Below, piece by piece: positions 1-64,000 of a DNA stretch of 64,000 nucleotides; the first letter of the stretch is position 1, and each line of letters opens with the position of its first letter. The notes under the pieces were generated by a model. That model saw nothing but the letters and a program-made list of their open reading frames with translations. It had not been told where the DNA came from and ran no database searches. A program made the translations under genes and the position numbers. Source of the DNA: Octopus vulgaris (taxonomy: Eukaryota); assembly GCA_951406725.2 (NCBI GenBank), contig OX597837.1, positions 20,956,001-21,020,000 on the forward strand. Direction: 5' to 3'.

Positions 1-830
1 TTAGACTTGTGATGTGATGCGATCATGGTTTATGTAGAGAACGAATGGCATGTATATAAGTATGTATGCATGTATATTTATCATCATTAGTTTTATTTCA
101 AGATTTCTTGCCACTAGAGAAAGAGATAGTTTCTAAGCTAGAAACAAAGCTCCTTCATTAGAATTTCAGCAACATTAACAGGGTATGTATGTATGTATGT
201 ATGTATGTATGTATGTATGTATGTATGTATGTATGTATGTATGTATGCATGCATGCATTTCCACAGGGATGTGGAAATACCTGGGTTGGTGTCCAGGCGC
301 GCGGTTACCCTACTGGGATTAGGAGGCCCCTCTGTTGTTGGCACATCTCTCTAGGAGAGGGAAATTCTGAGAGAAAACTTGCGACACTGACAATATTCGA
401 TAATGTAGACCAGTTCTTCTTTTCGAGTTTATGCTGTCCACTTTCAAAGAGTGGGATTGGATTTGTGCAGATTCTTACTCTACTATAAAAAAAATCATCA
501 CATACAGGCATCGCTTGAAAAAAGTAAGACCTGTCACAAAAATGGCTGGTCGTAGCCTTCGCATGTGTAGGAATTTCGATCAGGCGATGGCAATATTCGG
601 ACACGAAATTACAGCCATCATATATATGTGCAGATTTGTATGCTTTGCTTTATGTATGTATTCTCATGCATATAGTTGCATATCTAGACATGCTGATATA
701 CATTTAAATGATAAACTTTCGGAAAGTTTTACAACTTTTTAAAGTTCGAGTGATGGCTTGAATCTTAGTCTTCGAATCAACTTTCTCCTTCCTCGTTTTC
801 AGAAGATTACTTTCTCAAGATTGGTTTTTA

Positions 831-1242
831 GGCGAGCTGGCAGAAACGTTAGCACGCCGGGCGAAATGCTTAGCAATATTTCGTCTGCCGCTACGTTCAG
901 AGTTCAAATTCCGTCGAGGTCGACTTTGCCTTTCATCCTTTCGGGGTCGATTAAATAAGTACCAGTTACGCACTGGGGTCGATATAATCGACTTAATCCC
1001 TTTGTCTGTCCTTGTTTGTCCTCTCTGTGTGTAGCCCCTTGTGGGCAGTAAAGAAATAGGTAGTTCGTCTGCCGTTACGTTCTGAGTTCAAATTCCGCCG
1101 AGATCGACTTTGCCTTTCATCCTTTCGGGGTCGATTAAATAAGTACCAGTTACACACTGGGGTCGATACAATCGACTTAATCCCTTTGTCTGTCCTTGTT
1201 TATCTCCTCTGTGTGTAGCCCCTTGTGGGTAGTAAAGAAATA
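831..1242 (+). mobile_element. SINE family 1 (Nin/Deu-core-like), with partial tandem duplication; other copies ~2738-2990, 6940-7163, 34598-34808, 51198-51427(-), 52605-53090(-)
   Basis: ggcgagctggcagaaacgttagc head, B-box gagttcaaattcc, core gactttgcctttcatcctttcggggtcgataaattaagtaccag. Confidence 0.85.
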
Positions 1243-1459
1243 AGATTGGTATTTAGGCAGTGTTTTACATGCCCCGGTGCCTCAATAATTACAGGTATAA
1301 ACCTGAACTTGTAATCTGGATAAAGTAACTGTAGATTTCTCAATAGTTCAGGGTATTTTCTTTTTGCTGATCTTCAACTTTATGTTAACATCCACTGGGC
1401 AGCTGATTTCCACAACAGTTTCTCTTCTCTTCTCTATCCCAAATCGCTATGTCAGGTCA

Positions 1460-2077
1460 ATGTATGTATGTATGTATGTATGTATGTATGTATGTATGTA
1501 TGTATGTATGTATGTATGTATGTATGTATGTATGTATGTATGTATGTATGTATATATGTATGTAGGTACATATGTACGTATGTATGTACGTACGTATGTA
1601 CGTATGTAGGTATGTACGTATGTATGTATGTATATGTATGTATGTGTATGTGTACGTACGTATGTATGCATGCGTATATGTGTGCATGTATGTGTGTGTA
1701 GATGTATGTATGTGTGTATGTACGCATGTTTCTATGTATGTAGTATATATGTATGTATGTATGTATGTATTATGTATGTATGAATGTACGTATGTACGTA
1801 TGTACGTATGCATATATGTATGTGTGTGTATGTATGTAGGTACGTACGAACGTATATATGTACGTACATATGTACGTATGTATATATGTATATATGTATG
1901 TACGTATGTATGTATATGTATGTATGTGTATGTGTACGTGCGTATGTATGCATACGTATATGTGTGCATGTATGTGTGTGTAGATGTATGTACGCATGTG
2001 TTTCTATGTATGTATGTATGTATGTATGTATGTATGTATGTATGTATGTATGTGTGCGTGCGTGCGTGCGTGCGTGC

Positions 2078-2165
<88 letters not shown>
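1460..2165. repeat. Compound microsatellite (TATG)n/(TACG)/(TGCG)/(TG)n with an internal higher-order duplication
   Basis: direct reading; the ~1550-1740 block recurs at ~1830-2010. Confidence 0.95.
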
Positions 2166-2168
<3 letters not shown>

Positions 2169-2386
2169 GGCAGAAGAGATTACTCACTGCCGAGAGAATT
2201 ATTCAGAAACTGTTTTTTTCAGAAAAAAGTTCATTTGTGGTGCAATGTACTTTTCTCTTCATCTTAAATATTATCTTCGTTTAAATATTACTTTCAAGAA
2301 AACTGCCTCTTCTTCATTTTAAATATTAGATGGTTCTGCATTGCAGCATCTGTCAAATGAATTCTCATTTATTTTACTCGTTTCAG

Positions 2387-2521
2387 ATAAATCGTCTAAA
2401 GACCGTCTACGACAGACTCTACAGGAGATTCGTGAGCAAGATGGAAACATTAGACAATTCGATGGGTGCGAATGAGAGACAATCACAACAGGAAGTCCAA
2501 AACATCTTAGATACTCTAGGG
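2387..2521 (+). CDS. Gene A (CEP63/DEUP1-like paralog) internal exon, INRLKTVYDRLYRRFVSKM...QNILDTLG
   Basis: tttcag acceptor, gt donor at 2522 (gtacta, weak), 135 nt, phase 0/0; aligns with gene B exon 50256-50399. Confidence 0.8.
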
Positions 2522-2537
2522 GTACTAGCTGTTGCTA

Positions 2538-2539
2538 TC

Positions 2540-2598
<59 letters not shown>

Positions 2599-2607
2599 AA
2601 TCATCAT

Positions 2608-2693
<86 letters not shown>

Positions 2694-2710
2694 CCATCAT
2701 CATTATTATC
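2538..2710. repeat. (ATC)n microsatellite
   Basis: direct reading. Confidence 0.95.
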
Positions 2711-4094
2711 ATTATTTTTATTTTTGTTGTTGTTAAGGTGGCGAACTGGCAGAAACGTTAGCACGCCGGGCGAAATGCTTAGCGGTATTTCGTCTGCCGT
2801 TACGTTCTGAGTTCAAATACCGCCGCGGTCGACTTTGCCTTTCATCCTTCCGGGATAGATAAATTAAGTACCAGTTACGCACTGGGGTCGATGTAATCGA
2901 CTTCATCCCTTTGTCTGTCCTTGTTTGTCCTCTCTGTGGGTAGTAAAGAAATAGGTTCAGATTCCGCCGGAGTCGATTAAATAAGTAATCGATTTAACCC
3001 TTCCCCTAGATTTGAGGCCTTGTGCTTCCAATAGAAAGGATTATTGTTGTTGTTGTTGTTGTTGTTTTACTTCTCTAAATGTTTGATCTGTTTTTTTCTG
3101 GTAGATTATATGAGAGCGGACAGTTCTCTTTTCCTCACATAATAACCTTTGATACTTCGTTGTTAATTATCGCGGGAGACATTCAACATCCAAGTACCAA
3201 TCTCAAAATCCTAGCTGTCCCCAGAAAAGCAGTTTTGGGGGTTTGCCCTGCTCTCATGTCAATTCAGATTTCTCGATCTTGGAAGTTAGTACCCCGAGTG
3301 CCCCTAAAACTACTGGAATGACACACACTCTCCTCATAGTCCACATTCTTACAATTTCATCATTTAGTAATCTGTACTTTTCAATCTTTACTATTTCTTT
3401 GTCATTTATGCGTACATAAATTATTAATTCCTTCCTTTTCATTATATGAACGACAATAACGCAAATAATGAAGGTTCCAGCAAAGGAATTAATTTTGGAA
3501 ATATATAAACATTGAAGCGATGGAAAGAGAGAAAGAGAGAGACAGTGGGGAGAGAAAGTAGTAAGACATTAAAAAATGTTTTACAGGCGTAGGAGTGGCT
3601 GTGTGATAAGTAGCTTGCTTACCAACCACATGGTTCCGGGTTCAGTCCGACTGCGTGGCACCTTAGACAAGGGTCTTCTACTATAGCCTCAGGCCGACCA
3701 AAGCCTTGTGGGTGGATTTGGTAGACGGAAACTGAAAGAAGCCCGTCGTATATATGTATATATATATATATATGTATGTGTGTGTATATATGTTTGATAA
3801 TCGATGCTGGTGTGTTTGCGTCCCCGTAACTTAGCGGTTCGGCAAAAGAGAATAAGTACTGGGCTTACAAAGAATAAGTCCTGGGGTCGATTTGCTCGAC
3901 AAAAGGCGGTGCTCCAGCATGGCCGCAGTCAAATGACTGAAAAATAAGTGAATTAAAATGAATCATTGAGTTAAAAGAGACTTGATTAAAAACACATTAA
4001 AATGGAAGTTTTTGAAAAGTTTCTAGACAATGTAGAATTTAAATACTTTCATATAGTAAGCTACTTTCTCCATTATAGTATAGATCATTATTAT

Positions 4095-5330
4095 CAATGT
4101 CCCCAGAAAAGCAGGTTTTGGGGCTTGCTCTACTCTCATGTCAATTCAGATTTCTCGAAATTGGTTGTTAGTGCTCCGAGTGCCCCTTCACCTACTAGAA
4201 TGACACACACTCTCCTCATAGTCCACATTCTTGTAATTTCGTCTTTCAGTAGTCTGTACTTTTCAATCTTTATTAGTTCTTTGTCACTTATGCGTACATC
4301 TTCAGGTATTGCAATATCTATGATTTGGGATTCCTTTTCTTCCCTTATCTACCATAACAATATCTGGTCTCCGAGCATCAATTAGGGAGTCAGGCTGGAT
4401 TGTAAAATCCCACAGTCTCTTATATTCTTTGTTCTCGGTGACTTATTCTGGTTCATATTTGTACCGTTTCCGTGCTCTAGTACTCTTTTCTGTACGTTAT
4501 ATATATTTGTTAGCCCTTGTCTTTTTGTTATGTATTTGTCTTTTTTATCATACCTAATGCGCCTCTTACGATAGGAATTGTTTCTGTTTTTTGACTCTTC
4601 AGTCGAGTTACCTCTATTTACAGGTTTTTGTATTTTGAAAGTTTCTTTTAGAGAAACGTTGTCATCTGTTGGTATTGATACATCAATTAAAAAGCATTTC
4701 TTTTTTTTGGTAATCTCTGACAACTATATCCGGCCTATTGGCCTTAATTTCTCTATCTGTGTGTATTGGCATATCCCAGAGTATGGTTGCTTTCTCATTT
4801 TCTCTGACCTTTTTAGGTGTGTGCCTATACCATCATTTTTCTGTTGTTATTCTATAGTGTTGGCATAGCTACAAGTGTATATAGGTCCCAACTTTGTGGT
4901 ATCTGTGAATAAATCCATTCTTAGGCAGCACTGGGAAGCCTGAAACAATATGGTTTATTGTTTCTTGTCCATCTCCATATATTCTGCAGTTACTTGTTAA
5001 GTTTCTTTTCATTATATGTTTTTGATAATTTCTGGTGGGGAGGCTTTGGTCTTGTGCTGCAAATTAAAAATCCTTCAGTCTCTGCTTTGAGTCTTGAGCT
5101 TCTCACCCATTGTTGGGATTTTGCTTTGTCCATTCATTTTGCCTTTAGTTTAACCCAGTATTTGCCACGAAGGGGCTTTTCTTGCCATCGTTTTACCATG
5201 ATCCGTTGCTGTTCCCGTTTTAGTTTGGATTTCAGTTGTTTTACAGCTTTTGTTGTTTCTTCTTTTTCTTCATAGTTGTTAGGTACTATGACTTCTTTTT
5301 TGTATTTGTCAGCTTCCTTAAAGACAGATT
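4095..5330 (-). mobile_element. R4/Dong-like LINE fragments
   Basis: minus-strand RPDIV/FLIDVSIPTD endonuclease region; next to (ATT)/(ATC) repeats; related fragment at 3190-3440. Confidence 0.75.
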
Positions 5331-5362
5331 ATTATTATTATTATTATTAATATTTTTATTAC

Positions 5363-5419
<57 letters not shown>

Positions 5420-5434
5420 TATCATCATCATCAA

Positions 5435-5512
<78 letters not shown>

Positions 5513-5518
5513 ATATAG

Positions 5519-5623
5519 GAATGTGAACACCAACTGAGTATTTCCCAAGAGCATAAAGATACCCTCGAAGAAGAAATGCTTTGTTTTGATGCTGAATATA
5601 AGGATTTACGCGAAAACGAAATG
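5519..5623 (+). CDS. Gene A exon, ECEHQLSISQEHKDTLEEEMLCFDAEYKDLRENEM
   Basis: tag acceptor after (ATT)n, gtaaat donor, 105 nt, phase 0/0; same length as gene B exon 50914-51018. Confidence 0.8.
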
Positions 5624-6005
5624 GTAAATATTTTTCTTTCAAGAAAAGCACCCCTAAACTGGGTGCCGGGACTGAACCTGCACAGTTCGTTTTTAGTTTT
5701 GCTCTCCTGTTTAAATGTTAACGATTGAATGTTAACGATTGAATGTTAACGATTGAATGTAATATGATTAAACTGCTCAACCACAACCTCAACAACAATG
5801 ATAATAACAATCACAATAATCTCAGCGCACCTATGCAGGTGGCACATAAAAGCACCCACTACACTCACGGAGTGGTTGGTGTTAGAAGGGCATCCAGCTG
5901 TAGAAACATTGCCAGATCAGACTGGAGCCTGGTGCAGCCTTCTGGCTTCCCAGATCCCCGGTCGAACCGTCCAACCCATGCTAGCATGGAGAACGGATGT
6001 TAAAC

Positions 6006-6053
<48 letters not shown>

Positions 6054-7792
6054 AAGTGAATAATCATAGAATTAAAACTGAATAAATGCCATCAGCGTTT
6101 ATAGTATTCTCTCTCAGGCGCAGGAGTGGCTGCGCGCCGACCAAAACCTTGTGAGTAGTTTTGGTATACGGAAACTGAAAGAAGCCCGTCGTATATATGT
6201 ATATATATATATGTGTGTGTGTGTGGTGGGGGGCACCTTAGGCCAGTCTCCTATAGCCTCGCGCCGACCAAAGCCTTGTGAGTGGATTTGGTAGACGAAA
6301 ACTGAAAGAAGCCCGCCATATGTGTGTGTATGCGTGCGTGTGCGTGCGTGTGTGTGTGCGTGTGTGTGCGTGTGTGTGCGTTTGTGTGTGTGTGTGTGGA
6401 ACCTTGGCAAGTGTCTTCTACTATAGCCTCGCGCCGACCAAAGCCTTGTGAGTGATTTTGGTAGGCAGAAACTAAAAGCATATATATATGTATGTATGTG
6501 TGTGTATATGTTTGGTGTGTCTGTGTTTGTCCCCCTAACATTGCTTGACAACCGATGCTGGTGTGTTTACGTCCCCGTCACTTAGCGGTTCAGCAAAAGA
6601 AACCGATAGAATAAGTCCTAGACTTCCAAAGAAGATGTCCTGAGTTCGATTTGCTCGACTAAAGGCTGTGCTCCAGCATGGCCGCGGTCAAATGACTGAA
6701 ACAAGTAAAAGAGTAAAGAGTAAAAGAGTATATAGTATAGTGATGGTGTGTTAAGTAGTCACTCACTTGAAGCTGGTACCCAGGACTAAATGATTCAGGC
6801 CTGATATTACGGTAGTGAATGGTGGAGAGACAAACACAGACACAAAGACACACACACACACAACTATATGCATGCACTTTTACTCATTTACTCTTTTATT
6901 TCTTTAAGTTATTTGACTGCGGTGTATGTGTGAGGTCGGGGCTGGCAGAAACGTTAGCACGCCGGGTGAAATGCTTAGCAGTATTTCGTCTGCCGCAACG
7001 TTCTAAGTTCAAATTCCGCCGAGGTCGACTTTGCCTTTCATCCTTTCGGGGTCGATAAATTAAGTACCAGTTACACACTGGGGTCGATGTAATCGACTTA
7101 ATCCGTTTGTCTGTCCTTGTTTGTCCTCTCTGTGTTTAGCCCGTTGTGGGTAGTAAAGAAATAGGTAAATGTGAGTTGGGGGGCGGAGAAGAAACAGGAA
7201 TGGTTCAGGGAGGATGAGGTGATAAGCGGCAATACACAAAGCAAAAAGATTGGAGAGTAATGATATAATTGTATTTACGGAGATGTACTTGCATAGCAAG
7301 TGACTTGATCTGAGATCGTGTGCTGAAACAATAACAATTGCAGCGTGGAAGGTGTTTATAAGCCATTTAAATGTTGAAGTGAATTTAATAGTTTTTTTTT
7401 TGTGTGGTTTATAAACACCTTCCATGCTACAATTGCTGATATAATTGTAGGTGAATGAGAAATAGAGAGATTATATGTGGATTGGGTGGGTAATGAGAAG
7501 TCGTTGGGAGAGAGAATACAGTGACAGAGATGGAGATCAGAAGTACGTAGGGAGAACAGTAAACAAGTTGTTGGAGGACGGCAGTCAATGGCAGATATGA
7601 GGATGTGTTAAGACTGATGACGGATCTGAGGTTCCAGATTTACTCTTCCAGCGTTTCTTTATACACAATGCTTTTTTTTTTGTAAGAATTTTACCTTCTT
7701 ATTTGCCTTGTCTGTTGGTCTCAACTACTCTTACTGATAATTTTCTCGACTTAGTTGGTCCCACATATGACTGCCTATACGTTAAGTTGGAG

Positions 7793-7852
<60 letters not shown>

Positions 7853-7856
7853 AAAC

Positions 7857-7906
<50 letters not shown>

Positions 7907-8135
7907 AGTCAATTAATGAATGGCAAAAAAACACAGGAGTTACATAGTCGCTTTCATAAGCTCACAGCTGTTTCTGCTGTTAAAACTTTGCACTCAATGC
8001 TGAGAGCTCATGAGACGTCTTATAGCGTCTTCAGATCCATTTCAATGACTCCGTTTGACTGAAATGTTTTTAACATTAAAATAAATTTTGTTTTGTGACA
8101 TAAGAAAAATATTGATTTTATAAATGGTATTTCAG

Positions 8136-8260
8136 GTTTTGGCAGATTCAACTAAGAATCTTCAGCACTTAATTGATGAAAAAGAGAAACAAATAAAAGA
8201 AAAGGAATTGGAAATTAATACACGTCAAATTCGTGATGAGACTCACCTGGACTTAGTGAG
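8136..8260 (+). CDS. Gene A exon, VLADSTKNLQHLIDEKEKQIKEKELEINTRQIRDETHLDLV
   Basis: tttcag / gtaaat, 125 nt, phase 0/2; same length as gene B exon 54144-54268. Confidence 0.85.
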
Positions 8261-8539
8261 GTAAATACGAAACTTATTCTTATGAATATGAGTGGGGGCA
8301 TATCATAGATGGTAGGTTTCAACTCCCCTTGCGCCCTAATGCTCTTCTCTTTCACAAATTATTCCATGTTATCATCATGGCGGCTGATTCGTAACTTGGC
8401 CAATCCATGTCTTATCCCAGAAATGTCGACTTTCATCAAAATCAGGGACTAATCTTCTTGCAAACTGACCGTACATTTTCTTTTCCTTCCATGCTTTTTC
8501 TACTTTTTTGTTGTTCATTTCCTGTTTAAATGTTTCTTT

Positions 8540-9960
8540 AGTCGCACAATTTGTGTCTCATCTTTGCCATACAGTTTCAAATCATCCATGAAGAGAAGGT
8601 GGTTGATTGTTTGGGATTTTCCCTTTAGTTGTTACCCCAGGTTCATTTTCCTAAGTACTAAGGTCAGGGATATCATGCAGAAGACAAAATGCAACAGAGT
8701 TAGGCTATCACCCTGGAAAATCCCTCTTCTGATACCCAGAGTACCCAAGCTTTTTCCGTAAGAAGTCAGTTCAGTTTTCCATCCAACCATATTTTCTCTT
8801 CAGGAAACACGTTACATTCCTCGCAATTCTAAACACATCTAAGCAGAGACTAATCTTTTACATTTTTTATCATCATTAATCTGTTGGTCGGTTCTAAACA
8901 ATTTGTTTTGCCGGTATTGCTTAATCCGTTGTTCACACCTAATTAGCTTTGCTTTTTTATTCTTTTTGCATGTATGCACTGCTTCAGTTCTCCAATGACA
9001 ACATTCAGACCTTTTGTATCTACACCATACTTCTTCCAAACATTTTCGAATTTCCATTCATTCTTAAGTTCTCCATTTCTTTTCCTGATAAGTATTGACA
9101 CTACACTGTTCAAGGAGTTTATATCTTCAAACATTTTCCCTTTTCCACCAATTATTTCCTCTTCTATCCGTCGCTGTTCTGTTCTCAGTAGTTCTCAATT
9201 CCCGCCACAATAGCTGTTTTTTCACTCTCTGTCAATGCCGGGGTGGTAAGGGGAGTTGAGCACTCATCGCTTATAAAATGCCCCAGTGGTTCTCTTTCGC
9301 CACAATTCTACCAGCAGCCTTGATAAGATTATTTGTTTGTGTGATGTTCTTTATTTCAATGTGTCTCGATACATTATTGACTTTGCTAGTCTCTTGATTT
9401 AGTCTGAATTGGTTAGCCTTCTAAAAGTCGAACATAAATTCTGTCCCTTCTGTATTTAATAAATCCAAAATTCTGTCTTTTATTAATCGGTCTTCATTGT
9501 TTGAGTAGCCACTGATCTCAATTCTTTCCCAATTCATGGTATTATATTCTTGCGAACAATTGTTCATCTCTTCCACTATAACACTTTCGTTTCTCGCATG
9601 CCCAATTCTCTTAATCTTCCATTCTTTCTTATTGCTCTTGCTTGGTCATACAACCTCTGCTCAGTAATTTCAAACAGTTCCATTGCCCTTCATTCACAGT
9701 GCATTCATTTTCTGTACCCTCTGACAGGCATCCACTGGGGTGCTCCAGTAGTAACACTCCATAACCATCATGTTTACTTGTTTACACCACTTGTTTCGTA
9801 GCATGGCTAGCAGTTGCTAGATTACGACTGGGCCCACCCTGCTGCACAGTGGGGCACTTGCGGCACCCTCACCATTGGCTCCAGTCCCGTTCACACCGTT
9901 ATCGTCATCTATTTTGCTTGATATTTTCACTCATAAATGAGGTGTGTTTTTAGGTTACTA
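8540..9960 (-). mobile_element. R4/Dong-like LINE 5'/RT fragment
   Basis: minus-strand RGIFQGDSL, INHLLFMDDLKLYGK, QYRQNKLFRTDQ. Confidence 0.75.
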
Positions 9961-10946
9961 CCATCTCTATCAAGGTAGTCCGCCAAGGCGGCAGGGGCCT
10001 TGTTCTCCTGGTTTTGAACTCAGAGTGTTCCTTTTCCTAGGCTGCTTGCCATCCAAGGTTAACGAGTACCGCCTACCCGGAGCAACTGGTTATTTGAAGG
10101 TGCCAGATACCCGCCTTTTCTCACTCTTCTGTTGGTTTGGCGAAGGAGTCGCGCTTGATTATCAGAGGACAGGTCCTGCGTAGGCCACTGGGGCCTACGC
10201 AAGACCTGTCCTCTGATGTATGATCAACTCCCCTCACCACCCCGGCATTGACAGCTAGTAGATGAAATATATATAGAGAAAGAGAGACAGAAAAATAGAT
10301 AAAAAGAAAAGAAAAGGAAGATCAACTAGGGAAGGGGCCATTTAACACAACATGTCAGTATAATATATTTATATTGACAGGGAGAGTAGGGGGCAGCTTA
10401 GGAGTGAGGTAGGTAGATATTGGACATCAGGGAAGAGGGTAGAGGGGGTGGGAAGAGCAGGCGGATCACCGCCAAGAGAAGATGCCTACTGCAGCGTTCC
10501 TCACTGCCCACCTGTAAATTTAAGATTTAACCAAAGAAGGAAGGAGAAGCGTTAATCTGAATCTAACGAAAAACTAGCTTACTGTTTGACTTGGTCTGTG
10601 AAAGTGTGATTCCAGCTGAAGAATTTTACGATGTCAACAAGTAATCTTCATAAGTTGTGAAGAAAGTGATAAAGGAAGGGAGAAAGAGACATAGAGAGAG
10701 AGAGTGATGGTAAAAAGACAGAGGGACAGCGCGGGAGAGAGAGGGGGAGTGAGAGAAGAAATACATGTGCTTTCAACAATAGGTTCGGATTGAAGTAACT
10801 CTTCACAAAGGTAAACAGACAGTACGAAGAGCACGATGCGATTGTAATAGATATTTTATTGATTGAACAATATTTCGACAGCAAGCCAGGAACTTTTCAG
10901 CACCCCGCCATACACACATGCACAGACACACACACACACTCTCACA

Positions 10947-10978
<32 letters not shown>

Positions 10979-11521
10979 TACACATGCACACACACACACA
11001 CTATGTGTGCTGAAAGTTTCTGGCTTTGAGTAAGAGAAGATACAGAAAGATTAGTTAACTTAATTACCATTTTATTCAACATATTCCCCTCTCAGATTTA
11101 CACACTCATTGCAGTGGTCCTTCAATTTTTCTAAGCACTGTAAAGAACTCGGAAGGTTAGGCCTCCGACCCGGCCCTTCACAATACCCTTAAAGCCACGA
11201 ACTTCTCAGCATTCCCTCGTATGACACAACGTGCACCTGTATAGACAATGTCGCTTTGATTGAGACTAGTGAGCTCATGTACAGCATAATCATTTGATTA
11301 CTGTTCTTTTATTATTTTATGTTTCAGCCAAAAGGCTGTGATCGTGGTAGGGCACCTCCAGTAGGAACAAAACATCTGTGAGAGTTTTTCATCAAGAAGT
11401 TACGGAGATCATATCTGTCATCAACGAGACAGAAGATTCCACCGATCTCCAACGAGACCAGCATTTGGTTCTATGATTTGTAATGTTACACTTAATTATC
11501 TGAACTGTGGTTTCATTGCAG

Positions 11522-11657
11522 TAAATACACGGATGATGTTGAAAACCTTCGTTCGGAAATAGCTGAACTAAAAGAAGCTTTTCAAGCAAAACAACTTACT
11601 CTAGACACGTTGCAGTCGGAGATGAGGCAGTATAAAGAGGATGAACTTAACTCGAAG
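11522..11657 (+). CDS. Gene A exon, (S)KYTDDVENLRSEIAELKEAFQAKQLTLDTLQSEMRQYKEDELNSK
   Basis: ttgcag / gttagt, 136 nt, phase 2/0, frame continuous with both neighbours. Confidence 0.85.
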
Positions 11658-11699
11658 GTTAGTGGCGGGTATATTTTGCAGCGTTTTGCATTAGTAAGG

Positions 11700-12545
11700 A
11701 GAAAATACGGTGTTATTTTTTACGACAAAGGTGCATCCTGATTGAAATTTATGCATTGCATCATCAATGAGGTGAATGTAATTCCCTCAATTAGAATAAC
11801 CACATTTTCTGACGGTTGGTGTTTGGCTTGTGGTGGGTAATTTTGCATTGGTGAGTAATTTTTTTGAAGGATTTAGGTTGTCTCTTGCTTTTTATTATTT
11901 TATGGGTTTCGGCTGCCTTTTTTAATCGTGGGTCTTGACTCAGTAGTGGGATGTTCTTGTGTATAATGGTGTGCGCTTATGTATTTTTTGGGTTGTGTGT
12001 TGAGAGATATGGAAGACGCGTACCTTGAGTGTGTTTCGGTCTTCGTAGATCTTGGATATCGATTGCTCTATTCCATTATCAAGTAGAATTTCCTTTAATT
12101 CTTGGAGTCTTTTTGTCCCGCGTTTCATAATTTGAGACAATTGTACAAAAGGAGTGTTTGTCTTCGTGTGCTTTGGGTGGTTGGAAGTGAATAGAAGGTA
12201 TTGTTTGGAATCAGTCGATTTGTAGTGGACATCAGTTTCAATGTTTGTGTCTTTTTTTATGATTAAGATGTCTAGAAATGAGAGTTAGCCTTGACTATAT
12301 TCCATTGTGAATAGGATATGATCGATGATGCTGTTAATTAGGTTTTTGAATTCATTGAGTTGGTCGAATGTGTGAGATCATAGAATGAGACAGTCATCCA
12401 AGTAGCGCTTCCAATTCTCTAACAGGTACTTGTAGAAATTCAAGCCGTATTTTTAATTTGTATTGTTCATATATTTGAACTTCTAAGTAAGCCATGACTA
12501 GATTAGTGTAAGTTGTGGAAACCTTTGTACCCATCGCAGTTAAGG
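11700..12545 (-). mobile_element. Penelope-like RT/linker fragment
   Basis: minus-strand TAMGT, ENWKRYLDDCLI, YKSTDSKQYLLFTSNHPKHTK. Confidence 0.8.
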
Positions 12546-13033
12546 GATATATCATTAACATTTCTCATTTTTGGATAAAAGGACGATTTGATACAGAAGA
12601 ATTGCAACCCTTTTTATAACTGCCAAACTCCAGCCAGATGCAAGACCCTTAGAAGCCAAATCCGAGAACTTTAAATGTTACCGATTTTATCTTCTTGTCA
12701 AAGACTCTATTACTTGATCGGAATATATTCATGTAAACTAACTATCTTATCATTATAATCCCAGGCCCACCAAAACCTTGGGAGTGGATTTTGTTGACTG
12801 TGTGTGTTTCTGTTCCCCTCCACCGCTCGACAACCGGTGCTGGTTTGTTTTCATCCTCGTGACATAGCAGTTCGGTTAAAAGAGACCTACAGAATAAGTA
12901 CCAAGGGTTAAAAGGAAGTGCGGGGATCGATTTGTTCGACCAGGCCCTTCAAGACGGTGCCCCAACATGACCGCAGTTCAACGACTGAAACATGTAAAAG
13001 ATAAAAGATGTGTATTTTTTTTTCTGATAATAG

Positions 13034-13156
13034 GATGATGGTGAGCTTATGGAATTTCTAGAGAGCGAACACGAAATGCTTTATGATGAATTGCAGGATC
13101 GGATAAAGTATGCGACAGACCTTCCTCTTCTCAAAAAGCAGTATGAAGAACTACAT
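13034..13156 (+). CDS. Gene A exon, DDGELMEFLESEHEMLYDELQDRIKYATDLPLLKKQYEELH
   Basis: tag / gtgagt, 123 nt, phase 0/0; same length as gene B exon 58076-58198. Confidence 0.85.
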
Positions 13157-13213
13157 GTGAGTAAATGCTTTCAAAAATCTCGATTTTTGGTGGGGGCTAT
13201 ATTAATCTACTGT

Positions 13214-13510
13214 GGAGGCACATGGCCTAGTGGTTAGAGCAGCGGACTCGCGGTCGAGGGATCGCGGGTTCGAATCTCAGACCGGGCGATGTGTGTGTTT
13301 ATGAGCGAAACACCTAAGCTCCACGCGGCTCCGGCAGAAGGTAATGGCGAATTTCTGCTGACTCTTTCGCCACAACTTTCTCTCACTCTTTCCTCCTGCA
13401 TCTTGCAGCTCACCTGCGACGGCCCGGCGCCCCGTCCAAGTGGGGAACCTATACGCCAAGGAAACCGGGAAACCGGCCCTTATGAGCCAGGCGTGGCTCG
13501 AGAAGGAACA
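13214..13510 (+). mobile_element. SINE family 3 (tRNA-derived head); other copies ~14329-14700, 35786-36150, 41000-41245(-), 49930-50200
   Basis: A box tggcctagtggtt, B box ggttcgaatctc, followed by a shared non-tRNA body. Confidence 0.8.
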
Positions 13511-13739
13511 AACATATTAATCTGCTAACCTTTATTCGGTGTATCTAGCTTAAAAACAAACAACATACCCAATTAAGATGGCCGAGTAGATAAGGTATCA
13601 AACTTTATATTGCTTTTCTCCTTCACTTTATTTTTATAATGTCAGATTGACTTAGTTATCAAGAGTAAAGCTAGTTGGAAACCAATACACAGGCGTTGAA
13701 ATTATGAAGACCATCAGAACGGGCGTTACCCGCTGACTC

Positions 13740-13839
<100 letters not shown>

Positions 13840-14168
13840 GCGTGTTGTGTGTGTGTGTACACACGCATACATATATGGTGTGGCTGTGTGGTCAGAAGCT
13901 TGCTTCCCAACCACATGGTTCCGAGTTCAGTCCCACCGCGTGGCACCTTGGGCAGGTGTCTTCTGCTATAGCCTCGGTCCAACAAAAGCCTTATGAGCGT
14001 ATTGGGTAGGTGGAAACTGAAAGAAGCTCGTCGTGTGTATGATGTATACATGTGTGTATCTGTGTTTGTCACCCCACCATCACTTGACCAACCGATGTTA
14101 GTGTGATTTTGTTCGACTAAAGGCGGTGTCCCAGCATGGCTGCAGTCAAATGACTGAAAGTATTAAAA

Positions 14169-14217
<49 letters not shown>

Positions 14218-14786
14218 CATACATATATATGTGTGTGTTCGATTGCTGGTATGGTTGTTTTTGTATATGTGGAATAGTGTTACAACACATCCGTTTGGTA
14301 TGTGTGTGTGTGTGTGTGTGTGTGTGTAGGTGCAATGGCCCAGGGGTTAGGACAGCGGACTCATGGCCGTAGAATCGCGGTTTCAATTCCTAGACCGGGC
14401 GTTGTTAGTGTTTATTGAACGAAAACACCTAAAATTCCACGTGGCTCTGGCAAGGGGTAGTGGCGAACCCTGCTGTACTCCTTCAGCACAACATTCTCTC
14501 ACTCGTCCTGTTTCTAGTGTACCTGTATTTCGAAAGGCCATCCTTGTCACACTCTGTGCCACGCTGAATCTCCCCAAGAACTACGTTAAGGGTATACGTG
14601 TCTGTGGAGTGCTGAGCCACATGCACGTTAATTTCACGAGCAGGCTGTTCCGTTGATCGGATCAAATGGAAACCTCGTCGTCGTAATCGACGGAGTGCCG
14701 CGACGATATATATATATATCTGAATGACTGTCTGTTTTCCGTATTCGTCAATTCGTGAATTTCACGTTCTTTATATATAAAGTTTT

Positions 14787-14886
<100 letters not shown>

Positions 14887-15936
14887 GTTGATAAATATCC
14901 TTATAGGTATAAAAATGCCATAAACAATTATAGAAAAAATGGAGGAGAAAAAGATGTTGAATTATGGCATTTTTATACCTATAATGGTATTTTTCAACTA
15001 CTATTTTCATATTCTTATTACTTGCTATTTTATGAATATATATATAGATAGATAGATAAAACTTACTTGGAAAAGGATGCGTGGCGTTCGATCATATAAT
15101 AATATAAATAATAAATAGATATATGCAAACATACATACATACATACATGTACATACCTACATATATATGTGTATATACATGCATATATGGGTACTGGACA
15201 TCAAAAAACGTTGAACACAATGAGAAACGAAAACATAAAAATAAAAACATAGAAAACGAACTTTTTCGAACAACGGAAAAAGAACAAACAGAGAAACGAG
15301 ACATGCAGCATAAAGAATATTCCCCTTCATCAGTCGTCCCTGTTTCATCTACTACGCGTTACGAAGGCAAGGACAATACGCGACTCCGTTGAAACAGTCC
15401 TTCCCGCAAAGCAAATTAAATAAGATTTGGGATTTTTTGCGGAGGGTGAAAGTGGTAACAAGAACAGGACAGTGAGAACAAAACAGTAAAAACAAACGGT
15501 GAGGGTTGTTAAGCCTCGGAGGGAAACTTTCTAGGTGCAATCTCATGGTCATTCATGACCGAAGGGGGTCACAGGGATTTATTGTGTATATGTTTATATG
15601 TGTATATATTTGTTATGTATATATATACATCTGCATATATTTGCTGTGCATATATTTATTATATTTATTCTGTATATATATTTACATGTGTATATAATTA
15701 CTGCGCTTATATATTTATGGTGTATATTTTGACATGTTTATATATTTATTGTGTATATATATAGGTGCAAAAGTGGCTGTGTGGTAAGTAGCTTGCTTAT
15801 CAACCACATGGTTCCGGGTTCATTCCCATTGCGTGGCACCTTGGGCAAGTGTCTTCTACTATAGCCTCGTGCCGACCTAAGCCTTGTGAGTGGATTTGGA
15901 AGACGGAAACTGAAAGAAGCCCGTCGTATGTATAGG

Positions 15937-15994
<58 letters not shown>

Positions 15995-16222
15995 TCCCCC
16001 AACATCACTTGACAACCGATGCTGGTATGCTTACGTCCCCGTAACTTAGCGGTTCGGCAAAAGAGACCGATAGAGTAAGTACAAGGCTTACACAGAATAA
16101 GTCGTGGGGTCGATTTGCTCGACTAAAGGCGGCGCTTTAGCATGGCCGCAGTCAAAGGACTGAAACAAGTAAAAGAGAGAGGGAGAGATATTTACATGTT
16201 TATATATCATTGTATAAATAAT

Positions 16223-16386
<164 letters not shown>

Positions 16387-16411
16387 GTGTGTACTTTCCC
16401 GATACTTACAG

Positions 16412-16554
16412 GCTAAAAGAGATGCCATGGCAAACATCATAACTGACAAAACAGAAAAGCTGGTGGATCATAAAGACGAGTTGGAGAAGCTGACTGAGGT
16501 GGCAGAAAAGGAAATTCTTGAGGAGTTTGAAGATAGCCTGCAGAAACGTTCGAG
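16412..16554 (+). CDS. Gene A exon, [47 protein letters not shown]
   Basis: ttacag / gtagac, 143 nt, phase 0/2; same length as gene B exon 59668-59810. Confidence 0.85.
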
Positions 16555-16932
16555 GTAGACCACATTTTGGTTCTTTCTGCCCCCCCACACACATATATAT
16601 ATATTGTCTTTTACTTGTTTCAGTCATTTGACAGCGGCTATGCCGGGTTATGGGGCCGTAAACACGCCAACACCGGCTGTCAAGCGGTTCTGAGAGACAA
16701 ACAGAGACACAAATACACATACTTACATACATATATATATATATATATACTAAGTAATTAAGGGTTTAGCAACGATTTGCCTCACCACACACCGAATTTA
16801 GAAATAGCAGTCAAAGAGTTTGGGCTATTCTTTCTACTTAAAAGGGAGATCCCAGTAAAACCACAGCACTTAAAAGGCAAACAACGCAGGCAAAAGAGAA
16901 AGAAATGACGATAATCATTCTACATTAAGTCA

Positions 16933-17023
16933 CCTACGGACGTACGTTTCGGAATTAAGTCATAGGAAAGCATAAAAATTAAATAATTATGTCTTACCCA
17001 ACTATTTTCCTCTTCAGCGTAGG
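16933..17023 (-). ncRNA. Hammerhead ribozyme motif, inverted copy of 17559-17649
   Basis: reverse complement of the + strand copy. Confidence 0.85.
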
Positions 17024-17558
17024 ACTCTTCAATTATAAATAATTGCGTCTCAATCATTAATAATTGTGTATTAAATTTGAAGGCACTAGAAGACATCACC
17101 TCAACTCATGGTATCAGAGCGAGCGTAAGCCATTACCAGTACCACCAAATTCAAAGGGTGAATGAAAGTATGTCACCATCCCCCTTCCGCCAGCGTGCTG
17201 CCAAAATAAGATGCTACGGTTTTTTACTGGGATGAAATATAATTATCAATAATAATATAGGGTGAAATTAATTAATTTGGAATAATCATTAATTTCACCA
17301 AGTAGATTTCGGCATGTAAAAGCCCCATTCAAGGAAGGTTTAAGTAATACTAAGTAATTAAGGGTTTAGCAACGATTTGCCTCACCACAAACCGAATAGG
17401 GGATGGTGACATACTTTCATTCACCCTTTGAATTTGGTGGTACTGGTAATGGCTTACGCTCGCTCTGATACCATGAGTTGAGGTGATGTCTTCTGGTGCC
17501 TTCAAATTTAATACACAATTATTAATGATTGAGACGCAATTATTTATAATTGAAGAGT

Positions 17559-17649
17559 CCTACGCTGAAGAGGAAAATAGTTGGGTAAGACATAATTATT
17601 TAATTTTTATGCTTTCCTATGACTTAATTCCGAAACGTACGTCCGTAGG
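17559..17649 (+). ncRNA. Minimal type I hammerhead ribozyme motif
   Basis: cctacg CTGAAGA ggaa..ttcc GAAA cgtacg TC cgtagg: 6-bp stem I, intact core, palindromic stem III, GUC cleavage site. Confidence 0.85.
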
Positions 17650-17936
17650 TGACTTAATGTAGAATGATTATCGTCATTTCTTTCTCTTTTGCCTGCGTTG
17701 TTTGCCTTTTAAGTGCTGTGGTTTTACTGGGATCTCCCTTTTAAGTAGAAAGAATAGCCAAAACTCTTTGACTGCTAGTTCTAAATTCGGTGTGTGGTGA
17801 GGCAAATCGTTGCTAAACCCTTAATTACTTAGTATTACTTAAACCTTCCTTGAATGGGGCTTTTACATGCCGAAATCTACTTGGTGAAATTAATGATTAT
17901 TCCAAATTAATTAATTTCACCCTATATTATTACTGA

Positions 17937-18031
<95 letters not shown>

Positions 18032-18049
18032 CATACATACATACATACA

Positions 18050-18083
<34 letters not shown>

Positions 18084-18339
18084 CAGTGACGGACTGGCCA
18101 GGTTGCTAGTTTGCCCGATGGAGGGGCATATTAGTATGTAAGGGGCGCACCCCCTCAAATTTTTATTCACTCCTGGAAGAATGCATTAATTATTTTAACG
18201 TGGCTGTGTTTGTAGACAGTTAAAAAGAATACTTTTAACAAAAACAAAAATCCAATAATAGCATTGTAGTTGCGGGTTGGCACCCTTAGTTTTTCTGGCA
18301 ACCAATATTTTTAGACCCAGTCCGCCACTACATATATAT

Positions 18340-18980
18340 ATTCCTTCACCTGCACCTCCAGCAATATCATCTATTGCATCTCCTGCTCTCTCTGCCATTC
18401 CCTGTACATCGGACAAACGGGACACCGCTTGGCTGACCGGTTCGCGGACACCTCCGAGACATCTGCCTCGGCAATGACACCCCAGTCTCATGCCATTTCC
18501 GCTCCACCGGTCACGCCTTGCAACACCTGTCTGTGTTCGGATTGTCCTTGCACAGAGGCCATCCGGATTCCCGTTTGCGCCGTGAACAGGGATTAATCTT
18601 CTCTTTTCGCTCTTTTACGCCATTTGGGCTCAACTCTCCTCCCCTTTTCATCTAAACTCCTCCCCGACTCCTACTTCTCTTCACTCCTACATCTTTTCAC
18701 ACCTACTCTCTTTCCCTCTTCTTCCCTCTTTTCCCTCTAGTCTCTTTCCCTCTTCTCCCCTTCTCTCTTTCTCTCTTCTCTCTTTCTCTCTGCTCCCTCA
18801 CTCTCCTTCTCTCCTCTCTCCCCCTCCCTCCTCCTCCCCTCTCTTCTCTCCTCCTCTCTCTCCTCACATACCCACCTTCCCCTCCCCCATAAACCCACCC
18901 ACCCCTACTCCACTTTCCCTATCCTTCCCATCCCCTACCCTATCCCACACCCTCCCCCACATACCTCACCCCTACCCCCC
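18340..18980 (+). mobile_element. Penelope-like GIY-YIG endonuclease 3' fragment plus pyrimidine-rich tail
   Basis: NIIYCISCSLCHSLYIGQTGHRLADRFA...HF...RLRREQGLIF...PFGLN. Confidence 0.8.
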
Positions 18981-19003
18981 ACATACATACATACATACAT
19001 ATA

Positions 19004-20268
19004 AAGGTATTGGACAAAATAATGGAAACACCTTAAAATTTCAAAACAAATTTATTTTAATATGGGGTAGGACCGCCTTTGGCAGTAATTACAGCTTGAA
19101 TTCTACGAGGCATGGACTCATACAAAGTTTGAATTGTTTCCAAAGGAATTTTTGGCCATTCTTCAGCCAAAACAGTCTCCAGTTCTTGTCGTGATGATGG
19201 TGGAGGATATAGACTCCTTACTTTTTTTCTAAAACACACCATAAATGTTCAATAATATTGATATCTGGGCACTGTGCTGGCCAGATAAGATGTTCAACTT
19301 CACTAGAATGTTCCTCGTGCCATTCAGTAACAACTTTAGCTGTGTGAATTGGTGCATTATGACTCTGAAAGATTGCGTTTCCCTCCAGAAACAGTTCCGC
19401 ACCTATAGGCTGAATTTGATCAGATAAAATGCTTAAATAGTCTTGAATATTAATTCTGCCATGAAGGGAAACCATTGGACCGGCGGATTTCCAAGATATA
19501 GCCCCAACCCCAGATCATCACAGATCCTCATCCATGTTTAATAGTTGGAAGAAGGCAGTCTGGGTCAAATGCTTCTTTTGGCTGTCCCCACACGTATACT
19601 TGGCTGGTGGTCGGAAATAAGGTAAAGGATGACTTGTCCGAGAAAATAACATTCTTCCACTGCTCTCGTGACCAATTCTGTAGATTTTTACTCCACTCTA
19701 AACGCTTTGCAAGGTTTGCTTTTGAAAGTAGTGATTTTCTGATTGCAGCACTCCCGTGAAATCCGGCTTTGTGCAGTTCATGGCGGAGTTTTTGTGGTAA
19801 CTGGGTTCTCGAGGTGGTCATTAAGCTCTGCAGTAATTTTGAGAGCAGTATTTTTGTGATCCTTTCTAACAATTCGCATAAGAGTCCGACGGTCCCTATC
19901 TGAAAGTTATGGTTTTCTTCTGGAGTTTTGTTTCGACAAAGAGGTCTTTCCCTCTTTCTCAAAAGCTGTCATTACTTTTGAAACAGTACTTCTTGATATA
20001 CCAAACATTTCGGGTGTTTTCGTTACGCTAGTGCCTACCATACTAGCACCAACAATTTGACCTATTTGAAAGTCCAATAGATCTGTCGCTTTAATGAAAT
20101 TTAATTACCTTTTCCTGGTGATATCTGAAAAGAAACAGCAATTTTAGCAAAACATATTAAGCAACACTAATAATAAATCAAAAAAACATAAAAATAAACA
20201 AGCTTTTGGCGGTTTTAGATATATTTTAAAATTATGATGCTATGATGCTAGGTGTTTCCATTATTTTG

Positions 20269-20269
<1 letters not shown>
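19004..20269 (-). mobile_element. Tc1/mariner transposon relic
   Basis: TIRs acaaaataatggaaacacct / aggtgtttccattattttgt; WKNVIFSDKSSF, NAPIH, WPAQCPDINIIEHLW, SMPRRIQAVITAKGGPTPY, with frameshifts. Confidence 0.9.
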
Positions 20270-20312
<43 letters not shown>

Positions 20313-20333
20313 CATACATTATTTTGTGTATAT

Positions 20334-20376
<43 letters not shown>

Positions 20377-20448
20377 TATTATTTAAATGAATGCGACGCA
20401 TCCATTTCAAGTGTGTATATATTTTTTTATACACATATATATTATATG

Positions 20449-20539
<91 letters not shown>

Positions 20540-21418
20540 ATATATATGTATAAATACATGTTTGTGTGTGGCTTTGTAAAGAAAGAAATTGCTCTTTCCG
20601 GGGATGCCTTACATTCTAGCTTCTCCAGTTTATATATCTGTGAATTTACTGGAATGTGTCTCTCTGTGTTAGTATTAGTGTTTAATAGACACCAGCATTA
20701 TATAATTTGATTTGGATACAAAAATCAATAAATATATAAAGATATATATTGTATAGATTCTTCCTTCGGTAAGTAGGTAGACAGTAAACACAACATCTAG
20801 ACTCTAAAACCAATATTAATTACCTTGGGGTGTGGCCGGCTATCGTCAAACTTAAAAGTTTTTGCTATGTTTAGAAAAACACTCGAAAAACAAATAATCT
20901 TTCTCGCTCTATCTCTCTCTCTCACACACACACACACATACGAGAAAGACATACGACAATTATGCTTAAAGGTGAAAATGCTAACACACTCACACATAAA
21001 AAAACATGCTACTATCTTAGTCTATAATGAACACTCATTCGATTAGGATGTAAATTATAACACAATTGTTACTTGTAAAATAAATGAAGGTGGTTATTGA
21101 AACGATCGTAAGCGTTACGTAATTGACAGTTATGTAAATAAATTGATATTGCTGTATTCAAACTCTCCATTTTCTTTATATTATACAACTTATATATATA
21201 TATATATAATCATATCAAAGGGAAATGGAATTTAATTAAAATTAAAAACATTCAATTAAAATTTACATTTCCAGTGCTCTAACGCGTAAAAGAATTTTAG
21301 TCAAAAAGACTATATATTAGTCATACGATATAGTGTATATTTAAACACATAGAGAATCCACGTATAGGGATTCTACGCGCTAGAAAGAACAGCTAAGTTC
21401 TATGACCACAGGGTTGGA

Positions 21419-21493
21419 CCTGCTGAGGAAAATCAAACCTTGTGAGCTTCTTTATGACTCGCTAAAAGATGATTAGAAACCAATTGGTCCAGG
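21419..21493 (+). ncRNA. Minimal type I hammerhead ribozyme motif
   Basis: cctg CTGAGGA aaatca..tgatta GAAA ccaattgg TC cagg; the first stem II pair is mismatched. Confidence 0.7.
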
Positions 21494-21826
21494 AAACTAA
21501 ATGGTAAATGTTTTTCATTTCCAAATTTATTCCTGTCGAATACGCAACCGGTAAAAAGAACTTTCACCTAATTAAATACACTCTCCCTTACTTAAATTAT
21601 TTTGTCAGCATTTTCTTCATTTCCTTTATATATATATATATATATATAGGGAGTAGTATGCTTTTCTTTTGATTTCTAGATAGAAATAACACTTGCTGAC
21701 CAAAAACAAACAATTAATGAATAACAATTTTGTCACACACTGTAATCAAACTCATCTAAGTTTGGCAATAAATTTTTATACAAGTCATTTTTATGCGAGT
21801 TGTTAATTTACCCCTATTAATTACAG

Positions 21827-21988
21827 GAAATATATAAAGACTATCGAATCTCTAAGGAATAAAGTGTTGGAGGAAAAACATAAGAGATCGGAAATTGAAG
21901 AGGAATATCAATGCAAGATCCGTGAACTAAATATGATGACTATTGCACTTCAAGAAGAATTGCACAAGTTACATCGAAAACACCTTTT
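21827..21988 (+). CDS. Gene A exon, (R)KYIKTIESLRNKVLEEKHKRSEIEEEYQCKIRELNMMTIALQEELHKLHRKHL
   Basis: ttacag / gtcagt, 162 nt, phase 2/2; heptad pattern; aligns with the last coding exon of gene B. Confidence 0.8.
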
Positions 21989-22003
21989 GTCAGTAGCTGC
22001 TTT

Positions 22004-22085
<82 letters not shown>

Positions 22086-22695
22086 CATTTCATATATCTG
22101 CGGTGTGCATAAATTTGTGAATGTATCTATGTAAGCTGAAACCCTGCGTAAAGTGGCGTCTATTGATTGGCCTAACAAGTTACACAGTTTAATACCATCG
22201 TCTAGACCTTGAGTTCCTTTGGCAGACTTTGCTCTGTTGCAAGTATTCGAACCTGACTCCTATTATGTATCATTCTAATTAGTTAAAACTTCAAGAGTCC
22301 TTTCAACATCTTGGGGAAAAGAAATATTATTGTCTCTCATTTTCAGTAAGCTCTGAAGACATTTCTAGCACAAGAATATTTTGATACTTACGATCACTAA
22401 ATATTACAAAAGAGATCAATATGAGAGCGATCAACTTGCTAGAAATAGCTCCCAAATCTGTTTCAAATTACACCTGCTTGTTTTAAAAGGTATTCTCTTT
22501 TACTTGTTTCAGTCATTTGACTGCGGCCATGCTGGAGCACCGCCTTTAGTCGAACAAATTGACCCCGGGACTTATTCTTTGTAAGCCCAGCACTTATTCT
22601 ATCGCTCTCTTTTGCCGAACCGCTAAGTGACGGCGGCATAAACACACCAACATCGGTTGTCAAGCAATGCTAGGGGGACAAACACAGACACACAA

Positions 22696-22766
<71 letters not shown>

Positions 22767-22884
22767 ATATTTTTACAACATATTATAAAATATTATAATA
22801 ATCCAGGTTTCTCGGAGCACTAGGCCACTTGGTGTAGAATAGATATACTATTAAATTAGTATCTAATTTTCTCACCCTTATTAA

Positions 22885-22941
<57 letters not shown>

Positions 22942-23139
22942 TATACATATATATACATATATACGACGGGCTTCTTTCAGTTTCCGTCTACCAAATCCAC
23001 TTTGGTCGACCCGAGGCTATAGTAAAAGACACTTGCCCAAGATGCCACGCAGTGTGACTGAACCCGGAACCATGTGGTTGGTAAGCAAGCTACTTACCAC
23101 ACAGCCACATGAATAATATACTTCTATATCATCTCTATC

Positions 23140-23760
23140 CGGGGAAGATTAGATATTCGGTAACATGATTCTGAATTTGAGTATGAAACTCTGTTCCTTC
23201 CGTTTCCGTAGATGCCGTTCATTGACGAATCAGTAATGGAATTGCCCAGCGATAGATTGGCCTAATATACATAGCAGTGTGCCTCGAGTGTGTTCTCGAA
23301 ACAGCCGACAGGGAAATGTCATTTTCCCCCCAATGCAAAGTGCTCCACAGTGTTTGCAGATGGTTCAATATATGAGGTGGGAAGAAGTACAGCAGACGCT
23401 TTGGGTACTGTGTTACTGTGAATTATGCCAAGTGTTGATTGAAGTGTTGCTAAGAGGAACAGTTGTTGCATCTTCGAGGAGCCCATTTAAAAGTACTTGG
23501 TTGTGTTTGGCTAGGTGCTATAAAACATCTAACGATGGGGTTCCTTTTTTGAAGGTGAGGAGAAGTGGTACAGGCAAGATCGGAGCGGCTGAGGTAATTT
23601 GGAAAAAAGTAAGATTCGGAAGTTGTGAATGTGTGCCACAAAAGGTGAATGGATGGGTGGAAAGCGAGAGACAATGGAATCTGGGAGTGCGTAAAGAAGA
23701 TAGAAAAGCGGTCGTGCGCTCAGTGGTCTTGACCCGTCAGAATGTGGGGGCCACAAGAAA
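23140..23760 (-). mobile_element. Degenerate Penelope-like endonuclease-region fragment
   Basis: minus-strand RKRKEQSFILKFR C-terminal signature and CKHC motif; heavily decayed. Confidence 0.45.
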
Positions 23761-24196
23761 GTATTTCTGTTAACTATTTATTAGTGAGATACACCTGCAT
23801 ATTCAAGGAAGCGGAAGGGACAAATTCGGAATCATGTCGCTTAATGGGTTTTAACGAACATTTTCCTTCTACTCCAACGCACTTCTGTGCGTTTGTGTGT
23901 TTGTGTGTGTTTGTGTGTTCCGCATACAAGTGTGCATATGTGTGTGTAAGAGTGTTTATGTAGGTATATGTATATCTTTTGTAGTTATAGTAACCAAGAC
24001 TCTATACGGATATTTTACTTGAGGGGCCAAAAGACAGAAGTATTGCATAATGGTATAAAATAAAACACAATAATAAAAAAAATTATAAAAATACAAAAAT
24101 GTCAATGAATGGAAGGGGACGTTTTTAATCATATAAGGAACTGAACCCCAAGAGGTATTTCTTGATGTGAACTCATGTGGTGAAACATTTTGGAAA

Positions 24197-24434
24197 ACAC
24201 ACGCACTGGTTCTATTTCCCTTTATTATTTGTCAATTAGTCATTTGATCAACCAACTAATCGATTGCTTGCTTAATCGGTCGGTTAAACAATCGATTAGT
24301 TGTTTTGTTTAGTTGCTAATTCAACTGATCGATTGTTTAACCGACTGACTGAGCAAGCGCTTGATTAGTAGACTGGTTAAATTACTAATCAGCTGATTAA
24401 TAATAAAGAAGTGAAATCGAACCAGTGTGTGTGT
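24197..24434. repeat. Imperfect foldback (MITE-like)
   Basis: acacacgcactggttc...ggttaaacaatcgattagttg mirrored by caactgatcgattgtttaacc...gaaccagtgtgtgtgt. Confidence 0.7.
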
Positions 24435-24559
24435 TTATTAGTGGCCTAATGACCCTCCCAAAATACAACAAAACTAACTCCTTCGATTTTTAGAATTTAA
24501 ACGTGTGAATATTCTTGTAATTGCAGTTGATTATCACCTCATTTCATTCATTTTGAAAG

Positions 24560-24599
24560 TTGTGTACTGGAAAGCAAAATTTCAACTACCTTGGAAGAG
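24560..24599 (+). CDS. Gene A candidate small exon, (F)CVLESKISTTLEE
   Basis: ttcattttgaaag acceptor, gtgggg donor, 40 nt; phase 2/0 joins 21988 to 26254 in frame. Confidence 0.4.
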
Positions 24600-24869
24600 G
24601 TGGGGGAGTAGAAATTGAATGTAGGATAGAATGTGCTGTTGTGTTTGTGTCTTGTTGTTGGGACGGGGAAGCCTTGATGGGATGCATTATTTTGGATAGA
24701 ATTTGGTAGCAGAACCGGTTGGCGTTTCGGGGATTGTCTTGTTGGCTGTGTTCCTGTTGAGGTTTTTATTGCTATTGTTATCGACAGTAGTTCAGTAGAT
24801 AAAGCAATTAAGGATATAAAGACAGAGAAACCCCACCACCACACCCAACCCATCAGGAATCACCGTTAA

Positions 24870-25680
24870 GATGCTTAAAATATCTGGCGGAAACGGATAT
24901 AGCCTAATTACCCGTATAGTTAATCAAGAGAGTCATACTAAATGACTGGTGTAGCAATCAAAGGCAAAGGTGGTGTCTTAGGCACAAAAAAATTTCAGAG
25001 GTATCAAATTGCTGGATTACCTTATGAAAGTTATAGAGAGGGTCGTAGCTCAACTAATTAAGAAGAGATTTAACCTCGATGAAATGTAATTTGTTTTGTG
25101 CCAGAGTGAAGTATTACTTCTGCAGTTGCTAGCACCCACACCATCATCTATCATCTATCTATCATCAATCTATGCCGGACAGAGGGGTTACACAGGAGAG
25201 CTAGGAAGAAGGGGAGATAATAAAGTACTGGTGATCCCAAAACGAAGGTGCGCGTGCGTAGGTATAAGAGAGCATGTATGTGTATGTGGAAGAGGGCTAG
25301 TAACCTTGACGTTTGCGTGTGAGCATGTGTAGGTGTGTTGATGATGGTGTGGGTAAGCAAACTGCAGAATCATTTAGCCAAAAATAAACCTCAGTACATA
25401 CATCTTGTCGATATGGTGAAATCCTTTGACTAGATCCCCTGTTCCCTTATCCGGTGGTCAATGCAAAAACTGGAGATAAATGAGTGGTTAGTGAAAGCTG
25501 TACAAGCCATGTACAGGGATGCTGTCAATAAGGTGAGTATAGCAATGAATTTAATGTACAAGTAGGAATTCACCAAGGATCAGTTCTCAGACCCCTTTTG
25601 TTTATCATGGTCCTCCTAGCTATAACAGGAATTTAAGACTGGTTGGCCTTGGGAGCTCCTCTACGCCGATGAAGGCTGAA
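24870..25680 (+). mobile_element. RTE-like LINE RT fragments
   Basis: RGIKLLD, GIHQGSVLRPLLFI, LLYADE; related piece at 49667-49800. Confidence 0.65.
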
Positions 25681-26253
25681 AGGGAAATTATTCTTGCTAG
25701 GATTTGATCCTAGAATGTAAAGGAATGTGATAAAAATAACACAAGACCACAACACATATATATTACTTGTTTCAGTCATTAGGCTGCGGCCATGCCGGGG
25801 CACCACCTTAAAGAATTTTTAGTTGAACGAATTGACCCTAGGACTTATTTTTTAAGCCTGGTACATATTGTATCAGTCATTTTTGCCGAACCGCTAAGTT
25901 ACGGGGACGTAAACACACCATCACTGGTTGTCAAGCGGTAGTGGGGGAGGTACAAACACAGACATAAAGACACACACACGTATATAAGAATATACATATA
26001 TACGACGGGCTTCTTTCAGTTTCCGTCTACCACCAAATCCACTCAAAAGGCTTTAGTTAATCTGACGCTATAATAAAAGACATTTGCCCAAGATGCTACA
26101 CATTGGGACTGAACCCTGAACCAGGTAGTTGGGAAGCAAGCTTCCTACCACACCGCCTCGCCTGCTCCTATATATAATATATTCCAGTACCCTACCAGTT
26201 ATGCCGTTCCATTGTCTTATAATTCTATTAATAGTAATAATAATATCTTACAG

Positions 26254-26306
26254 CTAATGGATTGGGTCATAAACTTTCGAAGAAGGATGCAGCCAAAAGA
26301 TGAAAG
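26254..26306 (+). CDS. Gene A candidate exon, LMDWVINFRRRMQPKDE
   Basis: cttacag / gtaaat, 53 nt; in frame only via the 40-nt exon; terminal exon not identified. Confidence 0.45.
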
Positions 26307-27053
26307 GTAAATTTAACCTGAGATTTGAACAGAAGTATAAATAAACATTGCAAAACATTTTCCGGTTGTTCCTTTGATTTCACTAATCTAAAAACCCTGA
26401 TGTTGCGCCTCTTATGCCTTTTTGAAAAATAATTTCTGAGCAAAGCACCAGGCCTCTGATATTTCTTTTTTTTTTTTTTTTGAAAAGCCGAGATTATGAC
26501 GTGGAACTTTATTCGGAATGGAATCGAAATTACTTTAGTCAAACTTGGCCAACATGCAGTTCGCGTCATAAATTTCAAATCTCAAGTCGATTCGAATAAG
26601 GGCCAATGAGTAACTACGAAAACATCAACGCAGAACTTGCTCAATACCACATATTTGCTTGTCAGTTGTTTGACCTTAACCAGTTGAGCATGTCCCTTAC
26701 TGGCTGATATGTGCGTCTCTGATCACGAGCAGGAGTAGTGGCAAAACATCATAACCATGTATTGAGAGGAATTCTTTGGGGTTTGAATAATTTACCTCTG
26801 GAAACATGGGTGTTTCGTTCAATATCTTTAAACGACTCTTATTCAGGGACCTTTTGAGCGGGATAGGCTACACGACCTGAAGAAAATTCTAACTAGATTC
26901 ACCTACAAGGCCTTGCACTGTTTATTTTAATATGAGATCATTATTATATCGTGCGCAGGTGGTTGTGATGCGTGTGCCGGGTAGTCAAGATGGGTATACT
27001 GGGCTTCGTATTTTTTACCCCAGTGTCACTTTGTTGGCATATACTGTTGATGA

Positions 27054-27730
27054 TTGGCTGATGAAAGGAACACTAAAAAAGAAAACGAGTGCACTATACT
27101 GGCAGCACAGGACCAAGCTGTGGCCACAAACTGGAGGGTCAACTTGAGGAATGAGCAAGTGTCTCCGCTGTGCCGCATCTGCAATAGAGTGGTTGAAACC
27201 ATTGCCCACATCACGAACGAATGCCTTAGACTTGCTCAAAACAACTATAACTTGTGGCGACACGATAAGGTAGCGAAAGTGCTCCACTGGAAACTGTGCG
27301 AAAAGTGGGGGCTAGAGAGAGACAAGACGTGCTATGAGCACAAACCGCAGAGAATGACAGAGTCAGAGACTAGCGAAATCCTCTGGGATTTCTCAATCCA
27401 AACTGATCATGTGCTAGAGTATAACAGACCAGACCTGGTGTTGGTGGACAAGGTGCACCACATATGCTATATAGTTGACATTGCATGCCCCTTTGACCCA
27501 CGAATAGTCAAGAAAGAAGGCGAAAATATAGATAGATACAACCCTATTAAGTAATAAATAGCCCGGCTATGGAAAATGAAGAAGGTGGAGATAGTGTCAA
27601 TTATTGTTGGGTCCTTGGGAACAGTAGCAGAAGGCATCAAGAGGAGTATAAAGGAAATTGGAATAGAGCGGCCAGCAGAACTGTTACAAAGGGTTTACCT
27701 CCTTGGCACGGCCAGAATAACTAGGAAAGT
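27054..27730 (+). mobile_element. R4/Dong-like (RLE-type) non-LTR retrotransposon 3' fragment
   Basis: AAQDQAVAT, CRIC..ETIAHI..C zinc knuckle, RHD, ILWDFSIQTD, NRPDLVLVDK, IVDIACP; followed by (AAT)n. Confidence 0.9.
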
Positions 27731-27836
27731 ATTAGATAGATGAAAAGAACGAATAGCATGGTATCGTAGGCTGCAGGTTGTAAGCCATCGACGCATGCAA
27801 GACTCCAGGAACTCCAACAAAACCGTGATAAGAGAA

Positions 27837-27981
<145 letters not shown>

Positions 27982-28268
27982 GAAACAATTCCTATCATAG
28001 TAGGTGCATTAGGCATGATAAAAAAATATTCAGACAAATACATAACAAAAACACCAGGACTTACAAACACATATAACATACAGAAAATTGCACTACTAGG
28101 TACTGCACACATCCTACGCAGAACACTTTCCATACAATAACCATCAGAGCATCACAACAAATCACAGCACATACCCAAGGCACACAGAGCTGCGCTCGGT
28201 AGTGAAGTGAAAGCACGCTATAAAAATAAAAATAAAACTACTGAATAATAATAATAATAATAATAATA

Positions 28269-28312
<44 letters not shown>

Positions 28313-28399
28313 TATTATTATTATTCGTCGTCGTCCTGATGGGATGCACGTGTTAGTCCGCTCGTAAGTTTTTCCTCCAAAATTTTATTTCCAAAAGTT

Positions 28400-29050
28400 G
28401 TTAGTTGCTTATTTTGTTACTAAACGTTTTACTAAAGCACCAACTTTGCATAGGTGGGTCGCTTTGTGTTGTTAGTGCCCGCCCTAGGGTCTGTAATCTC
28501 AAAATAATTGTTTCATGGCTGACCAAGCTGGAGCGCTTACTCTTCTGCTTTCTGTGGAAGGGTCATGTTCCACTCGTCAGAAGGTCCATCTGCTGTAAAC
28601 AGCCGCGCATGCCGTGGTTAATGATGCGCAGATTTGCGCTGAGGCTGCAGCATCTCCGACACTTTCTTAACAGTGAACAGGTGTGGCCGCCGTTTGTCAA
28701 GCAGGAGTTTTCGCAGCTCATCTCATTGAAAGAGCTACAGTCCTGGATCAAGCGTGAACCAAGAGAGGGCGCTTGAGACCTGGAGTGTCGGCAAGCACTC
28801 ACAGCTTTCTGTCAGCCGGGTAACGCGGTCGGTGGAAGTTCCGCCATAGAATTCTATAGGGGATTAGTGGCGGGTAACAGACGACGACGTCCTTGAGGAA
28901 ACTCTGGGTGTCGGGAGGGATCAATTAAATGGTCTTTTCCTGAGAACTTTCGGGCCAGGGCCTATGGATAGTTCCAGAAATTCCTGGCCTGGCAGTGCTA
29001 CCGGGAGTTCTGCCAGTTCGAGACAAGCTCTACAGACACGGAAGTGCTGT
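28400..29050 (+). mobile_element. L1/Tx1-like LINE fragment downstream of RT
   Basis: KLERLLFCFLWKGHVPLVRRSICC...MPWL motif typical of Tx1/L1 ORF2. Confidence 0.55.
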
Positions 29051-29131
29051 CAAACGGACATTATATATATACATTTACAAATGCACAAACAAGCGCGCAC
29101 ACACACACAGGCACACACAGACACAGACACA

Positions 29132-29199
<68 letters not shown>

Positions 29200-29559
29200 A
29201 TACCTACATATAAACATCAATTATGATCCTTTTCGGGAGTGTTGTATTCTTTTCCTCTGCTCTATCCCTTCTATTCCCAAGGGAGTTGTAGCTGCTTTTG
29301 GAACTGGGTAGCAAACTGTCTTTGAGATGAATAAATTGGCGTCGCTAACGTGGAAAAATTTGTTATTTATCAAAAGAGAGAATACATTACATTTCTTTAA
29401 GAAGTCGAGATATGTTTCTATGTTTGAAGAGAGCCTCTTCAAGCAAGATTGCTGGAAGGTGAGACCCTTCCAGTATTCAGTGTCCCAATCCCTTCGTAGC
29501 AAGGGTCCGGAGTAATCACCCACTTCGCTGCCTATAAATTCAGCCCTGCATTGAGCAGT

Positions 29560-31548
29560 GATTTAAATTCGAATATTCTATCAATACTTTCATTTCAACG
29601 TATAAAGCGGTCATCCAGATATCATTTCTAGTTCTCTTATATATTGGTAAAAGGAGTATCCATATTTTTGAAGCGATACTTGATGTATTATCAATTCTAG
29701 ATAATCTATAGCTAGGTTTGCAAAAACTGGGGCTGCTTTTATCCCCATCACAATTCAACTTTTCTGTTGGTAATAATTGGCATAAAACCAAAAGTAATTG
29801 TTCTGGAAGATAAATTTTAATGCTATAAATTCCTTGTTGATACACTTTGGTAATTCTTCTGGATAATTCTCCAACCAGAATTTGGTTGCTGTGTGGGATA
29901 GTCGTGTGGGATATCAATCAGCATACAGGCTCACAACATCAAAGGATAAGATAACTGTCTCTTTATTGATTGTTTTGGGGAGGTGGTTTAACATATCTAA
30001 ATTGTCTCTAATGAAGCTTTTGATATATTTCAGAAAGGGTTTTAGTAGGATGTCGAGAAAATTGCTTAAGCAGTGAGTTTCACATGATGGGCCAGCTATG
30101 ATAGGTTTTAATTATAAATCTCTTGGTGATTGGACGTTAATGCATATGTTTGATAATTCTTTCCAAGCTTCATGAATTTTTTTTCTGAAATATTTGGTAA
30201 AGCTTAGAAAAGACTAGATTTTTATTTCAAATTTGTTATATGATCGATTTCTTTGTCTGTCAAACTTTTCCGTATAGGTGAAGTAAGGACGAATGATGTT
30301 TCATTATTTTCTATTTCATAGTCAAACGTAAATAATGTAAATAATGTACATAATTCCTCATCTCTTAAATATAGAACTGTATTCAAAATGTTATCACAAA
30401 AATCAACGAGTGTTTTATTCCTACCTTTAGATGGAAAAAAATTGCTTTTGTTTTTAACAAATGACTCATCATTGTTATTATATTTAAACAATGCTTCTGT
30501 AAGTCGCAAATTTCTGCAAAATTCCTTTATGTTGTCTATGGTTTCATTTTGCAGGAGGTCGAGGTAAATAGTAATTGTTTTTGCTTGTATGTTAATTTTT
30601 GTTATTGAAAAAGTTTTCTGCGATAAATTTAATACTTTGTATTTCCCTGTATGTTCCAACGTGTGTCCGTTTCTCTGGGTCAAGAAACGTTTGTTGTAAT
30701 TGTTTTATTTATTTATTTATGCACGATTTCTGTGGCGTATGTGCCCCCACTCACCCCAGCTGGGCGGGATGCCATTTCTGTATGGGTTTTCATTCGTAAT
30801 TTCTTTTTTATAAAAAGGGTTATTGGAACTGTATTCTGTTTTGAACTGAGTTTCATAATGCACTGTTGTATCCTCTTTGGGGTAACAATTGGTCAGTATA
30901 TTAGTTGTTGAAGTTGAGAGAGCTTGGAACATAGTCAGGTGACAGGTACTTTTTTTTTCAAGAAATATTTCCTCAATATTGAAGGGAATATATTTCTTCA
31001 GATTCATAAGTTTCTTTCCATAGTTTGAGAACACTTTTCAAAAGATCTCCCTCGGTATCTTTAATGAGTTCGATATGCATTTCTTCATCAATGGTTTTAT
31101 AGTTTTGTTCATTGTTTGATTAGCTTAATTAATTAGCATATTTGATTAGCTTAATTAATTCAATTTCTATTTTCTTCCTTAGTTGTTCAGGTATTTCTGG
31201 AATTAGTTTCATCTGGATTTTGGGAGGAAGAGCTAATGGTGTTGAGTTCATATATTTCTTGTTATTATTTTTAATTATGTTCCAAAATGTGAATTTTCTC
31301 GCTTTTAATTTTTTGTTCCAAATATGGCTAATTCGGCTGTTAGTTAGATATGCTAATGTTGGTATAATTTTCATTATGTGTTTCATGTTTTTGGAATTTT
31401 TCTTTTTCAAATTATGTTTACAAAGATCAAATGTAAGATTGTGCATAATTGATCCAAATTTTGACCAACCTGTTCCGAAGGATGTCTTCCTTCTTCATTT
31501 TCTTTTGCTTCTCGGGTATAGGGATTTAATTCATCGATTTTGTTAATT
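29560..31548 (-). mobile_element. Degenerate Penelope-like retroelement ORF (RT), interrupted by the LTR element
   Basis: minus-strand KPIIAGPSCETHCLSNFLDILLKP, SFDVVSLY, MGIKAAPVFANL and YLDD motifs with stops and frameshifts. Confidence 0.8.
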
Positions 31549-31552
31549 AGTG

Positions 31553-34253
31553 TGTAGTGATCCTATACAACGGCGCGCGCTCGCGCACCGTCCATTTCTA
31601 TTTCGCGCGTGCCGGGTTGGTGCTTTCACCACCGGAAGTAGGACCATTTGCCTACGTGGCAGTTTAGCCGCGTGGCAGTTTAGCCGCGTGGCAGTTTAGC
31701 CGCGTGGAAGTTTAGCCGCGAGGCAGGGGAGCGTGAACCTTAAAGGGGTCCGGAGTGATAGCAGCAGCAGGCAGTGACTTGAGACACAGCCTTCGAAGGA
31801 ACAGGACGTGAATTCTTTCTCTCTCCGGACTTGATATAGCAGCAGCCTTTACCAAAAGACTTTTAGCCAGGATTTGTTGCCGACCACATTATTTTCTCTC
31901 CCTATTCGACGCCATCTTGGTTGTGTCGTTAGCATTTGAACACTGTAAATTCTACAGCGATAAAGTTCAGCTCTGACACATCCATACCAAGCGGAACCAG
32001 ATAAACCACTTATTTGTTACTGCCATAAGAGAATAAAGTAGATATATATTTTTTACGTCTGCGTCTTGTTGTTTCTGACTGGTAGAATCTGGATTATTAA
32101 AGCAACTGAAAGTGATTGCAGCTTCTTGCACCCAAACAGTGCAAGAGAAGACATTCACATTTCGTTACACTGGTGACCCCCGACGTGATTCTGGTCTAAA
32201 ACCAGAGATCACTTAACAACAAAGAAATCCAGTTTTTTCTGCCAAGTCCGAACACGATCAACTCTACGCATTCATCTTTCGACGATTTGTTTCCGGTCCC
32301 CTCAAACAGTTATAGAAGGAGCCTTTTTCTTATTCTTCAGCAATAATGACGGACGCCATCATATCATCGATGCCGTTTCTCTACCGTCATCGCCATCGTC
32401 GTCTTAGAACTTCACGTCGTCGCTATCTTCGTCGCCAACACCACTAAGAACAATGTGTCTCAAGTCCACCACAGTCGCCTCCACCACCGTCGCCTTTCAA
32501 CACCGTCGACCTCAACAAGATGTAAATAGCAACTCGCGGAAGTTTAGCTTTCACGCTGTTCGTGCATAGTATACCAAGAATTAACAGCACAGTCTACCTG
32601 CGAGATCTTCTGTAACGATTTAACCCGTCACAGCATCGAAGCTACATCCGCTACACGATATGTGTTCAATCGGCATCTGCATTTGTGATTTCAACATTCT
32701 GTTACAGAACGAACTGCTATTGTGTATCAGGCTATTACGGACTGGTAAACTAACTCCATCTTGTCTGAAATAGCCCTGAGAGACTTTTTTCCTATGCGCT
32801 GTGTTTTTATTTTTGCTCGCATTCACCTTGTTTGTATTTCTGTCGCACACTCGTACACACACATAAATGCTATCTCTCTCACATACATACGTCACACATG
32901 CTTTTCTCGCTTGTTTTTCCATGCTAAATTTGCCTTTGTGGACACACCTCATTTCTGTAAGACCCTAGGGGTCACGTATACATAGAGAGGGTTGTTTGTC
33001 CATTATAACGCGCCAGCATGTCACACTTTTGTTCCTGCACGAACGAGGCATATTCATTGCTGTTTTTCGGTCTGGCAAGCCCTATTTCATTCATGCACCT
33101 TTGCTCTGCACGTGTACTGCCTTGTTTTTGCAACACGTTTGCGTTAGCTTAATTCTTTTCCCGACTCAAAGAACGTCGGATGTTCACATGCGCTGCGCCA
33201 TGTTTTAGGCGTAATTTTTCCCTGTTAGACCCCTGTTGGTCACGTAATTAACAGAGAGAATTATCTGTCTCGCGCATCACACCAGCATGCTTGCACTGTC
33301 GCCTTTTGTGTTACTGGCGATCTATCTGTCGATTCCATTTCCTCTCCTGCAGCAATTGACTTAACTGCTATTTCGCAGGATCAACTACCTTTAGAGGAGT
33401 TGGATTTAACTTCGCCTAGGTTCATTAACTGTGAGTTTGCTTTCCTTCCACTCCCACCACAGCGGAAGGCTCTATACTTTGTGACGTATCCACTTTCACG
33501 CATGCACTTTGATTTTTGCTCATTTTGAGTATTTTTTCTCTTTTTTCCTTTTTGGTAAATTTCTTGTGTATGATGTAAATTTTGCCATTTTTATTATATT
33601 GTGTGCTATTTGGTTATCTGGTGTCCACCTTGAGTTTTATAGTCACTACAAGGAATTTTGTGTCGTGCTTCGCACTGGGGCGGAGCTTTGTAGTGATCCT
33701 ATACAACGGCGCGCGCTCGCGCACCGTCCATTTCTATTTCGCGCGTGCCGGGTTGGTGCTTTCACCACCGGAAGTAGGACCATTTGCCTACGTGGCAGTT
33801 TAGCCGCGAGGCAGGGGAGCGTGAACCTTAAAGGGGTCCGGAGTGATAGCAGCAGCAGGCAGTGACTTGAGACACAGCCTTCGAAGGAACAGGACGTGAA
33901 TTCTTTTCTCTCCGGACTTGATATAGCAGCAGCCTTTACCAAAAGACTTTTAGCCAGGATTTGTTGCCGACCACATTATTTTCTCTCCCTATTCGACGCC
34001 ATCTTGGTTGTGTCGTTAGCATTTGAACACTGTAAATTCTACAGCGATAAAGTTCAGCTCTGACACATCCATACCAAGCGGAACCAGATAAACCACTTAT
34101 TTGTTAGTGCCATAAGAGAATAAAGTAGATATATATTTTTTACGTCTGCGTCTTGTTGTTTCTGACTGGTAGAATCTGGATTATTAAAGCAACGGATAGT
34201 GATTGAACCAACTGCACCCAAAAAGTGCAGAGAGATATTTCACTGTCGTTACA
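31553..34253 (+). mobile_element. Non-autonomous LTR retrotransposon (Gypsy-like)
   Basis: LTRs 31553-32169 and 33689-34253, both TG...CA; 4-bp TSD AGTG (31549-31552 and 34254-34257); PBS TGGTGACCCC(C)GACGTGATT complementary to the tRNA-Trp 3' end at 32171; G-rich tract before the 3' LTR; no recognisable gag/pol. Confidence 0.9.
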
Positions 34254-34809
34254 AGTGTGACCAGATCTGAGTTAATTTCTTTTAATTCCCTCAGAATGTC
34301 TTCGTTACTAATTTTATCTAATGTGTTACACACACGCACGCATATACACACAAACACACACACAACGGGCTTCTTTCAGTTTCCATTCACTAAATCTCGT
34401 CACAGAGCTTTGATCTGCCCAGAACTCCAATGGGAAACACTTGCCCAAAAAGCCACGCAGGGGGATTGAACCCAAGACAATATATATGCAAAAAAAGCTT
34501 CTTAACCACCCAGCCACGCACGTGCCCACGTGAGGATATGGGACCGAGTATTATCAAAATTGAATCATAGATTCATTGGACACATGTCAAGATCAGTTAG
34601 GCACGCCGGGCGAAATGCGTAGCCGTATTTCGTTTGCCGTTACGTTCTGAGTTCAAATTCCGCCGAGGTCGACTTTGCCTTTCATCCTTTCGGGGTAGAT
34701 AAATTAAGTACCAGTTACGCACTGGGGCCGATGTAATTGACTTAATCCGTTTGTCTGTCCTTGTTTGTCCCCTCTATGTTTAGCCCCTTGTGGGTAATAA
34801 AGAAACAGA

Positions 34810-35660
34810 TATCGCCACCAGGATTGGTATCCGCTCTTCATCCCCCATTGTTTTGACTCCTCACTAAAATCAGTCTGATTTCTATAAACAAAATCGTCCG
34901 CCGATGTAATAGGGCCGCCGGAGTTAGAGCGTCGCCCGAGTTTTTTTTAGCACCGCGATGCTACAAATGCATGGACTCGCCATTACACTCTCACCATCTG
35001 AGTAATTCATTCAATATGCGTTCACCATTTTTTTATCACTACGCACGCGCGCGAGCACAATGATTGTGAAGTAAACCATGACATAATATACTGACATAAA
35101 ACCAAAGACCGTCACAGATTCGTCATCGGTTCTCAAATGAAAGCAAGTTCGCTTGAGGAGTAGAAGAAACGCAACACAAACACAAAATATAAAAGGCATA
35201 GATAGTAAACGAGAATGTTTTGAGATGGAATTTAAGTATGGAGATCGGCTTCCATAAAAAACAATATCGTTTTATTAAACACGAAGTTACACCATGTTTA
35301 TTGTGACGTTGCTCTTACGTCAAGGATATGGAATAGAAATAATGATTTCAGGAGACCTTTAACCAATTCTCTTCGTTCTTGTCATTCCTCATCTTCAACT
35401 AATTCTTTTTGAATTTGTCGTTCTTTATTTTCAACTAGTTTTACTAAAGGTATCGGCTACTAAACTCATTTTTTATCGTATTTTATTGATGTATTTCTCC
35501 GCTTGACGATTGTTTGTGTGTATTGTAAGTTATTCATTTTAAATTATTGTCATTCTAGCCTGAAATAATTTCAATTATTAAATACAATCATCATTTAAGT
35601 TTGAGGATTTTATTGATCCGCGTTTACCAATAATCAATTTGGCAAGAGTTGAAAGTTGAG
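34810..35660 (+). promoter_or_regulatory. Candidate promoter / first non-coding exon region of gene B
   Basis: non-repetitive, locally CpG-rich (gggccgccgg, acgcgcgcg); CRE-like TGACGT and TTACGTCA at 35304-35322; possible donor gag/gtacgt at 35661. Confidence 0.35.
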
Positions 35661-36444
35661 GTACGTTGGTGCGCTATGAAGAGTGTAGCATTTCGTCCGT
35701 CTTTACGTTCTGAGTTCAAATTCTGCCGAGGTCGACTTTGCCTTTCATTCTTTTTGAGGTTGATAAAACAAGTACCAGTAAATCTGGAGGCACAATGGCC
35801 CAGTGGTTAGGGCAGCGGACTCGCGGTCGTAGGATCGCGGTTTCGATTCCCAAAGACCGGGCGTTGTGAGTGTTTATTGAGCGAAAACACCTAAAGCTCC
35901 ACGATGCTCCGGCAGGGATGGTGGTGATCCCTGCTGTACTCTTTCACCACAACTTTCTCTCACTCTTACTTCCTGTTTCTGTTGTACCTATATTTCAAAG
36001 GGCCGGCCTTGTCACTCTCTGTGTCACGATGAATATCCCCGAGAACACGTGTCTGTGGAGTGCTCAGCCACTTACACGTTAATTTCACGAGCAGGCTGTT
36101 CCGTTGATCGGATCAACCGGAACCCTCGTCGTTGTAACCGACGGAGTGCTTCCATCACCACTAGTAAAGCACTGGGGTTGATGTAATCGACTTACCCCCT
36201 CCCTTGAAATTGCTGACCTTGTGCCGAAATTTGAATTCAATATCTAACGTAAATTAAAAAAAAGCGTCCTGTTCTAAATGTTAGGTATTTCTTTTCAAAA
36301 TGCATTTAGCTGATCTTTTTCTTCTAATTTTAATGATTTCTTTTAATTAATTATGAATAATTATAAACCCAGAATAGAGTGTGGTACGTTAGCGTGCTGT
36401 TTACAGCAGCATCCTTAGTCTACGCTGAGAAATAATTATATCTG

Positions 36445-36695
36445 GATTAGGATTGGGTTTAGTGTTAAGAGACTGGGGTTAGGTTTACTGTTGAGGGTTA
36501 GGGTCAGATTACGGTTTAAGGTTGGGTTATAGTTAGCGTTAAGGGCTTAGGTTTAGGGTTAGAGTTTAGGGTTAAGGTTTAGGGTAGGGCTGGATTTAAG
36601 GTTAAGATTTAGGGTTAGGATTAAGGTTTAAGGTTAGATTTAGAATTTAGGGTTAGGGTTTAAGGTTAAGTTTAGGGTTTAAAGTAAGGGTTAAA
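36445..36695 (+). repeat. Degenerate interstitial (TTAGGG)n-like array
   Basis: ttaggg/ttaagg/tttagg hexamer variants over ~250 nt. Confidence 0.8.
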
Positions 36696-37351
36696 CTACA
36701 CGCTAAACTGAATGACAAAAAATAGAATCTACGTTATGAGTAAATGAATGAAAGAGATACAAGTTATGCATGGCTGAAAGATGGTACATTCATTTTTAGA
36801 TCAAAGAATTCAACCACATTGCATAATTCCAGGTCCGAAATTTTTAGCAAATGCAAGCATATGGACAAATTTCTTTTGTCGAATTGGAGGATTGAGTAGC
36901 TATATTATTCTTCGTTATATTATTCTATAACAGATTAATTACGATTTCTCCACACAAAGAGTATAACGATCTTAGTTTTCTTTCCTGTTTTCTCGTTCCA
37001 CTTTTTACATCAACCTTCTTCGCATTTTCCTCCTTTTATTTTCTCATATTTTCTCATCGACCCGCGTCCTGGTTTCCAAATAGGTCTAACAGTATGCAAC
37101 AAACCTGAAAAACTGCTCAAAGATATATGGCATGTCATATATATCTAACAAATTATTGTATCTCTACAACATGAAACTATTAATAGATCTTTTCTAAATT
37201 CTGTGTATATTAAATGATAGTTATCTCGCATTGGGTAGAGCACTATTTTTTATCTTACCTATAACGAAACAGAAAATTATATATATCCATACATACATGC
37301 ACACAGACACACACACACACATCATTACGCCTCACACACACACACATATAT

Positions 37352-37375
37352 ATAGGATAATCCATTCACCCATTG

Positions 37376-37441
<66 letters not shown>

Positions 37442-37465
37442 CAATGGGTGAATGGATTATCCTAT
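37352..37465. repeat. Palindrome: 27-nt arms around (TA)n
   Basis: ataggataatccattcacccattgaaa (TA)n tttcaatgggtgaatggattatcctat. Confidence 0.9.
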
Positions 37466-37620
37466 GTTTACCGTTAACATGGAAAATTCAATGAACCGTT
37501 ACCAGGGTAGCAAATTCACGTCAGAAACACGTTTTTTTTTAAATACTTAACGTTCTGTTTATCATGTAGGCAGTCATCGTAATTGTTATAATGTCTTATT
37601 GTTGAGAGAGGCTCTCTTTC

Positions 37621-37700
37621 TTTCCAGATGAGAAGATTGCATTTTACACGGTTTATTCCTTTGGAATAAAACCTTGTTGTCTTCGAAACATATGTCGAAA
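37621..37700 (+). ncRNA. Hammerhead ribozyme motif with U4->A core variant
   Basis: tttc CAGATGA gaagat..gtcttc GAAA catatg TC gaaa. Confidence 0.6.
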
Positions 37701-37924
37701 TTAAAAGAATTTTATTAACATCTTCGTTCAACTCCATTTATTTAATTATTCATTTATATATATATATATTTTTATATATATATATATATGTATATAAGAA
37801 AAAATGGGGTTAAAAATCCTGGCAGATATCAATTAAGCACTTACTCTAAAGGAATAAAGATTTTTAAACTGTGATCTACAATAAAGACATGGTTTTCTTC
37901 GTGCATATTATTTGCTTTTATGTG

Positions 37925-37975
<51 letters not shown>

Positions 37976-38036
37976 TATAATATCTGGAACATTTATAGGA
38001 TTTTCTAGTTTAATTGGATGCCTCTACCCAAGAATC

Positions 38037-38095
38037 ATGACTACTGTAGATGATTACGCTCAAAATCTGTTGGCAAAGTCGGATCTTGGAAGCCT
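38037..38095 (+). CDS. Gene B (CEP63/DEUP1-like) first coding exon, MTTVDDYAQNLLAKSDLGS
   Basis: exon acceptor tttatag ends 37998, ATG at 38037, gtaagt donor at 38096, phase 2 fits the next exon. Confidence 0.75.
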
Positions 38096-39432
38096 GTAAG
38101 TATTTTATTAAATATTTTTATTGCCTTATTTACATAGATTTATCGAATAAATAACAAGTGATGGAGGTTTGTTGAAACCAGAATAAACCTGTAAAACCCG
38201 CATAAGAGTAAATGATAATATTTTGACTTATTTAAATTTTGCACGTAATGTTTTTCTCTCCCACCATCTCTCTCTCTCTTTCTCTCTCCGAATTATCATC
38301 CATGAATTTGGAATCCAGAAACTTTCTTTTTATTAGTAAATTTGAAAAAAAGGGGGCAGTGCTTATGTTTCTCTTAGACCCATTCTAATATTGGTGAATA
38401 GAGGAAATTGGATGAGGTTAAATGTAGTTAATATTCCGTTGAAACTACCGGTTCTCTGTGCTGGAAGAAAAAATACATACCTATGGGTTCCACAGGGGTT
38501 TGTACATACCTATGGACTTCCGCAGGGGTTTGTATTGTCACCTCTCCTTTTCATATTTTTTATGAACTTTGATGAACGTGCACAGCCATTATGGAAGCGA
38601 TATGACAACAAGTTGAGGTAGGACAGTAGGATAATACATGCACAAATGCGCCAGCTCCAGCATTCGATCCTCAGAAGCGAAGTCGGTCAAAGGAAGCTAA
38701 ATATGCCTTCTTCACTTTGGTTTTGTGCTTATCCCTACCTATGGTCATAGATATTGGGTACAGATTGAAAGAGTACGATTTGAAATGAGGTTCCTCTAAA
38801 GGGTTTCTGGAGTAATCTTACTCGACAGGGTGCATAACTTTGAGATCATAAGATCATAGAGTCACTCCAGGTCAAGCTACTACATTTCCTTACTGAGAGG
38901 TCACACTCGGACAAGTGATTAGAAAGTCAGAAGAAAGAATTGCAAGACAGATTCTTCAACATGAGACAGCCAGTAGAAAACCTGGGGCAGGCCAAAATTG
39001 TAATGGTTGAATAATATCTAAAGTTTCAATAGGTCATGCTCAGAAATCCAATCACAAAGTCTAACGATGGCTATTTCTGGTAGGACCCTTTGCAGGGGTT
39101 GCTTGATGACTACCTCCTCAACCTTCCCAGGAAATGTGAGCGGAGAAGATAAATGGATGTCCAGTAATCGATCAACTGATTCATTTGGTCTTTCACGTGA
39201 GATTGTAGAGATTGTACAAAGAGTAAGTTTTATTAATATCTATAGAACCTTCAGTCCATTCTCTGACTGAAATTTGGGATAAAAAAGGATCTTAACATGT
39301 TCTAAGAAACAAAAGCAACTCCAAGATACATTTTAGGGTTAGCCAAAATAAAACACCTGCGAAATAATACTTTGGATTTTGCATGGTAAACTAAGTTTTA
39401 CTCCTCTCGCTTTCTCTTCTATTCCCTTTCAG

Positions 39433-39625
39433 AATCTTAAACGAAGGCATGTTGATGACGACCTGTAACGAAGAAGTACGAGAGTGTCTTCGCCAGCTCG
39501 ATATACTGGTTGATAATCGAGAGCTTGACCTGAAGAAACAACTTGCTGATGTTTATAAGCACTTTAAAGCAATAACGAGACAATGTCATCAACAGGCTAC
39601 AACTGTTAAGGAGAAATCTAAGCAG
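39433..39625 (+). CDS. CEP63: Gene B exon with CEP63/DEUP1 N-terminal motif, ILNEGMLMTTCNEEVRECLRQLDILVDNRELDLKKQL...KEKSKQ
   Basis: tttcag / gtctgt, 193 nt. LMTTCNEEVRECLRQLDILV resembles vertebrate CEP63 [20 protein letters not shown] and DEUP1 [16 protein letters not shown] (recalled). The symbol denotes family, not proven orthology. Confidence 0.8.
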
Positions 39626-39852
39626 GTCTGTCACTTTCGTTACCAAATTTTCATCTATAAAGATTTTGTTGTCAATAAGTTGTTATATAGGCGCAGGAGT
39701 GGCTGTGTGGTAAGTAGCTTACTTACCAACCACATGGTTCCGGGTTCATTCCCACTGCGTGGCACATTGGGCATGTGTCTTCTACTATAGCCTCGGGCCG
39801 ACCAAAGCCTTGTGAGTGGTAGACGGAAACTGAAAGAATCCCGTCGTATATA

Positions 39853-39912
<60 letters not shown>

Positions 39913-41647
39913 TGTGTGTGTGTGTGTTTGTGTGTCTGTGTTTGTCCCCCCAACATTGCTTGATGCTGGTGTGTTAACATTCCCCGTAACTTAGCGGTTC
40001 GGCAAAAGAGACCGATAGAATAAGTATTAAGCTTACAAAGAATAATCCTGGGGTCGATTTGCCCGACTAAAGGCGGTGCTCCAGCATGGCCGCAGTCAAA
40101 TGACTGAAACAAGTAAAAGAGTAAAAGAGATATAACAACTCATAGATGTTGGGTATAAACTGAAAGAGTACAGTCACGAATACAAATGGCTGAAATGGTG
40201 TTCCTCCGAAGGGTTTCCGAAATAGTATTACTCTTCAGGGTGCATAGCTTTGGGATCAGGGAATCTCTCCAGATCAAGCCACTACTTTTCCATACAAAGA
40301 GATCACAGTTCCTGTACTACGGGCATGTGATTAGAAAGGCACAGGAAAAAATTGCTAGACAGATTCTTCAGGATGCGGCATTCAGTAGAAGACCTAGGAG
40401 TGGGCCAAAAAAAGAAAAGGTTGGAAAATATCTAAAGTTTCAATTGGTCATTCATGGAAATTCAACCAGAACATCGAGCGAAAAAAAAGCAATAGTTGAA
40501 GCTATATAACAACTCCAATATTTGTCACATAACAGCTCAGTATTCACATCACTCCACTTCACTCAGCTAGCAAAAATGAGTGGCAAAGGAAGTCTCATTG
40601 AAGTAAACATCTTCCTACTACAGCGGTTCTCAACAATGATGGACCATCGGACAAAACACTTAGTGGCATTTCTTCCGGTCTTTTATATTTTGAGCTCAAA
40701 TACCGCCAAGGTCAACTTTGCCTTTCATTCTTTCGTAGTTGATAAAATAAGTACTAGTGAATTACTGGGGAAGGGGGTCAGTGGTATCGACTTAACCCTC
40801 CCTTCAAAATTGCTGGCCTTCGACCAAACTTAGACATCCGAAATTCGGAGTTTTATTATGGCTACCGAATAATTGTCACATATCATATTTACAGATAAAT
40901 TCCTCTATTTACATAATATCAAGGTCTCTTTCATTCTTTTGTTGTCTTACCATTTCTATCAATATATAGATATATATCACGTGATCGCGTGACCGACCAG
41001 GCTATCAGATGTTGCTACACATCGCTGGTCACAATGCGCTTCGCATTGTTTTAGCCTTCAAATGACGCCACCCCGCTGGGTGGCGAACAGAAGAAAGAGT
41101 GAGAGAAAGTTGTGGCGAAAGAGTACAGCAGGGGGAGCTTTAAGTGTTTTCGCTCAATAAACACTTACAACGCCCGGTCTGGGAATCGAAACCGTGATCC
41201 TACGACCACGAGTCCGCTGCCCTAACCACTGGGCCATTGCGCCTCCACACACACACACACACACTCACACATATTTTCCAAATACGCCAGCTAAGCTAAG
41301 TTGAACTGTCTAAAATCGAAAGACACCTGTTGTTTTTGTCCTGTTATTATTATTATTATTGTTTTTTGTATTTATATTCGTGTGGCATCGTCCGTTTTTC
41401 TGTCCTTGTTTCGTATACATTCGAGCCTTTTTCCAAGAAATCTAATGCTCGTAGCTTAGTTTTTCCTTGGGGCTGGCCGGATCGGAGCGATCTCAAGATT
41501 AATCAGCCGAAATTGCGAGGATGATCCGGTTCTTGACTGAAGATTAGAGGCTTCGAATGACCCGTCCGTTTTTTTGTGTCGTCTATTTGAATGTTTTGCG
41601 TTCATGTCCCATTTTGTATTTTTATATATATTTTATATGTATATATG

Positions 41648-41689
<42 letters not shown>

Positions 41690-41701
41690 TGTGTATATAT
41701 A

Positions 41702-41784
<83 letters not shown>

Positions 41785-41786
<2 letters not shown>

Positions 41787-42555
41787 TTCGGTATGTGGTA
41801 AAGCAAATCTTTGCTGAACCCTAATTATAATTATGCTCATAATTATAAAATATTAAGTTTACCGAAAAATGGTCCTTTTTCATGCCCAATTCTGCTTGGT
41901 GGAGTTATTAATTACTAGTTAGTTAATTAATTTTACCCTTTATTATGATTGATAATATAATTCTCTCCCTGATAATAAACTACAGTTTTTTTCTGTAGTA
42001 TTTTTACTCGACAACACACGTGGATGGACGAGGGTATGTGAAGAACCTCATTCGTATGTTTTGAATTCGTCGGTACTGGACGGTGAATATGATCTGTCTG
42101 ATACTGTTTTGAATTGGATAGATATGTTCAATTTTTCCATTGCTCTCAAATTTAATATTGTGGAATCCTATGCTGAAAAGGAAAATGTTTGGGTGAAGTA
42201 TGATTTTTACATTCTTCATACCGATCTAATTCCGAAGCGCATCCACAGGTAATCAAATACCAAGTGAATTTCGTTATTTTTCCTCTCTTTCTGCGTGGGT
42301 TATTTCGAGTATTTTGTTTTGTCCGGGAGTCTCTTCTTATAGTAGAAGAAATAGCTAAGGTTATTTGGCTGCTATTTCTAAACTTCGGTATATGGTAAAG
42401 CAAATATTTGCTGAACCCTAATTATAATTATACTCGTAATTATAAAATATTGTTTAAGTTTACCGAAAAATGGTCCTTTTTCATTCCGAATTCTACTTGG
42501 TGGAATTATTAATTACTAGTTAGTTAATTAATTTTACCCTTTATTATTATTGATA
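41785..42555 (+). mobile_element. Diverged member of the same ~600-nt hammerhead repeat family with ~170-nt terminal direct repeats
   Basis: acttcggtat...attgata at 41785 and 42382 (period 597); similar to 17790-17940; inserted in (TA)n. Confidence 0.7.
42167..42249 (+). ncRNA. Degenerate hammerhead motif, same family as 17559
   Basis: cctatg CTGAAAA ggaa..ttcc GAAG cgca TC cacagg; core mutated. Confidence 0.45.
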
Positions 42556-43316
42556 TATATATATACATACACAACGGGCTTCTTTCAGTTTTCGTCTACC
42601 AAATCCACTCACAACGCTTTGATCGGCCCGAGGCTATGGGAGAAAACACTTGCCCAAGGTGCCACGCAGTGGGACTGACACACGGCAGACATGCAGTTGC
42701 CATCAACCAAGTTCCACAAGTAAGGTATTGGTTAACCTACGGCTATGGTGTTGAAGGCATTCATCTAATATAGCAAGTAGTTGGTTACCACCCAGATCTG
42801 TAAGGTTTGCAACATGCAGCTCTTAACTATGCAACCACACTAACACCTGTTTTTTGAATTCAGTCAACCATATCTAATCTCCCTTGTGCCAGCAAGTTGT
42901 GGTAGTTGGTATCGTTTGTGGCAATATTTGACTTTCCAGGGCGGTGAACCGGCAGAATCGTTATTGCGTCGGGAGAAATGTTTAGCGGCATTTTGTCCGT
43001 CTTTTACGTTCCGAGATCGGACTTACCTTTCATCTTTTTGAGATCGTGGGAGCCGATGTAATGGACAAATCTCCTCTCCCAAAATTACTGGGTTTTTTTT
43101 TTATTTTAATCCAATATTTGACTTTTTAATTCTTTTGTTTCATCATTTACATCCATGGTCATAGTTAAGAAATTCACTTTGCAACTTAGTGGTTCTGTGG
43201 TTGACTTCAATACACAGCACATCGAGCAAATGTCTTCAACTACAGCCTTGGGTTAACCAATAACTTGTGAGGGAATCTTAGTCGATAGATACCGAACAGA
43301 CATCCGTGAGTGCGCG

Positions 43317-43386
<70 letters not shown>

Positions 43387-43577
43387 CGTGCGACTGTTAA
43401 TGCTGTCTCATAACTTAGCTGTTGAACAAAGAAAGTACGATAAAAAAAATTACTGAAAAATTAGTGAAGGGTCAGCTTTATTGTCAAAACCGTTTAAATC
43501 CAGAGTCCTAACATAGCTTGTGACTAACGACTAAATCGGTAAAGAATAGAAGAATTTGTTTTAATTTTGTTTAACAG

Positions 43578-43673
43578 GTAGGGACGCTTGAGGCTCATGT
43601 TCGTCGGATCACCACAGAGAAACTAGAAACAGACGAGATATACGAGAGAAATCTGTCTGGGTTCAGCTCAAAG
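43578..43673 (+). CDS. Gene B 96-nt exon copy 1, VGTLEAHVRRITTEKLETDEIYERNLSGFSSK
   Basis: aacag / gtaaga, phase 0/0; resembles the 32-aa CEP63/DEUP1 segment VG.L...Y...L. Confidence 0.85.
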
Positions 43674-43725
43674 GTAAGAAAATTTGATTGACTTCCTTTT
43701 TATATCCATTCCCATCAATCTTTCT

Positions 43726-43905
43726 ACGAGGGGTGCTGAAAAGTTTCTGGTTGCAAGCCCAAACTTCCGAGTTCTTTTACAGAACTTAGGAAAACTGACG
43801 ACCGCTGCAATAAGTGAGAGGGGAATATGTTGGATACAATTGTAATTAACTGATCCTCTTGTATTTTCTTTTACCCAAAGCCAGGAACTTTTCAGCACCC
43901 CTCAT
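43726..43905. mobile_element. Mariner-derived MITE; related copies at 10883-11221
   Basis: TIRs tacgaggggtgctgaaaagtt / aacttttcagcacccctcata with TA ends. Confidence 0.7.
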
Positions 43906-44666
43906 AGATGTCCAATAGCTAAGTAGATAAGCCACAGAGCTTATTTAATGATTTTAAAGCCACTTACCCAATGAGTATTTCTGCCAAATTTGGTGAAAAT
44001 CCGTTCGGCCGTTTTCCAGTAATTTTGCAAACACACAAAGACGAGTGATCATAATACCCAGCTTTCGCCTACGCGCGCAGTGTAATAATGGGCATTACAT
44101 GTTCTTCCTTTATTGGAGCAAATTTGGCTTAATGCTACTTGCATTAGTCATTATAGGCGCATTGTTGACAGGTTTACTTAGTTGGTCTATTGATCAATTG
44201 AGAAAAATTGAAAGACCTAAAAACCTGAATGCCATTTTCATCAGAGTCATTTCTGGTTATAATACTGGAGCTCTCAAATCTAAACAATATTGTTAGCTTC
44301 GTGTGCTTATAGAGTATCTTGCCCACGCTTGCTGATAAGTTGTTTTTGTCTCATTTTGTCTAAAAGTCGTAAGACACCTGTTGTTATCCTGTTTTTAACC
44401 ATTACTGTTTTCAATTTTGTTTTCGTTTCTTGTATTTATATTCGTCTCTGTTGCGTTTACATTCTTTCCTTCGACCAAGAAATCTAATGCCCACAGCTTA
44501 GTTTTTTCCTTGGGGCTGGCCGAGTTGGAGCAAATATCAGAATTAAACAGCCGAAATCTGCCATGATGATTCGGTTTCTGACTGAAGATTGAAGGCTTCG
44601 AATTACTTGTCTGTTTTCCGTGTTCGTCCCTTCGTGTATTTCACGTTCTTTATATATAAATTTTTA

Positions 44667-44714
<48 letters not shown>

Positions 44715-44757
44715 AACATACACACGCACATATATATATACATATATAAACACAAGT

Positions 44758-44827
<70 letters not shown>

Positions 44828-45426
44828 ATATGTGACAATTATTCGGTAGCCATGATAAAACTCCGAGTTTCGGATGCCGAGGTGGAAATCCACGCCGCCA
44901 TCTCTTCAGTTATCCGACCATCGGAAATATGCTTATATTTACAGATAAATTCCTCTATTTACATAATATCGAGGTCTCTTTCTTTCTGCTCAATACCACA
45001 GATTTGCTTGTCAGTTGTTTGACCTTAACCAGTTGAGCATGTCCCTTAGTGGCTGACGATGTGTGCATCTCTGATCATGAGCAGAAGTAGTGGGGCAGCA
45101 TCATAGCCATGTGTTGAAAGGAGTTATTTGGGGTTTGGATAATTCACCTCCGGAAACATGGGTATTTCGTTCAACATCCTTAAACAACCCTTATTCAGGG
45201 ATCTTTTGAGTGGGATGGGTTACTCGACTAGAATAAAATTCTAACTAGGCCCCACCTGCAAGGTCATGTGCTGTTTATCTTGATATAAGATCACCATGTC
45301 GCGCACATTTGGTTGTGATGTATGTGACTGGTGTACCCTTATCAGACGGGTAGTCATGATGGGTATACTGGGCTTTGTATATTTTACCCCAGTGTCACTT
45401 TGATGGCATGCACTGCTCTCTCACTC

Positions 45427-45466
<40 letters not shown>

Positions 45467-45498
45467 TCAAAAAAACCCAGGTTCAAAATTTCCCCCAA

Positions 45499-45544
45499 GA
45501 CACCTGAAGAAGCGTGGGGGGTATTTCAGCCGAAATGTTGCGTT
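45499..45544 (+). ncRNA. Degenerate minimal hammerhead motif
   Basis: gacac CTGAAGA agcg..cagcc GAAA tg TT gcgtt. Confidence 0.4.
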
Positions 45545-45655
45545 AGCAACAAACAAGATGAGGACAAATATCCGTCGAATGTAAATAATGTAAATAATGT
45601 ACATAATTCCTCATCTCTTAAATATAGAAACAATAATTAATTTTAACTTTAACAG

Positions 45656-45751
45656 GTAGCAACACTTCAAAATGAACTAGATCGCCTCACTGAAGCAAAA
45701 CGGTATGAAGAAGAGAAGAATGCGACCAACGTGTCAAATCTGAGGTCAACT
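45656..45751 (+). CDS. Gene B 96-nt exon copy 2, VATLQNELDRLTEAKRYEEEKNATNVSNLRST
   Basis: aacag / gtaagt, phase 0/0. Confidence 0.8.
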
Positions 45752-46538
45752 GTAAGTATATTATGGTTTAATTCTCATCAATCTTTCTAAAAGCCCATTT
45801 ACTGTGAGGGTAGATTACTGGGATGCAGACTACATTTGCATACCCGCAGCCCAAGTGACAACACCTGTTTTCGACTTTTTATTATTTGCCGCATTTCCAG
45901 TTGAAGCGAAGGACTGAACATTAGATTCTAAACTCTCATATTTACTTGTTGCTGGTCTTACAGAACATTACAACCGTCTTCAGATCATAGACTTTACTCT
46001 ATTGACTTTATGGTCGGGATTTTAAATCTGTGCATACCCCTTGTCTTGTACGCACACATAAGATATAAATGTGCTTTCCACGGACTATCATATGATGCAA
46101 AAAAAAAAGGGTATAATAAATAACTTGCAGTCCATTTTGGGGGACTTCACCTTTTCTGTCCCTGTTGTGAGTAAGAATGTTGAAATTGTTGACGCTTCAC
46201 TTATTTTGGTCGTGTGATTCATAGAAGCATTAGCTGCGAGTCTGAAGTCCTAAAAAATACTTGTATGAGCTGGTACAGGTGCATTGTTGTGTCTTATGCT
46301 TTTGTTAGCTTCTATCTAAAACTGATGTTGGTGACGTTGTAACAATTTTGTCCAGTACTCGATCAATATTCAACAAATAAGAGTTGAATTATCTAAATAC
46401 CTGGGTGAAATATGTATGGGGGTAAATCTGATACTCTGAGGTCTTTGAAGGTGATGCAACAGCATTTGCAGCATGGCTGCTGTGCAACGACTAAAACCAA
46501 TAAATTAACATAGAAACTTATTTCAACTGTTTTGACAG

Positions 46539-46634
46539 ATCACGTCACTTCACAAACAAATAGATAGGCTCGCAACTGAGAAAGAGAAAATAGATGAGAT
46601 GAATGTCACACAAATGTCTGACCTCCAGTCAAGA
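46539..46634 (+). CDS. Gene B 96-nt exon copy 3, ITSLHKQIDRLATEKEKIDEMNVTQMSDLQSR
   Basis: tgacag / gtaagt, phase 0/0. Confidence 0.8.
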
Positions 46635-46671
46635 GTAAGTAAATTCGGTAGAATTCTTTTCTTATCTAATA

Positions 46672-46981
46672 CTAGCAGTATCGCCCGGCGTTGCTCGGGT
46701 TTGTAAGGGAAATAACTATATAAGCATTTTTAGAGAGTTACGTCCCTTATATAAACCGAGCAAAAAAGGCATTAAAAAAAACGAAAAAATGATGGTAATT
46801 TTTTTTTTAAATCGTAGACTCATCGTAGACGCGCGCTAATACCCAGAAGGGCTCGATATGAATCACGACTATAAGATACCTGCTTTTGGTTAAACTGCAC
46901 CGCAAAATGTGGGAGTAGTTAGGAATCTAAATCGTAGGAGACAGACTCTCACACACATAACTTCAGTTTTATATATAAAGA
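46672..46981 (-). mobile_element. Non-autonomous Helitron
   Basis: minus strand: 5' TCTTTATATATAAAA, 3' hairpin cccgagcaacgccggg then CTAG, inserted between A and T. Confidence 0.8.
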
Positions 46982-47029
46982 TTACTATCATTGTTTATTG
47001 ATGCTCATTAAATGTGTGGGCTGGTTACT

Positions 47030-47890
47030 GACATTCATGCTGGTGTTCTTCAAAGAGACACTCTGGTTCTATGCCTGTTTATAATATAGCTGGATTATGT
47101 CCACTGACATCAACAAAGATTATAGATTTACACTTGAGAGAGTTAGAAGTAGAAAACAACCTGCAGTGAAAATATCAGATGCTGACTATGGAGATGATCT
47201 TAGTATTTTTGGAAATGATAAAGAACTAGCAAAGGAAATGTTGCACGCATGTATTGAAGACTGCAGCTGCGCAATTAGGACAATATGTCAATGCCAGTAA
47301 GACTGAATGTGATGTAACAGGGGATGTCTGTGCTCTGAATGGCACCAATCTGAGGGTGGTTTGTGACTTTAGTGACCTAGGAATCAAGATTGTCTCAATA
47401 GAAAAGGATGTCCAGGTAAGAGCTGTGAAAGTATGGAATGCCTCAGGCAGATTCAGGATTATATGGAGATCCCACATTCCTGACAACATGAAGAGGGGGT
47501 TTCTTCAAAGCAATTGTTGAATCTCTTTGGCTCTTCAGCATAGAAACCAAACAAGAGACTTGAAAAGAAGCTTGACAGTACATACACAAAATACTCTGTG
47601 CAGTTATTTTTCAATCTGTCTTGGCAGCAACATCCTACATAGCAACAACTGAAGGCAGTCCTCTTACCATCACCTCATTAATCAGAGAAAGAACGCATTA
47701 TGCAAGACACTGCTGGACAAGTAAAGATGAAATATCTTGCAGTCTCCTCTGGAAACCCACGCATGGGTAGTCGAAGAGGAACATACATCAATCAACTTGT
47801 GGAAGACACTGGAAATCAAGTTGAGCATATGAAGACTGCTGCGAAAGATCAAGACATCTGGTGTAGAAGGGTTGCATTGGTCTGAGTGAG
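47030..47890 (+). mobile_element. RTE-like LINE fragment
   Basis: GVLQRDTL..CLFII, ISDADYGDDLSIF; decayed. Confidence 0.65.
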
Positions 47891-48227
47891 ATGCTTCACC
47901 AGATAAACAGAGAAACTGGCGTTGTTTAAGCTGTATTTCTGTTTTATGTCATAACTATTTAATGAGCAATGTTCAGTAAAATATAGAGAGTGAAATAAGT
48001 ACTAGAGTTAAAAGCCACTGGTTTTTAACTGTTTTTTTTAATCTATGGACCCCCTTGATTACTATTTTTTTCTGGTGGACCCCCATAGCCATTAATTTTA
48101 TAGGTACTTCTTTCCTATTCTGTTCATCACACATTCGCTTGTGTAGGTTGAACTATATAAAGCATTTGAGAAAGAAACCTAGCTGTTTCTTGCAATAGAT
48201 ATACCTTAAGCAAAATATTTTGGTCAT

Positions 48228-48440
48228 ATTATGCGGAGAAAATCCCTGGAGAAGGACATCATGCTCGGAATGGTCAGTGGCAGGAGTGGAAGAGGCCGAC
48301 CAAGAACCATCTGGCTTGACACCATCAAGAGTGACACGTGAATGGCCATAGCCAATCTGAAAGAAGCGACCCAGGATAAAACTGACTGGAGGACACTGAT
48401 CCATCGAGTAACCGAGAATCAACTTCGACTGAGCGGATAG
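48228..48440 (+). mobile_element. RTE/BovB-like 3' end
   Basis: SLEKDIMLGMVSGRSGRGRPRTIWLDTIKSDT. Confidence 0.65.
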
Positions 48441-48662
48441 AGAGAGAGAAGCAAAATATTTTCATGAACCTTTAGAATAATACAAAAGTGAGTCCCCAAT
48501 TTACTGTTTTGCTTGTGTTGACCCCAACAAAATCTTATATGGACCACCACGGGTCAAATGGACTCCGGTTGAGAACCACTGGTCCAAACACTTGAATGTA
48601 GTTCTCCAACATAAAAGATCAATAAAAACAATAAAAGCAAGTAATTCAAATTTGTTTGGCAG

Positions 48663-48758
48663 ATAGCAACAATCCAGCTTAAAGTCGATCTGGCCGTTAC
48701 GGAAGAACAGCAAGCAGCAGACAGGTTTAAGGCGCAAGTATCTTTATTCAAGACAAAG
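48663..48758 (+). CDS. Gene B 96-nt exon copy 4, IATIQLKVDLAVTEEQQAADRFKAQVSLFKTK
   Basis: tggcag / gtaagt, phase 0/0. Confidence 0.8.
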
Positions 48759-49209
48759 GTAAGTAAACTTGGCGGAATTCATTTGTTGATTGTATTCCCA
48801 TCAATGTACATTCAAAGTCTGGAAGTCAAGTGAGTAAGTTACTAGGCTCATGATAACATTTACCTGTCCAAAATAACACCCCTTCCCTGTTTTTCGCCTT
48901 AACTCGCTCTCAGGCAAAGGGTAAGGACTAAAATGTTGGATTCCACACTCCTCACACTTAACTAACTTTCTGTGATCTATTAACTATCTCTTTACTCTTT
49001 ACTCTTTAACTTGTTTCAGTCATTTGACAGCGGCCATGCTGGAGCATTGCCTTTAGTCGAGAAAATCGAGCCCAGGACTTACTCTTTGTAAGCCTAGTAC
49101 TTATTCCATCAGTCTCTTTTGCCAAAGCGCTTAGTTACGGGGATGTTAACACACCAGCATCGGTTGTCAAGCAATGTTGGAGGGGACAAATACAGACACA
49201 CAAACATAT

Positions 49210-49280
<71 letters not shown>

Positions 49281-50255
49281 AATATATATATATACGACGG
49301 GCTTCTTTCAATTTCCGTCTACTAAATCCACTCACAAGGCTTTGGTTGGCCCGAGGCTATAGTAGAAGAGACTTGCTCAAGGTGCCACACAGTCAAATGA
49401 CTAAAACAAGTAAAAGAGTAAAAGAGTACAGATATAATTTTTCTGATTTTAAACATAGCGTGTCCATTAGGGATACCACAGTAATTCTACCTCTTTTGCA
49501 ATGTATATGCTTTAAGTATGATACATGGATGACTAGTTTCTGATATTTCATTCTACATTGCATTGATACCCCTTGCTATTAGAAATATAGTGTAGTAGTC
49601 ACTGGACTGATGAAAGCCTATAACCAACAACACTATTGATCACAAAAAACACATTGTTCTACTACATTGGTGAGGGCTGTGCAAGCCATGTACAGGAATT
49701 CTGTCAATAGGGTGAAATTTGGCACTAAGTATAGCAATGAATTTAGTGAAGAAGCAGGAGTTCACCAAGGATCAGTTCTCAGCCCCTTCTTGTTTATCAG
49801 TTCTAGTTCTACTGCCTTTTCAGGATGTATCTGCATTAAATATGATGCATTGATGGCTGTTTTAATCTAATATTATTGCTATTGTGTTGCTTATAATAGA
49901 ATTCATCAGTTCTAGTTCTTTCTGTGAATGTGCATGGCTTAGTGGTTAGGGTATTTGATTCACAATCATAAGGTCATGAGTTCGATTTCCAGTGGCACTT
50001 CCCATTGCTCCAGTTCACTCAATTGGCAAAAAATAAGTAGTACCTGTATTTCAAAGGGCCAGCCTTCTCACACTCTGTGTCATGCTGAATCTCCATTAGA
50101 GGTATGCTAAGGGTACACAGGTCTGTGGAGTGCTCAACCACTTGCACATTAATTTCACGAGCAGGTTGTTCCATTGGTTGAATCAGCTGAAACCCCCAAC
50201 ACTCCCACTTCTTTCTGTTTATTCAAAGAGTTTCTCTTCTACTTAATCCTTTCAG

Positions 50256-50399
50256 TTTAAGCAATTGAACACGATGTATGAGCAACTTCGTCGAACATTC
50301 AAGCAGGAACTAATCCGGACAGAGCAAGGTGTCTCAACTGCTGATATCCGAATGGCAGAAAGGAAACAGCAAATTCTAGATCTTTCAGAAAAGTTAGAG
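50256..50399 (+). CDS. Gene B exon, FKQLNTMYEQLRRTFKQELIRTEQ...ILDLSEKLE
   Basis: tttcag / gtagtg, 144 nt; resembles DEUP1 FSKLTNNFEKLR / CEP63 LCILKRSYEKLQ (recalled). Confidence 0.85.
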
Positions 50400-50717
50400 G
50401 TAGTGACTTCTGTTCTGTCAAGAGAAAACTCATGTCACCCACCTCTCCCTTTCCCTCTCTCCTTCTCTCCACTCTCTCTCCCTCCTTCTCAATCTCTCAC
50501 ATTCTCTCTCTCCCTCATTCCCTCTCTCCTTCTCTCCCTCTCTCCCTCTCCTTCTCTCTCTCCTTCTCTATCTCCTTCCCTCTCCTTCTTTCTTACTCCC
50601 TCTCTCTCCCTCCTCTCTCTTCCCCTCTATCCCTCCTCCCTTCTCTCACATTCTCAGTCTCCCTCTCTTCCTCTCTCTCCCACTATCTCTCCCTCCTTCT
50701 CAAGATATAGAGTGCCA

Positions 50718-50813
<96 letters not shown>

Positions 50814-50814
50814 A

Positions 50815-50873
<59 letters not shown>

Positions 50874-50913
50874 CCGTTATTGTTATTGTTATTGTTATTA
50901 CTTTTACATGTAG

Positions 50914-51018
50914 GTATGCAATGACCGATTGAAAACTGTTCAAAAGAAAGAAGCCGCTCTCAAAAAAGAATTTAAGCTTCTGAAAGCTGAGTGTAAAGAA
51001 TTACAAAAGACACAAAAG
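50914..51018 (+). CDS. Gene B exon, VCNDRLKTVQKKEAALKKEFKLLKAECKELQKTQK
   Basis: tgtag / gtaaac, 105 nt, phase 0/0. Confidence 0.85.
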
Positions 51019-51973
51019 GTAAACATTTGCCTTCTCTGACAATCATCTCTTAACTATTTCCATTTGAATTTGCAGAACTCGTAAACAATTTGCTATTGTT
51101 ATTTTGGATATTTCAAGTTTTCCAATATTATCATTTTATATCTGAGACTGACAGGTAAAGAATTCGTTTCCCAAATACACAGTTCTGGGTTCAGTACCTA
51201 TTTCTTTATTACCCACAAAGGGCTAAACACAGAGGGGACAAACAAGGACAGACATAGGTATTAAGTCGATTACATCGACCCAGTGCGTAACTGGTACTTA
51301 ATTTATCGACCCCGAAAGGATGAAAGGCAAAGTCGACCTCGGCGGAATTTGAACTCACAATGTAACGCAGACGAAATACCGCTAAGCATTTCGCCCGGCG
51401 TGCTAACGTTTCTGCCAGCTCGCCGCCACATGACACCTTGGACAAGTGACTTCTACTATAGCCCCCAGCTGACCAATGCCTTGTAAATAGTATGTGTGTT
51501 TGTGCGTGCGCATGTGTGTGCATGCATGTGTATATGTGTGTGTGTGTGTTGTGTTTGTGTGTTTTTGTGCTTGCGTTTGTCCTCCATCACCGCTTGACGA
51601 CTGGTGTTGGTTTGTTTATGTCCATATAACTTAACAGTTCAGCTATAAAGAGACTGACAGAATTAGAACCAAGCTTCTGAGAGAAGTAAGTACTTTAGAT
51701 GATCCATTTAACTAAAAATTCTTCAAGGTGGTGTCCCAGCATGGCCACAGTATAATGACTTAAACAAGTAAAAGATAAAAAGATAAAATATAATAATGAA
51801 TAAATTTTCAACAGACACAGGTGTGGCTGTGTGGTAAGAAGTGTGCTTTCCAGCCACATGGTCCTGGGTTCAGTCCCACTACGTGGCACCTTGGGCAAGT
51901 GTCTTCTGCTATAGCCTCAGGGTAACCAAAGCCTTGCGAGTGGATTTGGTCGACGGAAAGTGAAAGAAGTCTA

Positions 51974-52010
<37 letters not shown>

Positions 52011-53347
52011 TTTGTCCCCTGGCACTGCTAAGCAACCAGTGTCGGGGTTTATTAGTTCGACTAAAATTATTCTAGGCAGTGCTCCAGTATGGCCACAGTT
52101 TAATGACTGAAACAAGAGAAAAGATAATATCAATTGGTCCTACTTGGGAATCAACCAAGGAGGTCTAAGGAAGGTTGCGTATAATAGGAGCTAATGGAGG
52201 AGATGTCTGGGGAATCAACCCCTACAACTTCTACAGGAATAGTGGGCGGAAAAGATCGATAAAGTAAAGCTACTTTTTCGAGTTATGCTTACTCATAAGG
52301 GCCGGCTTCCCGGTTTCCGTGGTATATATATTTCCCACCTGGATGGGATGCCAATCCATAGCAGGGTTACTCACTTTTGTCAGCTGAGTGGACTGGAGTA
52401 ACATGAAATGAAGTATTTTGCTCAAGAGCACGTGTCGCACGGTCCAGGAATCGAAACCACAATCTTACGATTATGCGTCCAACACCCTAATCACTAAGCC
52501 ACTTGCCTCTACAGATGGATTCAGGAATGGATATAAATAGAATTTGTGGAAAGATAACTGAAATATTCTTTTCTACTGTGCACAAAGCCCGAATTATTTT
52601 ATTTCTTTACTGCCGACAATGGGCTACACACAGAGAGGACAAACAAAAAAAGACAAACGGATTAAGTCGATTATATCGACCCCAGTGCGTAACGTTTCTG
52701 CCAGCTTGCCGCCAGTCCGAATTAAGTAACTGTTGCGTACTGGGGTCGATCTAATTGATTCCCAGTACGCAACTGGTACTTAATTTATCACCCCTGATAG
52801 GATGAAAGGCAAAGTCGATCTCGGCGGAGTTTGAACTCAGAACGTAACGGCGGACGAAATACCTATTTCTTTACTACCCACAAGGGGCTAAACACAGAAC
52901 GGACAAACAAGGACAGACGAACGGATTAAGTCGATTATATCGACCCCAGTGCGTAACTGGTGCTTGTTTAATTGACCCCGAAAGGATGAAAGGCAAAGTC
53001 GACTTCGGCGGAATTTGAACTCAGAACGTAACGGCAAACGAAATAAGCATTTCGCCCGGCGTGCTAACGATTCTGCCAGCTCGCCGCCTTAAGAAAACTA
53101 AAATATTATGAGACAATGGGATACTGTGTTGGACTGAAATATATTGGGAGATAAATGAAATATATTATTTTGTATGATATTTATAGGTGCAGGAATGACT
53201 GCGTGGTAAGAAGTTTGCCTCTCAACTACATGGTTCTGGGTTCAATTCCACTTTGTGGTACCTTGGGCAAATGTCTTCTACTATAGTCTCAGACCAATCA
53301 AAGCCTTGAATGTCGATTTGATAGGCAGAAACTAAAAGAGGCTCGTC

Positions 53348-53398
<51 letters not shown>

Positions 53399-53744
53399 TA
53401 ATCCAAACATGAAAACACCAAGAGAAAACACAACAACGCGAGGACGTGGAATAAATATAGTATTATTGGACGCTCAGGAAAGAAGGGAAGAAGGAGGGTT
53501 AGGGTGAGTTCACGAAAAAAACAAAAGTCGAAGACAGGTGATGTACAAAAGAAACAGATGCATTAGTATAACGCTCAGGAATATATATATCAGTCATTAG
53601 AAAAGTGCTCTCACGTGGCTAAGAGTTATTTTGACTCTTATTTCTAGCAATGCTGGGGCTTACTAGCACTCTCCATCACTTTAGTGACATTTAAATTTGT
53701 TGCCTTTCGGTTCTAAATTGCGAATAGCCACCTCTATTATTTAT

Positions 53745-53962
53745 ATATGTATGTATATTATGTATGTATGCATGTATGTATGTATGTATGTATGTATGTA
53801 TGTATGTATGTATGCATATTATGTATGTATGTATGTATGCATGTATGTATGTATGTATGTGTGTATGTATGTATGTATGCATGCATGCATATATGTATGT
53901 ATGTATATTATGTATGTATGTATGTATGTATGTATGTTTATATGTATGTATGTATGTATGTT

Positions 53963-53994
<32 letters not shown>

Positions 53995-54065
53995 TCTTTG
54001 TATGTATGTATGTATGTATGTATGTATGTATGTATGTATGTATGTATGTGAAATATGTTGTGAAA

Positions 54066-54108
<43 letters not shown>

Positions 54109-54112
54109 ATAG
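53745..54112. repeat. (TATG)n plus (AAAT)n microsatellites
   Basis: direct reading. Confidence 0.95.
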
Positions 54113-54143
54113 ATAAAATTAATATTGTAAAATGGGATTTCAG

Positions 54144-54268
54144 ATTTTGGTAACCACCGAGGAAAAACTTAGGCAACGTATGCAAGAATGTGAGCAAGTA
54201 CAGGACAACGCGGAAATGGAAATTTTGAAGCTTACGCGCGATGAGGAGGATCACGCTGCAAAACTTGA
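54144..54268 (+). CDS. Gene B exon, ILVTTEEKLRQRMQECEQVQDNAEMEILKLTRDEEDHAAKL
   Basis: tttcag / gtaagt, 125 nt, phase 0/2. Confidence 0.85.
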
Positions 54269-54653
54269 GTAAGTGTAAACATTGTTGTACTGATAACTGA
54301 AGCACAAGAAGTGGGGATTTGATAATTTGTGCATGTGCTCATATTCAGCTTTCCGTTAAATAAATCTGATGTTAAATGTTCAAAAATTTTGCTTCTGTTT
54401 GTAATACAGGCAGCCAGCCTAATATCACATCACGATTAATAAAAGAGTTCCACCCACCTCACAATATCGATCCAGTTGGATTTTGAAGTTCTCAATCTTT
54501 CGAAATACCACGAAATATCAAAGACTTGAAAACAGAATATCTGTCGCACTCAATATGGTTTCAGAAACCATTAATTAAACTTTAAACTGATATTTCGTTT
54601 TTGGATTTGGTTTGCAAGATTCTTTATATGAGTGCGTGTGTTGGGGCATATTC

Positions 54654-54880
54654 TGTTGTGTCTGGGGAGAGTCATTTTCTTTTTGTGCCTTATAATGTAA
54701 CATACTCACCGGTAAAATTTCCACTTTTTTCCAATTTTCCAATTTTAATGACTATTGAAAAGGTTACAAGACACAACGAAAATTTTAAGAAAATAAAAAT
54801 AAGAAAAAAGTGGAAATTTTACTGGTGAGTGTGTTACATTATAAGGCACAAAAATAAAATGACTCTCTCCAGACACAACA
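54654..54880. repeat. Inverted repeat with ~77-nt arms
   Basis: tgttgtgtctggggagagtcatttt...ccactttttt vs aaaaaagtgg...aaaatgactctctccagacacaaca. Confidence 0.85.
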
Positions 54881-54899
54881 GTTTAAACTGATAATCTTT

Positions 54900-55520
54900 T
54901 AGCATTACAATGAATCCTTTGGCTGTGCTAATTCTGAGACTCTCCAATCATTAGAATTTTCCAATATCGTTGAAAATAGCTCAGAAAACTCAGTAAATTT
55001 GTCAGACAAAAACGGATACTTGTCGAGATGAATAATTCCAATGCGTTTTAGGTGACAGTGGAAATCGACTTCCGTTGATTTCATCCAGTAATTCTATTCA
55101 AGTCATCAATTTTGAGAAAAAAGTTGAAATTCCTTTTACAGTTTGAAAAAAAATTCGATATTCACGAGTAGTTGAAACCGATTGAGAGAATACCAGATTA
55201 AGTGAACGTGCATAACAATGTACAACTATGACAGTCAGGCCAAGAATTTCCTTTACTCTCGCTTGCACTTCATTCAAATGCCCAGTCTTCATGTTCGCTC
55301 TATCATTAGTTTGTGCAATGAATTTTTGGTCACAATTGAATTCATAAACAAATTTTTGAACTTCTGTCAGCGATTCAGCTTTTCTATCTTTAGTGGCATT
55401 GATGTATCCCAAAACCCTTTATCGAGGCTTTTTTGATCTCCTCAACAAATTGCAAAACGCGTAACAATTGGGGTTTCATCCAAAGACCCATAGTCTCATC
55501 AAACATAACAGCAACAAATA
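54900..55520 (-). mobile_element. hAT transposase relic
   Basis: AQTND.ANMKTGHLNEVQARVKE...VHCYARSLNLV motif. Confidence 0.7.
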
Positions 55521-55680
55521 ATGTACAATGAGGATAGTAAAAATTATCAATAATTAATTTTATATTACACATAAATTATCTATCCAGGAAAAAAAAATAA
55601 AGGGGTGCAGACTACGCGTTGCCCTTCAGCCCAGCACCACTCGTTCCTTCATATATTATGAAATTTTATATTTAATTATA

Positions 55681-55861
55681 GGCGCAGGAGTGGCTGTGTG
55701 GTCAGTAGCTTGCTTACCAACCACATGGTTCCGGGTTCAGTCCCACTGCGTGGCATCTTGGGCAAGTGTCTTCTGCTATAGCCTCGGGCCGACCAAAGCC
55801 TTGTGAGTGGATTTGGTAGACGGAAACTGAAAGAAGCCCGTCGTATATATGTATATATATA

Positions 55862-55959
<98 letters not shown>

Positions 55960-56160
55960 TGTGTGTGTGTGTCTGTGTTTGTCCCCCTGGCATTGCTTGA
56001 CAACCGATACCGTCACTTAGCGGTTCGGCAAAAGAGACCGATAGAATAAGTACTGGGCTTACAAAAGAATAAGTCCCGGGATCGATTTGCTCGACTAAAG
56101 GCGGTGCTCCAGCATGACCGCAGTCAAATGACTGAAACAAGTAAAAGAGTAAAAGAGTAA
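55681..56160 (+). mobile_element. SINE family 2 (CORE-like, internal (TA)n/(GT)n); other copies ~3586-3950, 6117-6728, 13875-14170, 15763-16180, 22495-23108(-), 25765-26170(-), 39690-40130, 48990-49430(-), 51820-52125, 56829-57230
   Basis: tRNA-like head ggcgcaggagtggctgtgtggtaag...ggttcagtccc, accttgggcaagt core, 3' end gactgaaacaagtaaaagag. Confidence 0.85.
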
Positions 56161-56188
56161 TTATGTTGGAGCTGTGGTTTCATTGCAG

Positions 56189-56327
56189 ATCCCTCAAACA
56201 GGAAATTGGAGAACTTCAGAATCTTGTGGCTGATATAAAGAACAAAATACAAGTCAAAGATTCTGTAATTGAGCCGTTACTACAGAAACTTGCACCATAT
56301 CGAGGAAGTGGGATGGAGAAAATGCAG
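56189..56327 (+). CDS. Gene B exon, (E)SLKQEIGELQNLVADIKNKIQVKDSVIEPLLQKLAPYRGSGMEKMQ
   Basis: ttgcag / gtgagt, 139 nt, phase 2/0. Confidence 0.85.
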
Positions 56328-56994
56328 GTGAGTAGCGAATAGATGTCTGAGCATTTGGGATGAGTGATGAGAACACACAGCATCTGTGACAAGGGATGCG
56401 CAGGATCTGTGACAAGGGATGCATTTTGAAACCTAGGCTTGTTTTCATAACAAGGGATCTCTTTCTCTCTTCTTCTTCTTCTTCTTCTTCTTCTTCTTCT
56501 TCTTCTTCTTCTTCTTCTTCTTCTTCTTCTTCTTCTTCTCCTCCTCCTCCCTTTTCTTCTTCTTCTTCCTCTTCCTCCTTCTCCGCCTTCTCCCCCCTCC
56601 TTTCCTCCTCTTCATTTCCTCCTCTTCATTTCCTCCTCTTCCTCCTCTTCATCTCTTCCTTATTCTCCTCATTCTCCTCCTCCTTCACCTCCTTCTTCTC
56701 TTCCACTCCTTTCTTCCTTCCCTCTTCCCCCGTCCCCGTCTGTGTGTCCCAACAATATCGTCTGACTCATGCATGGAAAATGGGACATTGACACAATGGT
56801 ATGCATATATCATACATATATATAGACATAGGAGTGGCTGTGTGGTAAGTAGCTTGCTTACCAACCACATGGTTCCGGGTTGAATCCCACTGCGTGGCAC
56901 CTTGGGCAAGTGGGCAAGTGCTTTCTACTATAGCCCTGGGTTGATCAAAGCCTTGTGAGTAGACGGAAACTGGAAGAAGCCTGTTGTATATATA

Positions 56995-57036
<42 letters not shown>

Positions 57037-57487
57037 TGTGTGTGTCTGTGTCTGTGTTTGTCCTCAGCATCGCTTGACAACCGATGGTGGTGTGTTTACG
57101 TCCCCGTAACTTAGCGGTTAGGCAAAAGAGACCGATAGAACAAAGAATAAGTCCTGGGGTCGATGTGCTCGACTAAAGGCGGTGCTCCAGCATGGCCACA
57201 GTCAAATGACTGAAACAAGTAAAAGAGAGAGAGAGAGAGTATTAAAATTAAATAAGGGTCGAAATTAACAAAGCGAAACCTTAAGATATGGGAATTAACT
57301 GCTACGTTTATTTCTTTCCACTTGTCTCGTATACATTTAGCGTCTTGCTAATTTGAGAACACAATTTTCGCGGTAGGACGGTTAGACGTCTATTTTTAGC
57401 ATACAAAGAATCCACTTAGTGGTCTCTCCTCTTATTTATATTTAAATATGCATTAAAATATATACGATAATAGATTTTTAAAAATGA

Positions 57488-57871
57488 CTAGCAGTATCGC
57501 CCGGCGTTGCTCGGGTTTGTAAGAGAAATAACTATATAAGCATTTTTAGAGATGTAAAGTATAATAGCCATCTCAATATGGCTAACCACAAAGGCGGGGG
57601 TCACTGTAGCTTTTTACGTTCTGAGATTTAATAATACATTTTTAGAGAGTTACTTCCCTTATATAATGCATTAAAAATGGGAAAAAATGATGGTAAATTT
57701 TTTTTTAAATCGTAGACTCATCGTAGACGCGCGCTAATACCCCGAAGGGCTCGATATGAATCACGACTATAAGATACCCGCTTTTGGTTATACTGCACCG
57801 CAAAATGTGGGAGTAGTTAGGAATCTAAATCGTAGGAGACAGACACACAACTTCAGTTTTATATATAAAGA
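57488..57871 (-). mobile_element. Non-autonomous Helitron, same family
   Basis: same termini and body as 46672-46981, with an extra internal segment. Confidence 0.8.
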
Positions 57872-58075
57872 TTTTTCATGTTAACGTCATTTTTCGAGTT
57901 AAACCACACATCTTGAAACCAATTTCTTACATAAGCTGAGGAATGCCTGCTCTTCTGAATCTCTGAGTTTGGGCGTATGGCTTTCCATGAGAAACCATGA
58001 TAAAAATTACCAAAATGAAGAGCTAAAAAAAGAAGAAAAAAACCTGTTGAGTTTATGTTTTTCTTCTTATTACAG

Positions 58076-58198
58076 GCAATTAGTGAGAAAATAAATTCTC
58101 TACAGAGTCAAAACAACCAGCTAACGCAAGACCTGGCAAAATACAAAGATCAGACTAATGAATATTTAAAACTGGAAACGCAGATAAAGGAATTACAA
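58076..58198 (+). CDS. Gene B exon, AISEKINSLQSQNNQLTQDLAKYKDQTNEYLKLETQIKELQ
   Basis: ttacag / gtaagt, 123 nt, phase 0/0. Confidence 0.85.
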
Positions 58199-58330
58199 GT
58201 AAGTAAATACTTCCAAAAGTCTTGATCCCTGATGTATGTATGAATGAATATATGGACATATATTATAGTTATATATGTGTGTGTATATGTGTGTGTTTGT
58301 GTGTCTCTCTCTCTCTTTCTCACATTCTCT

Positions 58331-58367
<37 letters not shown>

Positions 58368-58431
58368 CTGTATTCATATATATATAAATAATAAGCATCA
58401 AATGAAATAAAAACAGAACACAAAGGATGTC

Positions 58432-58523
58432 GCGGTACACGTGTTTCAAGCTTTATAAAACAACCTATTCTTACATCAATGTATAATCGACATAACAGAT
58501 GGTTTAAAGCTCTCTTCAGCCGC
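58432..58523 (-). ncRNA. Hammerhead ribozyme motif, inverted copy of 58794-58885
   Basis: reverse-complement arm of the 58397-58921 inverted repeat. Confidence 0.8.
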
Positions 58524-58793
58524 ATGCAATTGCCATACCAAAGACTTACATCACATTATGAAATTATGAAAAATCCGAAAATGTACATTTGGTATTATCT
58601 ATAATGGTGGGTATATTGAGTTTCACTGAGAAAGTATGTTTGTAAATCTTCATAATCAAATAGGTGTGTAGGATACCATTGGACTTCAAAAATCCGTCCA
58701 TACTCTATCATCAGTCAACATAGACTCTATGTACATTTTCAGAGTTTTCATAATTTCATAAAATGATGTAAGTCTTTGGTATGGCAATTGCAT

Positions 58794-58885
58794 GCGGCTG
58801 AAGAGAGCTTTAAACCATCTGTTATGTCGATTGTACATTGATGTAAGAATAGGGTGTTTTATAAAGCTTGAAACACGTGTACCGC
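58794..58885 (+). ncRNA. Minimal type I hammerhead ribozyme motif
   Basis: gcgg CTGAAGA gagcttta..taaagctt GAAA cacgtg TA ccgc. Confidence 0.85.
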
Positions 58886-59667
58886 GACATCCTTTGTGTT
58901 CTGTTTTTTATTTCATTTGATACATATACCCTCTCACCTCTGCTACTAGCTGGCATATACAGGTGCTTACACTTATCAAGTATTCACCCTGAATTTATAT
59001 AAATAAGGGCAGAAATTGATATTAATCAATTAAAACCAGTGGCTTAGCATATTTAACGATGATGATGATTGTCCTCCTCATCATCAGCTTTCTTTTCCCC
59101 AACATAACTGACATGTTCATAAATTATCTTTAGAACTTCCTCATTTCCAAACTTCAAACTGTAAAGGTAATTTACACTCCATCCCCCAAACCGGTTTCGT
59201 GGGGAAAAACCTATATATGTACAAAAAACTAAAAATGGAATAAGAACGTAATAGACGACAATAAAAACATAGACAATACAAAGACGCACAGGAAAAACAA
59301 GGACAGATCATTCATGGCTTTCTATTCATCAGAAAAGTTTCCAAATTATCATAACAGTTTCAGCCTGTTACACTTGAGACTTCATAATTGGTTGGCCATA
59401 AAAATCTAAGCTAAGAGCATTAAATTTTTAGAAGAAAGCAAGCGAATGTGTAATGACAACACAGACAAAGAACAAAAACGAGAAAACGGAGAAAATGTTA
59501 CACGATTACAAATACAAACAACAAGAGAGTAACAACAGGTGTCTTTCGACTAATAAAGACGAATCAAGTTGAGCTGGTTTGTGGAGGGAAAGCCCTGAGG
59601 CACAAACATAGATGAAAGTCAGGAGACAGAAAAATAAGAGATGCTATTCATTCTTCTCTTTCGTTAG

Positions 59668-59810
59668 AAGGAGCAAAAATCTTTGAAGAAAAAACAGTCC
59701 AGCCAGGAACATGAATGGGAGAAGCAAGATAACGAAATGGAGATGGAAGTAACTAATTTCAGGAAAAATATGATTAAAAAGCTTAAAAATGTATGGAAAG
59801 AAAAGGCAAG
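59668..59810 (+). CDS. Gene B exon, KEQKSLKKKQSSQEHEWEKQDNEMEMEVTNFRKNMIKKLKNVWKEKA
   Basis: cgttag / gtgagt, 143 nt, phase 0/2; NAGNAG acceptor (tag AAG GAG). Confidence 0.85.
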
Positions 59811-60145
59811 GTGAGTAGCATTTTGACTGTTTCCATTCAAGTAAATTCCAAACCTTTTACTCCGGCAGCTTCCAACCTTTCGATTGTGTCATAGTTCAAA
59901 TTGGTTCCCATAAACAAACTCTTTATTTGTAAATTATTTGATAAAGCGTAAAATGTATTTAGAACTCCACTATATTTATAAATGCAAGCATGGCTCGCTT
60001 CCTAGCCACATCGTTTTGGGTTCAGTTCCACTGCATACCACCATGGGCATGCATAGTCCTCTACCATAGCCCTGAGCCAACCAAAGACTTGTGAGTAGAT
60101 TTGCTATACAGAAATTGAAAGAAGTCAGTCATATATACATGCGTG

Positions 60146-60213
<68 letters not shown>

Positions 60214-60235
60214 TGTATGTATGTATGTATGTATG

Positions 60236-60319
<84 letters not shown>

Positions 60320-60344
60320 TGCGTATATGTAAGTATTCGTATGT

Positions 60345-60381
<37 letters not shown>

Positions 60382-60403
60382 ATTTATGTACTATTTTGTG
60401 TGT

Positions 60404-60461
60404 ATTCCACTGATGAGGCAAAGCATTTATTATGTAAAGCCAGAAATCCGGGATCTGGAAT
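60404..60461 (+). ncRNA. Hammerhead ribozyme motif
   Basis: attcca CTGATGA ggc..gcc(a) GAAA tccggga TC tggaat. Confidence 0.65.
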
Positions 60462-60833
60462 TATCCAATAATTTTTTGCAAGTTTATTTTGTCTCTTTGT
60501 CTTCTCTCCTTAATGTGGTTCTAGAGTTTAGCTTTGTCTGCTATATCTATCATGGTGGTATCTTTTTAGATACCCTTAATTATAATTTCAATAATAATTA
60601 TTACCTATGAGGTTTTTATTCCCATGCTAGCCACTTGATATGATCGGTATTTTAAATAATGATCTTATCCTTATTTATATAAATTTATATATATGTATAT
60701 AATTTAGAGAAAACCCACTATTAAGCAATTCAATAAAGAAAGATGTTATTCACACCATATAGAAAACATATACTATAAAATAAAACCTTATTTTAAATCA
60801 ATAAAGTACAATAAATAGTAAATAGTAGTAAAA

Positions 60834-60950
60834 AGACTACGCACGTTTCATGGCTATATTTTCAAATAAATAATAATAAAATCAATTCGATTCAAAATTA
60901 AATCGAACTAAAATTAATTCTATTCAAAAATATAGTCACTCATCAGGTCT
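60834..60950 (-). ncRNA. Minimal type I hammerhead ribozyme motif
   Basis: minus strand: agac CTGATGA gtgactatattt..aaatatagccat GAAA cgtgcg TA gtct. Confidence 0.75.
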
Positions 60951-61560
60951 AAGGTAATAAATAATAAAAAATAAAAAGTAATAATAATAGAATAAATGTA
61001 CTTATCTTAACTTATACTAATTATCAAATAAATATATGAAAAATACGTGTATTAACTATAAATAATCGAAAAGCATTTAACAATATTTCTTAAAATAAAA
61101 ATATAACTTATCTTGTCTAAGGATTTTCAGTAACTACAATTTAAACGTAAAACGTCAAACTTAGCGTTTATAAGAAATATAAGAAATATTTAGTCTATAT
61201 TACATAATTAGAATAAGTTGAAAATCATATCGAATAGGTTGTAATTTTTGTTTATTATGTACTAACGAATTTAAGGAGATATTATTAACTCTCTTCCCCA
61301 CCCACTCCTGCATACATACATGACCGTCTTCTTTCAGCTTCTGTCAATCAAATCCACTCGCAAGGCCTTCATTGGCCCTCTGCTATTGTGGAAGACACTT
61401 GTCCAAGATACTACACAATAGGACTGAACCTAGAACCATGTGGTTGGGAAGCAAACTTTCTACCACACAGCCACATCTGCATCTAATTGAGAATTTCTAT
61501 ACTTTTTTTCTCATGAGACATTTTTTTAACCATATTCTGTGTTCTTACTCTTCTTGACAG

Positions 61561-61711
61561 GGAGTATGACGAGCAAATAGCGGAGATAGAAGCAAATCTG
61601 AAAGAAGAAGAGCAGAAAACTAAAAACAAGATCACATGTTTCGAAGAAAAGATAGGAGCAACACATTGCCTGCATGACAATCTTTATGACCAAATAAAAG
61701 CATTTCAGTAA
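61561..61711 (+). CDS. Gene B last coding exon, (R)EYDEQIAEIEANLKEEEQKTKNKITCFEEKIGATHCLHDNLYDQIKAFQ*
   Basis: ttgacag acceptor; in-frame TAA at 61709-61711; possible donor (aag/gtagct) at 61721. Total CDS 1566 nt, 521 aa. Confidence 0.8.
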
Positions 61712-62667
61712 AGGAGGAAGGTAGCTACTTTTCACCATTATTCGATTGTATATGTCTATGAGAGAGCATGGCCTAATGGTTAGGGTTGTTGCACTCACGG
61801 AAAGGTTTTACGTTTCGAAGAAGATAGGGACAATACGTCGCAAGATCGTGCTTTCAATTCCTAGACCAGGTGGTGTGTTGTGTTCTTGAGCAAGACACTT
61901 CGTTTCACAATGCCCCACAATCACTTCAACACCTGACATGAAAGAAAGGAGGAGAATTCAAATAATTGGTAATTGGTTGGTGTCATGTAAAAAGCACCAA
62001 GTGCACGCTGTAGATTGGTTGGCATTAGGGAAGGGCTTCCAGCTGTAGAAACGGACAATTGGAGCATGGAAAACGGACGTTAAATGATGATGATGATGAG
62101 GAGGAGGAGGAGGAGGAGGAGGAGGAAGAAGAAGAAGAGGATGGTTGCATGTGTCAGTTGTTTTGTAATAAAGTTATTATACTGTATGACAGTGTACATC
62201 ATGCACAGTTATACTCCCATACATGGTTATATTCCTATGTGCCTCTTGGGAATACATGTACCTCTAGTTGAGAATTTCAGGTCCAGTATACATTCGTCTT
62301 AATGAAGACCATCCTTCTCTATCTAATGCATTATAATGCCTGGCAATAGATTGATGAGAAACTGTCCAATAAATATTTTCATTATTTACATTATTTACAT
62401 TTATATATCTATAAAAATATAAAACTGTAATAGATATTTTGTAAATGTGTTGCTATTGATAAACTCTCTTCCTTTTCTACCAAGGCCTAATGTTACATTC
62501 TTCTTAATGTTCTTCTTAACATTCATTTTGTATACGTTTGTGTACTGGAAATATTTCCTTAGTTCCCTTTGAATTTAACTTATTTTGGATCGCCTTGAAA
62601 ACGTTGTATTACTCGTAACATGTATTTTCGGATATATTAATTTCAATGATTCTTTTTTATATCTAAC

Positions 62668-63051
62668 CTAGCAGTATCGCCCGGCGTTGCTCGGGTTTTG
62701 TAAGGGAAATAACTATAAAGCATTTTTAGAGAGTTATAGCCAAAAAATGGAAAAAAATGGAAAAAAATTATGGTAAATTTTTTTGAGAGTTAAAAAGGTC
62801 GAGTTGCGTCCCCTAGACAGTCTGTGGTTTGTGTTTCTGATTCTCGACCCCATGTCGAATTTATCGATTTTTTTCAGAACTGGGGGAACTTTTCAAAATT
62901 TTCGCTGCGTTAGTTTTGAATTATGACATTGGGCTATGTGTGTGTCAAGTTTCATTAGAATCGGTTGAAAGCCATGGTCAGGGTGAGGGTACAACCTGAC
63001 AGACACACAGACACACAGACAGACAAACTGCCGTTTATATATAGAGAGAGA
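62668..63051 (-). mobile_element. Non-autonomous Helitron, same 3' end but different body
   Basis: ctagcagtatcgcccggcgttgctcggg terminus; TC start on the minus strand. Confidence 0.7.
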
Positions 63052-64000
63052 TTTTGATACAGGAGAGACGATTGTCGGTTTTGTGCAGTGAATTCTCTAT
63101 CCGTATTTTTGTTTTATAATATTCTGAATTTTTCAAAATTCTTCTAAATGATATTTGGATCTACTTGTCATATAGGAAGAATTATCTTGGATGTGTATTC
63201 TGCTTGCATTTATTGGTGTCTGATTGCTGGATATTGTTAACCAAATTCGTTTAAAACTGAGTGCTTTATTGATATCTGCCTGGACTTTTTAACCCCCTTT
63301 TGCTTTCAATGTGTGTGGGGGGGGTGTATGTGTGTATGTGTGTGCGTGCGCACGTGCGTATGTGTGAAATGTTAACGCCAAGGAGTGTTTAGGCATAAGC
63401 AAAATTTAGTTAAAATATGTTTGTGATATATTTCAACTACGGCAAATACACTGCCAACGTGGAGTGGAGAAAATATCTCTCTTATTGTAAAAGGTGTGAA
63501 AACAACCGGTCTGTTTAGTGTCACCATCTCTCAAGAATCCCAGCCATCGAGTTTATTGACCCTCGTCAATGGGATGCACCTAAGAGAGGCAATTCTGAAC
63601 AGACTTATAAAGCAATAGCTTTATGTATAATTCAGTCAACACGTTGACTGATTTGCGCCAGTAGATCACCTGATCGAGGAAAATCACGAAATGTTAGCAC
63701 TAAGTAGCGTTTAGGTATAAGCAAAATTTAGGTTAGTTAAAATATGTTTGTGAAATGGCGATATGAAATATAACCATGCCCAAATATAACAATATCTGTT
63801 TCAGCACATGATTTCAGATCAGGAGTCTGGCAAAACATATCCATAAACGTAACACTATTGCTTCTTTAATCAGAATTATTTAGATTTGAGAAAATTCTTT
63901 TATAAACTGTCTCCTCATTTCTGAATGACACTCAGAATCATCTCTTATGCTTTGGTAAAAGAAAAATTTGTTCCCACAAATTTGAAAATGTTCACTGAGA

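What the first reader, a model, noticed from the sequence alone, without database searches (positions are those of the whole stretch)
43578..48758. Four tandem homologous 96-nt symmetric exons in gene B
Four consecutive phase 0/0 exons, each exactly 32 codons, share the pattern (V/I)xx(L/I)xxx(V/L/I)...S.(L/F): VGTLEAHVRR..., VATLQNELDR..., ITSLHKQIDR..., IATIQLKVDL.... In vertebrate CEP63/DEUP1 (recalled sequences) a single 32-aa segment occupies this position. The exon therefore appears to have quadruplicated. It either lengthens the N-terminal coiled coil by ~96 aa (a possible molecular-ruler change) or forms a cassette/mutually exclusive exon cluster that keeps frame in any combination.
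Basis: partly seen in the sequence, partly recalled or inferred. Interest (0 to 1): 0.75.

Follow-up and report, generated by a model that had tools for sequence, protein, structure and literature searches.

The report
Quadrupled exon in octopus CEP63 copies
Two neighbouring, fast-changing octopus copies of the centriole gene CEP63 each carry four versions of an exon that the standard gene has once, which likely lengthens the rod-shaped front of the protein by about 96 amino acids, while the tail that probably docks its usual partner is not detectable; whether all four are spliced in together is untested.

Summary
Confirmed. The four 96-nt, phase 0/0 AG…GT exons are homologous: all 6 pairs p≤4e-4, 0 of 381 coiled-coil control windows reach that score, and the intron flanks are homologous too. 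The window is Octopus vulgaris. Gene B is one of four CEP63-like genes on this contig. Neighbour gene A also has four copies. Gene C, the conserved gene D, Argonauta and the bivalve Solemya have one. All four B copies are intact in O. bimaculoides. A and B lack the conserved C-terminal exon, which weakens the 'ruler' idea. I found no device for mutually exclusive splicing: long introns, short AG-free zones, no frameshift, no docking site above control. Three RefSeq models string copies together; two O. vulgaris models keep one, but have other errors. No spliced RNA was obtained. Best reading: co-spliced lengthening of the self-association coiled coil in derived paralogs (about 0.6). No paper or earlier scan note was found.

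The parts
38037..38095 (+). Gene B first coding exon (ATG, 59 nt)
   Evidence: Weak match to O. bimaculoides model start; same length as gene D exon; GTAAGT donor
39433..39625 (+). Gene B exon E0 (193 nt), CEP63 N-terminal motif; homologous to the human Cep57-binding fragment
   Evidence: profile of the four paralog E0 exons hits PDB 9I7Q chain B at E 8.9e-6
43578..43673 (+). Repeat exon B1 (96 nt, phase 0/0)
   Evidence: 25 of 32 aa identical in O. bimaculoides
43674..43725 (+). Intron flank after B1; homologous flank follows all ten copies, the single-copy genes included
   Evidence: Alignment; count
45656..45751 (+). Repeat exon B2; the only copy in O. vulgaris model CAI9740080.1
   Evidence: 23 of 32 aa in O. 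bimaculoides
46539..46634 (+). Repeat exon B3; closest of the four to the gene D exon (62 of 96 nt)
   Evidence: 21 of 32 aa in O. bimaculoides; in O. sinensis model
48663..48758 (+). Repeat exon B4
   Evidence: 27 of 32 aa in O. bimaculoides; in O. sinensis model
50256..50399 (+). Gene B exon E5 (144 nt); continues the hydrophobic register of the repeat
50914..59810 (+). Gene B exons 50914-51018, 54144-54268, 56189-56327, 58076-58198, 59668-59810 (coiled coil, colinear with gene D)
51638..51715 (+). Extra exon used as last exon in the O. bimaculoides model; also has a GTAAGT donor after 51685
61561..61711 (+). Gene B last identified exon: homolog of gene D's 86-nt exon, read through the old donor to a stop; no C-terminal CEP63 exon found after it
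2387..22000 (+). Gene A 3' exons (2387-2530, 5519-5623, 8136-8260, 11522-11657, 13034-13156, 16412-16554, 21827 onward). Its four repeat exons lie 1.9-5.4 kb upstream of the window (G000:C24:20950552, 20951045, 20952876, 20953983)

Best explanation
Gene B is a fast-evolving duplicate of octopus CEP63 in which one 96-nt exon is present in four intact tandem copies, and these are likely spliced in together, which would add 96 residues of predicted coiled coil right behind the N-terminal motif. Shown: four homologous exons in B and four in neighbour A, one in C, D and the outgroups; an open 13-exon frame of 521 aa with all copies in; a hydrophobic period of 3.555 residues (32/9) across the four; no detectable C-terminal CEP63 exon in A or B. 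Inferred: (1) the exon was copied with its flanks by unequal crossing-over, probably once, in the ancestor of A and B; (2) it was tolerated because the exon keeps both reading frame and helix register; (3) default splicing includes all copies; (4) the product is a longer self-associating rod (about +14 nm at the textbook 0.15 nm per residue) that may still anchor through the Cep57-binding end but would not bridge to Cep152. It would then be a specialised structural scaffold, not a retuned centriole-duplication ruler.
For: Homology and copy numbers. Selection to stay coding: copies are about 0.9 synonymous changes per site apart, yet all 8 in A and B keep AG, GT and an open frame. Simulated neutral survival is 0.4-9% per copy, and nhmmer found no decayed extra copy in 264 kb. 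Each B copy is 21-27 of 32 aa identical in O. bimaculoides, like flanking exons (43 of 64, 34 of 49). Co-inclusion: RefSeq models join B1-B2-B3-B4 (XP_014783407.1), A1-A2-A3 (XP_014784391.1) and B3-B4-E5 (XP_036368983.1). No exclusion device: introns 787-2028 nt, AG-free zones 19-26 nt, donors GTAAG(A/T); no frameshift on co-inclusion; best shared docking duplex -18.7 against -18.8 kcal/mol for control exons. A review passage says most tandem duplicated exons join the constitutive isoform (PMC8373072). Register. C-terminal loss. In human Cep63, 1-87 binds Cep57 (PMC13720213), 1-220 homomerizes and 490-541 binds Cep152 (PMC6411776).
Against: No spliced read was seen, so co-inclusion rests on gene models whose RNA support I could not inspect. 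Both O. vulgaris models keep one copy only (B2 in CAI9740080.1, A1 in CAI9740079.1), although these models also fuse B to C and drop other exons. dN/dS among B copies is high (0.73 pooled), so constraint is weak. Each copy still resembles the single ancestral exon along both halves, as interchangeable exons would. The tree of ten copies is a star and rejects neither one origin nor two. The docking search covered 270 of 539 windows and only pairings within 160 nt of the exons. That the missing octopus C-terminal exon equals the human Cep152-binding helix is inferred from position; PDB searches found no match. Gene B scores below the Pfam cut-off (22-26 against 33 bits).
Confidence: 0.6

Rival explanations
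1. The copies are regulated cassette exons: transcripts carry 1 to 4 copies, giving rods of stepwise different length.
For: Any subset keeps frame and hydrophobic register. Public models differ in copy use: 1 in O. vulgaris, 4 in O. bimaculoides, at least 2 in O. sinensis. An extra alternative exon exists at 51638.
Against: Donors are at or near consensus in all four. The one-copy models are demonstrably error-prone. No skip junction was observed.
Confidence: 0.24
2. Dscam-like mutually exclusive cluster: exactly one of four copies per transcript, swapping the surface next to the Cep57-binding end.
For: Equal length and phase; each copy resembles the single ancestral exon; conserved intron flank; O. 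vulgaris models with one copy each.
Against: No steric, frame or splice-type incompatibility. No docking site above control. The conserved flank is also present in single-copy genes C and D, so it is inherited and not specific to a choice mechanism. Three RefSeq models join neighbouring copies.
Confidence: 0.1
3. Gene B, or three of its four copies, is a recently silenced relic and the repeats do nothing.
For: High dN/dS; truncated C-terminus; neighbour gene C has a frameshift in its last exon.
Against: Intact 521-aa frame with canonical splice sites; all four copies intact in two species that differ at 16-34% of residues per copy; low simulated neutral survival.
Confidence: 0.06

Closest known systems
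CEP63 (Pfam PF17045; human Cep63 in the Cep57-Cep63-Cep152 platform; PMC6411776, PMC10336005, PMC13720213, passages read)
   Same: Homologous N-terminal motif (profile hit to PDB 9I7Q). Exon sizes 59, 193, 96, 144, 105, 125, 139, 123 nt shared with gene D, which passes the Pfam cut-off. Almost all helix in a predicted model.
   Different: Four copies of the 32-aa segment; long branches; below the Pfam cut-off; acidic linker and conserved C-terminal exon not detectable.
DEUP1/CCDC67, the vertebrate CEP63 paralog (PMC6210342 passages; PMC7938805 abstract passage)
   Same: A diverged duplicate of CEP63; Deup1 self-assembly relies on its N-terminal coiled coils, the region expanded here.
   Different: Independent duplication in octopods, nested among cephalopod sequences (weak support). 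Deup1 keeps C-terminal CEP152 binding, whereas A and B appear to lack that exon. No expression or localisation data here.
Tandem duplicated exon substitutions and Dscam1-type mutually exclusive clusters (PMC8373072, passages read)
   Same: Adjacent homologous exons of equal length and phase.
   Different: No exclusion mechanism found. The copies are young, limited to paralogs and fast-evolving, and public models include them in series.

Membership tests
CEP63/DEUP1 family | Pfam PF17045 above gathering cut-off | tested here: not met
   Gene B models 22.1 and 26.3 bits against 33; gene D exon 33.5 bits passes
CEP63/DEUP1 family | Descent from CEP63 (homologous N-terminal motif, colinear exons) | tested here: met
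   B E0 49% identical to D E0 at E 4e-14; equal exon sizes; profile hit to human Cep63 1-87 at E 8.9e-6; P0002 alone gives no PDB hit
CEP63/DEUP1 family | C-terminal helix that binds CEP152 | tested here: not met
   Profile of the conserved C-terminus hits only D and C in 264 kb; B's last exon matches D's 86-nt exon (p 0.0005), not D's last exon (p 0.84). Equivalence to human 490-541 is inferred
CEP63/DEUP1 family | Centriole or deuterosome localisation; binding to CEP57 | not testable with these tools
   Needs cell biology
Tandem exon duplication | Adjacent homologous exons with homologous flanks where the ancestor has one | tested here: met
Mutually exclusive exon cluster | Only one copy per transcript | tested here: inconclusive
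   No spliced contigs obtained; gene models disagree
Mutually exclusive exon cluster | Steric block, frame/NMD coupling or mixed splice-site types | tested here: not met
   Introns 787-2028 nt, AG-free zones 19-26 nt, all GT-AG, 96 nt symmetric
Mutually exclusive exon cluster | Shared docking/selector RNA pairing | tested here: inconclusive
   Nothing above control in 270 of 539 windows; no cross-species intron DNA for covariation

The most novel reading that the evidence does not exclude
Octopus independently evolved a cluster of DEUP1-like CEP63 paralogs. In two of them a frame- and register-neutral 32-residue coiled-coil module was quadrupled and is spliced variably, so one gene makes a ladder of scaffold rods (about 5 nm steps) or swaps the surface beside the Cep57-binding end, for a specialised centriole, basal body or sperm structure.
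Probability: 0.25. Interest if true: 0.72.

Novelty: new variant of a known kind. Interest (0 to 1): 0.42.

Why it matters
CEP63 duplication is described for vertebrates, where it gave DEUP1 (PMC6210342). Here is a separate expansion to four genes in Octopus, with no paper found. Two copies gained three extra coiled-coil modules in the self-association region and apparently lost the partner-binding tail. It is a natural experiment on how the length and valency of a centriolar coiled coil can change. It also shows that current O. vulgaris models of these genes are wrong. The process itself, tandem exon duplication in fast-evolving paralogs, is ordinary, and function and splicing are unmeasured, which caps the score.

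Tried and rejected
RNA: the run search listed no holder on record as RNA. I laid 7 of the 21 RNA-guessed runs: 4 on 45470-49190 and 3 on 45632-46660. None gave an exon-exon joint. Cover was almost all on transposon pieces, plus one unspliced 153-nt contig over the end of B4. This blank is no evidence on expression, and B1, E0 and E5 were never laid. One DNA-sized run of another species label (X20) covered B3 with 3 differences in 198 nt. Trees: the protein tree of repeats pairs orthologous copies between species but leaves deeper forks open (O. bimaculoides A slices were off by one there, identities redone). The DNA tree is a star, and none of 9 AU tests rejected a grouping; order of duplication unresolved. 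A half-by-half test for junction-specific constraint showed no pattern. The repeat HMM did not hit Solemya at domain E 0.05; its single segment rests on the ungapped alignment. Genome-wide search with one 32-aa exon was too insensitive to count copies. PDB searches with C-terminal pieces and the ESM Atlas (best 0.80) were uninformative. No Argonauta or squid ortholog of A, B or C appeared among 5 and 9 hits; this is weak evidence only. I first read B's last exon as a diverged C-terminal motif and rejected that. A3 was left out of dN/dS (extra codon). No paper mentions the four LOC and two XP ids searched. The bioRxiv tissue atlas with O. bimaculoides has no 'cep63' in its main text; its supplements, unseen, may hold expression data. 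No complex prediction was run.
Full report
Observation. The four exons are at 43578-43673, 45656-45751, 46539-46634 and 48663-48758 on the + strand. Each is 96 nt, stop-free in phase 0 and bounded by AG and GTAAG(A/T). The six pairs share 6-11 of 32 residues and 48-56 of 96 nt, with shuffle p at most 4e-4. As a coiled-coil control, none of 381 other 32-residue windows of the model P0001 scored 25 or more against any copy, while true pairs score 25-56. The first 50 nt of intron after each donor also align: 14.6 of 24 matches against 10.1 for unrelated donors. So exon and flanks were copied together.

The gene. The window is G000:C24:20956001-21020000. Its exon 39433-39625 matches an Octopus vulgaris model at 100% and an O. 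bimaculoides model at 67%. With all four copies in, gene B is a 13-exon open frame of 521 aa with canonical splice sites. It scores under the Pfam CEP63 cut-off. Genome searches found three more genes with the same N-terminal exon on C24: A just upstream, C just downstream and D 18.7 Mb away. D passes the cut-off, is 544 aa and intact, and is 74% identical in that exon to Argonauta CEP63-like. B and D share exon sizes 59, 193, 96, 144, 105, 125, 139 and 123 nt. A profile of the four N-terminal exons hits human Cep63 1-87 in PDB 9I7Q. B is therefore a diverged CEP63 paralog and D the likely ortholog.

Copy number. A scan of all open AG…GT windows of 90-102 nt (736 candidates in the A-B-C region, 361 at D) returned ten distinct exons: four in A (96, 96, 99, 96 nt), four in B, one in C, one in D. 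Protein and DNA profiles built from these ten found nothing further in 264 kb; the next best E was 1.7. Argonauta, an unnamed Logan protein (P0008) and the bivalve Solemya velum have a single 32-residue segment between the flanking exons. All four B copies are closest to the D exon in nucleotide identity (54-62 of 96). A, B and C each have an O. bimaculoides ortholog, so the cluster and the repeats predate that split. Synonymous distance among B copies (0.94) is like that among the paralogs' N-terminal exons (0.55-1.17), so gene and exon duplications are of similar age. Whether the exon quadrupled once or twice is not resolved by trees. One origin is favoured by equal copy number and by a second shared change: A and B both read through the donor that ends D's 86-nt exon. 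That support is modest: 29 of 66 nt shared past the donor, against 19-20 with D.

Are the copies used? They look maintained. All eight in A and B keep frame and splice dinucleotides, where simulated neutral decay leaves 0.4-9% per copy intact. Each B copy is 21-27 of 32 residues identical in O. bimaculoides, like the flanking exons. Constraint is loose (dN/dS 0.73 among B copies). I obtained no spliced RNA. Gene models disagree. RefSeq joins B1-B4 and A1-A3 in O. bimaculoides and B3-B4-E5 in O. sinensis. The two O. vulgaris models keep one copy each, but one fuses B to C and both omit other clear exons. I could not see the RNA support for any model.

Splicing mechanism. Known routes to mutual exclusion (from my own knowledge: steric block, distant branch point, frame/NMD, mixed spliceosomes, docking-selector pairing) were checked. 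Introns between B copies are 1982, 787 and 2028 nt, AG-free zones are 19-26 nt and donors are near consensus. Co-inclusion keeps frame. The best shared docking duplex (-18.7 kcal/mol) did not beat control exons (-18.8) in 270 of 539 windows tested. The conserved flank also follows the single exons of C and D, so it is inherited. A review passage states that most tandem duplicated exons become constitutive (PMC8373072). I put co-inclusion at 0.6, variable cassettes at 0.24, strict mutual exclusion at 0.1 and relic at 0.06.

Protein consequence. Over 13 units, hydrophobic residues recur at positions 1, 4, 8, 11, 22, 26 and 29, and the next exon continues at 4, 8, 11 and 15. The four B copies in series have a hydrophobic period of 3.555, which is 32/9, with no proline. 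That fits a continuous coiled coil with one stutter per unit (inference), so any copy number keeps register. A single-sequence AlphaFold model of the four-copy O. bimaculoides protein is nearly all helix with one break inside copy 2 (mean pLDDT 76, pTM 0.46). In human Cep63 the matching segment starts near residue 76. That is at the end of the Cep57-binding fragment 1-87 (PMC13720213, section 10 read) and inside the homomerizing 1-220 region; residues 490-541 bind Cep152 (PMC6411776, passages). Cep63 lies radially, N-terminus inward (PMC10336005, passages), which is the basis of the ruler idea. But the conserved C-terminal exon is found only in D and, frameshifted, in C. B's last exon is the homolog of an earlier D exon. 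Without that tail, whose equivalence to the human helix is inferred from position and not shown, B would not span Cep57 to Cep152. A longer self-associating scaffold is the better guess; Deup1 self-assembly also relies on N-terminal coiled coils (PMC7938805, abstract passage). Tissue and organelle are unknown. Gonad-restricted use is a guess from fast evolution only.

Novelty. CEP63 duplication to DEUP1 is described for vertebrates (PMC6210342, passages). Searches found no paper with cep63 and cephalopod, none with these gene ids, and none on octopus CEP63 among the rows listed. The scan's own index had no related note. The process is known; this instance, an Octopus CEP63 cluster with a quadrupled register-neutral exon and a lost tail, appears undescribed. 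Verdict: real, new variant of a known kind, interest 0.42.

Noticed in passing
G000:C24:21044590-21044726 (L009; gene C last exon): Reading frame shifts by one base relative to gene D inside the conserved C-terminal motif; gene C also lacks homologs of two preceding exons. Pseudogenising change or assembly error.
   Followed up: partly
window 61561-61711 and G000:C24:21028211: O. vulgaris model CAI9740080.1 fuses gene B to gene C through a donor at 61707 and omits three repeat exons and one gene C exon.
   Followed up: yes
window 2387-2530 and 21827-22110: Gene A exons missing from model CAI9740079.1; the last one runs on into a CT microsatellite before a stop, so A's true end is unclear.
   Followed up: partly
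window 51638-51715: Extra exon, 81% identical in O. bimaculoides, where it is the last exon of the model; it also has a consensus donor after 48 nt, so it may be an alternative last or cassette exon.
   Followed up: partly
G000:C24:20952876-20952974 (L006): Copy A3 has 33 codons in both O. vulgaris and O. bimaculoides, the only copy that breaks the 32-residue register.
   Followed up: no
G000:C24:39670210-39684963 (L013-L015): Gene D, the intact 544-aa CEP63 ortholog of O. vulgaris, did not appear among the hits of my protein searches; it may be unannotated or just missed.
   Followed up: no
P0003 (O. sinensis XP_036368983.1): The model starts inside copy B2 in a shifted frame before joining B3, which suggests an indel in that assembly or a lesion in B2.
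   Followed up: no
window 45470-45630, 46660-47000, 48220-48470, 48970-49190: High-copy repeat pieces in the introns between the copies draw thousands of contigs; they are insertions that differ between introns.
   Followed up: no
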